From NCBI GenBank assembly GCA_030615175.1, contig JAUWZX010000003.1:1-52178 (forward strand): a stretch of 52,178 nucleotides of DNA. Direction: 5' to 3'. The number at the start of each line of letters is the position of its first letter. The stretch's first letter is position 1. Below the pieces are notes generated by a model. That model saw only the letters and a program-made list of their open reading frames with translations. It did no database searches and had not been told where the DNA came from. Of this stretch, positions 1-52,178 are shown piece after piece. Origin of the DNA: Candidatus Parvarchaeota archaeon (GTDB taxonomy: Archaea > Nanobdellota > Nanobdellia > WJKC01). The position numbers were made by a program, and so were the translations under genes.

Positions 1-211
1 CTCTCTTTATATAGTTATTTATTCCTCGCCAATACCTTAGAACCCCTATCATCTTGTTACAACTACTAGGTAACAAAAACGTATGCTTTCTTTGTGTATA
101 TACCTACACAAAAATTTTAGATATGCCTACGTACCCAGTGATTCGGTATACTTTATTAAAATTCTTGTTTGATAAAAATGTATGGCTAAACCTTATTACA
201 GGATATTACTT

Positions 212-281
212 TAAGTATAATGGGTGTTGCTCGTTATACTTAAAGTATAATGGGTGTTGCTTGTTATACCACAAGTATAAT
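212..281. repeat. 30-bp internally palindromic direct repeat, about 2.3 copies
   Basis: AAGTATAATGGGTGTTGCTYGTTATAC at 213 and 243; partial AAGTATAAT at 273. Confidence 0.85.
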
Positions 282-425
282 AAGCCAATTTTAACTATTG
301 GACAAAAATGTATGCTGTTAGTTTCTTATCAGGATAATAAATAAGATATCTATTTTAAAGATTTAATAAAAAAATAGGCAATCATTTAGTTAAATTTTTA
401 AGCAAGGATTCACTTAGTAATACTG

Positions 426-752
426 ATGCCTGAATTTTATCAATCTCAATCGTATGTTCTTGAAGCCTTGAATAATTATGGTCCATTAACTTTCGGTAAA
501 TTACATGAGATAACATTCATTAAAAAGGACACTTTAACCAAATATTTAGAATTATTGCGGGTTAGAGGTTTAATTAAGCGCCACCATGATTATGATAAAA
601 CTAAATATTGGATTTATGACTTAACTGATGCTTCACGCTCTAGATTAAAATACACTTTTGGTAATTCCTTCCTTAATCCTAATACTAGGATAGTACAAGA
701 ACACATGAGAAGGGCTGAGGAGAATGGTAAAATATGGAGGAATAAAATATAA
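426..752 (+). CDS. winged helix-turn-helix DNA-binding protein
   Basis: LTFGKLHEITFIKKDTLTKYLELLRVRGLIKR...IYDLT is a wHTH pattern. Confidence 0.7.
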   Translation: MPEFYQSQSYVLEALNNYGPLTFGKLHEITFIKKDTLTKYLELLRVRGLIKRHHDYDKTKYWIYDLTDASRSRLKYTFGNSFLNPNTRIVQEHMRRAEENGKIWRNKI

Positions 753-778
753 TTTATGCATGAATTCGTCTGATAATT

Positions 779-1642
779 TTATATCATTCCTGGAGTGAAT
801 GCTTCCACATATATATTTTCAACATAATCAAATTCTTCCCTTGTAGCAACATCAATACCAACCATCCTGCATCTTGCCTTAACACAATTAATAAATGAAT
901 GAACTGTTCTAGGGCCAATCATATCCCTTGATACTGCTTCCTCCTTCAACCACCTAATACGTTCACCAATTTTATCACGGAGTGATATTGGTACCCTAAT
1001 ATTAACGTGTTTTGCTCTTTGTTCAATAATGTAATCCTTTATCTTCTGTAACTCATCACTAGTGTGTCTACGGTTAACTCCACGAGCAACATCACTATAA
1101 TAAATAGGGTCAAGGGAATGAAAAGGCACCACTAAAGTAAAACGTGTAAGGAATGGTAAAGGGAAATTGGTTTGATGTAAAACGCTAATAAATGGGTTTA
1201 ACCTCTCTCCTCTCGGATTAGCACAAGCGAGAAAATTAACCCTTGCGGGATAAGTTTCATGAGTGCCATATTTATCAACTCTCACTTGACCTAATTCCAT
1301 TGCTGAAAGCAACATATCAGAAACACGTTTATTAAATTTCTCTACTTTATCCATTTCGTCTTGCACCATGCAAGTGCTACCATCAAAGTATTGTAACCTC
1401 TCAATCATTCCAACAGGAGTAATCCTTGTACCATTATATGAACCCCTAAATGCGATCTTACTTGCTTCATGCCCAATATCTGTTTTTCCAGACTGCGCCC
1501 CACCTATAAGCATTAAATGAATAAACTCCTTTAATCTCGGCTCTGAGAATAATTGTAAACCAACTGCTTTTTTAGCAAGATTATTGCCAATTATGTGTGG
1601 ACAGATCAATTCAGAAAGTTCTGTTTTAAGAGAATTAATCAT
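779..1642 (-). CDS. mcm: MCM-family AAA+ ATPase core, without the N-terminal domain
   Basis: Walker A GGAQSGKT, Walker B QDEMDK, SAMELGQVRVDKYG (pre-sensor-1 hairpin), ACANP, LTRF arginine finger, GPR sensor 2; only 287 aa. Confidence 0.8.
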   Translation of the reverse strand: MINSLKTELSELICPHIIGNNLAKKAVGLQLFSEPRLKEFIHLMLIGGAQSGKTDIGHEASKIAFRGSYNGTRITPVGMIERLQYFDGSTCMVQDEMDKVEKFNKRVSDMLLSAMELGQVRVDKYGTHETYPARVNFLACANPRGERLNPFISVLHQTNFPLPFLTRFTLVVPFHSLDPIYYSDVARGVNRRHTSDELQKIKDYIIEQRAKHVNIRVPISLRDKIGERIRWLKEEAVSRDMIGPRTVHSFINCVKARCRMVGIDVATREEFDYVENIYVEAFTPGMI

Positions 1643-1731
1643 ATTAATTAATAATCATGACCTACTTAAATAATTAATCCTTATTCAGGAAAACATTTCT
1701 ACCAGAAGTATGTATCTGATTATTCCTATTT

Positions 1732-2040
1732 TTATTTGAAGTCTCCTTCTTTTAATTCTTTTTTCATGCATTCAAGGAATGGTTTTAATCGTTCTCCTTT
1801 CGGGTATTTTAATCCTACCTTGCTAGAACACATCATGGATATGCTGCTAAAGCGTGCATACCTTTCTTCTAATTTTTCAGGGATCTCCCCTATTATTTTC
1901 TTTACTTTACACTTCTTTTCTTGCTCGTCACTAAGAGTTCCAACTACTCCTTCACTCCATAGTATTAATTCTCCAGTCTTAGGATTACGGTAACCATGAC
2001 AGTAATTAAATGCTTTAACTGGATTGACAACTATGCCCAT
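1732..2040 (-). CDS. hypothetical protein
   Basis: ORF on the dominant coding strand with an upstream AT-rich promoter-like region. Confidence 0.6.
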   Translation of the reverse strand: MGIVVNPVKAFNYCHGYRNPKTGELILWSEGVVGTLSDEQEKKCKVKKIIGEIPEKLEERYARFSSISMMCSSKVGLKYPKGERLKPFLECMKKELKEGDFK

Positions 2041-2115
2041 TATTATTCACATTAGTTTAATTAAATAATTAAAATTGAATAAAATAAAAAAGGTTTTTTA
2101 TTTACTGCTTAGTGA

Positions 2116-2340
2116 TTACTTAGCGCAATCTTTTGATGCCTTGGTAAATGCTTCCCTAACAGCTGCCCTTGTTCCTGGTTTCTTACCTTTTAATGCATCC
2201 GCAACGCATATCTGGTGCCTGATTAGTTTAGCTGAGGTCTGCATAGTTTTCTTGCTTCTGAAGTAAGGTGGTTGGTCGCCTTTAGGGTTCACTGGGATCT
2301 GTCCTGCTAGAACATCCTTATAAGCTGACTTGTGTGCCAT
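2116..2340 (-). CDS. small basic hypothetical protein
   Basis: GGAGGT ribosome-binding site upstream, TTTAAA box further upstream. Confidence 0.7.
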   Translation of the reverse strand: MAHKSAYKDVLAGQIPVNPKGDQPPYFRSKKTMQTSAKLIRHQICVADALKGKKPGTRAAVREAFTKASKDCAK

Positions 2341-2458
2341 TTAAGATACCTCCTTTAATTTAATAAAGATCATTTGCAATTGAGGTTATGATTGCTACCT
2401 TTAAATAATTTTGTCGAGAATTCTCCTCCAATATGGAGAAGTTTTCTCCATAATAAAA

Positions 2459-2770
2459 TTATTCGTTTGGTATTTCCACTATTAGTTGCCTTCCTTCTTT
2501 AGGAGTCATCACTAAAGCCATCCATACCTTATCAGTATTAATTGAGTAAGTCTTAGTGTTTAAATCATTATTTTCTTCATTAACTAATCCATTCTTAACA
2601 TATTTTTTTAACCTATACCTAACATTTTTATCTAATCTATCAAGTTCTTCATCATTGCCTTTTTTATCATCACTAATAAGTGATTTAGAAATAGCCCTAA
2701 CACTATTGTGCTTGCCTTGCCTGTTATGTAGTGTTACTAATAAATTTATGTCGGATGCATCTATCTTCAT
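2459..2770 (-). CDS. putative wHTH protein
   Basis: VRYRLKKYVKNGLVNEE...TYSIN resembles a recognition helix plus wing. Confidence 0.55.
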   Translation of the reverse strand: MKIDASDINLLVTLHNRQGKHNSVRAISKSLISDDKKGNDEELDRLDKNVRYRLKKYVKNGLVNEENNDLNTKTYSINTDKVWMALVMTPKEGRQLIVEIPNE

Positions 2771-2783
2771 AATCAGCCACTAA

Positions 2784-3035
2784 TTAATCAAGTCTTTTAC
2801 TTTCTAAATACTCTTCTAATTTCTTTATTACAAGGGCTGGGGCTCCACCGTCATCTATTGGTATTAATTGCTTGCCTTCTCCAACCCCAACCATTCTCAT
2901 AATTATTGGCCTTGGAGCTTTGAAAGTCTTACCATCCCTCATTAATACCGGCTCACATCTTAACTCATTCCCGTCTTTGGTAACTTTGCACTGGGGAATG
3001 AATAAACCTTCGCCCTCTTTTTGTTTTTCAAACAT
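2784..3035 (-). CDS. hypothetical protein
   Basis: Operon-packed ORF with GGAGGT ribosome-binding site. Confidence 0.65.
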   Translation of the reverse strand: MFEKQKEGEGLFIPQCKVTKDGNELRCEPVLMRDGKTFKAPRPIIMRMVGVGEGKQLIPIDDGGAPALVIKKLEEYLESKRLD

Positions 3036-3053
3036 CTTTATTTTAACCTCCTA

Positions 3054-3395
3054 TTAACTTCTTAATCCTAATTCATTTGGATAATATATTAGTTTCTTTA
3101 ATAATACTTTAGCATGCTCAACTGAATGAACCGAGTCAATTATTACTCTTTCAAATCCCTTAACGTATGAGTTAAAAACTTTCTTAACGATTGGGTAATT
3201 AATAACTAGCACTGGAGCCATTGTTATGTGGCCACCATACCTTCTTCTTAGCAATTCTACTCTAGGGTCTCCACCATAAATATCTATTATTTCAATCCTC
3301 TGACTTACCGTTAATTGCCTGTTAATGTCTAAAACTGCTTCTTCCATTGGACCGCATCTTGGACAGTGCTTCAGAATGAATAGATAATGTCCCAT
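3054..3395 (-). CDS. thioredoxin/glutaredoxin-like protein
   Basis: N-terminal beta strand then CPRC, later a cis-Pro-like APVLVI. Confidence 0.6.
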   Translation of the reverse strand: MGHYLFILKHCPRCGPMEEAVLDINRQLTVSQRIEIIDIYGGDPRVELLRRRYGGHITMAPVLVINYPIVKKVFNSYVKGFERVIIDSVHSVEHAKVLLKKLIYYPNELGLRS

Positions 3396-4399
3396 TAAAC
3401 CACCACCCCAACCATACTTAGTCGTTGTTCCATCAAGTTTATTCTTTCTTGAATTTCAGGCGTTATCCTACCACCTTTTGATATATTATCTTTTGCGCTT
3501 AAAGGCTGTAAATTATCTAATCTCCATGCTTCCTTTAAGTAAACCATATCCTTTGTTTCTTTATATCTCTTTACAAAATAATTAACTGGGATGATATGAT
3601 CTATGTGCCAATACACCCCATGGTTATTCCAAGTCATTTCGGTAGTGAATTGACTTTCTAAATGCTCTTTTAATTTCTCTATTGAATAAGATATTAAATC
3701 ACTTCGCTTAAAGCAACCATCAACTTTATGTTTTATGCTTTTATTAATGGCTTTATATGTATTAAGCATTAATTTAAATGAAGGGTCGTTGTTATACCTT
3801 CCCCTTCTCAGTTTATTTACTCTCTTTTTGACTTCAGGCTTTTGCTCATATTCCCACTTTTTCACCCTTACTTCAGGCCTTTGATAGCGCTTTCGTGACA
3901 TTTCATTCGCTCTTACCTTAACCTCGGGTCTTCGACCATACTCATTGGCCTTCCTAAGGCGTTCAGCCCTATTCTCATAATAATACTCTTTATCATGTTG
4001 TTTTAATTTTTCCTCGTTCTCTTGACGATATTTTTTATTGTATTCTTTCTTTCTGGCTTTAACTTCAAGTCTTTGCCTGTATTCCTTTCCTTTTGCTTTA
4101 AGTTTTTCCTTATTCGTTTGCTGGTATTCTTTCATGTATTCTTTTCGCCTTGCTTTAACTTCTGGTTTCTGTCTATACTTCCTTTCTCTATCCTTAACTT
4201 CAGGGAGTTGACGACGCTTATTTCTCTGTTGTTTAATCCTCTGCTTATTCCTTTGACGGTATTCTTTACCGTATTCTTTCATTCTTTGCTTAAATTCAGG
4301 TCTTTGGCGATATTCTTTCTTTCTTGCCTCAACACAATCAAAACAATATTTTGCATTACAATATCGGTTCATTTCAATACCACATTTTACGCAATTCAT
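3395..4399 (-). CDS. HNH endonuclease with N-terminal zinc ribbon and basic helical repeats
   Basis: CVKC...CFDC; repeated KEYRQRPEVK-like units; WHIDHIIP...NLQPLSAKDNISKG. Confidence 0.8.
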   Translation of the reverse strand: MNCVKCGIEMNRYCNAKYCFDCVEARKKEYRQRPEFKQRMKEYGKEYRQRNKQRIKQQRNKRRQLPEVKDRERKYRQKPEVKARRKEYMKEYQQTNKEKLKAKGKEYRQRLEVKARKKEYNKKYRQENEEKLKQHDKEYYYENRAERLRKANEYGRRPEVKVRANEMSRKRYQRPEVRVKKWEYEQKPEVKKRVNKLRRGRYNNDPSFKLMLNTYKAINKSIKHKVDGCFKRSDLISYSIEKLKEHLESQFTTEMTWNNHGVYWHIDHIIPVNYFVKRYKETKDMVYLKEAWRLDNLQPLSAKDNISKGGRITPEIQERINLMEQRLSMVGVVV

Positions 4400-4761
4400 T
4401 ATGAACCCCTTGGAGTGAAGTAATTTGGCGGGAAAGTCTCTAAACGTCTTAATTGTAATTGGCCCAGCACTAGATCAGCTTCTCTTTTGAATAAGGATTC
4501 CTTTGATATTAATTCGGTTTCTGTTATGTCATCAACAAATATTCCTCTATCCCTTAATTGTTTTACTCTTGCATGGTTATATTCTTCTTGCTGCACTATT
4601 TTCATGTTATCAACGAATCTTAGTATTTTATGATATGAATTATTGAGTCCGTACTCCTTTGCGGTGTCATCCCAGTCAACTACCACGAAGAAGCCGTCGT
4701 ACTTAACTTCTTCTTTTTTTTCACTACTGAATAATTTCTTAACCTTACTTATTAAACTCAA
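4399..4761 (-). CDS. hypothetical protein
   Basis: Overlapping start/stop packing with neighbours. Confidence 0.65.
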   Translation of the reverse strand: MSLISKVKKLFSSEKKEEVKYDGFFVVVDWDDTAKEYGLNNSYHKILRFVDNMKIVQQEEYNHARVKQLRDRGIFVDDITETELISKESLFKREADLVLGQLQLRRLETFPPNYFTPRGS

Positions 4762-5350
4762 GTTGCTTAACCTCCGTCTCAGTTAATGGTATTGCATCCC
4801 CCTTGCCAACATCTATTAATTCTTTTTTCTCTTTACTAAATATCTCTTTTTCATAACTTGGGTAAATGCCCAATACTTGTTTTGCGTTAGTAGCGTACTT
4901 ACTATCAAACTGCCTTAACAATGAGTTATTAGTATTTTTTAGTAATTGATATATCCTAATAATGAAGTTCGAATGCCTTTGTGTTAACATTAAAATGAAT
5001 TGTTTTAATTCATTAGTGTCCTTTATTGAAGAAATGCTGCCGTGAAGCCTAGTTAAGTCTCCAACGCTTTTATCTGTTAAGCTGCCACCTATTAATCTTT
5101 TAATTTCTTCCTGCCCTTCCTTCATTTCTTTAGGATCACTGTATGACTTAATTAAGCTTAAATGCTCAACTATTATCAAGTTAATAACCTCTTCTGCTTT
5201 ATTAAGTATGGCGTTGTCGAAGCGATCCTTATCCAAGAAGTAAGTTATGTAATCCTTTAATTCTAAGTACCTTATCATTAAATCGCATAATTCATGATAA
5301 TTTAGGGGCAATTCATTCTTTAATGCATAACAATCACTTTTAGTAATCAT
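4745..5350 (-). CDS. hypothetical helical protein
   Basis: ATGA overlap with the upstream gene. Confidence 0.7.
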   Translation of the reverse strand: MITKSDCYALKNELPLNYHELCDLMIRYLELKDYITYFLDKDRFDNAILNKAEEVINLIIVEHLSLIKSYSDPKEMKEGQEEIKRLIGGSLTDKSVGDLTRLHGSISSIKDTNELKQFILMLTQRHSNFIIRIYQLLKNTNNSLLRQFDSKYATNAKQVLGIYPSYEKEIFSKEKKELIDVGKGDAIPLTETEVKQLEFNK

Positions 5351-6510
5351 TTCTTAGCTCCTTTCGCTTTTGCTTTATTTAATTCAGCAACTTTTTTAGC
5401 AATTTCTTTATGGTCTTGTTCTTTAAGTCCTTGTGGCGATTCCTTTATTGTTGATTTAATCCGCATTATTTCATTGAATAATTCATTCCTTATTTGCTCC
5501 CTTTTATCCTCTGATAATGACTTAGCGTATTTACTCATTACTTCACCAAATCTTGTCTTTAAATTAAGCAGGAATTGCTCTGTTAATTGCTGATTAGTTA
5601 TTGCATCTTGTGATGATAGTAAAACAGTACCTAATTGCTCCTGCGCACTCTTTTCTTTTTCAGTCGCTATTGATGATAGTTTCTTATAATTACTTGTCCT
5701 GCTAACTAATTTATTAATCCTTATTGCCTGCTCTCTTAATTTATTGTTTAATTCTTCTTCCCTTCCATTCGTTTCCATAACCATTGATTGCATTCCATTT
5801 AATTGACTGTGCAATCTATCAATTTTTTCAACGTATCCCTGCCTTTCAACGCCTGATAAATGAACTAATCTAACTTTTTTGCCTGTCTCATCACTAATGA
5901 AGTAATCTGAGTGTAGTATTAATTTACCCTTGCTTGTTAAGTCAAAGTTTGAATTGAATGCGCCGTTATTTAATTGTGATGGTATGTGCTGCGCATTATT
6001 GAACATTTGCCTGAAATCAAGCGATCCTTTAGTTAGTAATACTCTATCCTTTTTATCCTTATCAGTTAGTACTGGCCTGAATTCAAATTCACCATTATCA
6101 TACTCTTGTAATTGAAACCCTGCTAAATATTGGTAAGCTCTTAATGTCCTATTAGTTGCTTGGCTTTTAAGCGATACTTTAGGTAAGTTCTCCTTATCTA
6201 ATAGGAATGTTATCTTCTTATGTGCATCTTGTTTTTTCTTTTCTTTTTCATGAATCTTTGCTTTTATTAGTATTTCCTTGTACTTTTTATTCTCTTCTTC
6301 AAGCACATCCCCCCTTTCTAAATTCTTTTTTAGTAATATGTTCTCTGCTTGTAATTGGGCTAGCTGCGCTTGAAATGCTTTTGCTAATTCTTTTTTAACT
6401 ACATCTCTAAGTTCTTTCTCTGAAGGCATTCTAACATTGTATAACTCCTCTTTATAAGTTGGTACTCCGCCAAGTAACCCAATTAATTTACTTTTAAATC
6501 CTTCTAGCAC
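5347..6510 (-). CDS. coiled-coil protein
   Basis: 387 aa with long heptad-rich helical segments. Confidence 0.7.
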   Translation of the reverse strand: MLEGFKSKLIGLLGGVPTYKEELYNVRMPSEKELRDVVKKELAKAFQAQLAQLQAENILLKKNLERGDVLEEENKKYKEILIKAKIHEKEKKKQDAHKKITFLLDKENLPKVSLKSQATNRTLRAYQYLAGFQLQEYDNGEFEFRPVLTDKDKKDRVLLTKGSLDFRQMFNNAQHIPSQLNNGAFNSNFDLTSKGKLILHSDYFISDETGKKVRLVHLSGVERQGYVEKIDRLHSQLNGMQSMVMETNGREEELNNKLREQAIRINKLVSRTSNYKKLSSIATEKEKSAQEQLGTVLLSSQDAITNQQLTEQFLLNLKTRFGEVMSKYAKSLSEDKREQIRNELFNEIMRIKSTIKESPQGLKEQDHKEIAKKVAELNKAKAKGAKK

Positions 6511-6513
6511 GAT

Positions 6514-8313
6514 TTAACCCCCCTCTTCTTTCTCTACTGGCTCCACTATTCCACTACCTGGAAGGCTATCAACTCTTGGGTAACCAATCCTATTCAAAGG
6601 TTTTTTTTTACGGCTTCCTCTACTTGCTAGCTTGTAAAAGCCTAATAACCCTAATGCAACACAAAACATTAGGGCTATCCAAGGAAGGTAATCCCAGAAT
6701 TTAGGTCCACGACTCACTTGCACGTACTGCTTCACGTCTATCTCATTATCAGAGCCGAAGTAAGGCATTTCCTCAGCGTCAAATGCTGCGTCACTAATCT
6801 CAATCTCATAAGTGCCATTAAGCATTGGCGTGAAAGAAGCCATCCCACTAATGAACTTAATAGTTGTTTCATTACCGTCAGGGCCTTCCATAATGCCGTA
6901 ACCATCAAAGTCTATCTCCTCCTTGCTCTTTCTTTCAACTACTTTAACATCCACAGGGTAAGACGTTATTGAATTATCAATACTCTCATTATTATAATAA
7001 AATAACACCCTGGTACCCACCCTTGGCAGCGAAACAGTTAATGATTGAGTCATTGGGCTAGGAGTATACCCTGCACGCCTTACTTCAATAGTGTAAGTTC
7101 CCTCGCACCACCCATCTTCTGGTGGATTAAATATTACCCTGCCCTCAGAATTAGTGTAAGCATCAACATCCGGTCCGCAAGGATTATTAATGAATACGTC
7201 TGCGGATAATACTGGATCCCCTGTGTAATCATCAATTAATTTAATCACTATATCCTCATCTGGTAGAATGCTTTCTTCAAGATTCCTAATAACTAACTTA
7301 CCTGAGAGTATATCATCATCTTCCTGGCTTCCACCTTGATCAGTTGTCTGCCCTCCACCTATTATTGTGAAAATGGCATGCGCAACTGACTTATTATTAT
7401 GATAAGCCATTACTGTAATTGGCCCTAGCTCATCCTTCCTAACCACGTAATTGAATAATCCATCCCCCTGCAATGTTTCCGTGCCACTCGTCTGCCCAGT
7501 AATTATTAACCTTCCTGATAATAAGCCCCCTTTATCATTAACTAATTCAAATACAATTGGGAGTCCCGGTTTTATTGACCCGTAAAGATTTATTGTTGCT
7601 GTTACTCCTTCATCATCTCCATCAGTTGTTCCTTGAGATTCGCCTGAGTCAACTATTTGGAAGGCACTACTCTCATCACCGAATACTGTGTAACGACAAG
7701 TCTTTATTGCCCCCCCACCATAGGATTCCGTAACCATAACCCTTAAATGCTCATTGATGTCTGAATATTTATTAGTGATTGGTGCATTAAATATTTCAAC
7801 ACCGTTCTTAGTGATTTTGGTGAAGCATGAGTCATGACCGCTAACATCTGTTGGAAAGAGTTTGTAATCTCCAAAAACGAAGGCTTGTCCAAGGTTAATC
7901 CATGTATTAGAAACTATTACGTATCTCGTCTTCTCAACAAGAACAGTCATGCTCCTCGTGACTACTCCTTGAGTGCCATTATCTATTGACATGAATGTAA
8001 GATTTCCAGTGTATATTCCTTCAGTGGTCTCACTAGGCACGGCTATATAAAAAGAAAGTTGATAAGAATTAAAAGAAGGAATACTAAACTCATTGTTTGA
8101 CAGGAAAACGAAGTTATTAATACCCCCTTGCTTAGTAATTGAAACATTTACTTCAGAAATGCCCTCGTTATCCAACATTACAACTTCTATTCGTGACTCT
8201 CCTGGCGACAAAGTATAATCAAAACCTTGAGGAACCATTAAAGCCTTTGCAGGACTAAATAACGATAATAAGACTAATACTGTTACTGCTAATAATAATT
8301 TAACTGCATCCAT
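6514..8313 (-). CDS. membrane-anchored surface protein with beta-sandwich domains
   Basis: Signal peptide, beta-rich domains including DAYTNSEGRVIF, C-terminal TM helix plus basic tail. Confidence 0.8.
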   Translation of the reverse strand: MDAVKLLLAVTVLVLLSLFSPAKALMVPQGFDYTLSPGESRIEVVMLDNEGISEVNVSITKQGGINNFVFLSNNEFSIPSFNSYQLSFYIAVPSETTEGIYTGNLTFMSIDNGTQGVVTRSMTVLVEKTRYVIVSNTWINLGQAFVFGDYKLFPTDVSGHDSCFTKITKNGVEIFNAPITNKYSDINEHLRVMVTESYGGGAIKTCRYTVFGDESSAFQIVDSGESQGTTDGDDEGVTATINLYGSIKPGLPIVFELVNDKGGLLSGRLIITGQTSGTETLQGDGLFNYVVRKDELGPITVMAYHNNKSVAHAIFTIIGGGQTTDQGGSQEDDDILSGKLVIRNLEESILPDEDIVIKLIDDYTGDPVLSADVFINNPCGPDVDAYTNSEGRVIFNPPEDGWCEGTYTIEVRRAGYTPSPMTQSLTVSLPRVGTRVLFYYNNESIDNSITSYPVDVKVVERKSKEEIDFDGYGIMEGPDGNETTIKFISGMASFTPMLNGTYEIEISDAAFDAEEMPYFGSDNEIDVKQYVQVSRGPKFWDYLPWIALMFCVALGLLGFYKLASRGSRKKKPLNRIGYPRVDSLPGSGIVEPVEKEEGG

Positions 8314-8460
8314 TACGCCAAACCCTTCCTCCGGTTTACAAAACCCTTACTTTATTTTAAAGGATTAATCATTTATAAACATTTTTATGTTCGTTTGATC
8401 TTGCATTTAAATGAAATGTAATAATAATGTTTATAAGTAACGCTTGTTTCGAAAAATAAT

Positions 8461-9579
8461 GTGCTTGCGACTAGGTGTGTTAATGGTAAAATAATTGGCT
8501 TAACTAATCATAAGCAGGAATTACTTGATAATGAATATTCTGAATTCAATAGGTTGACAAAATTCATTAATGAGGCTGATAAAGTTGGCATGGATGAATA
8601 TTGTGAATACTCTTATGTTAAGGACAAATTTAATATTTATTCACTAACTAAATGCTGTGCGTTAAGGAATTGTATTAATTCAAACCATGAACAACCATTA
8701 ATTATTCATAATCAATCAGTTAAAGTTGTAGTTAATGATAATTATTTAACTTCTTTATGGGTTAGAATTGGAGTTTATGGTAAACGTGGTGGCATTTGGC
8801 TACCAATAAAGACTGGAAGTAAAGGGCTTGAATTAATAAATACTTGTAAAACGATGGGTATTAAGATTATTAAGAAAAATAATATTTATTATGTTTCAAT
8901 CACTATTCAAAAAGAAGTACAGGAAATTTCATATTCTAACATTCTCGCAATAGATTTAGGGGAAAAAACAATAGCAACTGTCAGTGGCACTGCACAGGAA
9001 CAACCACTATTTCTTGGCAGGAATGTTAGGGGAATACGCAGGCACTACGCTTGGTTAAGAAAGAAACTCGGCAATAAGAAGCTACTAAAGGAAATGAAGA
9101 AAATAAAGCACAATGAAAAGAATAAGGTGGACTCTATTCTTCATGAAATCTCTAAGAAGATTATTGATATTTCTGTCGCAAGCAATTCAATAATAGTTCT
9201 TGGAGACTTGAAAGGGATAAGGAATTCAGCGAAGAAGAAAGGAAAGAGGATGAATAGAATAGTCAGTAACATGCCATACCATAAACTAACACAAATGATA
9301 ACTTATAAAGCTAAGTGGAAAGGAATAAGAGTGGTGAAGATTAATGAAGCATACACTTCAATAACTTGTAACAAGTGTGGACATAATAATAAGGATAACC
9401 GTAAAAGTCAAGGATTATTCAAATGCAAGGAGTGTGGATGGGAAGTTAACGCTGACTATAACGCCTGCTTAAACATTATCAATAGGTCACTAGATTATAA
9501 GTTTAGTGATGGGGCTCCGATGCTGAAAGCCCAAAACTCAAGCAAGAATGTTAAGATAGATGATTTGAGAAGCATTTAA
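8461..9579 (+). CDS. tnpB: TnpB-family RNA-guided nuclease with rearranged RuvC-II
   Basis: RuvC-I AIDLG; GDL where E is canonical; INEAYTS; zinc finger CNKC...CKEC; RuvC-III NADYNA; no adjacent tnpA. Confidence 0.9.
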   Translation: MLATRCVNGKIIGLTNHKQELLDNEYSEFNRLTKFINEADKVGMDEYCEYSYVKDKFNIYSLTKCCALRNCINSNHEQPLIIHNQSVKVVVNDNYLTSLWVRIGVYGKRGGIWLPIKTGSKGLELINTCKTMGIKIIKKNNIYYVSITIQKEVQEISYSNILAIDLGEKTIATVSGTAQEQPLFLGRNVRGIRRHYAWLRKKLGNKKLLKEMKKIKHNEKNKVDSILHEISKKIIDISVASNSIIVLGDLKGIRNSAKKKGKRMNRIVSNMPYHKLTQMITYKAKWKGIRVVKINEAYTSITCNKCGHNNKDNRKSQGLFKCKECGWEVNADYNACLNIINRSLDYKFSDGAPMLKAQNSSKNVKIDDLRSI

Positions 9580-9597
9580 TATGCAAAGCTAAGATTA

Positions 9598-10146
9598 CTA
9601 TTTGGGTAGTGAGAAGAACTCTACTACGGAGTTCCATATTTCTGTTCCTGCTCTAGTTGTTGAATTTATATCCACACATAATGTTGCTTTGGTTCCCTCC
9701 AATAACATGAATAATTGGTTTAGTGATGTGCTAGCCATTACTGGCCCCACCATCATTAATAGTATGAACACGGCCAGTCTTAGTGGGAATGTTATTTCTC
9801 CTTTTTTAACGAATGCCACTAATGCTCCACTAATGCTTCCATTAATTATGTGTAAAAGGATGAATATTGGGCTTATGCACCCCGTTGATAGTCGTAGCAT
9901 GTAATTGAATAACCCGAATGAAATTCCTGTTATGGCTCCGAAGAGTAATCCTCTCTTAATTGTTAAGTTTCTTAATAGTATTAACATCAGGATTGCTTTG
10001 CTAAGTTCAGTTACTAATGGCATAACGTATATCTGGTCTAATGTTACCACGTTTTCTAGTATTATTCCTAAGAAGCAGGCTAACACTATGCCAATTATAA
10101 CCGATATTACTAAGTTCCTCTGATTATTTACTAACCATCTTTTCAA
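9598..10146 (-). CDS. PrsW-like multi-pass membrane protein
   Basis: PLVTELSK, GAITGISFGLFN and LLHII resemble degenerate PrsW motifs. Confidence 0.5.
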   Translation of the reverse strand: MKRWLVNNQRNLVISVIIGIVLACFLGIILENVVTLDQIYVMPLVTELSKAILMLILLRNLTIKRGLLFGAITGISFGLFNYMLRLSTGCISPIFILLHIINGSISGALVAFVKKGEITFPLRLAVFILLMMVGPVMASTSLNQLFMLLEGTKATLCVDINSTTRAGTEIWNSVVEFFSLPK

Positions 10147-10176
10147 TTTACCCTTCCTCCCCCGGATATTATTCTT

Positions 10177-12318
10177 TTATTGCCATCCTTCTTCTGGTTC
10201 TTTTCCTTTTGCCCTTCCTTTTTTCTTTCCACGATCCCTTACTGACACGAATATGAATCCCATTATGGCTAAGCCGAATACCGCTATAGTTATTAATGAA
10301 TTAAGCAATCCTTTTTCAAGTTCTTGTGCTTCTACTCTTGTTTCATTAAATTGCTCGAAGACTGTTGTGCGCCTTTCCCTGAATTCATCAGCATCCATTG
10401 CGTAGTAAATATCTTCAATTATGTCCTCAGTGTCACTTAACAGGTTGTAAATGTCACTGGCTTTCCTGACTCCCCATTTAGCCTTGAAGTCTTCATGTAA
10501 TTCGTATGTTTGATTATATAATGTTCTGTTTACCGCTGTAATATTAATTCCTATTGCCGTTAAGTTAGCGTCTATTTTTATTAATTGCTCGTCTAGCCAT
10601 GACCAATTATATGAACCATACTTATTTTCTAGGTAGGTTTTAACGCTTATTACTGTGGCGTTAAGGCCTGTTAACCTGTTCATAATGCTTGTGTTAAGGT
10701 TTATGAATTGTTGAGTAATATTTTCTAGCATTGTATTGTTTACATTAAGTAATCCTCCCGTAGTATTAGTTATGATTGATGAATTAACATTAATGAATTG
10801 TAATGTCCAATTATTCTGCATGCTTGATTGATTTTCAGCAATATATTTTCCTCTTTTAAATATTAATAACCTGTGGGCTGCTAGTCCAGGAATGGTTAAG
10901 CCATTAACGAAGGTTATGCCTCCATGGCAGCCGAAGACGTATTGCTTTCCCGTGATGGCTCCGCCTGTCGTGTTCCCTAGCCATGTAGCTCTTACTACGT
11001 GCTGGTCGTCTGCGTATATTTCAATTTCTGGAGTTGGACTGCCAGTGTAAGAGATTAGTGTTCCGTTCTGAGTTGTTTCTTCAATTTCGCAAGCAAGTGT
11101 GTGTGATGAAATATTTAATGTGTTGCCTATAAAGTCCTTGAATAGTAATTGCAGGTATGCATCTTCCTCTGGGCTTCCAGAAACTACTTCTTGATGCCTG
11201 ACATTAACTACTTCCTCATTTAATTGTTCAGCTATTGGCTTAGAGTATCCTTCAAAGATTAGCCATACTAGGAATTCATTGGTGTCAGTCCATATTGAAC
11301 CTGCATCTACCGTTTGTGATGAGTGCCCTTGTATTGAGTAGTCTTGACCAATGTTAACGTAGTTTGCTGCGCTCCAGTCAGCACTGCCATTAACTATTAT
11401 TTCGAAAAAGTTTCCTGAAAAGTTGCCGATTCCTACTTCAGTGCAGTTCTTAACCCACACATCTTGAGTTAGTTCTGTGGTTGAAATATTGACGGTGTTA
11501 ATGTCATTAATGTGCACGTTTACTGGATCTATTGCTCCAGTGCCTTTCTTCTGTAACCAGTAACAAATCCATGACCTTGTTAGATTTACTGGCTTATCCT
11601 CTGCGTAAAGGCTTACTTGAGCCCACCTGCCACCATATATTTTTGATGAAGTTGCTGGTTCATTAACCCCGAATATTCGATTATCAGTGCAGCCATGCTT
11701 GTAAGTAACGTTGTAATAGCCTCCTGCCGTTAAGTCAATAGTTGTTAGCGTGATTCCTGTCGGGGCGTAATAAGTTAGGTTTCTTGGGCTGTAAGTCCAT
11801 ACTGCTTCAGGTATTCCTGTGGCGTTTGCTATGATTGAAGTATTAATATTATAGAATTGAGTAGTTATGTTCTCCATTATTGTATTATTTAAGTTAATAA
11901 TGTTTCCTGTTTGATTACTCATTATTTCTTCATAGCTATACTTATCAACCACACTAAACTTGAATCCTTGACTTGTTTCCCAACTGGCTTCTGGGTTTGT
12001 TTTATTACAGAAAATAAATCCTAAGTAGATTCCTTCATCCGGAAAACCCGCTGTCGTAGTATTTTTATAATAACCATCATTAATGTGTGTCATAATTCCA
12101 TTAGTTATTATCCTTGTTTCATTAGGTGCCGTTAAATTAAATAAACAAGTGGCCCCCGTAATTGGTGAAGAATTAAACGGTGATGTATTAGCTATTGGCA
12201 ATGAATAAATCGTGACTGGTTCGCTTTGATTATAAGTAATCATTCCATACTCCGAACCAACCACTATAGAGAATAGTAGAGTTACTATTGTTGTAAAAAT
12301 AATTGTTTTAGTATTCAT
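10177..12318 (-). CDS. membrane-anchored glycoprotein
   Basis: Signal peptide, many N-x-S/T sequons, internally duplicated NNTxxENITxQF segment, C-terminal TM helix. Confidence 0.8.
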   Translation of the reverse strand: MNTKTIIFTTIVTLLFSIVVGSEYGMITYNQSEPVTIYSLPIANTSPFNSSPITGATCLFNLTAPNETRIITNGIMTHINDGYYKNTTTAGFPDEGIYLGFIFCNKTNPEASWETSQGFKFSVVDKYSYEEIMSNQTGNIINLNNTIMENITTQFYNINTSIIANATGIPEAVWTYSPRNLTYYAPTGITLTTIDLTAGGYYNVTYKHGCTDNRIFGVNEPATSSKIYGGRWAQVSLYAEDKPVNLTRSWICYWLQKKGTGAIDPVNVHINDINTVNISTTELTQDVWVKNCTEVGIGNFSGNFFEIIVNGSADWSAANYVNIGQDYSIQGHSSQTVDAGSIWTDTNEFLVWLIFEGYSKPIAEQLNEEVVNVRHQEVVSGSPEEDAYLQLLFKDFIGNTLNISSHTLACEIEETTQNGTLISYTGSPTPEIEIYADDQHVVRATWLGNTTGGAITGKQYVFGCHGGITFVNGLTIPGLAAHRLLIFKRGKYIAENQSSMQNNWTLQFINVNSSIITNTTGGLLNVNNTMLENITQQFINLNTSIMNRLTGLNATVISVKTYLENKYGSYNWSWLDEQLIKIDANLTAIGINITAVNRTLYNQTYELHEDFKAKWGVRKASDIYNLLSDTEDIIEDIYYAMDADEFRERRTTVFEQFNETRVEAQELEKGLLNSLITIAVFGLAIMGFIFVSVRDRGKKKGRAKGKEPEEGWQ

Positions 12319-12526
12319 TTAATTAACTCCTTAACTTCTTTAATTGCTTTATCACATAATTCCTTATCTTTAGACGGCTCACAATATAAGCTATTAAGCG
12401 TTAATTTATAATCGTGCAATACTTCAAGCACTGATGAAAGCGTTTCCTCAAGTCCTTTTTTCTCAGCCATTTATTTATTCTTAATGAATTATTAATTAAT
12501 AAGTTTTGCTTAGTTGTTTTTTACAG

Positions 12527-13072
12527 TTATATTAAGTATTCTTTAATGATTGTTTCCTGAAATAATGATCTTTGAACGTCTACTAAGTAATTATTATTTC
12601 CAATGACTGCTAAAACTAGTGAATGACTATTTGTTGAGCCTTTTGTTGAAACAACTCTTGCAGTCATGTTTACTGCTCTGGCCATTGCAGTGAATATTAC
12701 TGAAAATGTCTTGCAGTCGCCACCATTCTCTAATGAATCTTCAAAATTGATTAATTCATTACCAGCATTCTTATTGTGTTCAGCACTGTATTTAATGTTA
12801 TCCTTAACGAATTCACTAATACGTTTGGCCCTACATATGTCAGAACCACATATTTCTGTTAGGCTAATCGTTAATTCCTTAACATCTGGTATCATTAATT
12901 CAGCATTATGGTTCAGAACTGCTGATGTATAACTCGATGGTAGTAATGGCATGACATAAGGTGATATGATGAGTAATATAATTATAGAAGCTAAGCCAGG
13001 AATGGAAAGAATAAGCATTGCTGTTTTAAGGTTTTTTAAAAAATTAATTTTTTTAATCCCTAACTTATTCAT
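12527..13072 (-). CDS. transglutaminase-like (Cys-His-Asp) protein with N-terminal TM helix
   Basis: GGDCKTFS...ARVV...HSLV...VD. Confidence 0.75.
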   Translation of the reverse strand: MNKLGIKKINFLKNLKTAMLILSIPGLASIIILLIISPYVMPLLPSSYTSAVLNHNAELMIPDVKELTISLTEICGSDICRAKRISEFVKDNIKYSAEHNKNAGNELINFEDSLENGGDCKTFSVIFTAMARAVNMTARVVSTKGSTNSHSLVLAVIGNNNYLVDVQRSLFQETIIKEYLI

Positions 13073-13117
13073 TGTTTATTTTTAAGTAAATCGTGATTAA
13101 TAAGTTTTTCTTAAATA

Positions 13118-16100
13118 TTAAAATATGCCTATTATCAACTGCCAGAAGAACATCCAAATATTTGTGAAGAAGTCTATTATTGCTTTTGACATTTCTTCTA
13201 ATCCAGGTATTGTTATTGGGGTTATCACTGCTCTTTTGTATATTTTTATTTTAATGCTTTCTCCAACATCTAGGACTCCTAAAGTAATTACTAGTGTTTC
13301 CACTTCATCTATTTCTTCGCAGGTGAATTCTATTGTGTTGACATCTATAATTAGTCTTTCTGTGTACTCGTTAACTTTTGCTACGTAATCAACTAGATTA
13401 CAGTCTTTTTCCTCGTATTCCCATAATAGTTCTGTTAGTGGTACGTAAGCTATACTAGTGACTTCTGCCTCTTGCACGTTGAACTCGGTGTTGTTAAATC
13501 GTAGTTTATAAGCTGGTCTTGGCAGGTTGTACGTTGCTGTTGGCGTTTTATAATTTAACCTGAAGTCTTTGGTTTCCCCCGCTAGTATTGTGCCTAAGTT
13601 AACGCTTAATGTTCCTTGCTCCAGCCCATAGTCAGTTATTGTCTTATTATCCTCATCTAGTAATTTTATTTCCTCGCCGTACCCGATTCTTATGTCTTTG
13701 TAAATATCTACTGTTATGTTTTCTGAAGCGTAATTAGTTAGTCTTATTGTTATGTTAACGTCTGCTAGTTCGTTCACGTAGAATTCTTCTTGGTAGTGGT
13801 ATGCTAATTCTGCGAATACTGGTGGCGTGTAGAAGGTGATGTTATGATGATTGTACGATCTTGGTTGAATATTTTCATCCTCTATGCTTATGTAAGGTCC
13901 ATATAAATCCCATAATAGTTCTTCTCCTACTTCATCGTATAGAATGTTAGTTGCTTCTGGACTTATTCTGAATTTATCAGTTATGGACCTTGTTACTATG
14001 TTTGGATTATAGAATCTACATTCATACTTCCAGTATACTGCTTCACTTACGCCTATCTTTGTTCTTATGTGTTGTTTAGGACAGTCCCCGGCCACACTTA
14101 ATGAACAGTTCTCCCAGTTTCTTGCCTCGTTTTTGCATTGAGTTAATATTGGATCACCAACTAGGGCTGTTATGTAAAATTCGCTTGATTGATTCAGTGA
14201 TGGTTCATACCACGTTATCCTATCTGTCCTGCCATTACCGTTAGTATCCTCTTTTAGTACATTGTAATTCTTATTGGTTGTTACATCAATCCATACTCCA
14301 CTAATCTTCTTATATAAGTATGGTATCACTATTGATTCATTGACGCTTGTGTAAACCTTAACATTAGCGTATATTGGTTCTACTGGACCTGACAAGTTAA
14401 CATACTTAGTATAATGAGTTAAGTTTACAATAAAGCTTGTCGTTATGTTTGGCGCCGTGGTGTTATAAGTTACGTTGAATCCTATTTCTTGTCCCGCAGT
14501 CATTGATGACTTATTCCACTTAAAATAACGCTCTGAAGCATTTACTTCTTGTGGAGTTATTACTTCGGTGTCAGTTGTTATATTAATTGTTGATGGATTA
14601 GTGCTTGTAGGTATTGTTAATTGTCCTGTAACATTATAGTAAGTGATTGCTGCGGTATTATCCCAGAATACTTGCCTAGAGTAATTAACTTCTTTGTTAA
14701 TCTCTATTGCCCCCAAAACTAATGAACCAATTATTTCATTTACTGCTGGCATCGTATAATTAGTTACCGCTATATAAGTTCCTGATGCCACTACATCGAA
14801 TAGTACGCTTGTACCATTTCCTGACTCCATTACTGCTTCAGCAGGTATCTCCGTGAATGTTACATTAACATTATCATAACCCACTAGTGTGTCTGTGTTA
14901 GTACCGTTTATTTTTGCCTCAAATCTTGCTCTGGGGCCAACTATTATTGTAAGGTTTTGTGCTTGTATTTCTGGTTTTTTTGTTATCACATTGGTTTTAT
15001 TGCTGACTACTTCTCTCGTATCATCTGTTCCTGTTCCTGATGCAGGTATTGATGGTATGTATTGTATTCCTGTTATCGTGCAAGTCCATCCACTTCTACA
15101 CATTGCAGAAGCCGATGTATTATTGTATGCAACGTTTGTGAAACTTATGTTTAATGAATTACTTGCTCTTCCCTTGCCATGAATCCATGCTAGTCCTCCT
15201 GCGTAAGTTGTTTCTGTTACGTATTGCTGCCAGTCTGTTCCTGTTGTTTCCGTAAGCCAGTCTCCAGTGTCAGAGGCATTCCATTCAAAAGTATTGTTTA
15301 TGTTTCTTGTTCCTGTACAGTAATCACACACCGCTTCACCATACAGTAATGAAACTTCCCATGGCACGTCTGTGAAGTTATAGTTTGCAGTTCCATTAAC
15401 TAGCCTTACTATACCTTGATGAGTCATATTTTGCTGGTAACTCTTGTTTTCCTCCCAGTTATGAATTGTCTCATTAATCCAGTCACCAGTGTCAGAGGCG
15501 TTGAATGCGAAGTCACCGATATAGAAGCCCCTTAAGTCAGTGCAGTAATCACAAACGGTTTCATTTGTTGGTAGTGAGACAGTCCAATTAACATCAGTGA
15601 AATTATAGTCAGGATTAGTTCCGTTGATTAATCTTAGTAATCCTTGAGAACTAAGATTATGACTGTAACTATTGTTTTCTTCCCATGCTTGAATAGTTTC
15701 GTTAATCCAATCTCCTGTATCTGAAGCATTCCACTCGAAGTCTCCTACATTAACATTCATAGTATCTGTACAATAGTCACAGACTGTTTCATTGACTGGT
15801 AATGATACGCTGAAATTAACATCAGTGAAGTCCCTGCCAGTGTTAGTGCCATTCACTTTCCTCTTAATTCCTTGGTGAGTTAAGTTATGACTGTAAGTAG
15901 CATTCTCCGCCCAATTATGGACTGTCTCGTTAATCCAATCATAATAACAAGCAGCTACCGTGGTATTCTGACCTGAATTCCATGAAGTGCCAGGCACCCT
16001 AAGATTACCATAAGTAAAGTTACCATAACCTCCCTTGAATGGAGTTATCTCCCAATTAACAATGGACAGGTTTAGTTCATAATCACTAGTTAAGGTGATT

Positions 16101-19084
16101 GTAGTATTCACTGGTTGATAACTTAGATTAATGTTGCCAATGCTTTGAATCCAAGAAGTATTAGTGAAGCTAATCGTGGTATTATAATTGAATGGACTCT
16201 TAGAAGTGCTTGAAATATTACCATAAGTGGTTCCGTAATAATTAGGTAACTCCAAGTAAGCATTAACACTCCAATAGTGAGTGCCGTTAGGGAAGCAAGC
16301 CCAGTACTTAGGCGTGACTCCGAAATCATTAGGAATATTAGATTCCCATGTCCACGTCTCAGAAATATTTAATTGATTATTAGTATCACTTATGGCACTT
16401 GAGTATAATCCCCAAACTTCTTCACTAGTTAAAGGCCTGTCATAGATTCTTACATCATCAATAGTGCCATTAAGACCGGACCATATATCCCCACCACGCT
16501 TATACGCACCAATACTAAGAACATCAATTGGGTCAGTAGCACTTAGTAAAACATCAAACCATTTAGTCTTATTAATTGCACTCCCAGAAATATTTATCTC
16601 CATCTCAATTCCATTAAGATATACTTTTGGTGCTATACCATCATGCACTACTATTATGTGAGTCCAATTAGATATTTGGATTTTATTTGAAAAATCACGT
16701 AAACTAATAGTCCAGAATGAGATAACACTATCAGCACTCAAGTCAATAAGAAGATTGTCAATAGTTTGTTGGAATAACATTCTAAAACGAGTATTTTTTG
16801 CAATGGCATTCCTTCCAAAAGCTAAGTAAGATTGGGATGATGAACCAGAAACATTAGTTAATTTAGCCCATAATGAAACTGTTCCAGTAGTATCATCAGC
16901 GAATTCTGCTAAACTGGTAGTGTAAGCGTATTGACTGCCATTTAAACTTCCTATACTTCCATTAAAGTATACAGCGTTACCAAACCTCCCTGAAACCCAA
17001 GCATCATCAGTGGTGTTAGCCAATGTAAAGTTATTAAGATTAGAACCCGAATCATAAGCAGTGCTTCCTGAAGTTTCATCTAGTCGCCAGTAATTCTGAT
17101 AATCATTAACTTCACCAACATTACTCCTATCTATTGACTCTAAAGGTTTAAGACTCAAGTTAGCGAAAGTCTCTGCAAAGCTTGCATCTTGTGTTACGTT
17201 CCAAAAAGTCGCTGAATCATCACCATCAAGGGTGTCAGGAAGTCCATCTGTGTCGACTTTAATCCAGTCTATATGTAAAGAAATATTAATAGTATCAACA
17301 TTCGCTATTATACTTATAGCATTACTTTCTGAAGTATCAGGCACATAAGTTGGATTGCTTGTTGAATTACAAGCACCCACAAAAATCCCATCAACGTACC
17401 AATTAGCATAAGTATCATTTTCCCACATTAAAGTAATGTTGTGCCATCTGTTAAGCCAGTCATTATCTACTGTGCCATCCTCAATCGTATCAAGGTAAGT
17501 TCCTGCTAAACCATCAATTAATCCACCCTGTGCCGAACTATTAAAACATCTTCCTTGAACATAACCATCACCCGCTGCTCCCGCATACGTGAAAATAATA
17601 AAGTTAGTGTAAGGGGGAGCACCACCAGGAAGTCCAACCGAGAGTGTTGCATCATAACCTTGATTTGAATAATTAACGAAATTAACTCGCCAAGTCACAT
17701 TAAAATGGGTGCTTCTATTAACGTAAATTGAGAGTATATCACCAGTTGACATATTACTTGTGCCATCACCTAAGTCAGCAATAATTGGGCTGCCAGTCCA
17801 TAAATCAGAATTATATAAATCACCGAAATCATCATAAGTTGACTGAATCATTTGGCTTGAATCATAAGAGGTACGTTCTCCAGTAAAATTCTTATCAGTA
17901 TTAGTGCTCGTGTCAATATCCATTAAAACACCCTTAATGGCAGTTCTCGTTAATTCATCATCATAATTATATATGTCCTGATGAGTATCTGCGGAGTAGC
18001 CCTCTGTTCTATTTTTTGTTGTGAACCCTTGAATTAAAGTAACATTACCCCCATATGATACTTGAGTAGCAATACTTGAAGGATAAAATGTTTGACGAGG
18101 AACTTCGATAGTGTAATTAGATACTGTACGATTACTGAAATAAACGTATTCTAACCAATCGCCTGGTTGATACCATATTGCAACATAAAAAACTGTCCCA
18201 ATACCGGTTACTAATTTAAAATCTTGAATCCAAAAAGAGTTTCCAGTAGATATTGTGTAATTAACTAGCGTGTAATTATTTGTTTCAACATCACTATAAT
18301 TAACTTGTATTATTGTTTTATCAATCGTGTCTTCCATTATCTTAATATTATTCCATCCCTGTTGAGTAGTTGTGCCACCACCCGCCCAATTCACAACATC
18401 ATACAACTTTGTTATCCTTGAGTAATCACTCAAACTATTATTATAAGCCCATATCTCTTGAAAAGTTCCATTAGTTAATACGAGATTAATTAATCCATTA
18501 CTAATATTATACTGCGTTGTCGTATTAGAGATGACCACTATTGATTGATCGCCAATTCTTAGTTTTGCTTTACTAGGATTAATAACATTTAATATTATTG
18601 ATTCTCCATCGAAGGCGTTAACTTCGCTCTTAGCATCAATTAAACCCGCACCCTCATCAAGGCTTGTAATACTGACTTTACTGCTTAAGCTATTGCCAAT
18701 CTTGCTTAATTCAGCGTTAATATCATCAAGAGAATATTGAAAGTCCTTATAAGTAGTGGTGATGATTGGGTTCTTAGTGTCTTCAACCATTATACAATTC
18801 TTACCTATTGGGCTACCATTATCATCAAAAACATCATGACACTCCTCCCTTAATGGGTAAGTAATCACTTCAACTTCCTTAATATAATACTTAGGCACTA
18901 ACTGGAATTCATTGATTCCCTTAGTTACCCTATCAGGCTTAATAACGTCAAAATAAGAGAAAGGGCCATCATGCTGAATCACATGCCAAGCCAAGTATTC
19001 GCCAGTGGTTAAATCAAGACCTGCAAAGGATAAGCTAATTGAAATTAAAGTTATTAAGCCCAGAATAAGTAATTTATTATTCAT
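13118..19084 (-). CDS. giant surface protein (about 1988 aa) with LamG/concanavalin domains
   Basis: Likely start MNNKLLILG (signal peptide) at 19084 rather than 19213; YWRLDE...GTIDDVRIYDRPL LamG motif; hydrophobic C-terminus. Confidence 0.85.
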   Translation of the reverse strand: MNNKLLILGLITLISISLSFAGLDLTTGEYLAWHVIQHDGPFSYFDVIKPDRVTKGINEFQLVPKYYIKEVEVITYPLREECHDVFDDNGSPIGKNCIMVEDTKNPIITTTYKDFQYSLDDINAELSKIGNSLSSKVSITSLDEGAGLIDAKSEVNAFDGESIILNVINPSKAKLRIGDQSIVVISNTTTQYNISNGLINLVLTNGTFQEIWAYNNSLSDYSRITKLYDVVNWAGGGTTTQQGWNNIKIMEDTIDKTIIQVNYSDVETNNYTLVNYTISTGNSFWIQDFKLVTGIGTVFYVAIWYQPGDWLEYVYFSNRTVSNYTIEVPRQTFYPSSIATQVSYGGNVTLIQGFTTKNRTEGYSADTHQDIYNYDDELTRTAIKGVLMDIDTSTNTDKNFTGERTSYDSSQMIQSTYDDFGDLYNSDLWTGSPIIADLGDGTSNMSTGDILSIYVNRSTHFNVTWRVNFVNYSNQGYDATLSVGLPGGAPPYTNFIIFTYAGAAGDGYVQGRCFNSSAQGGLIDGLAGTYLDTIEDGTVDNDWLNRWHNITLMWENDTYANWYVDGIFVGACNSTSNPTYVPDTSESNAISIIANVDTINISLHIDWIKVDTDGLPDTLDGDDSATFWNVTQDASFAETFANLSLKPLESIDRSNVGEVNDYQNYWRLDETSGSTAYDSGSNLNNFTLANTTDDAWVSGRFGNAVYFNGSIGSLNGSQYAYTTSLAEFADDTTGTVSLWAKLTNVSGSSSQSYLAFGRNAIAKNTRFRMLFQQTIDNLLIDLSADSVISFWTISLRDFSNKIQISNWTHIIVVHDGIAPKVYLNGIEMEINISGSAINKTKWFDVLLSATDPIDVLSIGAYKRGGDIWSGLNGTIDDVRIYDRPLTSEEVWGLYSSAISDTNNQLNISETWTWESNIPNDFGVTPKYWACFPNGTHYWSVNAYLELPNYYGTTYGNISSTSKSPFNYNTTISFTNTSWIQSIGNINLSYQPVNTTITLTSDYELNLSIVNWEITPFKGGYGNFTYGNLRVPGTSWNSGQNTTVAACYYDWINETVHNWAENATYSHNLTHQGIKRKVNGTNTGRDFTDVNFSVSLPVNETVCDYCTDTMNVNVGDFEWNASDTGDWINETIQAWEENNSYSHNLSSQGLLRLINGTNPDYNFTDVNWTVSLPTNETVCDYCTDLRGFYIGDFAFNASDTGDWINETIHNWEENKSYQQNMTHQGIVRLVNGTANYNFTDVPWEVSLLYGEAVCDYCTGTRNINNTFEWNASDTGDWLTETTGTDWQQYVTETTYAGGLAWIHGKGRASNSLNISFTNVAYNNTSASAMCRSGWTCTITGIQYIPSIPASGTGTDDTREVVSNKTNVITKKPEIQAQNLTIIVGPRARFEAKINGTNTDTLVGYDNVNVTFTEIPAEAVMESGNGTSVLFDVVASGTYIAVTNYTMPAVNEIIGSLVLGAIEINKEVNYSRQVFWDNTAAITYYNVTGQLTIPTSTNPSTINITTDTEVITPQEVNASERYFKWNKSSMTAGQEIGFNVTYNTTAPNITTSFIVNLTHYTKYVNLSGPVEPIYANVKVYTSVNESIVIPYLYKKISGVWIDVTTNKNYNVLKEDTNGNGRTDRITWYEPSLNQSSEFYITALVGDPILTQCKNEARNWENCSLSVAGDCPKQHIRTKIGVSEAVYWKYECRFYNPNIVTRSITDKFRISPEATNILYDEVGEELLWDLYGPYISIEDENIQPRSYNHHNITFYTPPVFAELAYHYQEEFYVNELADVNITIRLTNYASENITVDIYKDIRIGYGEEIKLLDEDNKTITDYGLEQGTLSVNLGTILAGETKDFRLNYKTPTATYNLPRPAYKLRFNNTEFNVQEAEVTSIAYVPLTELLWEYEEKDCNLVDYVAKVNEYTERLIIDVNTIEFTCEEIDEVETLVITLGVLDVGESIKIKIYKRAVITPITIPGLEEMSKAIIDFFTNIWMFFWQLIIGIF
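15263..15940 (-). repeat. three intragenic 74-76 aa repeats
   Basis: DWINET...NLTHQG...CDYCT...NASDTG units at spacings of 228, 228 and 222 nt. Confidence 0.85.
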
Positions 19085-19206
19085 TAATTCATAAATTAAA
19101 CACTCATAGTATTTAATTGTTACTTTCAACGCCAAAACCCCATCTCCTCTCTCGTTAATAACGATTGGAAATGTATAAATATTATCACGAACTTCAAAAA
19201 ACTCAA

Positions 19207-20067
19207 ATGGCATTCAAAAAAGGGAACATTCCATGGAATAAAGACAAGCCTCATACTGAAGTAACTAAGAAGAAACTGAGGGAGAACCATTGGACAAAAA
19301 ATGAAAAGATTAAAGATGATGTAATGCAAAGGATGATTAAAAGCAAGAATGAATTTTATAAAACAGATAAAGGAAAGAAATTAAAAAAATCCCTTAGTGA
19401 ATTAAATAAAGGAGAAAATAATCCACATTATGGCAAACCACGTTCTGAAAAAACAAAGGAAAAAATAAGTAAAGCAAACAGTGGTGAAAATAATGGAATG
19501 TATGGGAAAAAACCGTGGAATAAGAATAAGAAATGGCCAGAGATAAAAGAATGGCTTGGCGAATACGAATTTAAAAAAGGTAATAAATCTTGGAATGATG
19601 GATTATCTATGGCAATAGATGAAAGAGTTAAAAATAATGTAGAAAGTATGAAGAAAACTAGGAATACTAAAAAATGGAAAGAAACAGCTGGAAAAGAAAT
19701 GGGGCTGAAAATAAGTAAAGCGAACAGTGGCGAAAATGGCCCTAACTGGCAAGGAGGGATTTCTTTTGAGCCTTATGGCCCTGAATTTAATAAAAGATTA
19801 AAGCAGAAGATTAAAGAAAGAGATGATTATACTTGCCAGTTATGTGGTAATAGAATTTTAGTATTTTCTAAGAAAAGACATCTTACAGTCCATCATATCA
19901 ATTATAATAAAAAGGATTCAAAAGATAAAAATTTAATTACATTATGTAATTTCTGTAATATTTCAGTTAATAAGGATAGAGAAGATTGGACTAATTACTT
20001 TCAAGAGAAGATTAATCAAATTATTAGTGCTAATGCAGATGTTGGAGCAATAAATGATATTGTGTAG
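19207..20067 (+). CDS. free-standing homing endonuclease (NUMOD3-like repeats plus HNH)
   Basis: FKKGNIPWNK, SEKTKEKISKA, GENN.YGK repeats; RDDYTCQLCG...VHHINY...NLITLCNFC; likely ATG at 19207. Confidence 0.85.
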   Translation: MAFKKGNIPWNKDKPHTEVTKKKLRENHWTKNEKIKDDVMQRMIKSKNEFYKTDKGKKLKKSLSELNKGENNPHYGKPRSEKTKEKISKANSGENNGMYGKKPWNKNKKWPEIKEWLGEYEFKKGNKSWNDGLSMAIDERVKNNVESMKKTRNTKKWKETAGKEMGLKISKANSGENGPNWQGGISFEPYGPEFNKRLKQKIKERDDYTCQLCGNRILVFSKKRHLTVHHINYNKKDSKDKNLITLCNFCNISVNKDREDWTNYFQEKINQIISANADVGAINDIV

Positions 20068-20840
20068 TGAGTGAATAATAAGTAATCGTATATGAAATGT
20101 GCAACTACTGCTGGTATGGTACTATATTCTAGGAATTCTAGTTTTGTTCCTTTAAGCATGAAACCTAACATGCCGGGCATGATAAAAATCATACCTAACA
20201 TATAGGCCATTACGTAACTTTGTATGGGTAAACTTTGGGCGACTGTGTAACTTCCGAAGTGCGATAAACTCCATATAATGCTACCGACTAGTAAGCCTAC
20301 CACTAGTAGTGTTAGTTTATCTCTTGTCTTCATTGGTCCTGCAAACCTGTTTGCAAATACGTCTCCTGCAAATTTCCTCATTATTTCCTCAGAGAAGGCT
20401 ACCATGATGAAATAGATAGCTCCCGCCAGCATGCTTAGTTCAGGCATTAAGGCCATATCTAGTACTACTGCGGTATAAAAAAGGTATCCTAGTGGTAGTG
20501 GTAGGAGGCCTAGTGTTACTGCTAGTGGTTTTGCGAATAGGAAGTATACTCCGAATCCTACTCCAGCGCCCATGGCTACATATACTATATACATCCATTT
20601 GTGTTTTCCAACATCAAAACCAAGAACGTCAAGCCATTGATCGATAGGTACTACAGATGCTAGTATGATGAAAATTGGAAGAATGATTGTAACCATGAAG
20701 AACACGATTACGTTTGTGGCTGTTGCGAAAACTAAGTCAGTGATTACTGTTGCAATAACTAAGAAAATCAGCACCCCAATTGTCCAGAGGGGTAGTTTTG
20801 GGATTTCAGTAACCATGTCCCTTGCGATTCTTTCTACCAT
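20016..20840 (-). CDS. CPBP (CAAX/Abi) intramembrane protease
   Basis: Multi-TM; EEIMR, WSLSH and AHFIYD motifs. Confidence 0.75.
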   Translation of the reverse strand: MVERIARDMVTEIPKLPLWTIGVLIFLVIATVITDLVFATATNVIVFFMVTIILPIFIILASVVPIDQWLDVLGFDVGKHKWMYIVYVAMGAGVGFGVYFLFAKPLAVTLGLLPLPLGYLFYTAVVLDMALMPELSMLAGAIYFIMVAFSEEIMRKFAGDVFANRFAGPMKTRDKLTLLVVGLLVGSIIWSLSHFGSYTVAQSLPIQSYVMAYMLGMIFIMPGMLGFMLKGTKLEFLEYSTIPAVVAHFIYDYLLFTHYTISFIAPTSALALII

Positions 20841-20881
20841 TATGTTATTATTTTAGTATTTCTAAGTATTTTAAATTAATG

Positions 20882-20960
20882 GTAGTTGGTTGAGAGTATG
20901 AAAGGTGCACTATCACGCCCTCCACGTGTCGCCATCGTGGAACTCTCAACCGAACACTAC
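20882..20960. ncRNA. candidate structured intergenic RNA element (three-way junction)
   Basis: GGTTGAGAGT 20888-97 pairs with ACTCTCAACC 20942-51; inner TCCACG/CGTGGA; GC-rich in an AT-rich spacer. Confidence 0.4.
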
Positions 20961-21073
20961 AGTTTGGGATTTTTAATAACAACACACGGACAAGGAGCAT
21001 CGTTATCAATTATTATACTCATTAATGATATTTAAACGTTATTAAAAAATAAATAAGTAAAAAGAATTAAAGT

Positions 21074-21424
21074 TTAGATTTCTATGCTCTTATGTAGTCT
21101 CTTGCTGGCTCCGTACGCTACTGCCGTTACTAATGAGACTATTGCTGACGTTAGCGTGTAATGTATTAGTGCCATGAAGAATACTATTATTGCTGATGGC
21201 ACTCCTGTCGTCATCATTTCAGCTATTGTCGTGGCTTCTGCTGTTCCCGTTAGTAGTCCTGTTACTGCTGACATTATTGGTTCTATCAGGAATATTGCTA
21301 GTGTGCCAATCACGAGTCCCGCTATTAAGCCTAGTATTCCTGCTACCAGCATCATCTCTTTAAGGTCTTCTCTTAAGTCTTTTGCCGCTAAGAACGCTGC
21401 TATCCCGATTATTATTGTTAACAT
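21074..21424 (-). CDS. small multi-pass membrane protein
   Basis: Three hydrophobic segments. Confidence 0.7.
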   Translation of the reverse strand: MLTIIIGIAAFLAAKDLREDLKEMMLVAGILGLIAGLVIGTLAIFLIEPIMSAVTGLLTGTAEATTIAEMMTTGVPSAIIVFFMALIHYTLTSAIVSLVTAVAYGASKRLHKSIEI

Positions 21425-21431
21425 TTTTTAT

Positions 21432-22793
21432 TCACTTCCGTCTCCTCACCAATGCGTAAGTTATTAGGCCTATTATGGCAAGGATTATGATGATGATTAT
21501 GATGAACGTGGTTGTTGTTATGCACGTGCCGAGTATGTTTATTTCTCCTTCAGTGCATGCTGTTGGGTTATCATCTACACAATTTGTTATTGGGTAGTGG
21601 TAGCATAATTCGCCTACGCATTCATCTGTCGTGCATGCGTCACTGTCATCGCAGTCAGAGTTAGTTCTGCATTCAGGCGTGGGTTCTATGCACTTAATGC
21701 TTATTGAGTCGCATCCGTAAGGGCATGCTTTTCTTTGATAATTGCATTGTGGCACTCCACTAATTACTGTGCATTCACCGTTAATTAATAAGTAGTATCC
21801 TTCTGCGCTACACTTGTCTGGGCATTGCATTCCGTCGCATGGGTTCGGGCAGTCACTTGGACAGGTTAAGTAGTTCTCATCTGCCTCGCAATCACCATTA
21901 CCACATTCAGTTATCGTGCAGTAAGGTATGTCTTCAAGAGTGCAGGTTCCCCATCTGCATATGTATCTCTTGCATCCTACTTCGCCTGAGCATGTGCTGT
22001 GTACGCCTTCTAGTGGCGTGTAAACGCATTCGCAGGTGGCGTAGTTTACTGTTTCATAGGTGCATGGGTTCCCGTCATCGCATCCGCTTGGTGTTTTAGT
22101 GCATACTGGTGCCGGGCAGTCTGCTGGGCAGTTTTCATAGGTTTCTCCTTCCCCGCATATTCCGTTATCGCAGTATTCTACTGGCGTTATGCATGTTGGC
22201 ATGGCTCTACAGTATTCTATCATTAGATCACATTCTTCTGGGCATGTTCGTGATATGTAAATTTCGTCTAAGCCGCACATTTTTTCTGCGCAGGTGCCTA
22301 GAACCCAGTCCGAGCATAAGCAGTCAATGTCGCAGTAGTATAATTCCAAGTGTTTTACTTCAGTATAGCGTGTGATGTAAGCTTCTCCTGGAACTAAGAA
22401 AATTTCTTCTTCGAAGTAGTAGTTTTCATCGAATACGACTAGGGCGCATCCTCCCCTGACTGTTGATGGGCAAGTAATTATTTTTCTGTCGTAGGGTGGA
22501 ATTGATCCCCATTCTTCAGGGAAGTCACTGCATAGGAATCCTCCAACGACTGTTAGTGGGAATACTCTGGTCCATGTTAGAGTGTCTTCTATGTACTTGC
22601 CGAAGCATGTGACGTGTGGCACCCCATCCTTTATTTCGTAGTGTTCTCTTATCGTGCAACCGCCTGATAGTACTGGTCTAGTGACTGCTTTAATCACGAA
22701 GTACCCTACCATTAATGACGCTATGAGTATTAATGTTGTGAATATTACTTTTCCTCTGGTGGTTTTAAGCCATTTTGGTATTTCTATTTTCAT
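21432..22793 (-). CDS. cysteine-rich membrane-anchored protein
   Basis: N- and C-terminal TM helices; CxNGxCExxE...CPxDC and CDDxxxCT repeats. Confidence 0.8.
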   Translation of the reverse strand: MKIEIPKWLKTTRGKVIFTTLILIASLMVGYFVIKAVTRPVLSGGCTIREHYEIKDGVPHVTCFGKYIEDTLTWTRVFPLTVVGGFLCSDFPEEWGSIPPYDRKIITCPSTVRGGCALVVFDENYYFEEEIFLVPGEAYITRYTEVKHLELYYCDIDCLCSDWVLGTCAEKMCGLDEIYISRTCPEECDLMIEYCRAMPTCITPVEYCDNGICGEGETYENCPADCPAPVCTKTPSGCDDGNPCTYETVNYATCECVYTPLEGVHSTCSGEVGCKRYICRWGTCTLEDIPYCTITECGNGDCEADENYLTCPSDCPNPCDGMQCPDKCSAEGYYLLINGECTVISGVPQCNYQRKACPYGCDSISIKCIEPTPECRTNSDCDDSDACTTDECVGELCYHYPITNCVDDNPTACTEGEINILGTCITTTTFIIIIIIILAIIGLITYALVRRRK

Positions 22794-22921
22794 TTATGTA
22801 ATCCTCCTTGTTCTATTATGTGTGTCGTAATTAATAAGTTTTCCATGTTTTTTACGTGCCGGGAGGGGAGTCCAATATCCGGAGGAGATGGGTATTAAGG
22901 ACTTGCTTTTTAAGTATGATT

Positions 22922-24799
22922 TCATTTACGGCCTCCTTTCCTAGCTTCTTTTATTTCTTGCCATATTATGTACCCTATTCCGAATGCTGTTGATGGGCCA
23001 ATAATCCATAATATTATTCCGAATCCTCCTGTTCCTATTAATCCTAGGATGATTATTAATAGCCAGTTAGTGAGTACGAACCATACAACGTATCCCGCTA
23101 GTGCACCCACTAAGGCTCCGATGATGTATCCTTCAACTCCTAGTTTTGATAGCCTGCCAATTAGTAATGCAATTATTGAACCAATGATTATTGCTAATAT
23201 TATCTCGTTAGGTATTGGTGTCCTGCTACTGCACACTCCGTTAATATCTGTTAGTCCTGGACAGCAGGCCTTGAATATTGTTGGGGTTTCACCATCTTGA
23301 GCGCAAGCGATTACTCTGCTCTTGCAGTATGCTTCTCCTGTTTCCCTGTAACCGCATACCTCGTCTGGCTCGCATATATCTACTAGGTCATCTGCGCTTC
23401 CGAATGGATTGCATTTATAAACCTCGTTTCCCACGCATACCCACCTGTTTGCTTGGCATACTCCTAATGGATTGCATTTTGCGGTGAATGTTCTTGAGTC
23501 TGTTCCGCCTACTGATGAGGCCGTTACCGTGCAGGTTTGCTCTGCGTAAGCTATGGTATCGCAGTATATTGGCAGGTTGAATGTGTAATCCATTCCAGGG
23601 TCTATTGTTTGTGATTGAGTTGCTCCGGCCCTGAATGGTTTTGGACAGGTTATGTAAGCGTCAAAGCCTTCTCTTTCATCGCCTATGTTCTTAACTATTG
23701 CTTTAACTTTTGCTTCTTCTTCACCTGAAATCATTGTGTCCATGTAAGCGCTTGTTACTTGTGGCACTCCTATTGGCTGGTATATTCCTAGCCAGTCCGC
23801 TCTTACGTAGAATATGTATGTTGGGATGCTTATGAAAGTGCTTAATTCTCTTATTACTACTCCCTCTGTTAGGCTTGCTGGGCTTTCAATGCCCCCAAAT
23901 GGTATTGGAGTCATTGCAGTATCCGCTGCCGTGTTAGTGCCATCGTAGGATTCTTGTATTCCCGCCCTGGTTATTGGTAATTCACCAATCTTCCCTATTA
24001 GTACATCGTATTTAGTTAAGTGATCTCTGTAGAAGTCATCGCTTATTATTCTCCAGTTGCCATCATAGGCTGATTTGTATGGGTCTTGGCTTGTGCAAGT
24101 TTCAGCTGTTGGTTTATAACCATCCCATTTAACGTAAACGTTATCCCTGAAGTCACCGTATGGCCCAACGTAGCCTCTTATGTCTGCATGAGTGTCGAAG
24201 TCTTTGCTGAATGTTTCAACGCCATTAGTGACGCTGATTGTTGACATCGTGTGTATTTGAGGGCTGTCAATGCTTCCTACTGGGTAATAAGTTATTTCTT
24301 CTATGCAGAAGCATGCTAGTTCAAGGTAGTATTTTCCTTGACCTATTAAGAATCCACTCACGCAGTGTTGTAGTGCTTCTTCTGTTGAAGGCACCCATCC
24401 GCAAAGCCATTCAACTTTGTTTAATTTAGTTATTGGCCTCCTAACTCTTTCTTTAAATATTATTGGGTATTCGCAGGTTTGCCGGCCGTAAGTAATATCT
24501 ATTTTGAAGTCTCTTTCCGCTGGTATTCCTGTTTCTTCATCTATCTCTGTTGAAGTAACGGTTCCAGTGGCGTATTGACTCATTCCTCCTTGACTAACGT
24601 ATAGTATCCATTGCTTGCCTGTGAAGAATGGGCTTGTTGAAACGAAATCAGCTTTGGTTAAGCTTAGTGTTGTGAATCCTGAATAACTTGATAGTAGTGA
24701 TGTGAAAGCGAATCTGGCTGGCGTAAAAATAATCATTAATGATACTGAAGCAACTAATGCTACTAGAATTAATACTTTACTCCTCTTCGTAATTATCAT
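22922..24799 (-). CDS. fsx1: archaeal fusexin (Fsx1/HAP2-like membrane fusogen)
   Basis: Colinear motifs matching Fsx1 as I recall it (TSPFFTG, VKWDG, NWRI, SLTEG..IPTYIFYVRA, PIGVPQV, VKNIGD, EVYKC..G..C..DE); three C-terminal TM helices. Confidence 0.75.
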   Translation of the reverse strand: MIITKRSKVLILVALVASVSLMIIFTPARFAFTSLLSSYSGFTTLSLTKADFVSTSPFFTGKQWILYVSQGGMSQYATGTVTSTEIDEETGIPAERDFKIDITYGRQTCEYPIIFKERVRRPITKLNKVEWLCGWVPSTEEALQHCVSGFLIGQGKYYLELACFCIEEITYYPVGSIDSPQIHTMSTISVTNGVETFSKDFDTHADIRGYVGPYGDFRDNVYVKWDGYKPTAETCTSQDPYKSAYDGNWRIISDDFYRDHLTKYDVLIGKIGELPITRAGIQESYDGTNTAADTAMTPIPFGGIESPASLTEGVVIRELSTFISIPTYIFYVRADWLGIYQPIGVPQVTSAYMDTMISGEEEAKVKAIVKNIGDEREGFDAYITCPKPFRAGATQSQTIDPGMDYTFNLPIYCDTIAYAEQTCTVTASSVGGTDSRTFTAKCNPLGVCQANRWVCVGNEVYKCNPFGSADDLVDICEPDEVCGYRETGEAYCKSRVIACAQDGETPTIFKACCPGLTDINGVCSSRTPIPNEIILAIIIGSIIALLIGRLSKLGVEGYIIGALVGALAGYVVWFVLTNWLLIIILGLIGTGGFGIILWIIGPSTAFGIGYIIWQEIKEARKGGRK

Positions 24800-24896
24800 T
24801 ACTCACACCTATTTGGTTCTCTTCATGTTCTTGTGTGCTTGGTCATTTTATTAAAAAAAAAATAAAAAAAATAATAAAATTTTATTCAAATCTTGT

Positions 24897-25550
24897 TTAT
24901 GTCTTCTGTCCGACTATAATGTCTGCTTCAATGTCTGCAACGTCGCCAGTAGTCTTTCCTTCTATCTTAACTTTGTAGATTGCTGCTGGTGTAACATTAT
25001 GGTTAGCTGCTAGGTCTGTTGACTTAATTTCTATGTCAAGTATGTACTTGCCTCTTTCTATTGGAAGATCGTATGACACGTCTAGTTCTCCGTCTTCTAT
25101 GTCATCACTAAAGTCTGTTAGTTTGTCGCATTCCCTGTACTCGTATAACTTGACTGAAGTAAGCGTTAGGTTAGTTACTATGGTTCCTGCCACTTCATCA
25201 ATTGTTATGTCACTTAATGCTTCCATGTCGCCTCCATCAATTTCAAAGTATAATGGAGCTTTCTTGAACTGACTGTTACCAGTGAAGTTTGTCATTGTAC
25301 CGTTTCCAGTCCACTTGTCATTTGTCGTGTCTTCCCTGAATGCTTGTGATTCAATGTCTTCTGCGAAGCATTCTTCCGTGGTTGTTAAGAACGCTACTGC
25401 GTCAAATTCTCCGTCGTACTCAACTGGAACTACTGGTATTACTGCTGCTATTGCTGCTGATACTCCCCATATTGCTAGTACAATTCCTAGTATTGCTGCG
25501 ACTGCGATAAACAAGACCGCCCACACATTTATTGCTGCTTTCCTATTCAT
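24897..25550 (-). CDS. acidic secreted or structural protein with pilin-like N-terminus
   Basis: MNRKA followed by a long hydrophobic helix; own promoter region and downstream T-rich terminator. Confidence 0.65.
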   Translation of the reverse strand: MNRKAAINVWAVLFIAVAAILGIVLAIWGVSAAIAAVIPVVPVEYDGEFDAVAFLTTTEECFAEDIESQAFREDTTNDKWTGNGTMTNFTGNSQFKKAPLYFEIDGGDMEALSDITIDEVAGTIVTNLTLTSVKLYEYRECDKLTDFSDDIEDGELDVSYDLPIERGKYILDIEIKSTDLAANHNVTPAAIYKVKIEGKTTGDVADIEADIIVGQKT

Positions 25551-25691
25551 TTTTAATTCACTTTTTTCTCCTAATTTTTAAAGTGCCCTCCCGGCACTTT
25601 ATTTAAAGGGTTTGACATTTTAGTAAATGTCGTAGTATTCTGGATGGTTTAGGGGTTTATAAATGGTTAGAAGGAGTAAACTTGTTTTTAG

Positions 25692-26327
25692 TTACTTGCC
25701 AGTAGTGGCTTTCTTATAGTTTTTATAGGATGTTATAAATGCGATGGTAATCATTACCGTTGTTATCAAACTGGTTGTGAAAGGGAATTGTTCAGTAATA
25801 TTCAACAACATGTTAGTAAACTCGAAAATAGTTAATGGAATAATAACTATTAAAGCAATGATTGTTGAGAATAAAGTTAGTAATTGAGGGTTGCTCTGCT
25901 GAGAATTATTTTGTGGTTTATTCTTTAAGTCACTTATCTCCTTCCTTACTTGCTTTATTTCCTTAACTATCTTCTTACTTGACTCTTCTGGCGTGTAACT
26001 CTTAGTCTCCTTTGCTAGTGGGAAGTAGAATACTGTTCTTAAATCCTTATTCTTGATTAATTCCTTAATGCTGTCTGGAGCGTCTTCAAGTTTCATGTCA
26101 TGAGATGTCTTCTTCTCTATTAATCCATGCTTAAGCATTGTATTAAGTATTCTTGAAATCTTTGTTTCATTAATGTTCAAGTCCTGAGCAAGTACTTTAC
26201 GATAATGGTTGCCCTTACTAATTGAATTCCAAACCCCGTAATAATTGCCTTTAAGTGAATACTTATCCTTATCAGGATTAATAACATAAGTTACCGCTAT
26301 TCCTCCTCCATCAGTTAACTCCTTCAT
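25692..26327 (-). CDS. wHTH protein with two C-terminal TM helices
   Basis: LAQDLNINETKISRILNTMLKHGLIEK; hydrophobic C-terminus. Confidence 0.65.
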   Translation of the reverse strand: MKELTDGGGIAVTYVINPDKDKYSLKGNYYGVWNSISKGNHYRKVLAQDLNINETKISRILNTMLKHGLIEKKTSHDMKLEDAPDSIKELIKNKDLRTVFYFPLAKETKSYTPEESSKKIVKEIKQVRKEISDLKNKPQNNSQQSNPQLLTLFSTIIALIVIIPLTIFEFTNMLLNITEQFPFTTSLITTVMITIAFITSYKNYKKATTGK

Positions 26328-26340
26328 TACACCAAACCCT

Positions 26341-26724
26341 TTACGTCAAGCTTACATTAATTTCTTGCGGTATCATTAATGGCATGACTAAACCGAAAAA
26401 TAATAATAAACCAAATATTAAGATTAAAAATGGTATGACCCACTTCCTAAAGAAATTAGTAAATCTTTCAGAACCCTTCAATATTAATGAAATGAATCCA
26501 ATGAATAATATTAACTGAAGAACTGACATGGCTGAATTCATAAATAACTTTGCTTGGTCTGGGAATGTTGGAGTAATAATGCTAGTAATCCATGATGATA
26601 AACCCCAAGACATGCCCCATGAATAACTGAAGAATCCCACAATCTGATTAAATATTGCTTGCCCTGACTCAACACCAGTCAAGTTACCAGTTAAGTTAGT
26701 AAGAGTCTCATTCAATTCATTCAT
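26341..26724 (-). CDS. membrane protein
   Basis: Hydrophobic segments; ATGA overlap. Confidence 0.7.
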   Translation of the reverse strand: MNELNETLTNLTGNLTGVESGQAIFNQIVGFFSYSWGMSWGLSSWITSIITPTFPDQAKLFMNSAMSVLQLILFIGFISLILKGSERFTNFFRKWVIPFLILIFGLLLFFGLVMPLMIPQEINVSLT

Positions 26725-27239
26725 CCCCCTGCCGTTGCGTTAACTGTTTGAGTAATGATTAAGCCTGAAAGATTTAATGACATCATTAAAACTAAACCCA
26801 TACAGATTAAGAATATTGACGTAATGAGATTGGACCAGTACCTAGAGCGACGTATCAGCGTCATTACTTTCTGAAATCCTTTATTAAGATAATCCCAAAT
26901 AATAAAAATACTCAACCCAATTAGCATGGGGAAGAAAAATAACGCTAAATGATTAATCAATAACGGTATTGGGGTATGTGTTGCTACAAAGTTTAAAATC
27001 CAAAGCGCATAAGAAATTATTACTGGAACTGGGAAAACACTTAATGATTTTTTAATTGAAGGGGTTAATTCCGTGAGGGGTGACAAGATAAAAAGCGAGA
27101 CAGTTGAACTAACGAATAAAGCAGTAAACTGCGCAGGAGCAAAAAAACCAAAATAAGTCAACACGAATCCTAAGAAATAAACTGTGAAAAGTGATAATGG
27201 ATAATTTTTAACAATTTCACTAATGTCAAGCTCTACCAT
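26721..27239 (-). CDS. multi-pass membrane protein
   Basis: About five hydrophobic segments. Confidence 0.7.
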   Translation of the reverse strand: MVELDISEIVKNYPLSLFTVYFLGFVLTYFGFFAPAQFTALFVSSTVSLFILSPLTELTPSIKKSLSVFPVPVIISYALWILNFVATHTPIPLLINHLALFFFPMLIGLSIFIIWDYLNKGFQKVMTLIRRSRYWSNLITSIFLICMGLVLMMSLNLSGLIITQTVNATAGG

Positions 27240-27252
27240 ATTGAATCATTTA

Positions 27253-27825
27253 TTAAGCATCCGTTACATTTAAGTTTTCCTCTAAATCATTAAATCCATA
27301 AAATGTTTCGTTAATGCAGTCTTCGCAATGTCCTATTTGCACTATTCCTGTTTTAAAGGCCTCATCCAGATTACAAAACTTCTTAGCTTGCGAAATATTG
27401 AACTCAAAGAATAATGCCTCATTCAAGGGGTATGGCCAAATTACTTTTATTGCTCCAGTTTGGCAATCGTAAGAGTATCCGCTACCTTTAAATCCGTAAA
27501 GTTCCCCTATTGCAAGGGTTCTTGCAAATAAAACTCTTTTATGAGTTCTTACACCCTCATTTTGGTCTGCGCAGTTAAAGAGTCCACGAACCACGGAGTA
27601 CTCTGTTTTAACTAGTTTCCTTACATATATTATCTCGCAGTTGCCTAGTGATTGAACCATTGGCGTTCTTACGCCAATTACTTTCTCTGAATAACCATTA
27701 TTCCAACCTGTTGAGTATGTGAAGTTAATTATTAATATCACACAAATTATTGTTAAGATTACTGGGATTATGAAATACTTATTTTCATTAATCCACTCGC
27801 TAACCTGATTCCTCTTCTCAGTCAT
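27253..27825 (-). CDS. N-terminally anchored membrane protein
   Basis: Single TM helix; ATG at 27825 preceded by AGGGTTTGG. Confidence 0.65.
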   Translation of the reverse strand: MTEKRNQVSEWINENKYFIIPVILTIICVILIINFTYSTGWNNGYSEKVIGVRTPMVQSLGNCEIIYVRKLVKTEYSVVRGLFNCADQNEGVRTHKRVLFARTLAIGELYGFKGSGYSYDCQTGAIKVIWPYPLNEALFFEFNISQAKKFCNLDEAFKTGIVQIGHCEDCINETFYGFNDLEENLNVTDA

Positions 27826-27880
27826 TGCCAAACCCTTTCCTTATTTTAATGCGTTATTAGTATAAAAGAGTTACTCTTCC

Positions 27881-28402
27881 CTATTTTATTACTTCAATTT
27901 CGAATCTGCCGTAGCGAGGCCTGTCATCACCAATGCCTTTGAACCTGCCCGCACTTTTTAGTATTTCTAGTGCGACTTCAATGTCAAGATTAGGGTCTAT
28001 TGAAGTTAGCTCGAACTCGGCGCTCCAGTTATCAAAGCGTGGTCTCCACCTTAATATCCTGCTCCTCTGTATTACTACTGCCGCCTCATCAATCTCGTAT
28101 TTCTGTGGATTTATCTTTATCTCTTGCGGTTCAATGAAGCATGCTGCCTTAATGATTTCCTTATAAGACTTCTTCCCTTCATACTTGAAGTCAACTGCTG
28201 CCTTTATCATCGCTGCTTCTACTTGCCTTGCCGGTATGTAAAGCATTCCTTCTTTATTCCTGTACGCTGCTTTCTCCGCTTCCTCTTTAGGGTCATAAGT
28301 TTTCTTTTTCTTCTTAGTTCCTTTCTGATCTTCCATTACGAACCTATGCTGTAAGTAAGGCCTTAAACCTTTTATTCTCACTTTAATTCTCTGTTCCTGC
28401 AT
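27881..28402 (-). CDS. stand-alone Cas7/RAMP-like protein
   Basis: N-terminal strand IKVRIKGLRPYLQH, LYIPARQVEAAM, RPRFDNWSAEFEL, C-terminal glycine loop AGRFKGIGDDRPRYGRF; no other cas genes or CRISPR array. Confidence 0.8.
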   Translation of the reverse strand: MQEQRIKVRIKGLRPYLQHRFVMEDQKGTKKKKKTYDPKEEAEKAAYRNKEGMLYIPARQVEAAMIKAAVDFKYEGKKSYKEIIKAACFIEPQEIKINPQKYEIDEAAVVIQRSRILRWRPRFDNWSAEFELTSIDPNLDIEVALEILKSAGRFKGIGDDRPRYGRFEIEVIK

Positions 28403-28706
28403 CACGTATTACCTCCCTTATTTCATTAATGCATTCTTGAGTGTTATTCTCAACTTGCTTGCTAGGGAATCTTATTACTTTGTACCCTAACTTCTTTAAA
28501 GCATAATCCCTACGTCTGTCTTTAATTAATCTTTTACCTCGATGCCAGTGCTCGCCATCAACTTCAATGTCGATTAATAATCCTCGAATCTTGAAATCAA
28601 GGATTAACTTACTAGGCACTGGATATTGTTCAATGGCATCAATCCCTGCTTCCTTCATAGCCTTCTTTAAAACCCTCTCAGGCTTAGTTAAATACCTGCC
28701 CCTCAT
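28383..28706 (-). CDS. DUF559/Vsr-like endonuclease
   Basis: EQY...LDF...IEVDGEHWH...DRRRD..L...GYKVIRF. Confidence 0.85.
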   Translation of the reverse strand: MRGRYLTKPERVLKKAMKEAGIDAIEQYPVPSKLILDFKIRGLLIDIEVDGEHWHRGKRLIKDRRRDYALKKLGYKVIRFPSKQVENNTQECINEIREVIRDAGTEN

Positions 28707-28720
28707 CTTTTATCACTTAT

Positions 28721-28996
28721 TTACCAGTTCACGAACTCGTCTTTTTCTTCTTTGTCTATTTCTTCTTTTAATGTTTCCATGTGGGTTTCTAATACTGGTT
28801 TTGGACCATAAGCCATCATTCTTCCTTCAACGAATTCAAAGTCTGGTTCTCCTGTGTCTGCGAAGAAGTTTCCAACAAAGCTAACATTCCCTTCGTGTTT
28901 TTTAACCCATTTACTAATGGCATTCATCATATCTTTCAATTCTTTACTGTGTTTTTGTTCTTTCTCAGTTCCGTTTTCTTTAGTTTTTTCACTCAT
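28721..28996 (-). CDS. hypothetical protein in the RAMP operon
   Basis: Tightly packed between the small regulator and DUF559. Confidence 0.7.
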   Translation of the reverse strand: MSEKTKENGTEKEQKHSKELKDMMNAISKWVKKHEGNVSFVGNFFADTGEPDFEFVEGRMMAYGPKPVLETHMETLKEEIDKEEKDEFVNW

Positions 28997-29000
28997 TTCA

Positions 29001-29120
29001 TTATTCCTCCTTTTTACAGTCCGCTATTTCTAGTATGAATTCACGCCATGTTCTTTCCCCTTTCTTCTTTTTTAGGCATTTGAATTCCTTATCCGTGAAT
29101 ATTTCATTAACAGTTCTCAT
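29001..29120 (-). CDS. small ribbon-helix-helix-like regulator (39 aa)
   Basis: MRTVNEIFTDKEFKCLKKKKGERTWREFILE; ATG about 25 nt after TTTATAAA, so probably leaderless. Confidence 0.55.
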   Translation of the reverse strand: MRTVNEIFTDKEFKCLKKKKGERTWREFILEIADCKKEE

Positions 29121-29145
29121 TACTTTCTTTCTAAGAATGAAAGAG

Positions 29146-29190
29146 TTTATAAATCTTTCTACTCCCCACAGAATAATAAAGTATTTAAAT
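29146..29190. promoter_or_regulatory. back-to-back archaeal TATA promoters
   Basis: TTTATAAA 29146-53 is spaced for the minus-strand ATG at 29120; TATTTAAAT 29182-90 is spaced for a plus-strand start near 29213. Confidence 0.6.
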
Positions 29191-29212
29191 AATAAAATAA
29201 CCATTAAGTAAT

Positions 29213-29341
29213 GGGTTGAAAAACCCTCTATGAGTTATGTTATGTTGAGGTATGTTACATTGAGTCGAGTTGGGAATGTGTTACGTTGAGTTTGGTTGTG
29301 TTAAGTTGAGGAAAAGTTAGGAGGGGCATCCCTCCTGACTT
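29213..29341 (+). ncRNA. putative guide-like RNA: 5' GAAA hairpin, (GTT-NN) pentamer array, 3' hairpin
   Basis: GGGTT-GAAA-AACCC; 11 exact GTT among 15 slots at 5-nt period; AAGTTAGGAGGG-GCAT-CCCTCCTGACTT. Confidence 0.75.
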
Positions 29342-29528
29342 AAATAATTAAAAATGTAAGGGGGTTACTCCTCACTTTTCTGACATTCTTATTATTAGTC
29401 TAGTTGGATCTGGATTTTCAATTATTATTTTCCGCCCTGTTTCTTTTTCAACACACATAGTCCGGCCCATTTCGTCAATATCAGTTATCGTGCATTCCAA
29501 AATTTTATCTTCCATTCGCTTTAACCTC

Positions 29529-31121
29529 CTATACTTTTTTTGATATATAATAGTATATTCCTGCAAAGAATAATATGATTGCTATTAGTGTGATTGCTTG
29601 GAATAGGATTAGTGGTGGCGCTGGTATGTAATGAATTTCTGTTTCCTTTTTCTTAGTGACTTTCTTAATTGTTACTAATTCCCTGATTGTTTCCCTGACT
29701 TCGAAGATGCCTGTTATTGAGTCGCTGCTTGCACTGTTATTCTTTGATGTTATGTTGAAGTTGTAAACGCCTACGTAAACTAGTGTGTCCGTGTTGATTG
29801 AGTGGCTGGTTCTTGATCCTGTGATGATGTTCGTGTCATCGTAGCTTATTAAGTTATTCCATACTCTGATTCTAGTGTCGGCTAGGAAGTTAGTGTCCCA
29901 TGTGAATGTGTTGTACTCTCCTCCTAGTATGTAGGTTGAGTATGTGCTGTTCTCTATTTCTACAGCATATATTCTAGTGTAGTAAGTGGTGATGTTGTAT
30001 AGTTCTGGGCTTCCATTGTCAGTGTAGAAGTCTGCTCTGTACTGGAAGTATCTATTATTACTGACTGTTAAGTTCTGTGGTGCTTTAATATATGTTTCAT
30101 TCCATGAGTCTCCAGTGCAGGTTGCGTCGTCGCAACTCCTGACTGTCAGGTTTAGTTTCATTATTCCTCTTTCATACAGGTTTAGTGCTTCTGTTGCGGT
30201 TAATTGCCTGTTGAATAATGCGAATTCATCTATTGTTCCGTTAAAGCTTCTTAAACCGTCGCCTCTTGAGCCTATCATGTAGTCTTCGGCTGCGTCTGAC
30301 AGTCTTGCACCGATTGGTGCTTGTACTTGTGGTATTGACCTACTCGCACCGTTCAAGTATAAGTGCGGGCTATTTAGTATTGAGCTACTATTGTAATCTA
30401 TTACTATATGGGTCCACTCGTTTAAGGGTATTATTAATCCAGTAGTCCATATTCCTGCTTGAGTGAAGAAGTACCTGACGAATGATAATTTAACGTGGGT
30501 TCCATTATCCTCTCTGACGTATAATATGCTGTAACCGTCTTTATCCATTATTCTGCCCGTGTCTGATTCCCCGTCACTCCCTGGGTATATCCATACGCTT
30601 AGGGTTGCGAATTCAATCCATACGTCGTCTAGCGTGGCATTGCTTTTTAAATTAATGTAGTCGCCGTCTCCATCAAAGTCTAGTGCAGTGTTTAATTTGC
30701 CTGTGGCGTTGTAGGTTACGTCGCCTCCGGTTGTTCCATTGTTTCCTTCACCTGAGTAATCAATTATTACCCCGCTTGCTTCGTTCAGGTGCATTAGTAA
30801 TACATTATCTGACATGTTCATCGGGTTAACTATGTAGTCCTCGCTTGACTTATTGTGCGGTAATTCGTAGCCGTAGCCACTCCACCACGTAATATTATTC
30901 CATTTTGATGTACCGCTTGAATCTAACACCTTGCTCGTGTAATTGCCTGAACTATAAGATAAGTTTAATTGAACTGCCCTTAGAGTGTCATTGAAGAAGG
31001 TGTTATTATATATCCCTTCATTAAAGGCCGATTCATTATTCACTTGCCAGATTGAGTCTGCATGAGCAATAGTTATGATTAATAATGAAGTAATTACTGT
31101 TAGTATTGATTTCTTATTCAT
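29529..31121 (-). CDS. LamG-domain surface protein with C-terminal TM helix
   Basis: Signal peptide; LDFDGDGDYI...TLSVWI...WTHIV...FNGTIDEFALFNRQLT. Confidence 0.85.
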   Translation of the reverse strand: MNKKSILTVITSLLIITIAHADSIWQVNNESAFNEGIYNNTFFNDTLRAVQLNLSYSSGNYTSKVLDSSGTSKWNNITWWSGYGYELPHNKSSEDYIVNPMNMSDNVLLMHLNEASGVIIDYSGEGNNGTTGGDVTYNATGKLNTALDFDGDGDYINLKSNATLDDVWIEFATLSVWIYPGSDGESDTGRIMDKDGYSILYVREDNGTHVKLSFVRYFFTQAGIWTTGLIIPLNEWTHIVIDYNSSSILNSPHLYLNGASRSIPQVQAPIGARLSDAAEDYMIGSRGDGLRSFNGTIDEFALFNRQLTATEALNLYERGIMKLNLTVRSCDDATCTGDSWNETYIKAPQNLTVSNNRYFQYRADFYTDNGSPELYNITTYYTRIYAVEIENSTYSTYILGGEYNTFTWDTNFLADTRIRVWNNLISYDDTNIITGSRTSHSINTDTLVYVGVYNFNITSKNNSASSDSITGIFEVRETIRELVTIKKVTKKKETEIHYIPAPPLILFQAITLIAIILFFAGIYYYISKKV

Positions 31122-32320
31122 TATTTCTTTCTTACTCTTTTATAGTATATTAATATTCCTGAACCTGAGATTAGTATTATCGCCACGAATGCTATCATTA
31201 ATAATAGTGTTGGAGGTAGTATTGGTGGTGCTTCGTAATTACATAATCCGCTAGTGATGTTGCAGCCTTGCTCGCATGGTTCTTGGAAGTAATAGATTAT
31301 TTCACCAGTCATTGAATTGCATCTGCCACTGTAATAATACGTTGAGTCCTCGCATTTTGTGCCTGCGAATTTTATTGGAGTGTTAATGCATGCTAAGTTT
31401 GGATCACATGAGTCCCTAGTGCATAAGTTATTGTCATCGCAATTAACTTGTTGGAAGGTTATTTCTCCTGTGGTTGGATTGCAGGTTGGGTTGTAATTAT
31501 ACATTAAGTTGTCGCAGTAGGGTATTCCTGCTTCATCTATTAGTGTGTAAGTGCATGATGTTCCTACGCATTTATCAATGGTGCAGGGGTTATTGTCTTC
31601 GCATTTAGCGTCAGTATATGATATTTTTTGGGAGTCTGGATTACAGTATGTTTCAGTTCTTAGTATTGTGTTGCTTGCGCAGTAAGATGTTAATGTTATT
31701 CCTACGCAGAGGTCTGGGCAGTCGCTTGGGCAGGTAGAGTATACTTCTCCTGCCTCGCATATTCCATTACCGCAACAGGGTGTTACTGTTATGCATCCTT
31801 TAATGTCATCGCATTCCTCGCAGATTCCACAATCTTGTGTTGACCAATAACTGCATCCCCAATTTATTTTATCATAATAAGGATCAGTGTACCAGTGTGG
31901 ATAATGTTTTCTCGTTAAGTATCCATAATTATCGCATATTGGATTATAGTAGAATTTATTGTTGTAACAGAAGGTTGGGCAGTCAACGTCTTTGCAAGGA
32001 TTAACGCATTTACCATACTCGCACACAACCTCTATTACTCCCCACTCACCTGCGGGTTCCCACTCGCAACTGAATCCGCCTAAGTACTCTTGCCCTGGAC
32101 TCCAGTCGTAAGTGAAGTACGCTTCCACTGCCGCTCCAGTGTCAGCGTCAGGCCAGCATCTTCCAGTGTACCTCGTTATTGTTATTCCTTGTTCTTGAAT
32201 GACTGCTAATGGAATGGGCCTTAACGCTAGTAAGTAAATGATTAATATTGCTACTGGCACGACTATTGCCACAGTTATTAATGCTTTCTGCCTAGTAGTT
32301 AATTTCATCTCATTAATCAC
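31121..32320 (-). CDS. cysteine-rich membrane-anchored protein, paralogous in style to 21432-22793
   Basis: CGNGICEAGE..TCPSDC, CEDNNPCTIDKC, CDDNNLCTRDSC; TM helices at both ends. Confidence 0.8.
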   Translation of the reverse strand: MINEMKLTTRQKALITVAIVVPVAILIIYLLALRPIPLAVIQEQGITITRYTGRCWPDADTGAAVEAYFTYDWSPGQEYLGGFSCEWEPAGEWGVIEVVCEYGKCVNPCKDVDCPTFCYNNKFYYNPICDNYGYLTRKHYPHWYTDPYYDKINWGCSYWSTQDCGICEECDDIKGCITVTPCCGNGICEAGEVYSTCPSDCPDLCVGITLTSYCASNTILRTETYCNPDSQKISYTDAKCEDNNPCTIDKCVGTSCTYTLIDEAGIPYCDNLMYNYNPTCNPTTGEITFQQVNCDDNNLCTRDSCDPNLACINTPIKFAGTKCEDSTYYYSGRCNSMTGEIIYYFQEPCEQGCNITSGLCNYEAPPILPPTLLLMIAFVAIILISGSGILIYYKRVRKK

Positions 32321-32714
32321 GTACTTTATAAATCGATATTATTAAATATGAAATTAATGATATCCCTAAGAATATGTATGTTATAATGTTTAAAACTAAT
32401 GACATTAATAAAGGGGTTATTGTTACCGTGCCTGGTTCATAAGTAATTAAATAAATCTGTGATATTATCATTAATGCGCCAAGCCAAATTGAAATTATTG
32501 CCAAGGATATTACTAAATTATCAATTTTTGAGAATCGTAGTGAAACCATTAAGACCACCATGGCACCAATGGTTAACATCATCACTATATCTCCAACATA
32601 GAATGGCAAGAAGATTATTATGGGCAAATAAACGAACATGAATATAGTGGTTATTATGAATAATGCTTTCTCCCAGTCCTTTAATTCCTTCCATACTTTA
32701 AGAATGCTAGTCAT
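32313..32714 (-). CDS. multi-pass membrane protein
   Basis: Four hydrophobic segments. Confidence 0.65.
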   Translation of the reverse strand: MTSILKVWKELKDWEKALFIITTIFMFVYLPIIIFLPFYVGDIVMMLTIGAMVVLMVSLRFSKIDNLVISLAIISIWLGALMIISQIYLITYEPGTVTITPLLMSLVLNIITYIFLGISLISYLIISIYKVRD

Positions 32715-32756
32715 TACTCTAATTATCTAGTGCTTTGAAGAATTTATAATTTTTGG

Positions 32757-32975
32757 TTACTTTTCTCTTATCTTTTTTACAATGATTACAATAATGGCTA
32801 CCAGTATTATTAATCCAATGAGTATGTACAAGGCATATTGAAGTAATAGGTGGAGAATGCCTTCCACTAAGTCTTCAACAAGGATTTTTATTCCCTCTCC
32901 TAGGCCTGTGCATCCAGATGAAATTACCACTAACAGAATAAGAAAGAAGGGAAAAATATGTTTTTTAATTTCCAT
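32757..32975 (-). CDS. small lipoprotein-like membrane protein
   Basis: ISSGC lipobox-like motif and C-terminal TM helix. Confidence 0.55.
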   Translation of the reverse strand: MEIKKHIFPFFLILLVVISSGCTGLGEGIKILVEDLVEGILHLLLQYALYILIGLIILVAIIVIIVKKIREK

Positions 32976-32977
32976 TA

Positions 32978-33364
32978 TTAATCTTCTCCTAGTGGTTTCC
33001 AGTATTTAATGAATTCCCTGATGGCTTCTTCCCTTACTTTTCTCTTCCTTAATACTTCAGGGCTTGGCAGTAATTTAGTCATGTTCTCCTTGATGTATTC
33101 TGGCGTTCTAGGATTCATTATTAACTTTAGTGCCTCTTCTTGAATCTTTTGCCTTGTCCTTCTAATGGATTCTAGGTCTACCATTTGCTCCCAGTTCTCG
33201 AAGGGTATACGAATATCTATTCCTTGAACTGCTCTAACGTAAACTAATTGAAGCCACCGATCCTCATTCCTTGCTCTCTTATTATTAAGTAATAGGTACC
33301 TAACTCCGTCAGCCACATTGTTGAATTCCCTCTTAACACTGTTAAGCTCTAATTCACTAATCAT
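32978..33364 (-). CDS. hypothetical protein
   Basis: Operon-packed ORF; ESIRRTRQKIQ motif. Confidence 0.65.
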   Translation of the reverse strand: MISELELNSVKREFNNVADGVRYLLLNNKRARNEDRWLQLVYVRAVQGIDIRIPFENWEQMVDLESIRRTRQKIQEEALKLIMNPRTPEYIKENMTKLLPSPEVLRKRKVREEAIREFIKYWKPLGED

Positions 33365-33376
33365 TAAATTAATCCT

Positions 33377-33601
33377 TTATTTTAACTTTTTTAGTTTCCT
33401 GAGTTCTTCTTCTTTTTCTTTTATTAATTCTGCGTTTCTTTCTTCTTTTCTTTTTATTTCCATGTATCTTCTCATTGCGAAGAATACTGTTTCTTCTCCA
33501 TACTTTGAGATCATCTTATCAATTCTTGATGCTATGTATTTGTACTTTTTACGTTTTTTAATTTGATTTTTCTGATACTCAGTTAATTCTTTCTTCTTCA
33601 T
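33377..33601 (-). CDS. small basic hypothetical protein
   Basis: GGAGG ribosome-binding site. Confidence 0.6.
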   Translation of the reverse strand: MKKKELTEYQKNQIKKRKKYKYIASRIDKMISKYGEETVFFAMRRYMEIKRKEERNAELIKEKEEELRKLKKLK

Positions 33602-33626
33602 ATTATCATCCTCCTTTTGTATTTTA

Positions 33627-35339
33627 TCATTCGAAGAACTCCTTGCTTATTATTAATTCATTGCCTTCTATTTCTATTAGTCCATTCCTTCTTAGTTCTG
33701 ATATATAAGTATTGAATGTCCCGCCTGTTGGCGTGAATCCCGTTTCATAGCCTATTTCTTCTTTACTTATTGAGTGCGGGTAGTGTTCATAAATTACTTC
33801 TAGTATTCTTCCAGCTCCTTTTCTGAACTTGGTTTTCCATAATTCTAATAGTTCTCTTCCTGTTGGTATTCTTGGTATTTCATTTACATTTCTTATCCCT
33901 TCTTCAGTTATTGTTAATTCATGCATCCCAGTTATCCATCCATTCCTTTTTAATTCTGAGATGTAAGTGTTAAATGTTCCTCCTTTTACTGAGAAGCCTG
34001 ATAGCGTTGCCAGTCTTTGTTTTGTTAATGTGTTGGCAGCCGCTAACCACCCCAGCATCCTCATTGCTCCAGCCCTTAATGGTTTATCTTCATCGTATAA
34101 TGGTTCTGCTAATTCTTTGCATCTATCCCATGCTTTCTTTACTCTTGGCTCTTCACGTTTTCTCTTTATTTTTTCAATAAATTCTTTTGGGTCACTTACA
34201 ACTAGTGGTGGTGTTGGAGTGATTGGCTTTAATGGTTTTGTTTCAGGTACGCTTACGCAGATAGTTTTTATTCTACCTATTGCCGTCCTTAATTTTCTTA
34301 TTTCTATTTCATATTGTTTTTCTATTTTCTTGTATTGTATTTGTGCTTCCCTTATTCCTTGTTGCTTTACCATGATTAATTGTTTTTCATCAATTCTTGC
34401 TTCCGGTTTTTGTCTTTTAAGTATTGTTAGTTCTCTTTTTAATTGCATTATTTTATTCTTCATATCTTGTTTAGTTCTTAACTCCTCTTCTGATTCTTTT
34501 TCTAAGTCAATTAATTTCTTTAGTATTCTCTTTATGTTCTTTGGCGTTCCTGGCACTACTGTTAATTGTTGCCCTCCGAGTCTTGGATGGGTTGTCTTAA
34601 CTCCTCCAACCTTAAATTTAACTACTTCTTTGCTTATTGCTGGTCCGAAACCGCAGAATTCTCCTGCCCCTAAGTTTCTTAAACCCCTCATTTGCTCTTT
34701 ACTAGTGAATCCGAGAATCTCTGATGCACGTTTCATGTCAACATCTAGTCCTGTGCGCCCTATTAAGATATTATTAGCTTCCGCAGCAGCGTCTTTATTC
34801 AGTTTTGATAATCTTTGGGTGCAAATTATTCCACAGAATCCCCTCTTCCTACCCCTAGTCATTAAGTCAATAACTGAGTTTGATGATTCTGACTTTCCTG
34901 ACTGTGGAGCGAACTGGTGGCATTCATCTATTATTATTAGTGCTGGATGCCATAACTTCTTTGGCGATTCAATTAGTGAATCAAGGAATCTTTTAACGTA
35001 TAATATTCTTTCATGCTTCTTTAATTCTGATACATCAATTATTGTTGAAGTTCTTAATTCAAGTATCTTCCTTGCTAGTAGTTGAGCTGTTCTTATGTTC
35101 GCTGGTATCTCTCCTTCCTTGCCTACGAGTAAGTAATCATATTTCTCTCTTAGTGAGCCGAATTCTCCTTCTAAGTCAATTACTATTTGTTGAACTTTTC
35201 CATGAGTCTGTTCTAATATCCTTCTTATAGTCCATGACTTGCCACCGCCTGAGTTAGCGGTGATTAGCATTCTTGTTTCAATTAAGTTAAGCAGGTTTAT
35301 CTCTAATTTCTCGCCTGTTTTTGTCTTGCCAATAATCAT
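33627..35339 (-). CDS. HerA/FtsK-like (DUF87) ATPase with tandem C-terminal wHTH-like domains
   Basis: ANSGGGKS, IIIDECH, RGRKRG, CTQR; duplicated GGTFNTYISEL.RNG.I. Confidence 0.85.
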   Translation of the reverse strand: MIIGKTKTGEKLEINLLNLIETRMLITANSGGGKSWTIRRILEQTHGKVQQIVIDLEGEFGSLREKYDYLLVGKEGEIPANIRTAQLLARKILELRTSTIIDVSELKKHERILYVKRFLDSLIESPKKLWHPALIIIDECHQFAPQSGKSESSNSVIDLMTRGRKRGFCGIICTQRLSKLNKDAAAEANNILIGRTGLDVDMKRASEILGFTSKEQMRGLRNLGAGEFCGFGPAISKEVVKFKVGGVKTTHPRLGGQQLTVVPGTPKNIKRILKKLIDLEKESEEELRTKQDMKNKIMQLKRELTILKRQKPEARIDEKQLIMVKQQGIREAQIQYKKIEKQYEIEIRKLRTAIGRIKTICVSVPETKPLKPITPTPPLVVSDPKEFIEKIKRKREEPRVKKAWDRCKELAEPLYDEDKPLRAGAMRMLGWLAAANTLTKQRLATLSGFSVKGGTFNTYISELKRNGWITGMHELTITEEGIRNVNEIPRIPTGRELLELWKTKFRKGAGRILEVIYEHYPHSISKEEIGYETGFTPTGGTFNTYISELRRNGLIEIEGNELIISKEFFE

Positions 35340-35467
35340 TTACTCACCTTGAAGTGTTCTTTTAGTATTTCGATTATTGCTTCTTGTAAAGTGTTTAAGT
35401 CTCTTTTTATTTTTTCAAGTTTTAAGTTTTTATTCAATTCTTTTGGTACATCTACTTGTATTAACAT
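35336..35467 (-). CDS. small ribbon-helix-helix-like protein (43 aa; not in ORF track)
   Basis: MLIQVDVPKELNKNLKLEKIKRDLNTLQEAIIEILKEHFKVSK; ATGA overlap with the ATPase start. Confidence 0.6.
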   Translation of the reverse strand: MLIQVDVPKELNKNLKLEKIKRDLNTLQEAIIEILKEHFKVSK

Positions 35468-35517
35468 ATATCTTCGAGTGTTTGGGAATATTCTTAAGTA
35501 TTTAAGTTTTTCTTATC

Positions 35518-35811
35518 TTTGAGGGGCTTCAATCACAAGAGCAATGCATAATGAGGGATTCACTAATCTTGCCAACTAACGATAAAGTATTGTTACAATA
35601 CCCTACCGTTGTGATTGAAGTCCTTTCTCAAACTTTTATTCCCATCAGCAATCCCATTGAAGCCACACCATTTGGTATGGGGGAAATCTTCATTTGGCGT
35701 TACGAGCAAGCAAACAGAGGGTATGAGGAGCCCTCCAATTATCATCTCAATCTTGCTCGTGCTGATTTTGGGAGTGAGCCCGCCACCTTATTTGGTGGCG
35801 GGTGGATTTCA
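35518..35811 (+). ncRNA. highly structured RNA ending in an IS200/IS605/IS607-type right-end hairpin (omega-RNA-like)
   Basis: 15-bp stem 35524-38/35609-23; ACGAGCAAG/CTTGCTCGT; GCCCGCCACC-TTATTT-GGTGGCGGGT then GGATTTCA. Confidence 0.6.
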
Positions 35812-35878
35812 TAACAGGGTACAAAAGGGAGTGTTGATTTTGTCAAACCCTTTTGAGCATGATTTTTATTTACTATTA

Positions 35879-36718
35879 TCATAATCTGTACCTTATGCGT
35901 TTAGTTATTGGTTCTCTGAATCTAGTTATTACTCCTGTTTCTATTAATTCAGGTATTATTCCATGCCTTGCTTCAGTGTAAGGGCTTTTCTCTCCTATTC
36001 GTTTACCAATTATATTGACTAAGTCATCCAGTGAGTATGCTCCTAGTGGTATCTCTATTCTTGGTCGCCACCTAATGCGCTCTGTTATTGGATCCCTGTA
36101 CCTTATCACTCTTCCGGCTTCTCTTAATTCCCTGATCCTTTTATGACTGGCTCTGAAAGGGAATTTATCCTTGATTGCTCTTATGACGATTGATAATAAT
36201 TCATAGTATTCATACTTGCCTACTGGCACGATTACTTCAACTCTTATTTCGAATTCTGCTGTGAACACCATTCTTAAGTCACCGTCATACTGGTTTGAGT
36301 ATATTACGAAAGTTACTTCATAACTGCCAGGGTCTAGCAATCCAAAGCCTGGTTTCGTTACTTCAACGCTTATGTCTTTTACTGAACTCTTCCAATCACT
36401 AACCACTACTTCTTTAATTAATTCTATTTGCTTACCCCATTCCTCTTTAGGTATTCTTTCAGTTAGTTTTGTTTGAACTTCTTTTCTATACCTATTCCTT
36501 GCTGCGCCATAAGACCATGCGCCTGTAAAAAATTGGAGGAAGAATACTTCTGATGCGGCTATTCCTTCATCCCATATTTCATCATCTTCTTTTAATAAAT
36601 CTTTTTCCCTGTCATAAGTGTATATGGGCCTGCCCAACTTCTCTGGCGGTAGGTAGACGCTCTTGCCTTCTTGCTTAAAGGCTGGCGAAATTTCCAATTT
36701 CTTAATCTTAACCGACAT
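35879..36718 (-). CDS. hypothetical protein
   Basis: 279-aa ORF with duplicated R(Y/F)R(D/E)PIT.RIR. Confidence 0.7.
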   Translation of the reverse strand: MSVKIKKLEISPAFKQEGKSVYLPPEKLGRPIYTYDREKDLLKEDDEIWDEGIAASEVFFLQFFTGAWSYGAARNRYRKEVQTKLTERIPKEEWGKQIELIKEVVVSDWKSSVKDISVEVTKPGFGLLDPGSYEVTFVIYSNQYDGDLRMVFTAEFEIRVEVIVPVGKYEYYELLSIVIRAIKDKFPFRASHKRIRELREAGRVIRYRDPITERIRWRPRIEIPLGAYSLDDLVNIIGKRIGEKSPYTEARHGIIPELIETGVITRFREPITKRIRYRL

Positions 36719-36720
36719 AT

Positions 36721-37239
36721 TTATTTACTCACTTCTTTTTTCATTATTTTTATTATCGTTATTCGCTTCTGGCTTGACGACCATCCTAGAACGCTTAACA
36801 CTATGTTTCTTAGATTAATTAATTCTTTCCTCTTGCATAATCTTGACTCTATTGTTTCAACATATTTAGGAGCGCCTTTGCCTGATTTCTTGCTGAATCT
36901 AAGTACCTTGCCAGGTCTTAAGAAGCTAAACTTAACGTACAATGGATCAACTAATCCTCGTTCAAGAAGCCAGAATGACATCAATATTATTTGTTTTTTC
37001 GTGAACTTATAGAATGAATATAAGTGGTAGTGGCCACGACTGCTTCTAATAATGTGCACGTCGCCTATTGCTTTTATATAGTTTTTATTCTTTGAATACC
37101 TATCTTGTAGTTCAATAACTGCTTTTCTTACTTTCCTTAAGTTGATCCCGTCAAGGTCAGCCATAAAGAAGAACTTATTAGTTTTAGGGATTCTGTTACT
37201 GAAACCGCTCAATAAATCAACCTTTCGTGTTTTAGTCAT
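36721..37239 (-). CDS. putative AEP primase-polymerase-like protein
   Basis: FMADLDG (hhhDxD) and RSSRGHYHLY (SxxGxxH-like). Confidence 0.5.
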   Translation of the reverse strand: MTKTRKVDLLSGFSNRIPKTNKFFFMADLDGINLRKVRKAVIELQDRYSKNKNYIKAIGDVHIIRSSRGHYHLYSFYKFTKKQIILMSFWLLERGLVDPLYVKFSFLRPGKVLRFSKKSGKGAPKYVETIESRLCKRKELINLRNIVLSVLGWSSSQKRITIIKIMKKEVSK

Positions 37240-37245
37240 TATTAT

Positions 37246-37434
37246 TTACTCCAATACTTTTTTAATGAATTTAAGCATTAATGTAATGTTATTTATGACT
37301 TTGTTATTGAATTTATTTCTTTCTATGCATTCTTGACAAGTGAAGTCTCCTTTAACACTGTCGTAGTATCCTTCAATTGATTCTCCGTCATAACCGCAAA
37401 CCTTACATTGTATTGTTGGTAGTGATGTAGCCAT
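37246..37434 (-). CDS. zinc-ribbon protein
   Basis: CKVC...CQEC. Confidence 0.55.
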   Translation of the reverse strand: MATSLPTIQCKVCGYDGESIEGYYDSVKGDFTCQECIERNKFNNKVINNITLMLKFIKKVLE

Positions 37435-37559
37435 TTATTTATCAATCCTCCTTTTTTTCATAATATTTATCCTCGCATTTTTTTGAGCAGAAGTATTCAT
37501 TCTCTAATGCATCGCTATTCTTGCGTGAGTAATGTCTTTTACAATTAACGCATTTATCC

Positions 37560-37928
37560 TTATCCTTCACGTAAAAGCCTCCTTTTCTCTTTATGTTTCT
37601 TATTTAATTCTGTTGTGAAAATTGAGATTGTGAGCATGCAATCCTCTGAGAGTACTGTTTCAAATTCAATTGTTCCGAAGAAGCAGTACTTCCTCCATGA
37701 AGGATACCATTTTATTTCTCCTAACTCGCACTCATCTCGTTTTGATATTACTGAATAAACCTTTGTTTTAGGTTTCTCTTCTTTTAATTCAAACCTTAAC
37801 CACTTATCCTCTTTTTCTACGTTTTCATAATAAACGCATTTAAATGCTGTTGGATTGGGGTGATGAAAAGGGCATCTGTTTCTTTTAACACAAGTCTTAC
37901 ATAAATCTTTCACTTTGAATCCTCCCAC
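37560..37928 (-). CDS. hypothetical phage-type protein
   Basis: KPKTKVY...LGEIKWYPSWRKYCF. Confidence 0.65.
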   Translation of the reverse strand: MGGFKVKDLCKTCVKRNRCPFHHPNPTAFKCVYYENVEKEDKWLRFELKEEKPKTKVYSVISKRDECELGEIKWYPSWRKYCFFGTIEFETVLSEDCMLTISIFTTELNKKHKEKRRLLREG

Positions 37929-38275
37929 ACCACTTTATAGAGTGTCCTTTCAGGCCATGACTCAACTTTTCCCAAAAATCTATCAAAAGCGTTCACTTCA
38001 TCCAAGCGCCGGAGCATTTCACGTACTGGCAGGCTCTTTAAATCCTCTAAGGGTAATTCGTCAATGAAAGTGTTAATCTTATCCAATTTCGTCATGGCTT
38101 CATTAATTGGCGTGAGGTCAGGGATGTTAAGTGAGTCTAATCTGCTCTCTAAAGCACTTACTTTCTGCACAGCGAATAATCCCCCAATGACTAAAGACAA
38201 GATTATTAGCCCCAGCTCTAATATGATTAACTCCTTGAAATGCTTATTAATGAATTTAGTGAAGTCGTCAGTCAC
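37910..38275 (-). CDS. membrane-anchored helical protein
   Basis: N-terminal TM helix. Confidence 0.6.
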   Translation of the reverse strand: MTDDFTKFINKHFKELIILELGLIILSLVIGGLFAVQKVSALESRLDSLNIPDLTPINEAMTKLDKINTFIDELPLEDLKSLPVREMLRRLDEVNAFDRFLGKVESWPERTLYKVVWEDSK

Positions 38276-38705
38276 GAGAGTTCAACTCTTTTAATGATAC
38301 TTTCAAAACTTTTAATGGAAAACCCATACATCGTTCACAAATTGGAGTCCAACCAACCCTGCAACCAACAGCCACAGCACCACAATAAACACATTTACCT
38401 TTAGTTAAACTTAATGAAGTTGAAACTAATTCCTGAAAATGTTTTTTAACCCTTCGCTTGTATTCTTCATAACTCTTAATTATAACCATCTCGCCATTAC
38501 TTCTACGCATATCCTTATCAATTAGAGAAGCAACCCCATCCAATTCAGGTTTTAATTCTTGTAACTTAATGAAATGCTCCATGCAGAAAGGCAACATTTG
38601 AATTCCTACATTCATATACATCTCTTGTTTATGATTACAATCTGCAATACTGCATTTTGCTTTCTTCATTAGTTCTAATTTACGATTAAGTTCTTTTCCA
38701 CTCAT
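38268..38705 (-). CDS. zinc-finger hypothetical protein
   Basis: CSIADC...CMEH; CVYC...CERC. Confidence 0.6.
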   Translation of the reverse strand: MSGKELNRKLELMKKAKCSIADCNHKQEMYMNVGIQMLPFCMEHFIKLQELKPELDGVASLIDKDMRRSNGEMVIIKSYEEYKRRVKKHFQELVSTSLSLTKGKCVYCGAVAVGCRVGWTPICERCMGFPLKVLKVSLKELNSRD

Positions 38706-39382
38706 TTAATCACTTCACAAACAACAATTACACGTTGCATTAAACCGGCAGGTAATAACCAATCAAATAAAGTAGTTACTGGGGATAAACCAAAAGGTAA
38801 AGGAAAACTGAAACCAGAGCCATAAGTACCCAATAACTTAAAGCCACTATCTTTAACTAACTTTTCAAGCAAACGCTTATTATACAACCGTACATGCTCT
38901 GAGTGCTGAGAATAAGCCTGCATGTGACCGGCCAATACTAATAACTTATCCCTAAAACTGGTGCAATTAGGAGTAGTCATTACGAACACGCCGCCACTCT
39001 TTAACACTCGCTTAACCTCGCTCATAGCCCTCAAAGGCTCAAGAATATGCTCTATAACCTCGCTCATGTGAGCTATATCGAATGAATTATCAGGGAATGG
39101 CAACTCGTAAGCATTACCTTCCTTAACAGTTAATCCTTTACTCTTGGCAATCCTTAAAGCGTTAGTGCATAAGTCAACGCCCACCACTTCATTACTTTTA
39201 GCTAACTCCATGGTTAAGGTTCCTTCACTGCAACCAATGTCTATTATCTTACCTTTCATTTTACTAATAATCCTTACCTGCCTGGCAGCCAACTTCATGT
39301 CTAACTCAGTTACTTTTAATCCGTCTTCATATCCTCTTCTCTGTATTCTAACATTCTCAGCCTCGAGTGATTCATTAACCAC
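38702..39382 (-). CDS. class I SAM-dependent methyltransferase
   Basis: IDIGCSEG, GVD, LPFPDNSFD, EVIEH, RVLKSGG. Confidence 0.9.
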   Translation of the reverse strand: MVNESLEAENVRIQRRGYEDGLKVTELDMKLAARQVRIISKMKGKIIDIGCSEGTLTMELAKSNEVVGVDLCTNALRIAKSKGLTVKEGNAYELPFPDNSFDIAHMSEVIEHILEPLRAMSEVKRVLKSGGVFVMTTPNCTSFRDKLLVLAGHMQAYSQHSEHVRLYNKRLLEKLVKDSGFKLLGTYGSGFSFPLPFGLSPVTTLFDWLLPAGLMQRVIVVCEVIK

Positions 39383-39636
39383 TAGGGCTTCAACTTCTTC
39401 TTTAAATCTCTCTTATAAACCGCCCTAACGTGCTCATTTAATTGTTCTAATTCCTTAACTCTTGTTATGAGTTGTTCATTTTCTTTAATTAACTTGACTT
39501 CATTTTCAGAAACTATTAATTCATCTAAAGGGTCTTTATATCCTCTAATCTTCTGTTTTAATTTATTTGAAATACTTATTATCCTATCAATATCTCTAAT
39601 TATATAATTTACTTGTTCAATTGTTAGTTTAACCAT
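39382..39636 (-). CDS. hypothetical coiled-coil protein
   Basis: Stop/start overlap packing. Confidence 0.55.
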   Translation of the reverse strand: MVKLTIEQVNYIIRDIDRIISISNKLKQKIRGYKDPLDELIVSENEVKLIKENEQLITRVKELEQLNEHVRAVYKRDLKKKLKP

Positions 39637-39899
39637 TAGGGATTCAACTCCTTCTCTAACTTATTCCATTCCCTAACAAAAATATTATTAGTGTATTCAT
39701 CCCAAACTCCAAATGCCATCTTTAATTGATTTTTATACTTCTCTTTAACTTTTTCAATTAATTCACGCCGAGCACCAGCACAATTAGTACATAAACCCAC
39801 TCTTCTACTGACCATACTAAGCATTTTATGTTTACAACAAGAACACCTATCTTCAACCAAAATCATTGAATGTCTTTTAAGTTCTTTTCCCTTAGTCAC
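39636..39899 (-). CDS. zinc-finger hypothetical protein
   Basis: CSCC...CTNC. Confidence 0.55.
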   Translation of the reverse strand: MTKGKELKRHSMILVEDRCSCCKHKMLSMVSRRVGLCTNCAGARRELIEKVKEKYKNQLKMAFGVWDEYTNNIFVREWNKLEKELNP

Positions 39900-40140
39900 T
39901 TAGAATCACCTTGTAATTATTTTTATCAATTAATTCAAATTTGAAATGCAATCCAAATCTCTTACAGAAGTCCATAATCTGCTTAACTTTATGTTTGCCA
40001 ATCATGTAAGAACAATTAATTACTTCAATTCTGAATTCATCATCTTGCCATATTATCTTAGGATTACTATACTCATTTTCTTCTTTATATTTATAATAAA
40101 TTTTCTTCCATTTACTAAAAGTCCATTTAGCAACACTCAT
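39892..40140 (-). CDS. hypothetical protein
   Basis: Operon packing. Confidence 0.55.
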   Translation of the reverse strand: MSVAKWTFSKWKKIYYKYKEENEYSNPKIIWQDDEFRIEVINCSYMIGKHKVKQIMDFCKRFGLHFKFELIDKNNYKVILSD

Positions 40141-40294
40141 GTCTTGAACACTTCCTTTTCCCTTACTACTTTGAAGTTCTTTTTAAGTATGCCGAGCATT
40201 AATTTCTTGTCTTCTTCTTTCATTCGGACCTTGATGCGTTTATCACTATGCTTCTCTGCTAATAATAATTCAACCTGTATTATCTTTAACTCAA

Positions 40295-40630
40295 TCATTT
40301 CTTAATCACTCCGTTCATCATTTTCTCTCCTAACGCCTTCTTTATCATTGTGTAATCCTCAGTGGTTAGTCCTAGTTTACTGAGGGCTAGCATCCTAGAG
40401 GGGCAGTTCTTTGTTGGTGAGCAGCAGAAGATTAGGCACTTGGGGTCTAGTAGTGGCAGGCTACCACATACTTGTCGATTAATCCAATCCCTCATAGGGA
40501 TAAGAGTTATCTTATTAATTAATTCTTTATGCACTTGTTTCGCTAGTTCTTTACTGCCTGAGTTAAATAAGTCAATGTAAGCATTTAATAACCCTTCAAA
40601 CTCAAGTTTTTCTTTATCCTCTTTAACCAT
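40295..40630 (-). CDS. Cys-cluster protein resembling the methanogenesis marker 9 domain
   Basis: LIFCCSPTKNCP...ALSKLGLTTEDYTMIKK. Confidence 0.45.
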   Translation of the reverse strand: MVKEDKEKLEFEGLLNAYIDLFNSGSKELAKQVHKELINKITLIPMRDWINRQVCGSLPLLDPKCLIFCCSPTKNCPSRMLALSKLGLTTEDYTMIKKALGEKMMNGVIKK

Positions 40631-41080
40631 TTACCAGTCACCTAATTTTGTTTTAATTGGGTTATTCTTTTCCACTTCTTTAATTGCCTTTATTGAAAAA
40701 CCATTTTCTAAGACTTTTAAATACCCTTTCAGTCGATTAATATTATTTACCATGTTATTCCATTTAGGATGCTTTTTAGTGAAGCCTTCTAATTCTTTAG
40801 ACCATTCAGTGATGTGTGGCTTAAGTATGTACTTCTTATTCCACTCTATTGCCTCTTCCATTGATTCAAAATAACACTCATTGAATCTTTCTAAAGGCAC
40901 ATTACCGCCATGACTGGGAGTTTCTTCTAATCTTTCAACTCTTGCGCTTTTCTTGAATATTTTAATAATCTTTAATCTCACGTAATCAAATAATACTGCG
41001 CCAAGCATGAATGTTGGCTGCATATAAATTAATTCTTTGCCTTCTTTTATTTCAATTTTCTTTTTAGATTCTTTTTTCAT
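40631..41080 (-). CDS. hypothetical protein
   Basis: Operon packing. Confidence 0.6.
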   Translation of the reverse strand: MKKESKKKIEIKEGKELIYMQPTFMLGAVLFDYVRLKIIKIFKKSARVERLEETPSHGGNVPLERFNECYFESMEEAIEWNKKYILKPHITEWSKELEGFTKKHPKWNNMVNNINRLKGYLKVLENGFSIKAIKEVEKNNPIKTKLGDW

Positions 41081-41363
41081 TGAATACTCCTCCGTGCCTT
41101 AATTGTTTTTTAACGAATAAGTATAATAGTCCAATCCATAAGAAGTACCAGCCAACTAGGGTTAGTAGTGATATTAATCCAATGGTTAGTGGTGGTAAGT
41201 TACTCGGCAGTTTAATATTCCTCGTTATTGTACGCAGTATTATGTTGTTAAGGAATAATCCTGTGATGATTAAACCGTCAAGCAATACGCTTAAACCCTT
41301 CCTCAAATCCTTATGGGACCTACGCTTCTTAACGTCATAAATCAAATCCCCTTCCTTAATCAT
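41064..41363 (-). CDS. membrane protein
   Basis: Two hydrophobic segments; ATGA overlap. Confidence 0.55.
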   Translation of the reverse strand: MIKEGDLIYDVKKRRSHKDLRKGLSVLLDGLIITGLFLNNIILRTITRNIKLPSNLPPLTIGLISLLTLVGWYFLWIGLLYLFVKKQLRHGGVFNEKRI

Positions 41364-41572
41364 TTATTCCCTCCAGTTTCATCATTAGCGAATAAAGTGA
41401 TTAAACCATTTAAGAATATGAAGAAACCACCAATCATTAGCATTATGAATGTGAAAGGATACCAGACTCCAGGAACATAATGAGTAAGCCCATAGTCAAT
41501 CATCCACATACCCGTTCCCCATAGTAAACCACCAAGGATTAAAAACAGAATCCCCTTCAATGTTTTATTCAT
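41360..41572 (-). CDS. small membrane protein
   Basis: Two TM helices; ATGA overlap. Confidence 0.6.
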   Translation of the reverse strand: MNKTLKGILFLILGGLLWGTGMWMIDYGLTHYVPGVWYPFTFIMLMIGGFFIFLNGLITLFANDETGGNK

Positions 41573-41871
41573 TCTTTAATCACCTTTATTGCGCATTTGC
41601 CTTCATTAATACTAATGCCTTCTTCCTCCCTGGTAGAAGCGTAAAACCAATGCTGGTCAATAGTCTGAATATTATTAACGTAAACTCCTTCATCACATAA
41701 GTAATCAATAACGTGTATGTTTTCCCCGAAATTAGTGTTATCTAATTCAATTATTATAACCTCGTACTCTGGCGTGGGTGGTAGGCTTTCATAAATCTTG
41801 ATAAATAAAAGTGAAATGCTTATGATAAAAGTCAGTACTGTTAAGGCTTTCCACCAAACTAACTCAGTCAT
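41569..41871 (-). CDS. membrane-anchored protein
   Basis: N-terminal TM helix; ATGA overlap. Confidence 0.6.
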   Translation of the reverse strand: MTELVWWKALTVLTFIISISLLFIKIYESLPPTPEYEVIIIELDNTNFGENIHVIDYLCDEGVYVNNIQTIDQHWFYASTREEEGISINEGKCAIKVIKE

Positions 41872-42119
41872 TTTTCATTCTCCTTATCTACTATTTCTAA
41901 AGTAATCTTTATTTTCTTATTTTCAAGTTCCTCGTCACTAATGAATTCATAAATATAGTCATGAACTGATTCATTAATTAAACCAGCAAATACTTTAGAC
42001 TTCCTTTTAGGCACTACTATCCTTCTTTTATAAACATGATTTCCTTTACAGCAAACACACTCTTTCTTATCGCTACGCAAGAACTTTATTACCCCATTAA
42101 TTACTTTTTTCTTACTCAT
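41868..42119 (-). CDS. hypothetical protein
   Basis: ATGA overlaps on both sides. Confidence 0.6.
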   Translation of the reverse strand: MSKKKVINGVIKFLRSDKKECVCCKGNHVYKRRIVVPKRKSKVFAGLINESVHDYIYEFISDEELENKKIKITLEIVDKENEK

Positions 42120-42595
42120 TTCTTACGCTCCTTTAGGTAGTTGTTTTTCTTGAACCATTCCATAACGTACATTACTGAGTCATTAATGCATGACCAACCC
42201 CAGTGACTTATTACTTGTCCTGAATTGAATGAGCTTGGGTAGAAGTGTTTAATTACTGCGCTTGCTATTCCATTCCTTATCCCTTCAAGTTCTGGGCCTA
42301 ATTCAATGAATTCATCCCATAACTTAAATTCTTTAAATTCAGGTTCCACTTCCTTAACTAATCCATACTCGCATAAATATGATAAAGTGAACTCTGTGGC
42401 GAAAATCATTTGCTTCATTAATGAACTATTATAACCGCTTGTCTTGAGGAATCTATTCCTTAGTAATGGCAGCATTAAGTCCATTAATGGCAACCACTTG
42501 AATGTTTTATAATGAGTTACGAATCCGTTTTCATGAATCTCTATTTTAGGCACTTCTCCCAACTTAAACATTCCCTCCCTTTTACCAATAATCAT
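42116..42595 (-). CDS. hypothetical protein
   Basis: ATGA overlaps. Confidence 0.65.
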   Translation of the reverse strand: MIIGKREGMFKLGEVPKIEIHENGFVTHYKTFKWLPLMDLMLPLLRNRFLKTSGYNSSLMKQMIFATEFTLSYLCEYGLVKEVEPEFKEFKLWDEFIELGPELEGIRNGIASAVIKHFYPSSFNSGQVISHWGWSCINDSVMYVMEWFKKNNYLKERKK

Positions 42596-43011
42596 TTATT
42601 TTCACTCTCATTATATCCTTTTTTCATTAACTTTTTATGTTTTTTAAAAGCATCATCTAATTTCTTCTTAAAATCTTTATACTTCATTCCACGCTTCAAT
42701 TCCTCAAGCGTTAAAATAATTACATCCCTGTCATTAGTGGTGCTAAAGCACTCACCATAACCCCTGTCTAATACAACTCTGCCACCACTAGTAAGCCATA
42801 AATCTCCTATTTCAGTAATGTTTTTCTTACGCCATTCATGTAATAAACTTCTTATTCTCATTAATTCATCTTCAATGGCCCTAGGACTCTCCCAATTAAT
42901 TTTTTTGTAAATAATGCTATTTTCATCCCCTCCTAATAGTTTTTCTAAGAATTCATACCACATCTCTAATTGCGTTCCTTCACGTAATCCTCCTTCTTTA
43001 TGAATAACCAT
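42592..43011 (-). CDS. hypothetical protein
   Basis: Operon packing. Confidence 0.6.
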   Translation of the reverse strand: MVIHKEGGLREGTQLEMWYEFLEKLLGGDENSIIYKKINWESPRAIEDELMRIRSLLHEWRKKNITEIGDLWLTSGGRVVLDRGYGECFSTTNDRDVIILTLEELKRGMKYKDFKKKLDDAFKKHKKLMKKGYNESENK

Positions 43012-43017
43012 TATTTT

Positions 43018-43275
43018 TCACGCTCCTCTCTCTAGTTTTTTTATTCTTCGTTCATGGTCGTCAATCATGTCTCCAATGTATAACTCCTGTGCGCATGAAC
43101 GGCATAATGAGTTATTCTTCATTGCAACTCTTTTTCCGCATGATACGCAGGTTTCACGTCTAGCTTCATCAAATAGTTTTCTTAACTTAATTGCTTGTTC
43201 ACTTGTTAAATTAAATTCACCGCTAAGTTCAAATAATTTATCATTCAAAGTCTTATATTCATTTTTCTCAGTCAT
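43018..43275 (-). CDS. zinc-finger hypothetical protein
   Basis: CVSC...CRSC. Confidence 0.6.
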   Translation of the reverse strand: MTEKNEYKTLNDKLFELSGEFNLTSEQAIKLRKLFDEARRETCVSCGKRVAMKNNSLCRSCAQELYIGDMIDDHERRIKKLERGA

Positions 43276-43502
43276 TTAACATCCCCCCCTGCTTCATATT
43301 TTATTTTCCATTTTTTAATGTTTTGATCGTCTAATTTGATTATTTTAATATTATTGTCTAGTGCGTTTAATTCTAGTATTTTAGTTTTAGCTGTTGACCA
43401 GTTCAGGCCTAGTCTTTTAGATATTTCGTATATTGAGAATTCCTTGTTTTGATTGCTTTTGAGTAGTTCTTTAATCTTGGTTTTACTTCCATTACCATTC
43501 AT
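43272..43502 (-). CDS. HTH regulator at the head of an operon
   Basis: FSIYEISKRLGLNWSTAKTKILEL; TATA box upstream. Confidence 0.7.
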   Translation of the reverse strand: MNGNGSKTKIKELLKSNQNKEFSIYEISKRLGLNWSTAKTKILELNALDNNIKIIKLDDQNIKKWKIKYEAGGDVK

Positions 43503-43610
43503 TGTGTTAATATATCAATATGTTGGTATATTTAAGTATTTCTATTTTTTATAGAAGTCTTTTCAAATTATTTTTTAGTTTTACTTCAGTAAACTTCTTT
43601 AACTCAGTAA

Positions 43611-44018
43611 TTAATGCTTTAATTCTTTAGTAACCTGTAACAAGTGCTTAATGAATAAATCCAAACTCGGCTCGAGTCCTAGCTGCCCACGCCAAGCACC
43701 ACACTTAACGCAGAAATTAGTTTTAATGTTTCTTAACTTTTGAGATTCTTTTCTTGATGGTCTACTATAAGAAGAAGATGCATTAGTGCTTCCTTTTCTT
43801 TTAGGCTGCACATGAATCCTCCATTCATGTTTACAATCCTTCTCGCCATCCCAGACGGTAATCGTGGACTCACCATAATCCCTTAAGCCCCATGCCTCGC
43901 AATAAGATAACTCTTAATTGCTATAAGGTGGTCTTGTGATTATGCAATCAATACTTTCGTCTGGAAGTTGTTTTAATCCTTCCAATACATCACAGTTCAA
44001 TATTTTATTAAATTCCAT
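43611..44018 (-). pseudogene. truncated beta-class N4C/N6A DNA methyltransferase with a 30-nt intron
   Basis: NKILNCDVLEGLKQLPDESIDCIITRPPY [30-nt insert] WGLRDYG...GQLGLEP...ELKH*; no SAM-binding half seen. Confidence 0.8.
43893..43922 (-). other. bulge-helix-bulge type intron
   Basis: Insert AGCAATTAAGAGTTATCTTATTGCGAGGCA contains an in-frame TAA; CCUU/GAGG 4-bp helix with AUA and CAU bulges. Confidence 0.7.
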
Positions 44019-44022
44019 GTCA

Positions 44023-45390
44023 TTATTTCACCGGTTCCGCTTTTCTTAGTTCTTCTATTTCCTTGTTTATTTCCTCGCTTTTCTTCATCATTGCTCTTCT
44101 AATCACTTCTTCTGGCATTAACTTGTCTATTTCTTCTTTTGTTTTAATTAATTTCTTCATTAGTATTTCCTTAACTATTGATGTGTTAAGTGTTGGTGCG
44201 TAAAGGGTTTGCCCTAATTCTGATACTTCTTTTAACAATCCTTTACTAACCAGTAATTTTAAGTATTTACGGGATTGCCTGTTACCTACTGGTGTTTGCC
44301 GGCCATAATAACGCATTCCAGCCTCATAGTGTTTGTGTATTGTGTTTGCGTTAGGTACTATATAATAATCCTTATCTGGTTTACAATCACTTATGTCGCT
44401 TTGTTTTGCTTCATTCTTCCATAAGTCATAAGTATTGCAAGTGAATACGTAATACCATTGCACTTGTTTAATAAAATTATTAAGTCTTTGCCTGATTCTT
44501 TGATCTTCTATTCTTTTCTTTGCTTTATTAAAGTGTTTTAATTCTACGGTCTTGCTTTTATTCCTTTCAGCGATTAATGCGCTTTCATACAGTGATTCTA
44601 TCATTATTCTGGCATCACCACCTTGTTTTTCAGCGTATTCAGCCATCTTAGTTATTACTTCTTCACTAATGGTTCTTGGGCGGAATGCTTTCCTTGCTCT
44701 TGCTTTACCTATATCCTTTAATTGTTCTTTAGTATATTGTGGGAAGAATGTTCTGTGATTACCAAATGATTCTATTGTTCCTGTTTGTAATCTTTTTATG
44801 AAGTTAATGTCATTAGCCACGCATATTAATCCAATGTAACCCTCCTTTAGTGAGTCTTTGTTGAATTTTGTGAATTGTGAGCCTTCCTTCGCCCTAACTA
44901 TTGAACGGATTATCCAGTCTATATCACTGTCAGTTTTGAGTTTGTCAACTTCATCTAAAATGATAATTGAGTATTTATCTTCTCCATCTATTTTTTTTAA
45001 GAATTTAGAGAATAGTGTTGCTTGATCTTGCCCTGAACAATTTATTCCTAACTTCCTGCATAACATCCTAACTATTGCTGCCGAAGTGTTTGATCTTGAA
45101 CAAGTAATGAAGAATAAATTTATGTTTTCGTCTTTTTTTAGTTTAATGCAGTCCTTATCGAAGTCTCTTAGTACATAGTATAGGCTTGCGGTTTTTCCAA
45201 CTCCGCTTGCGCCGTATATTATCATATTCCCTGCGGGCCTATCTATTAGTGTTGGACCTATTATATTTACTATTTCTGTGATTAATTCTTTTCTGTGTAG
45301 GAATTGTTCTGGTATGTATTCAAGACCTAGTATTTCCGAGTCCTTAATTATCCTTGTCCGGTTTAATACTATTGGAGTGAATAATGACAT
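44023..45390 (-). CDS. cdc6: Orc1/Cdc6 replication initiator
   Basis: LEYIPEQFLHR, GASGVGKT, IILDEVD, FPQYTKEQL, GDAR, C-terminal wHTH. Confidence 0.92.
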   Translation of the reverse strand: MSLFTPIVLNRTRIIKDSEILGLEYIPEQFLHRKELITEIVNIIGPTLIDRPAGNMIIYGASGVGKTASLYYVLRDFDKDCIKLKKDENINLFFITCSRSNTSAAIVRMLCRKLGINCSGQDQATLFSKFLKKIDGEDKYSIIILDEVDKLKTDSDIDWIIRSIVRAKEGSQFTKFNKDSLKEGYIGLICVANDINFIKRLQTGTIESFGNHRTFFPQYTKEQLKDIGKARARKAFRPRTISEEVITKMAEYAEKQGGDARIMIESLYESALIAERNKSKTVELKHFNKAKKRIEDQRIRQRLNNFIKQVQWYYVFTCNTYDLWKNEAKQSDISDCKPDKDYYIVPNANTIHKHYEAGMRYYGRQTPVGNRQSRKYLKLLVSKGLLKEVSELGQTLYAPTLNTSIVKEILMKKLIKTKEEIDKLMPEEVIRRAMMKKSEEINKEIEELRKAEPVK

Positions 45391-45455
45391 GTCAAACCCT
45401 CAAAATGTAACATATTGAATTATCTAATTGGTTTAAGTATTTAAAAGTTTTGGGA

Positions 45456-45597
45456 GTTCAAAGTGTTCAAAGTGTTCAAATTGTGTTTACTTCGGTAATC
45501 AACCACAACATACGGACATATAAGACATGTTGGACATCTGGAAGAATATTTATTTCTTAATTTATTGCGTAATGTCCAATGTGTCCAACATGTCTTA
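45456..45597. other. candidate replication origin
   Basis: GTTCAAA x3 at 9-bp period; perfect 16-bp inverted repeat (45521-36/45582-97) around an AT-rich spacer, directly upstream of cdc6. Confidence 0.6.
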
Positions 45598-45933
45598 ATG
45601 CTTTATTGCCTCTAGTAATTCCTTCTTAGTTGGCTTCTCCTTCCTCTTCCTAGGCTTGTGCCTAGAGTAAATCCTAACCCTTGCCTTCTTAGCAGTAATT
45701 GATTGAGGGGCCTCGCCATTACCCTTCTTCATGCGACAAGCATTACAAACCCTTGAACCGTATAATGAGCGACCATAATTAGACTTGTGCTTGTACTTGC
45801 CACAAGCCTTGCATAGCACGTTAAAACCGTGAATGTCTACCCTCCACTCAGCCAGGGCTGACTTAGTCGGCCTCTTCGGAGGCATTAACGGAGGATCCCA
45901 AATAAAGTTAGTTTTCTTCATAAACATCACCAA
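45595..45933 (-). CDS. basic zinc-finger protein
   Basis: CKAC...CNAC. Confidence 0.5.
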   Translation of the reverse strand: MVMFMKKTNFIWDPPLMPPKRPTKSALAEWRVDIHGFNVLCKACGKYKHKSNYGRSLYGSRVCNACRMKKGNGEAPQSITAKKARVRIYSRHKPRKRKEKPTKKELLEAIKH

Positions 45934-46041
45934 TAGAAGTTTTAGTATGTGACGATGAAGTCAAGACTATCCTTATTTCCTGCTTGTTCTGGTAATCTAT
46001 GATTAGTTTTCATCACGTAGAATTAGATGCGGTAAAGGTTT

Positions 46042-46785
46042 TTAAGCTTTCTTATTGCATTTTGGATGCCATGAACAGTAGTGATCTGCCATATCGATTA
46101 AATACCACGCCCCATCATTTCCTTTGCAGAAGTCTATGCTCCAGTGTCCTAGTATTGTCTTGCTTATTAATTCTGCGTGTTTTGTTAGTAGTTTGATTTC
46201 CTCTGTTGTTTCAGTGTTCATTCTTTTGAGGATTTGTTTCCAGTTATAAATGCTTGGTTCCACTCCTCCCTTTATTATTGCGTCTTCCGGCCAGTATGGG
46301 TGGTGGCAGATCACTTTTCCGTCTTTAACGAAGTACCTGCGCTCAGGGTTTACAGGCATTTTGCCATTGAATGCTGTAAATCCGGTAGCCATTGGTATGT
46401 ATTCCCTGATCAGTAATGCCTTGTAGGGTAGGCCCATGAAGTCTGCCATCTCGTTTAATTCAATTAAGTAAAGAATGTTTGCTTCAAGGTTTTCTTCTTT
46501 TTCAATATAGCAGGATTTACTCCATGAGTGCTTACCACTGGTTGCGTCAGTCCTTATGAATATGGGATAACTGTATTCTTCTTTTATTATCTTCCTTATC
46601 TTATTTAGTATTCTACTGTTAATCTTTCCTTTGTCTAAGTAATTGCTGAATTTGAATCTGTCTGCCTCAATTATTGTTGTCCTGGGCATTGGTATACTTA
46701 AATCTTTAATTCTCTCCCAGAAGAAAACCATGCTTGAATTCGCTTGAGCTTTCTTACACTTTACGAATTCATCTCTTTTATTCAT
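46042..46785 (-). CDS. ATP-grasp fold protein (R2K-like)
   Basis: PIFIRTD..SGKH, LLIREY, ERRYFV, WSIDF...WYLID. Confidence 0.65.
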   Translation of the reverse strand: MNKRDEFVKCKKAQANSSMVFFWERIKDLSIPMPRTTIIEADRFKFSNYLDKGKINSRILNKIRKIIKEEYSYPIFIRTDATSGKHSWSKSCYIEKEENLEANILYLIELNEMADFMGLPYKALLIREYIPMATGFTAFNGKMPVNPERRYFVKDGKVICHHPYWPEDAIIKGGVEPSIYNWKQILKRMNTETTEEIKLLTKHAELISKTILGHWSIDFCKGNDGAWYLIDMADHYCSWHPKCNKKA

Positions 46786-46979
46786 GGCCCACACTGTAAG
46801 TTTGAATGTACTTTTTTGAAGAATTCTGCATGGCTTCGTTCATCTTCAGCTAATTTATCTAATCCTAATTCCTCGTATTCCTTGGCTGCCATTTCTTCAT
46901 CCTTAATGAATTCCTTTACTTTATCGCAAGTTAGTTCTCTTTCAGCAACGCCTTTAAGTTTTGAAAAATCAAAATCCAT
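46782..46979 (-). CDS. minimal ferritin/rubrerythrin-like protein
   Basis: DEEMAAKEY...LAEDERSH (E...ExxH). Confidence 0.55.
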   Translation of the reverse strand: MDFDFSKLKGVAERELTCDKVKEFIKDEEMAAKEYEELGLDKLAEDERSHAEFFKKVHSNLQCGP

Positions 46980-47017
46980 TGATTAAAAATTAAGGGCTTA
47001 TAAGTATTAATAATTTA

Positions 47018-47395
47018 TTATTTGATGTATTTTTCGTAATCCCAGTCGTATTCATTCTGGCCTGTTTCAGCGTTGAAGAATTCTGTTAGTTTGTATACTT
47101 TAAAGCCCTTTCTATCATACCAAACCCATACTTCAATGCTTACTTTGTCAAAGTTAATGTATTTTTCAGCGAACTCCCTTAATCGTAGTAGTGCGCCGCC
47201 AGTTCTGTTTGTTTTTACTTGAACAAACTTAACCTTACTGTCCTTCTTAATTGCAAGTAGGTCTGCGACTCCGAAAAAGTCCTGATTCTTCTTATACCTG
47301 GCACGCTGTGTTTTCTCAACAAGAAATTCTTGCTTTTCAAGAATCTTCTTTGCTTTTAATTCTGTTGCCGAACCCTTCATGGAAGTATTAACCAT
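47018..47395 (-). CDS. Holliday junction resolvase-like PD-(D/E)XK nuclease
   Basis: KGSATE...L...F.V, DFFGVADLLAI, FVQVK. Confidence 0.8.
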   Translation of the reverse strand: MVNTSMKGSATELKAKKILEKQEFLVEKTQRARYKKNQDFFGVADLLAIKKDSKVKFVQVKTNRTGGALLRLREFAEKYINFDKVSIEVWVWYDRKGFKVYKLTEFFNAETGQNEYDWDYEKYIK

Positions 47396-47983
47396 TAATT
47401 AAATAATTAGTAATTGGTTATTTATAAAATTTTAATTATTTTGCTGTGTTGCCGTTGTTATGACACTTTTTGCATTTACTTCTATTACCTGTTGATGAGA
47501 ACCATATGTAAGCGAATTCCTTTTTTGGTTGACCTTTATTACAAAAACTGCAACGTATAAAAACTTCGTGAAGTTTCCATAATCTCTTGGATAATCTGAC
47601 CATTAAAGAAGTAAGTAATGTTCCCAGCAATTTAATATTTACTCATTCACGCAGAAGTTAGGGGTTTCATGTAAGTTAGGGCTTTTTAGAAGGGGTTTTA
47701 AGCAATGTTGTGGGAGTTCAGGTTAGTGTTCTATGTAATAGTGATTAGTCGTTATTGCATAGTGATTAAGTACCTATTTGAGTACTTATTATTGGACTTA
47801 TATGAGTACTCATGGTGCTAACACTTCTAACAATAAAGAGTAAGCAAGTGTAAGAAAACTACTAAAAACTACTAAGTTAGTAGTTTTATTAAATACGAGT
47901 ATTAAATAAAAAAAAAGAGGAAGAAATAATCCTTTTCTCCCTCAGTTTCATTCTGACTTTTATTTTTTTCTTTTATTTTTTTT

Positions 47984-48823
47984 TCATTCTGGATTTCTGG
48001 CGTGGTTTAAAGCAAAAGCGTTACTTAGATCTTCATTCCAGAAACTTGCTGGCCTGAATTCATATTCTCCGTTAAGTTCCATTAAATTTCTTGCTGAGAA
48101 TAAGAATCTTTCTACTGTTAGTCTTTTGTATTCTGGTTCAATTAGTGAGTTATTCCTTATTATCTTCTTTATCTTGCTTCCCTGTTTTAATGTACTGTAG
48201 TCAATATCTTTAACGAACCATCCATCTATGTATGATTCAAGTGCTTTATTTACCCATCTTGAGTCATTTGTGCTGAAAATCATTGTTATATTTCTTTGCC
48301 TGATTATTGATAATAGTCGCTGTAATGCTTCATTATTCTTATTGCTATGTCTTGGCATTACTAATTGTGGTTCATCAACGAATACTACGCAGTCATTAAG
48401 ATAAACTAATTGTTCAAAACTGTGCAGTATCTTAAACCCTAATGGCTTAATTAATTCTGCTCGTGGGTGCTTATAAATGTAAATTGTTATCTTATTCTTT
48501 AATGCTTCTTCTAATATCCTGAATCCTAAAGCAGTTTTTCCTGTCCCTCTTGCCCCGATTATTAGTATGCTGCCGAGTTTTAACACTTCTTTAAAGTTAA
48601 ATCCATTATTGAACTTGTATTCTAATTCCTGTGCTTTCATCTGCTTTATTTGTTCTTTTTCACTTAAGCCATTTATGTTTAATTCTTCTTTTAAGCAGTT
48701 AAGGTTCTCTTCCCAGTTCAAGGTCATGTCTAACAGTGCTTTATAATCTACTGTGTCCGGTACAATACCATTTCTTAAAAGAAACTTCCTTGCTCTTTCT
48801 TCAAATACTTCTATTTTATCCAT
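47984..48823 (-). CDS. P-loop ATPase
   Basis: IIGARGTGKT, VFVDEPQ, RQR; GGAGG ribosome-binding site. Confidence 0.8.
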   Translation of the reverse strand: MDKIEVFEERARKFLLRNGIVPDTVDYKALLDMTLNWEENLNCLKEELNINGLSEKEQIKQMKAQELEYKFNNGFNFKEVLKLGSILIIGARGTGKTALGFRILEEALKNKITIYIYKHPRAELIKPLGFKILHSFEQLVYLNDCVVFVDEPQLVMPRHSNKNNEALQRLLSIIRQRNITMIFSTNDSRWVNKALESYIDGWFVKDIDYSTLKQGSKIKKIIRNNSLIEPEYKRLTVERFLFSARNLMELNGEYEFRPASFWNEDLSNAFALNHARNPE

Positions 48824-48874
48824 ATTATCCCTCCTCCTTTACGTTTTGGGCATAATCTTCTCAGGTTATGCCTG

Positions 48875-49450
48875 TCAAAACCCTTTAGTTTTTATTATTT
48901 TAATTGGTTCTATTAGTTTTAAATTTCTAAAAGTTTTTAATCCTTCTTGGTATTCTTTTTCCTGTTTTTTACTATGTCCTTCAGTTCGCTCATAATTACT
49001 CATGTATTGTTCTGCTGTTATTGGTTTTGAGTCATCTTTTAGTAGAAAACAATACCCTTTAAGTCCCTTTTGTCCATTGATATGTTTTTCATTAAATTCT
49101 ATGTAGAAAAATCCGTCATTATTGTCTAAGGTCCTTAATACATTTCTTAATTTCCGCCTTTTTACAAAATAGGTTTTTTTGCCCTTCCATGTTTTTAAAC
49201 ATTCTTTGTTGTCATCCCATTCAGAAGCATTATCAAAATACCTGTAAAAAGAGTTCATGTCATTTGGTTTTCCGTAAAAACTTCCTTTTAAAAAATCCTC
49301 AAAACTTCTGAATCCAGTTTTGTTATATTTTATGAAATTCCTTACTGCCGTGCCTATCCTTCTAATTGTGTAATCTCCCCATAACCATTGCATATGGTAT
49401 ATTTTAATATGTCCTTCTGTGTTTTCAATTATCTGAAATCTTTGTCCCAT
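48875..49450 (-). CDS. hypothetical protein
   Basis: GGTGA ribosome-binding site; DNNDG motif. Confidence 0.7.
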   Translation of the reverse strand: MGQRFQIIENTEGHIKIYHMQWLWGDYTIRRIGTAVRNFIKYNKTGFRSFEDFLKGSFYGKPNDMNSFYRYFDNASEWDDNKECLKTWKGKKTYFVKRRKLRNVLRTLDNNDGFFYIEFNEKHINGQKGLKGYCFLLKDDSKPITAEQYMSNYERTEGHSKKQEKEYQEGLKTFRNLKLIEPIKIIKTKGF

Positions 49451-49871
49451 TATTTATCACCCCCTTTTAATCCTTTAAATATTTTCAGTGCAAATAAATA
49501 CTGCCTTAACGTTAGTCCTTCATTATCTCTTAACCACCAGATTAATTCTTTAATCACGCCTTAACGCCCTCCCTTTAAACAATTGCTACAATAGAAATAA
49601 ATTCCTCCTTTAGAACTTCCATTAACACAACGCCCAGTATTACTTAAAAGTCCACAAGTCAGGCATTTAAAACGTCTGAGAAAGAATTTAATCTTTAATT
49701 CCATAATTCCGCCTCAACTTCTTTAATTAATCCTGCTTTCATGCTGTTATATAGACTTATGGCCCAATTGTTATGTGATTTATCTATAAATCTGTTAAGC
49801 TGCTTTATTTTCTTAATTGCTTTATCCATTTTTGCTAAGTTCAATACTACCCCCTCCGTTATTTTAATCTG

Positions 49872-50555
49872 CTATTTTAACCATTTAATTAAACCTTGTT
49901 CCTGGTTTAATTTTTTTATTGCTGGTTTAAACTTGATTAATTCATTATTGCTTAGTTCCTTAATTATTGGATAACCACTGTTAAAATCAGTTAGCCAACC
50001 CTTAGAGTAATTTCCTGTTAATGGATTACCAATCATGCAATAACTATTAAGTCCATTAAGGAATAAGTTTAATAAAGTCATTTTAACACAAGTAGGACTA
50101 ATGTCCTGTGCTACAAATAAGGACTTGTGATTAATCTTAGCATAGGCAAGTAATAACCTGCCACTGCCACAGCAACAGTCATTAACAACAGGGTTTTCTT
50201 TATCCTTTTTATTGCCTGTTAATTCTGCCATGCACTCGCTTATATGCGTTGGAGTAAAAAACTGCCCTCTGGCCCCATGACTTATTTTAAGCATGAATAA
50301 CTCCCCTAAAACATCTTGTTTAAGGTTTTCTTCCATTAAAACAATTAATTCGCCTGTTAGATTACAAAATAAATCTATGTCCCTTTTTCCTTTTTCTTGA
50401 TGATTATTATACTTGTTTACTATCTCTAAGTAATGCTTATCATCACGCATGAACGCATAAATCATTAAGTCAAGCCAATCATCAAAAACTCTATTATTAG
50501 AGTATCCCCTGTTTGTTAATCTATCAAATATTTTTATTAAATTACTTATATCCAT
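49872..50555 (-). CDS. N6-adenine methyltransferase-like protein (SAM-binding part only)
   Basis: GQFFTP, NDCCCGSGRLL, QDIS; no NPPY/F motif seen. Confidence 0.75.
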   Translation of the reverse strand: MDISNLIKIFDRLTNRGYSNNRVFDDWLDLMIYAFMRDDKHYLEIVNKYNNHQEKGKRDIDLFCNLTGELIVLMEENLKQDVLGELFMLKISHGARGQFFTPTHISECMAELTGNKKDKENPVVNDCCCGSGRLLLAYAKINHKSLFVAQDISPTCVKMTLLNLFLNGLNSYCMIGNPLTGNYSKGWLTDFNSGYPIIKELSNNELIKFKPAIKKLNQEQGLIKWLK

Positions 50556-50602
50556 TTAATACCCCTCCCCCTTTAATTAATTAAAAAAAATAATAAAAAA
50601 AA

Positions 50603-51097
50603 TTAAGTTCCCATAATTCTATTTAATACTGCATGGTTGTACCTTATTTCTTTTGCTCTATCAATAAATACAACTTCTTCTTTTTGGTTTTCTATCCAAT
50701 TAATAATAATGCCTTTCTCTCCCATAACATAATTATTATTAATGGTTTCCTTTATTCTGTCAGTAAATCCAACCAAGTTAATTAAAGCGTTCCCCCTAAA
50801 TACTTTGGTTGTTCCTTCTGTTTCCATATCAGTTTTTAAATCTAAATTCCAACCTTTAAGGATTAAATCACTATCTTTAAGTCTTAGCCCCATCATCTTT
50901 CTTTTATTTCTTTGTTTCACAATTAAGATAGCAATATCGTTATATTGTGCGTATCTTTCCTCTATTTTATGGCTTATATAAGTATATTCTGTTCTTGTGG
51001 TTAAAGCCATTGCTGAACTAACGCCTAATATCGTTATCTTATCGCCTTCTTTTAATAAGTCTTTTTTAAATTCCTCTTCTTTTATGTAATAGCCCAT
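50603..51097 (-). CDS. hypothetical protein
   Basis: GGTGA ribosome-binding site; T-rich terminator downstream. Confidence 0.65.
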   Translation of the reverse strand: MGYYIKEEEFKKDLLKEGDKITILGVSSAMALTTRTEYTYISHKIEERYAQYNDIAILIVKQRNKRKMMGLRLKDSDLILKGWNLDLKTDMETEGTTKVFRGNALINLVGFTDRIKETINNNYVMGEKGIIINWIENQKEEVVFIDRAKEIRYNHAVLNRIMGT

Positions 51098-51434
51098 TAT
51101 TCACCATCTCCTTTATTTTTTATTGTGTTTTGGCATAACTCAATTAAGGGTTATGCTATCAAAACAATTAAATTACATTACCCTTTTTTAATAATTCAAT
51201 TTTTAATAACTCATAAGTTTTATCAGTAAAAACCTTGTATTCTTTCTTTGCTTTATTCTTTAATTGTTCTAATTCTTTAAGGGTTTTACTTTCAAGTTCC
51301 CTTTTAGTTATTTTTATTAATTTCATTATTTACCACCACCTTTATTTTTTTATGCTCTAGCATAAAGCTGCTGGGCCTTGTGCTGTCAAAATTCATATAA
51401 GATCCGCTCCTTGTCCTGTTGAATATGATTTAAG

Positions 51435-51468
51435 TTTGAATTGTTTGAACAAATTGAACTGTTTGAAC
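51435..51468. repeat. four WTTGAAY units at 9-bp period
   Basis: Units at 51435, 51444, 51453 and 51462. Confidence 0.8.
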
Positions 51469-51989
51469 TCTTATAATTCATTTTAAAATAATTATTGGCT
51501 GCTTTCAAAAAATATTTAAGGTTTAAGCATTTAGAAATGAATACCTTGAAAATTGAGTTAAGCCCTATTCGTAAAGAAGGAAGATTACCCATCATAAATG
51601 GGGTTTGTGTTGTTTCTTCCCCGACCTTGTCTTTTACGACTTCTTTAAGTCCTTTAGGCATAGCTGCGTTTAGGTGATACTCTCGCTTTAAGTTAGGATA
51701 TGGATAAGAAAACGCAGATAAGTAAGCCCTGTGGGTTATGGCGCAGGCATTACCACAATAACAGTAATAACCGTTTAAGAATACGGGCAGGGGTTTTCCC
51801 TTGTGATGTAACGGTAGGGGGATCTTGTCTTTTCCTTGAAACGACAAATAAGGAGAAACTTGCGGTCTTCCCTTAAACAAGTAATAAAAATAATAATCTC
51901 TTAATGAAGTATCCGAAAAAGTGCGTTTAGTCTTAGTGTCAAGTATTTTGTTGTTGTTGTTATTGTAGTGTATTACTTCTCTAGAAACG

Positions 51990-52083
51990 ATTGAACACTT
52001 TGAACTGATAAGGGGGTAGTCGGCCCCTGGCATGTCCGGTAATGTTTCTATTGAACTGTTTGAACAAATTGAACTAAATGAAT
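51990..52083. repeat. WTTGAAC units at 9-bp period (2 plus 4 copies)
   Basis: Units at 51990, 51999, 52050, 52059, 52068 and a degenerate one at 52077. Confidence 0.8.
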
Positions 52084-52178
52084 TAAAATCTTTAAACATA
52101 AAACATAAGATTCAATAGTTAAATATAAAGAATTAGATACTTTAATATGGAGTTTCAATTATAATAATCTATATAAAG

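Follow-up and report, generated by a model that had tools for sequence, protein, structure and literature searches.

A fusexin 1 homologue on an integrase-free archaeal contig that may be an autonomous, virus-like element

Fusexin 1 (Fsx1) was reported by Moi et al. (2022) on elements integrated in haloarchaeal genomes, for which a conjugation-like transfer was proposed (PMC9259645). In that paper, Fsx1 fused BHK cells only when it was present on both membranes. Genes for MCM, Orc1/Cdc6, primase, HerA, LamG and CAAX proteases appear in its tables for the integrated haloarchaeal regions, and its metagenomic table already includes relatives with motifs of the Fsx1 studied here. The same authors cautioned that fusexin assignments in metagenome-assembled genomes (MAGs) may be wrong, and stated that nothing then pointed to fusexins in viruses of archaea; such evidence would favour a virus-first origin of HAP2 (PMC9259645). 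More recently, a 2026 meeting report summarized a talk by F. Rey on an Fsx1-bearing integrated dsDNA provirus, which is carried in budding vesicles and passes by membrane fusion (PMC13712861, brief account). We found no report of a free Fsx1 replicon in the literature searched, in which subscription journals are scarcely covered.

The window analysed here, the whole stretch of 52,178 nucleotides, is a complete contig (C4) of G000, a bin of 1.0 Mb in five contigs. The protein family is known, and the free-standing form is the less described part. We lean towards reading C4 as an archaeal element, complete or nearly so, that is autonomous and has no integrase. It would in effect be an enveloped virus without a capsid, or a replicon borne in vesicles, and it may be linear and enter by fusion. 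Family, fold, gene content, separation from the chromosome and repeats come from this analysis; for fusion activity and vesicle transfer we rely on publications about other elements.

1..52178, whole element, contig C4 of bin G000; of 70 listed genes, 67 lie on the minus strand and 22 have predicted transmembrane (TM) segments
22922..24799, minus strand, Fsx1 homologue, ORF of 625 aa with no internal stops (profile match to 7P4L and AlphaFold model)
aa 9-27 of Fsx1, N-terminal hydrophobic segment (hydropathy)
aa ~40-340, domains I/II; ~342-445, Ig-like domain III; ~446-495, Cys-rich domain IV (limits placed from the 7P4L alignment and the predicted model)
aa 499-523, extra 4-Cys module, before TM1
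aa 533-551, 559-577 and 582-600, TM helices (hydropathy)

The 625-aa ORF with an N-terminal segment and three C-terminal TM helices, as given in the original prediction, agrees with the coordinates and the hydropathy, and its assignment to Fsx1 was borne out by HMM and structure comparison. A profile built from 145 of the best 150 homologues matched Fusexin1 (7P4L) in the PDB with an E-value of 5.8e-64 over residues 12-497, and reached five HAP2 sequences with E-values between 5e-5 and 5e-3. A single-sequence phmmer search of the PDB with the same ORF gave no match, and the ORF alone gave a sub-threshold Pfam match to HAP2-GCS1 on domain III (E 0.003). The NCBIfam Fsx1 model NF053506 matched aa 46-572 at E 3.4e-18 with 65.4 bits, short of its equivalog cut-off of 650. 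Judged by these alignments, the protein is a distant member or subfamily of the Fsx1 family. With the AlphaFold model (pLDDT 88.1, pTM 0.71), Foldseek returned 7p4l first (E 4.6e-29, TM 0.71 by target, ~16% structural identity), followed by HAP2, EFF-1 and viral class II proteins (bunyavirus Gc). The class II domain I/II/III fold, on which the prediction was staked, is present in this model.

Like 7P4L, the protein has domains I-IV, three C-terminal TM helices and aligned counterparts of all eight ectodomain cysteines (146, 165, 385, 423, 448, 463, 476 and 492). C385/C423, C448/C463, C476 and C492, aligned to 7P4L cysteines, are kept in 135-144 of the 145 rows; by alignment, the cysteines of the domain III disulfide and of domain IV's pair of C-terminal disulfides are conserved, the bonds themselves being predicted. 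The VKNIGDERE motif falls within Ig-like domain III, where it had been placed, with N371 the one invariant column among the 145 aligned homologues, and the small Cys-rich domain proposed earlier corresponds to domain IV, whose cysteines align with those of 7P4L. Unlike 7P4L, the protein carries additional cysteines, among them a C109/C235 pair seen across the family and the 4-Cys module before TM1, and its ectodomain charge is about -24, compared with the -67 quoted in the published description of Fsx1. The three C-terminal TM helices are not family-wide, as 38 of 151 homologues score three and 63 score one. Residues 156-161, a candidate apolar fusion loop at the domain II tip, align with the loop of Fsx1, positions 157 and 161 being hydrophobic in 86% and 70% of rows, and a second apolar loop falls at 133-135.

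Among 1.84 billion representatives, Fsx1 relatives form 528 clusters (50% identity) at E <= 0.001 and 110 at E <= 1e-30. In a tree of 54 homologues, without 7P4L or host labels, P0001 groups with P0002-P0005 and L094 (support 0.89). The Fsx1 profile at E <= 1e-12 matches 5 of 401 genomes of the class, G000 among them, and three of 401 genomes match in a sample of the phylum. Matches in nine of 60 relatives (E 6e-7 to 8e-4 over at most 100 positions) were rejected as Ig-domain or TM noise. From 111 pattern matches, 14 metagenome loci were confirmed; the larger ones are of the same style, with single-strand runs of membrane and Cys-rich genes, and little homology is detectable beyond fsx1 and TnpB. 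A pairing by eye of AEP-like, CPBP-like and ATPase neighbours between loci was not upheld by BLAST. Another Fsx1 element (L114:5145-5420, L089:11239-12168) carries the chromatin protein Alba (PF01918 above cut-off) beside a P-loop ATPase, possibly a genome-condensing module. Scans of IMG/VR for Fsx1 gave no confirmed relative (0/20, 0/15, no match and 0/18 candidates); of the 151 known homologues, no more than 25 and no more than 62 are caught by the two hand-made patterns, so this is not proof of absence. An IMG/VR scan for related elements by Cdc6 gave 0/6, named GTDB contigs gave 0/20 and 0/51 for Fsx1, and GenBank phages and PLSDB plasmids gave no Fsx1 match.

One class relative carries a much smaller version. 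In G234, a single contig of 829 kb, fsx1 lies in an insert of ~12.7 kb between host genes (L186:5747-18450, equal to G234:C1 765747-778450), together with a tyrosine integrase, a D5 primase-helicase and a few membrane genes. Its fusexin has 764 aa and an extra peptidase-M64-like segment, and the insert is flanked by an AT-rich direct repeat of 15 bp, perhaps a chance occurrence. This insert is a compact provirus-like Fsx1 element, far smaller than the published ones. An integrated element beside a tRNA-Ala was also seen in L194-L195 (G383:C5 14410-30000), with an integrase, a serine recombinase and a D5-like helicase; the G383 match was rejected as a full fusexin, being a 222-aa protein that corresponds only to the C-terminal part, with Fsx1-like domains III-IV plus one TM.

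The assembly sets C4 apart from the rest of its bin. All eight ends of the other four contigs share exactly 141 nt with a partner end, whereas the ends of C4 share none. These four contigs end at de Bruijn branch points, with one repeat bridged by a 22-nt overlap and the other apparently one duplicated membrane gene, and from the assembly graph they probably close into a chromosome without room for C4. Blastn of C4 against the other contigs gave no match. The tetranucleotide correlation is 0.34 for C4 versus 0.95-0.98 for 13 of 13 host windows, and CGCG, which the other contigs do not avoid, is missing from C4 (0 observed, 35 expected); depletion of AGCT and partial depletion of GATC are common to both. 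C4 is not integrated in the G000 chromosome. Since its composition is foreign, its host is uncertain, and C4 may belong to another organism. The primase of the G000 organism itself is a PriS-PriL fusion, and the organism's class relatives measure 0.5-1.6 Mb; on these grounds we take it to be of DPANN type.

5..14, plus strand, left arm of a 10-bp terminal inverted repeat
52169..52178, minus strand, right arm of the same repeat

Both ends of C4 lie in apparently non-coding DNA and carry this repeat, which occurs once per orientation in the whole bin. It was noticed after the fact, and null counts of 17/200,000 and 99/200,000 give an empirical chance of 1e-4 to 5e-4. C4 has no terminal direct repeat, no tRNA and no housekeeping gene at either end; no CRISPR array was found in the bin, and an Rfam search returned no family. 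The simplest reading of the ends is a complete linear molecule. Searches for a telomere resolvase (ResT/TelK, PF16684), a protein-primed polymerase (PF03175) and Hjc (PF01870) gave no matches, although divergent enzymes could escape them. Near the left end, at 211-280 of the window, two tandem AAGTATAA-N13-TTATAC inverted repeats lie upstream of the only plus-strand regulator (MarR-like, 426-752) and are candidate operators.

44023..45390, minus strand, Orc1/Cdc6 initiator, 455 aa, Walker A and B intact (TIGR02928)
779..1642, minus strand, MCM-type helicase, AAA+ core only, 287 aa (PF00493, E 8e-18)
36721..37239, minus strand, small AEP-like ORF (PF24387, E 1.6e-4, below cut-off)
51436..52080, plus strand, candidate origin in the terminal, probably non-coding kilobase: three TTGAAC arrays with 9-nt spacing (51445-51463, 51991-52000, 52051-52069)
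45456..45479, minus strand, three further TTGAAC copies with 9-nt spacing, directly upstream of a TATA-like box before cdc6; candidate autoregulation site

The replication genes named in the original prediction fared unevenly. Cdc6 is clear (202.8 bits against a cut-off of 181.3). The MCM match holds, but only for an AAA+ core, which is much shorter than the 777-aa MCM of the Altiarchaeum virus that it matches, and the AEP match is weak. Neither a polymerase nor a resolvase was found on C4 in Pfam, PHROGs, NCBIfam and six-frame searches. TTGAAC pairs number seven in C4, five of them in the last 730 bp and two just before the cdc6 promoter; pairs with the 9-nt spacing were found 0 times in 963 kb of other contigs and 0 times in 100 shuffles. 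This layout suggests an iteron origin with an autoregulated initiator.

33627..35339, minus strand, HerA-like ATPase, winged-helix repeats at its C terminus; candidate DNA pump
47984..48823, minus strand, P-loop ATPase, Zot/AAA-like
24897..25550, minus strand, N-anchored protein, probable Ig-like beta-sandwich, directly upstream of fsx1
21432..22793, minus strand, Cys-rich type I membrane protein, 48 Cys, directly downstream of fsx1
31121-32320, paralogue of the Cys-rich protein
20016..20840, minus strand, multi-TM protein with an EE..R / H motif; no Pfam match for the ORF
13118..19213, minus strand, LamG surface protein, 2031 aa, 91 sequons; candidate adhesin
29529..31121, minus strand, LamG type I membrane protein, 530 aa; candidate adhesin
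6514..12318, minus strand, further surface proteins (599 aa, 713 aa and a 4-TM protein), split by TnpB at 8461-9579 (plus strand)

Read along the coding strand, a block of small genes together with Cdc6, ATPases and methyltransferases is followed by a surface and membrane block around fsx1, and the MCM core comes last. That it lacks an integrase, as predicted, holds for the whole bin in six frames: PF00589 (tyrosine recombinase) gave 0 matches at E <= 0.1, with a positive control in 14 of 14 genomes, and PF00239 (serine recombinase) gave 0 matches. The bin as a whole has neither XerA/tyrosine recombinase nor Hjc, though its chromosome graph appears closed; 5 of 5 other genomes tested have PF00589. 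The expected lack of a capsid also stood, with no HK97 capsid or portal among 68 ORFs (PHROGs) and 71 ORFs (Pfam). The lack of a terminase is complicated by phrog_2666 ("terminase large subunit"), which matches the HerA-like ORF (E 7e-22) and the ATPase at 47984-48823 (E 6e-5); Pfam and NCBIfam assign the HerA-like ORF to HerA/DUF87. Four of the five top Atlas rows for the second ATPase are clusters that are 77-94% viral, and one is 91% archaeal. Both ATPases belong to superfamilies related to VirB4 / TraG-VirD4, and no VirB4, relaxase or coupling protein scored above cut-off, with one short sub-threshold match on the HerA ORF (E 7.6e-4).

Beside fsx1, the Ig-like protein has a model of pLDDT 55 with a best Z of 8.4 to adhesin-type domains, which is not above background, and it has no usable match in the Atlas. 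The model is of poor quality and does not resemble a capsid protein. No matrix protein was identified on C4. The N-terminal part of the Cys-rich protein at 21432-22793 has no homologue among 50 candidates. The EE..R / H motif of the multi-TM protein presumably resembles that of CPBP (Rce1) proteases, and PF02517 matches an fsx1 neighbour in L104. C4 also holds inserted selfish genes, namely the TnpB, which has no TnpA beside it, a NUMOD3-HNH endonuclease and an endonuclease-VII-like ORF that carries repeats at its N terminus (other spans 19165-20067, plus strand, and 3395-4399, minus strand), as well as an R2K-clade ATP-grasp protein, a sub-threshold methanogenesis-marker-9-like Cys domain and a membrane-anchored transglutaminase-like protein (46042-46794, 40295-40630, 12527-13072). 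A PD-(D/E)xK resolvase picked by eye (ORF 47018-47395) was dropped, with nothing in the PDB or PF01870. Within 43611-44018 (minus strand), judged by its motif to be a gene for an N4/N6 DNA methyltransferase that is apparently truncated, a stop-containing hairpin of 30 nt (43893-43922, minus strand) lies between codons for PPY and WGLRDYG; the two pieces have no Pfam match. With its flanks, the hairpin folds as a 3-nt bulge, 4-bp helix and 2-nt bulge (z -1.3, not significant), and it is a candidate for an intron of the archaeal bulge-helix-bulge type within a protein gene.

27881..28405, minus strand, Vipr protein, RAMP fold (PDB 36PP, E 1.6e-13, aa 8-173)
29229..29345, plus strand, candidate vrRNA, ~15 GTT/GGT-NN pentamers with one 1-nt slip, followed by a 12-bp hairpin

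C4 also appears to encode a VIPR system. Such systems are defined by 9-16 GGY/NN repeats and a structured tail, "a related consensus" being allowed beside GGY, and 56% of the loci are proviral, 14.8% viral and 3.8% on plasmids, according to the preprint (bioRxiv 10.64898/2026.04.26.720920). The locus here resembles them in its Vipr homologue and its pentamer array with a 3' hairpin; it differs in that the consensus is mostly GTT rather than GGY and that the array lies ~830 bp upstream on the opposite strand. The array is the only such locus in C4, with 0 in 10 shuffles and one weak site in C1, and no target was found for it in 3.0 Mb searched. A gene for a DUF559 nuclease (28383-28706), which could play an accessory part, overlaps the start of vipr. 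By analogy with the systems in the preprint, this one would probably silence a competing element.

In the mechanism we propose, Cdc6 would bind the 9-nt-spaced iterons and open an origin near one end, and would recruit the host's replisome along with a helicase, either the element's own or a host one. The element's glycosylated LamG/Ig and Cys-rich surface proteins, together with Fsx1, would fill a patch of the host's membrane, and DNA would be loaded into budding vesicles, perhaps by the HerA-like or Zot-like ATPase. The LamG adhesins may then dock on a recipient cell, where Fsx1 would refold to the class II post-fusion trimer, merging the membranes and delivering the DNA.

Several lines of evidence point this way. 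An autonomous element is suggested by the assembly graph, by the missing tyrosine and serine recombinases, and by the iterons and the terminal inverted repeat, while the layout of 67 of 70 genes on one strand is virus-like. Also in favour are the mostly proviral or viral setting of VIPR loci and the vesicle transfer summarized for an Fsx1-type element (PMC13712861). An episomal element or enveloped virus had been suggested because Cdc6, MCM and AEP genes lie nearby; that conclusion is probably right, but its reason is weak, since the tabulated integrated Fsx1 elements carry the same genes, which do not prove an episome (PMC9259645). The graph, recombinase searches and repeats support it better. 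The enveloped-virus idea is also less new than was assumed, having been reported for an integrated element (PMC13712861). The iteron-like repeats at one end and before cdc6, the 10-bp terminal inverted repeat and the VIPR system go beyond the original prediction. Some observations count against this preferred reading: the TM share of 22/70 hardly exceeds the 27% seen among 776 ORFs of the host contigs, fsx1 neighbours in other loci mostly have no detectable homology to those here, neither a matrix nor a capsid protein was identified, the IMG/VR scans brought up no Fsx1, and no end-replication enzyme was found for a linear form. The integrated G234 element, with its integrase, counts against it as well.

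The requirement for Fsx1 on both membranes in the published BHK assays suits cell-cell fusion better than entry into a naive cell (PMC9259645). C4 could be a plasmid-like replicon that forms no free particles and spreads by mating, through cytoplasmic bridges or Fsx1-mediated fusion of cells; if the setting is DPANN, this might take place where symbiont and host touch. The conjugation-like model, the plasmid logic of iterons with Cdc6 and the lack of an identified structural virion protein on C4 fit this proposal. We nevertheless consider it improbable, as no VirB4, relaxase or coupling-protein family scored above cut-off among the scanned ORFs, a related element reportedly moves in vesicles (PMC13712861), and Vipr is rare on plasmids in the preprint's survey (10.64898/2026.04.26.720920). 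With a similarly small probability, C4 was misbinned and is a fragment of another organism's Fsx1 element, one that is larger or integrated (a provirus) and has its integrase beyond the contig. This would account for the foreign composition, including the absent CGCG, and agrees with the likely misassignment of MAG fusexins and the sizes above 50 kb given for published Fsx1 elements (PMC9259645), as well as with the integrated form in G234 of the same class. Against it stand the apparently non-coding ends with their shared inverted repeat, and the lack of a tRNA or of a housekeeping gene at the ends. Misbinning itself is compatible with an autonomous element.

The topology is a separate question from the mode of transfer. 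In a circular form of the same element, the two arms would together make a single palindrome, either divergent TATA boxes or a site of recombination, where the assembly happened to stop. Both arms indeed read as inward-pointing TATA-like boxes, no telomere enzyme was found, and Cdc6/MCM replicons are usually circular. However, there is no terminal direct repeat, although this assembly leaves 141-nt shared ends elsewhere, and a graph with k=141 would be expected to pass through a hairpin of 10 bp. A circle is a fair possibility, though on balance not a likely one. We regard as rather unlikely the fullest version of the virus-like reading, in which C4 is a whole dsDNA virus, linear, enveloped and without a capsid, that never integrates and infects a DPANN archaeon or a non-halophilic one occurring alongside, with entry by a HAP2-type class II fusogen and ends replicated by an unrecognised mechanism. 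It would be one of a large unclassified group (the 528 fusexin clusters) missed by viral catalogues, with relatives down to the 12.7-kb provirus.

Our preferred reading, an autonomous element in effect equivalent to a capsid-less enveloped virus, would place a free, integrase-less Fsx1 replicon outside the haloarchaea. Together with the compact provirus of G234, a single-contig DPANN-class genome, it would broaden the grounds for assigning the fusexins of archaea to viruses or virus-like elements and not to cells. If linear, C4 also poses the question of how its ends are replicated. The weight of this is lowered by the family being published, by the vesicle-virus mechanism already being outlined for an integrated element (PMC13712861), and by host and topology being provisional; the replication genes beside fsx1 are not new either, as they are listed for integrated elements (PMC9259645).

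Compared with the haloarchaeal Fsx1 elements (PMC9259645), C4 is alike in its size of ~50 kb or more, its foreign k-mers and its HerA, Cdc6, MCM, LamG and CAAX-protease-type genes. It differs in having no XerC/D integrase, no VirB4/VirD4 above cut-off and no place in a chromosome, and in its 35% GC, iterons and terminal inverted repeat. With the provirus of the Rey talk it shares a class II fusogen on a mobile element, the absence of a conventional capsid among the genes found on C4 and the mechanism proposed here, whereas that element is integrated in its host genome (PMC13712861). The pR1SE/apHPV plasmids are likewise Cdc6- or MCM-type replicons with many membrane proteins; they spread cell-free in vesicles, as proposed for C4, and the text on them mentions no fusexin and uses the word "fusion" 0 times (PMC10818511). 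Their core comprises ORF6-9, 17, 21 and 23-25. Against 100 of the 163 kb of pR1SE2, only Cdc6 and TnpB of C4 match. Caudoviricetes differ from C4, which has no HK97 capsid or portal match and whose "terminase" PHROG match sits on the HerA-like ORF. Pleolipoviruses are capsid-less enveloped archaeal viruses that enter by fusion, as proposed for C4, and have much smaller genomes. No PHROGs match on C4 names a pleolipovirus-type fusogen, and the pleolipovirus fusogen has another fold, as noted by Moi et al. (PMC9259645).

Follow-up and report, generated by a model that had tools for sequence, protein, structure and literature searches.

A probable VIPR locus on an archaeal contig, with a GUU-scaffolded guide RNA and a candidate Vsr-like nuclease partner

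The window that we analyzed, 52,178 nt of DNA assigned to a Candidatus Parvarchaeota archaeon, is an entire 52-kb contig of a 1.0-Mb assembly. Four minus-strand open reading frames (ORFs) of 39, 91, 107, and 173 aa span positions 29120 to 27881, and a 129-nt unit diverges from them on the plus strand (Table 1). The ORF calls and translations confirmed the gene series that a first-pass annotation had read from the letters. The start of the 173-aa ORF, vipr, overlaps the stop of the DUF559 gene by 20 nt, and a GGAGG element lies within the DUF559 tail. Back-to-back TATA boxes had been proposed for the intervening region; two TATA-like octamers are indeed present, but they are weak evidence because they are near-palindromic and lie in AT-rich DNA. 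The proposed RHH-like nature of the 39-aa ORF likewise stands as a lead only (atlas match of 0.89 to DUF7557 and DUF5371), and the 91-aa protein gave atlas matches of 0.84 at most, to unnamed viral clusters. Neither of these two genes had a homolog in 240 related loci, so they probably lie outside the system, the 91-aa gene as a passenger; it is possible that the 39-aa protein autoregulates the divergent promoters. We found no CRISPR-type repeat or Rfam match within the window, and no class 1 CRISPR-Cas array or multi-gene effector module; cas1 was not found in the source genome (87% complete), in agreement with the earlier remark that cas genes and a CRISPR array are absent. The locus is a minimal pair of vipr and candidate vap with neither a CRISPR array nor a cas operon, as in VIPR systems.

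Table 1. Features of the locus, with positions in the 52,178-nt window
Feature	Position	Strand or region	Description
vipr	27881-28402	-	173-aa ORF, single-RRM RAMP, Vipr family; LYIP and GIGDDRPRYGRF motifs
DUF559 / Vsr-like (EDxHD) nuclease, candidate vap effector	28383-28706	-	107 aa; Pfam DUF559 1e-10
91-aa hypothetical protein	28721-28996	-	same transcription unit as vipr
39-aa RHH-like ORF	29001-29120	-	translation and atlas leads
two TATA-like octamers	29184-29191, 29146-29153	divergent promoter region	pattern match only
vrRNA 5' hairpin	29213-29226	+	5 bp, GAAA loop
vrRNA repeat tract	29234-29309	+	15 GTT/NN units; NN, predicted guide
vrRNA 3' tail hairpin	29314-29341	+	12 bp, one U-G pair

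The AF2 model of the 173-aa protein (pLDDT of 89.7) aligned with Csm3 over 138 residues with a Z score of 11.2 and an rmsd of 2.7, and a Foldseek search with this model returned type VII Cas7 and Csm3 (E = 2e-6). The protein is also 28% identical to the Vipr of phage SUSP1 (E = 6e-21). Both the RAMP/Cas7-like fold and the kinship to VIPR systems that had been predicted for this ORF were therefore borne out: it encodes a single-RRM RAMP with a thumb and a G-loop, homologous to Vipr and accompanied by a pentamer vrRNA gene. Locus L059 is phage SUSP1 (100%), and its Vipr, used as the reference, fits 13 of the 14 residue numbers given in the cryo-EM preprint. Residue mapping equated H19, R120, D159, and R161 of the window Vipr with SUSP1 H17, R138, D177, and R179, and placed D160 where SUSP1 has W178, the residue whose side chain reportedly stacks on G at the second position of GGY (10.64898/2026.04.26.720927). 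No model in Pfam, NCBIfam, or PADLOC matched the 173-aa protein; PHROG 4652, annotated as of unknown function, did. From these similarities, we regard the locus as almost certainly a VIPR that uses the vrRNA described below.

The divergent plus-strand unit is the vrRNA gene of this Vipr. An RNA of ~130 nt with a hairpin-pentamer-hairpin layout had been proposed here, with GUU in place of GGY, and the DNA shows this layout: the repeat triplet is an exact GTT in 11 of the 15 units and GGT in one. One detail needed correction, since unit 9 (29274-29279) has 6 nt, which puts a tract that had been counted as regular out of phase. The window holds seven period-5 GTT links, whereas no triplet exceeded five in any of 100 simulated windows, and a four-unit pattern matched three times against a shuffle mean of 0.03 (0/100 shuffles). 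Folding energies of the tail hairpin favor the plus strand (-20.4 kcal/mol) over the minus strand (-15.7 kcal/mol) because its U-G pair forms only on the former, as the first reading had it; 0 of 200 shuffles were equally stable (z = -5.4). The unit thus has the form of a VIPR pentamer RNA gene (9-16 units of a fixed triplet plus NN, followed by a structured 3' tail), although not with the canonical GGY triplet. Since the VIPR definition admits "a related consensus" besides GGY (10.64898/2026.04.26.720920), we take the GTT triplet to mark a variant rather than an exclusion from VIPR.

The window's array is the single GTT/GGY-type run of at least five units in the source genome. Its NN pairs fit codon positions 1-2 of the sense strand best among the six registers compared. 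An NGT/TN register was judged unlikely because one base of the guide would then be constant, and because the GTT-type locus L002 decodes in GTT/NN. GNRA hairpins like the 5' one precede two arrays of L002; as a general vrRNA feature, such a hairpin was rejected, being found before only 11 of 267 arrays. The array is a lone one, divergent from vipr and ~830 nt distant, a layout shared by few relatives: in 73 of 77 close loci the arrays lie on the vipr strand only.

The 240 related loci were the best 80 each of 117 viral, at least 469 metagenome, and 82 genome candidates, and they encode 211 distinct Vipr proteins. Aenigmatarchaeota and Pacearchaeota assemblies were the closest named genomes among the matches listed, and only 1 of 60 related genomes held a Vipr homolog. 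Vipr representatives in all numbered 8663 at E = 0.001. Arrays of at least 8 units, mostly GGY, lay within 1.5 kb of 189 of the 211 distinct homologs, while 22 homologs with too few units were left out of the array counts; the window's own array stands outside the 189, as the caller missed it over the 6-nt unit. GTT or GNT arrays occurred at L002, L003, L006, L010, L112, L139, L154, L155, and L162, so that the expectation of pentamer arrays beside homologs came true, several of them GTT-type. We also observed TGT/NN-type arrays, in which the first G is relaxed, at L104, L115, L121, L128, L158, and other loci, mostly with Asn at the H17 position. H17N as the cause of this first-G loss (19/47 versus 8/131) was rejected when independent pairs gave it no support. 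In the nuclease-less GTT/GNT loci, an 89-aa gene directly follows vipr (L003:5527-5796 and the L002 group) and is possibly a further vap.

We compared the second scaffold base with the residue at the W178 position. Where this residue is non-aromatic, G occupied position 2 in fewer than 50% of units for 9 of 13 homologs; where it is aromatic (W, Y, F, or H), this held for 2 of 176. These counts exclude the window, which fits the pattern. The replacing residues were N, K, M, R, and S, and D in the window, whose Asp is the only one at this position among 195 fetched proteins (1/195). Four of the 13 non-aromatic homologs (L082, L024, L181, and L150) are exceptions that keep G at position 2 in at least 55% of units. 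Non-aromatic rows fall in several parts of a hand-picked 46-row tree, which holds all 13 of them and shows seven changes (L081, where no array was found, was not counted). Seven independent pairs on this tree comprised 4.6 that changed the same way, 0.0 opposite, and 2.4 unchanged (median p = 0.0625), and a 211-row fast tree yielded three supported pairs (p = 0.5). We therefore regard the covariation, once the tree is taken into account, as borderline and short of formal significance. A change of the W178-to-Asp type probably does explain the GUU scaffold. In satellites, lone GGY guides reportedly act as decoys (10.64898/2026.10.15.759431); that a reader of GUU might pass over them is a possible motive for the scaffold switch.

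The top fold match of the 107-aa DUF559 protein was the catalytic domain of I-Bth0305I (3R3P). D37, H55, and D63 align with I-Bth0305I D196, H213, and D222, and, together with E48 and D50, are invariant in a 36-row DUF559 alignment; the protein thus shows the Vsr-like EDxHD fold with its catalytic Asp, His, and Asp. Homologs of DUF559 occurred in 45 of the 240 loci, in every case co-oriented with vipr and no more than 400 nt away, either upstream or downstream, and none of the loci had one farther out (1.7 Mb of flank). Counted over distinct proteins and split by similarity band, a DUF559 gene accompanies vipr in 42/83 close, 1/29 intermediate, and 1/98 distant loci, or in 27/41, 1/23, and 1/84 of those with full flanks; the suggestion that homologs would keep DUF559 nearby therefore holds for the close group. 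Pairwise identities of Vipr and DUF559 were correlated (Spearman 0.72; 0/2000 permutations), which argues for long co-inheritance of the two proteins and not for a function. The window Vipr does not fall firmly inside the main DUF559-upstream clade of the 46-row tree. Another 20 of the 83 close loci have, in place of DUF559, an HNH-like gene (CxxC/HH, by eye), and no locus has both. This HNH-like partner, without a Pfam match, is found at L097:1041-1367 and 22 other loci and belongs to a sister group. The DUF559 protein is likely a true Vap.

Complex prediction with two Vipr copies and DUF559 scored 0.34, compared with 0.00 for the best control, with a pLDDT of 78 for the partner and at least 80% of contacts shared between runs. 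In a benchmark, 18 of 157 solved complexes passed at scores of 0.60 or below, as did both of the mismatched pairs that passed; the model thus weakly supports a Vipr-DUF559 complex, as most passes at scores this low are false for a pair that was not likely beforehand. We also came across a 279-aa DUF559-Vipr fusion (P0011) on a 95.6-kb contig. As a singleton (1/61) that may reflect an assembly or homopolymer slip, it was rejected as Rosetta-stone evidence.

We scanned 130 guides of close loci against the fetched DNA with a one-base skip. The guide L094:5560-5629, from a DUF559 locus, matched the vipr genes of L088:4694, L100:1133, and L134:404 at 27 of 28 positions, in the codons of the G-loop. 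It matched its own vipr at 23/28, the own gene differing at two Arg codons, and scored 18 under skips of 0 and 2. Matches of at least 80% were obtained for 5 of the first 110 guides; since 3 of the 110 reversed controls also reached this level, L094 is the sole clear case. The GTT-type guide L002:6153-6252, chosen by eye among 27 decoded guides, decodes to a DNA methyltransferase motif and matched a viral N6-methyltransferase gene (L356) at 34 of 40 positions, of which 20 were fixed by the search pattern and 14 of the 20 beyond it agreed; with the other half-pattern, matches reached only 21-23. These guides suggest that a one-base-skip code operates in close relatives of the window. The window's own guide, searched against its own genome and the fetched loci with skips of 0-3 and three readings of unit 9, reached 21-22/30 at best, versus 20-24 for shuffled guides. 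In five exact-pattern IMG/VR scans (171 loci), its best matches were 26, 25, and 23 of 32, which is chance level after 16-20 bases have been fixed, and 0 of 401 same-class genomes matched with three or fewer mismatches.

The tetranucleotide profile of the window correlates with that of the main contig at 0.34, compared with 0.93-0.98 for the other contigs, so the contig is foreign or mis-binned and its host uncertain. We observed a 625-aa fusexin 1 (Fsx1)-like membrane protein at 22922-24799 (minus strand), whose NCBIfam match (E = 3.4e-18, below cut-off) spans profile positions 5-565 of 610; phmmer found no match to it in the PDB. Fsx1 genes mark integrated mobile elements (PMC9259645). The contig also encodes a HerA-like ATPase (33627-35339), Orc1/Cdc6 (44023-45390), an MCM-like protein (779-1642), and a primase-like protein. 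From its gene content, it looks like a fusexin-bearing archaeal mobile element.

One of the closest described systems is VIPR type II of Escherichia phage SUSP1. The two share a small, lone RAMP with the H17/R138/D177/R179 residues kept, a pentamer guide of 15 units with a structured 3' tail, and a mobile-element setting without a CRISPR array or cas1; signs of the one-base-skip code come from close relatives of the window. As far as the preprint texts describe SUSP1 (10.64898/2026.04.26.720920, 10.64898/2026.04.26.720927), the window differs in its GUU rather than GGY scaffold, in Asp rather than W178, in a single divergent guide rather than four, in its plain tail hairpin and archaeal element, and in a Vsr-like nuclease partner instead of the DNA-binding Vap1. 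VIPR types III and V pair vipr with a predicted nuclease, and single-vrRNA systems are described as well (10.64898/2026.04.26.720920). That preprint's text names HNH only; the comparison is with its main text, and our locus may equal type V, while the HNH Vap of its fig. S21 may equal the HNH-like partner of the sister group. Types III and V reportedly reside in host defence islands, whereas the present system lies on a mobile element. There are also precedents for a Vipr fold accompanied by period-5 arrays whose triplet departs from GGY, namely YNNNG, NNNGG, and NNNNG (10.64898/2026.04.26.720920) and GAC/NN, CAC/NN, WGT/NN, and TGH/NN (10.64898/2026.10.21.760802). The passages on such arrays do not name GTT, although TTNNG fits a rotated YNNNG and fig. 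S10 may show it, and their text ties no protein residue to a scaffold change. Like I-Bth0305I (Vsr/EDxHD; PMC3239194; 3R3P), the DUF559 protein has the fold and catalytic D/H/D; unlike it, the protein is a stand-alone catalytic domain without NUMOD, and targeting would need the Vipr RNP. The RAMP fold with thumb and G-loop resembles the Csm3 and type VII Cas7 backbones; in contrast to class 1 CRISPR, there is no repeat-spacer array, Cas5, Cas6, Cas10, or Cas1, and the guide is non-contiguous. Archaeal-virus VIPRs, nuclease-bearing types III and V, single-guide systems, and non-GGY scaffolds thus already appear in the 2026 preprints. DUF559 does not occur in the text of 10.64898/2026.04.26.720920, of the genomic-model VIPR preprint, or of 10.64898/2026.10.15.759431, and our literature search returned no paper that connects VIPR with DUF559, or the scaffold with the W178 position. 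What appears to be new, going by these texts, is the covariation of the W178 position with the scaffold and the DUF559 partner; figures or supplements of the preprints may already hold a GTT logo or this nuclease type.

Taking as given by the sequences the Vipr membership, the vrRNA anatomy, the conserved pairing with an intact Vsr-like protein, and the one-base skip in close relatives, we lean toward a VIPR of an archaeal mobile element, with a GUU scaffold and a nuclease partner, aimed at competing elements. By analogy with SUSP1, Vipr would polymerize with one subunit per pentamer, burying each GUU, and the NN pairs would face double-stranded DNA with every third (wobble) base skipped, so that a 45-bp stretch of a rival element would be read two bases in three. 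The W178-to-Asp change would remodel the pocket of the second base such that U is accepted or preferred, setting the scaffold apart from the GGY guides of rivals. The DUF559 protein, as the Vap effector, would then nick or cut DNA at the filament-bound site, giving cleavage and not only silencing. We see the case for guide-directed cleavage as evenly poised. The most far-reaching form of the proposal is rather doubtful: a three-part RNA-guided DNA nuclease (a 173-aa Vipr, a 107-aa Vsr-like protein, and a ~130-nt guide) forming an undescribed archaeal-element VIPR subtype, in which one G-loop residue sets the scaffold and GGY-to-GUU orthogonality arose several times, possibly escaping decoys.

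The most serious alternative is a VIPR that silences without cutting, in which DUF559 is a real Vap but serves, like Vap1, as a helper that binds structures or mismatches, or confines its nicking to the acquisition or diversification of guides. Transcription was repressed by all VIPRs tested in 10.64898/2026.04.26.720920, Vsr-like folds can have non-catalytic roles (RAP-domain proteins were among the fold matches), and L094 tolerates a guide that matches its own vipr at 23/28. We nevertheless consider this alternative unlikely, given that the aligned DUF559 family shows no variation at its acidic and His catalytic residues, that DUF559 alternates with a second nuclease-like partner, and that nuclease Vaps are read as target-destroying in the same preprint.

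It is improbable that the locus is instead a decaying VIPR, a relic in which D160 is a loss-of-function change and GTT reflects drift under relaxed binding. The lone guide with its phase-shifting insertion in unit 9, the unique Asp, the atypical divergent layout, and the absence of a target for the guide in the genomes, loci, and IMG/VR data scanned would all fit such a relic; however, neither ORF is disrupted and each retains its key residues, both hairpins are intact, the array is nearly pure GTT with a non-random position 2, like those of L112, L139, and L162, and the NN content is still in the codon 1-2 register. More improbable still is that DUF559 is no more than a selfish nuclease hitch-hiking on the locus, its place next to vipr owed to the elements' common descent. 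Mobile DNA often carries small nucleases of the Vsr-like and HNH kinds, the contig itself has a NUMOD3-HNH gene, and plain linkage would also yield co-divergence. Against this, DUF559 stays adjacent and co-oriented on either side of vipr, even with arrays in between, and the other neighbors change; the 107-aa protein lacks the N-terminal DNA-binding domain of homing endonucleases; and DUF559 is present in only 2 of 127 distant loci.

VIPR is the proposed ancestor of class 1 CRISPR, and the VIPRs tested all silence. If the preferred reading of a nuclease-armed VIPR is true, Vipr and its 107-aa partner would rank with the most compact RNA-guided cutters, and the pairing could model how viral silencing gave way to destructive immunity. 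If a G-loop residue is linked to the second scaffold base, a single mutation would suffice to test the cryo-EM model, and orthogonal guides would come within reach; guide callers limited to GGY overlook part of the VIPR family. The fusexin-like gene on the same contig suggests that archaeal elements spreading through cell fusion compete by RNA-guided means.

Elsewhere on the element, we observed a second RNA-guided protein, encoded by a TnpB/Cas12f-like gene (8461-9579, plus strand). The minus strand also encodes two LamG surface proteins, of 2031 aa (13118-19213) and 530 aa (29529-31121), and two proteins with common cysteine-rich repeats (21432-22793 and 31121-32320); the LamG and cysteine-rich proteins may form an adhesion module around the fusexin-like gene.
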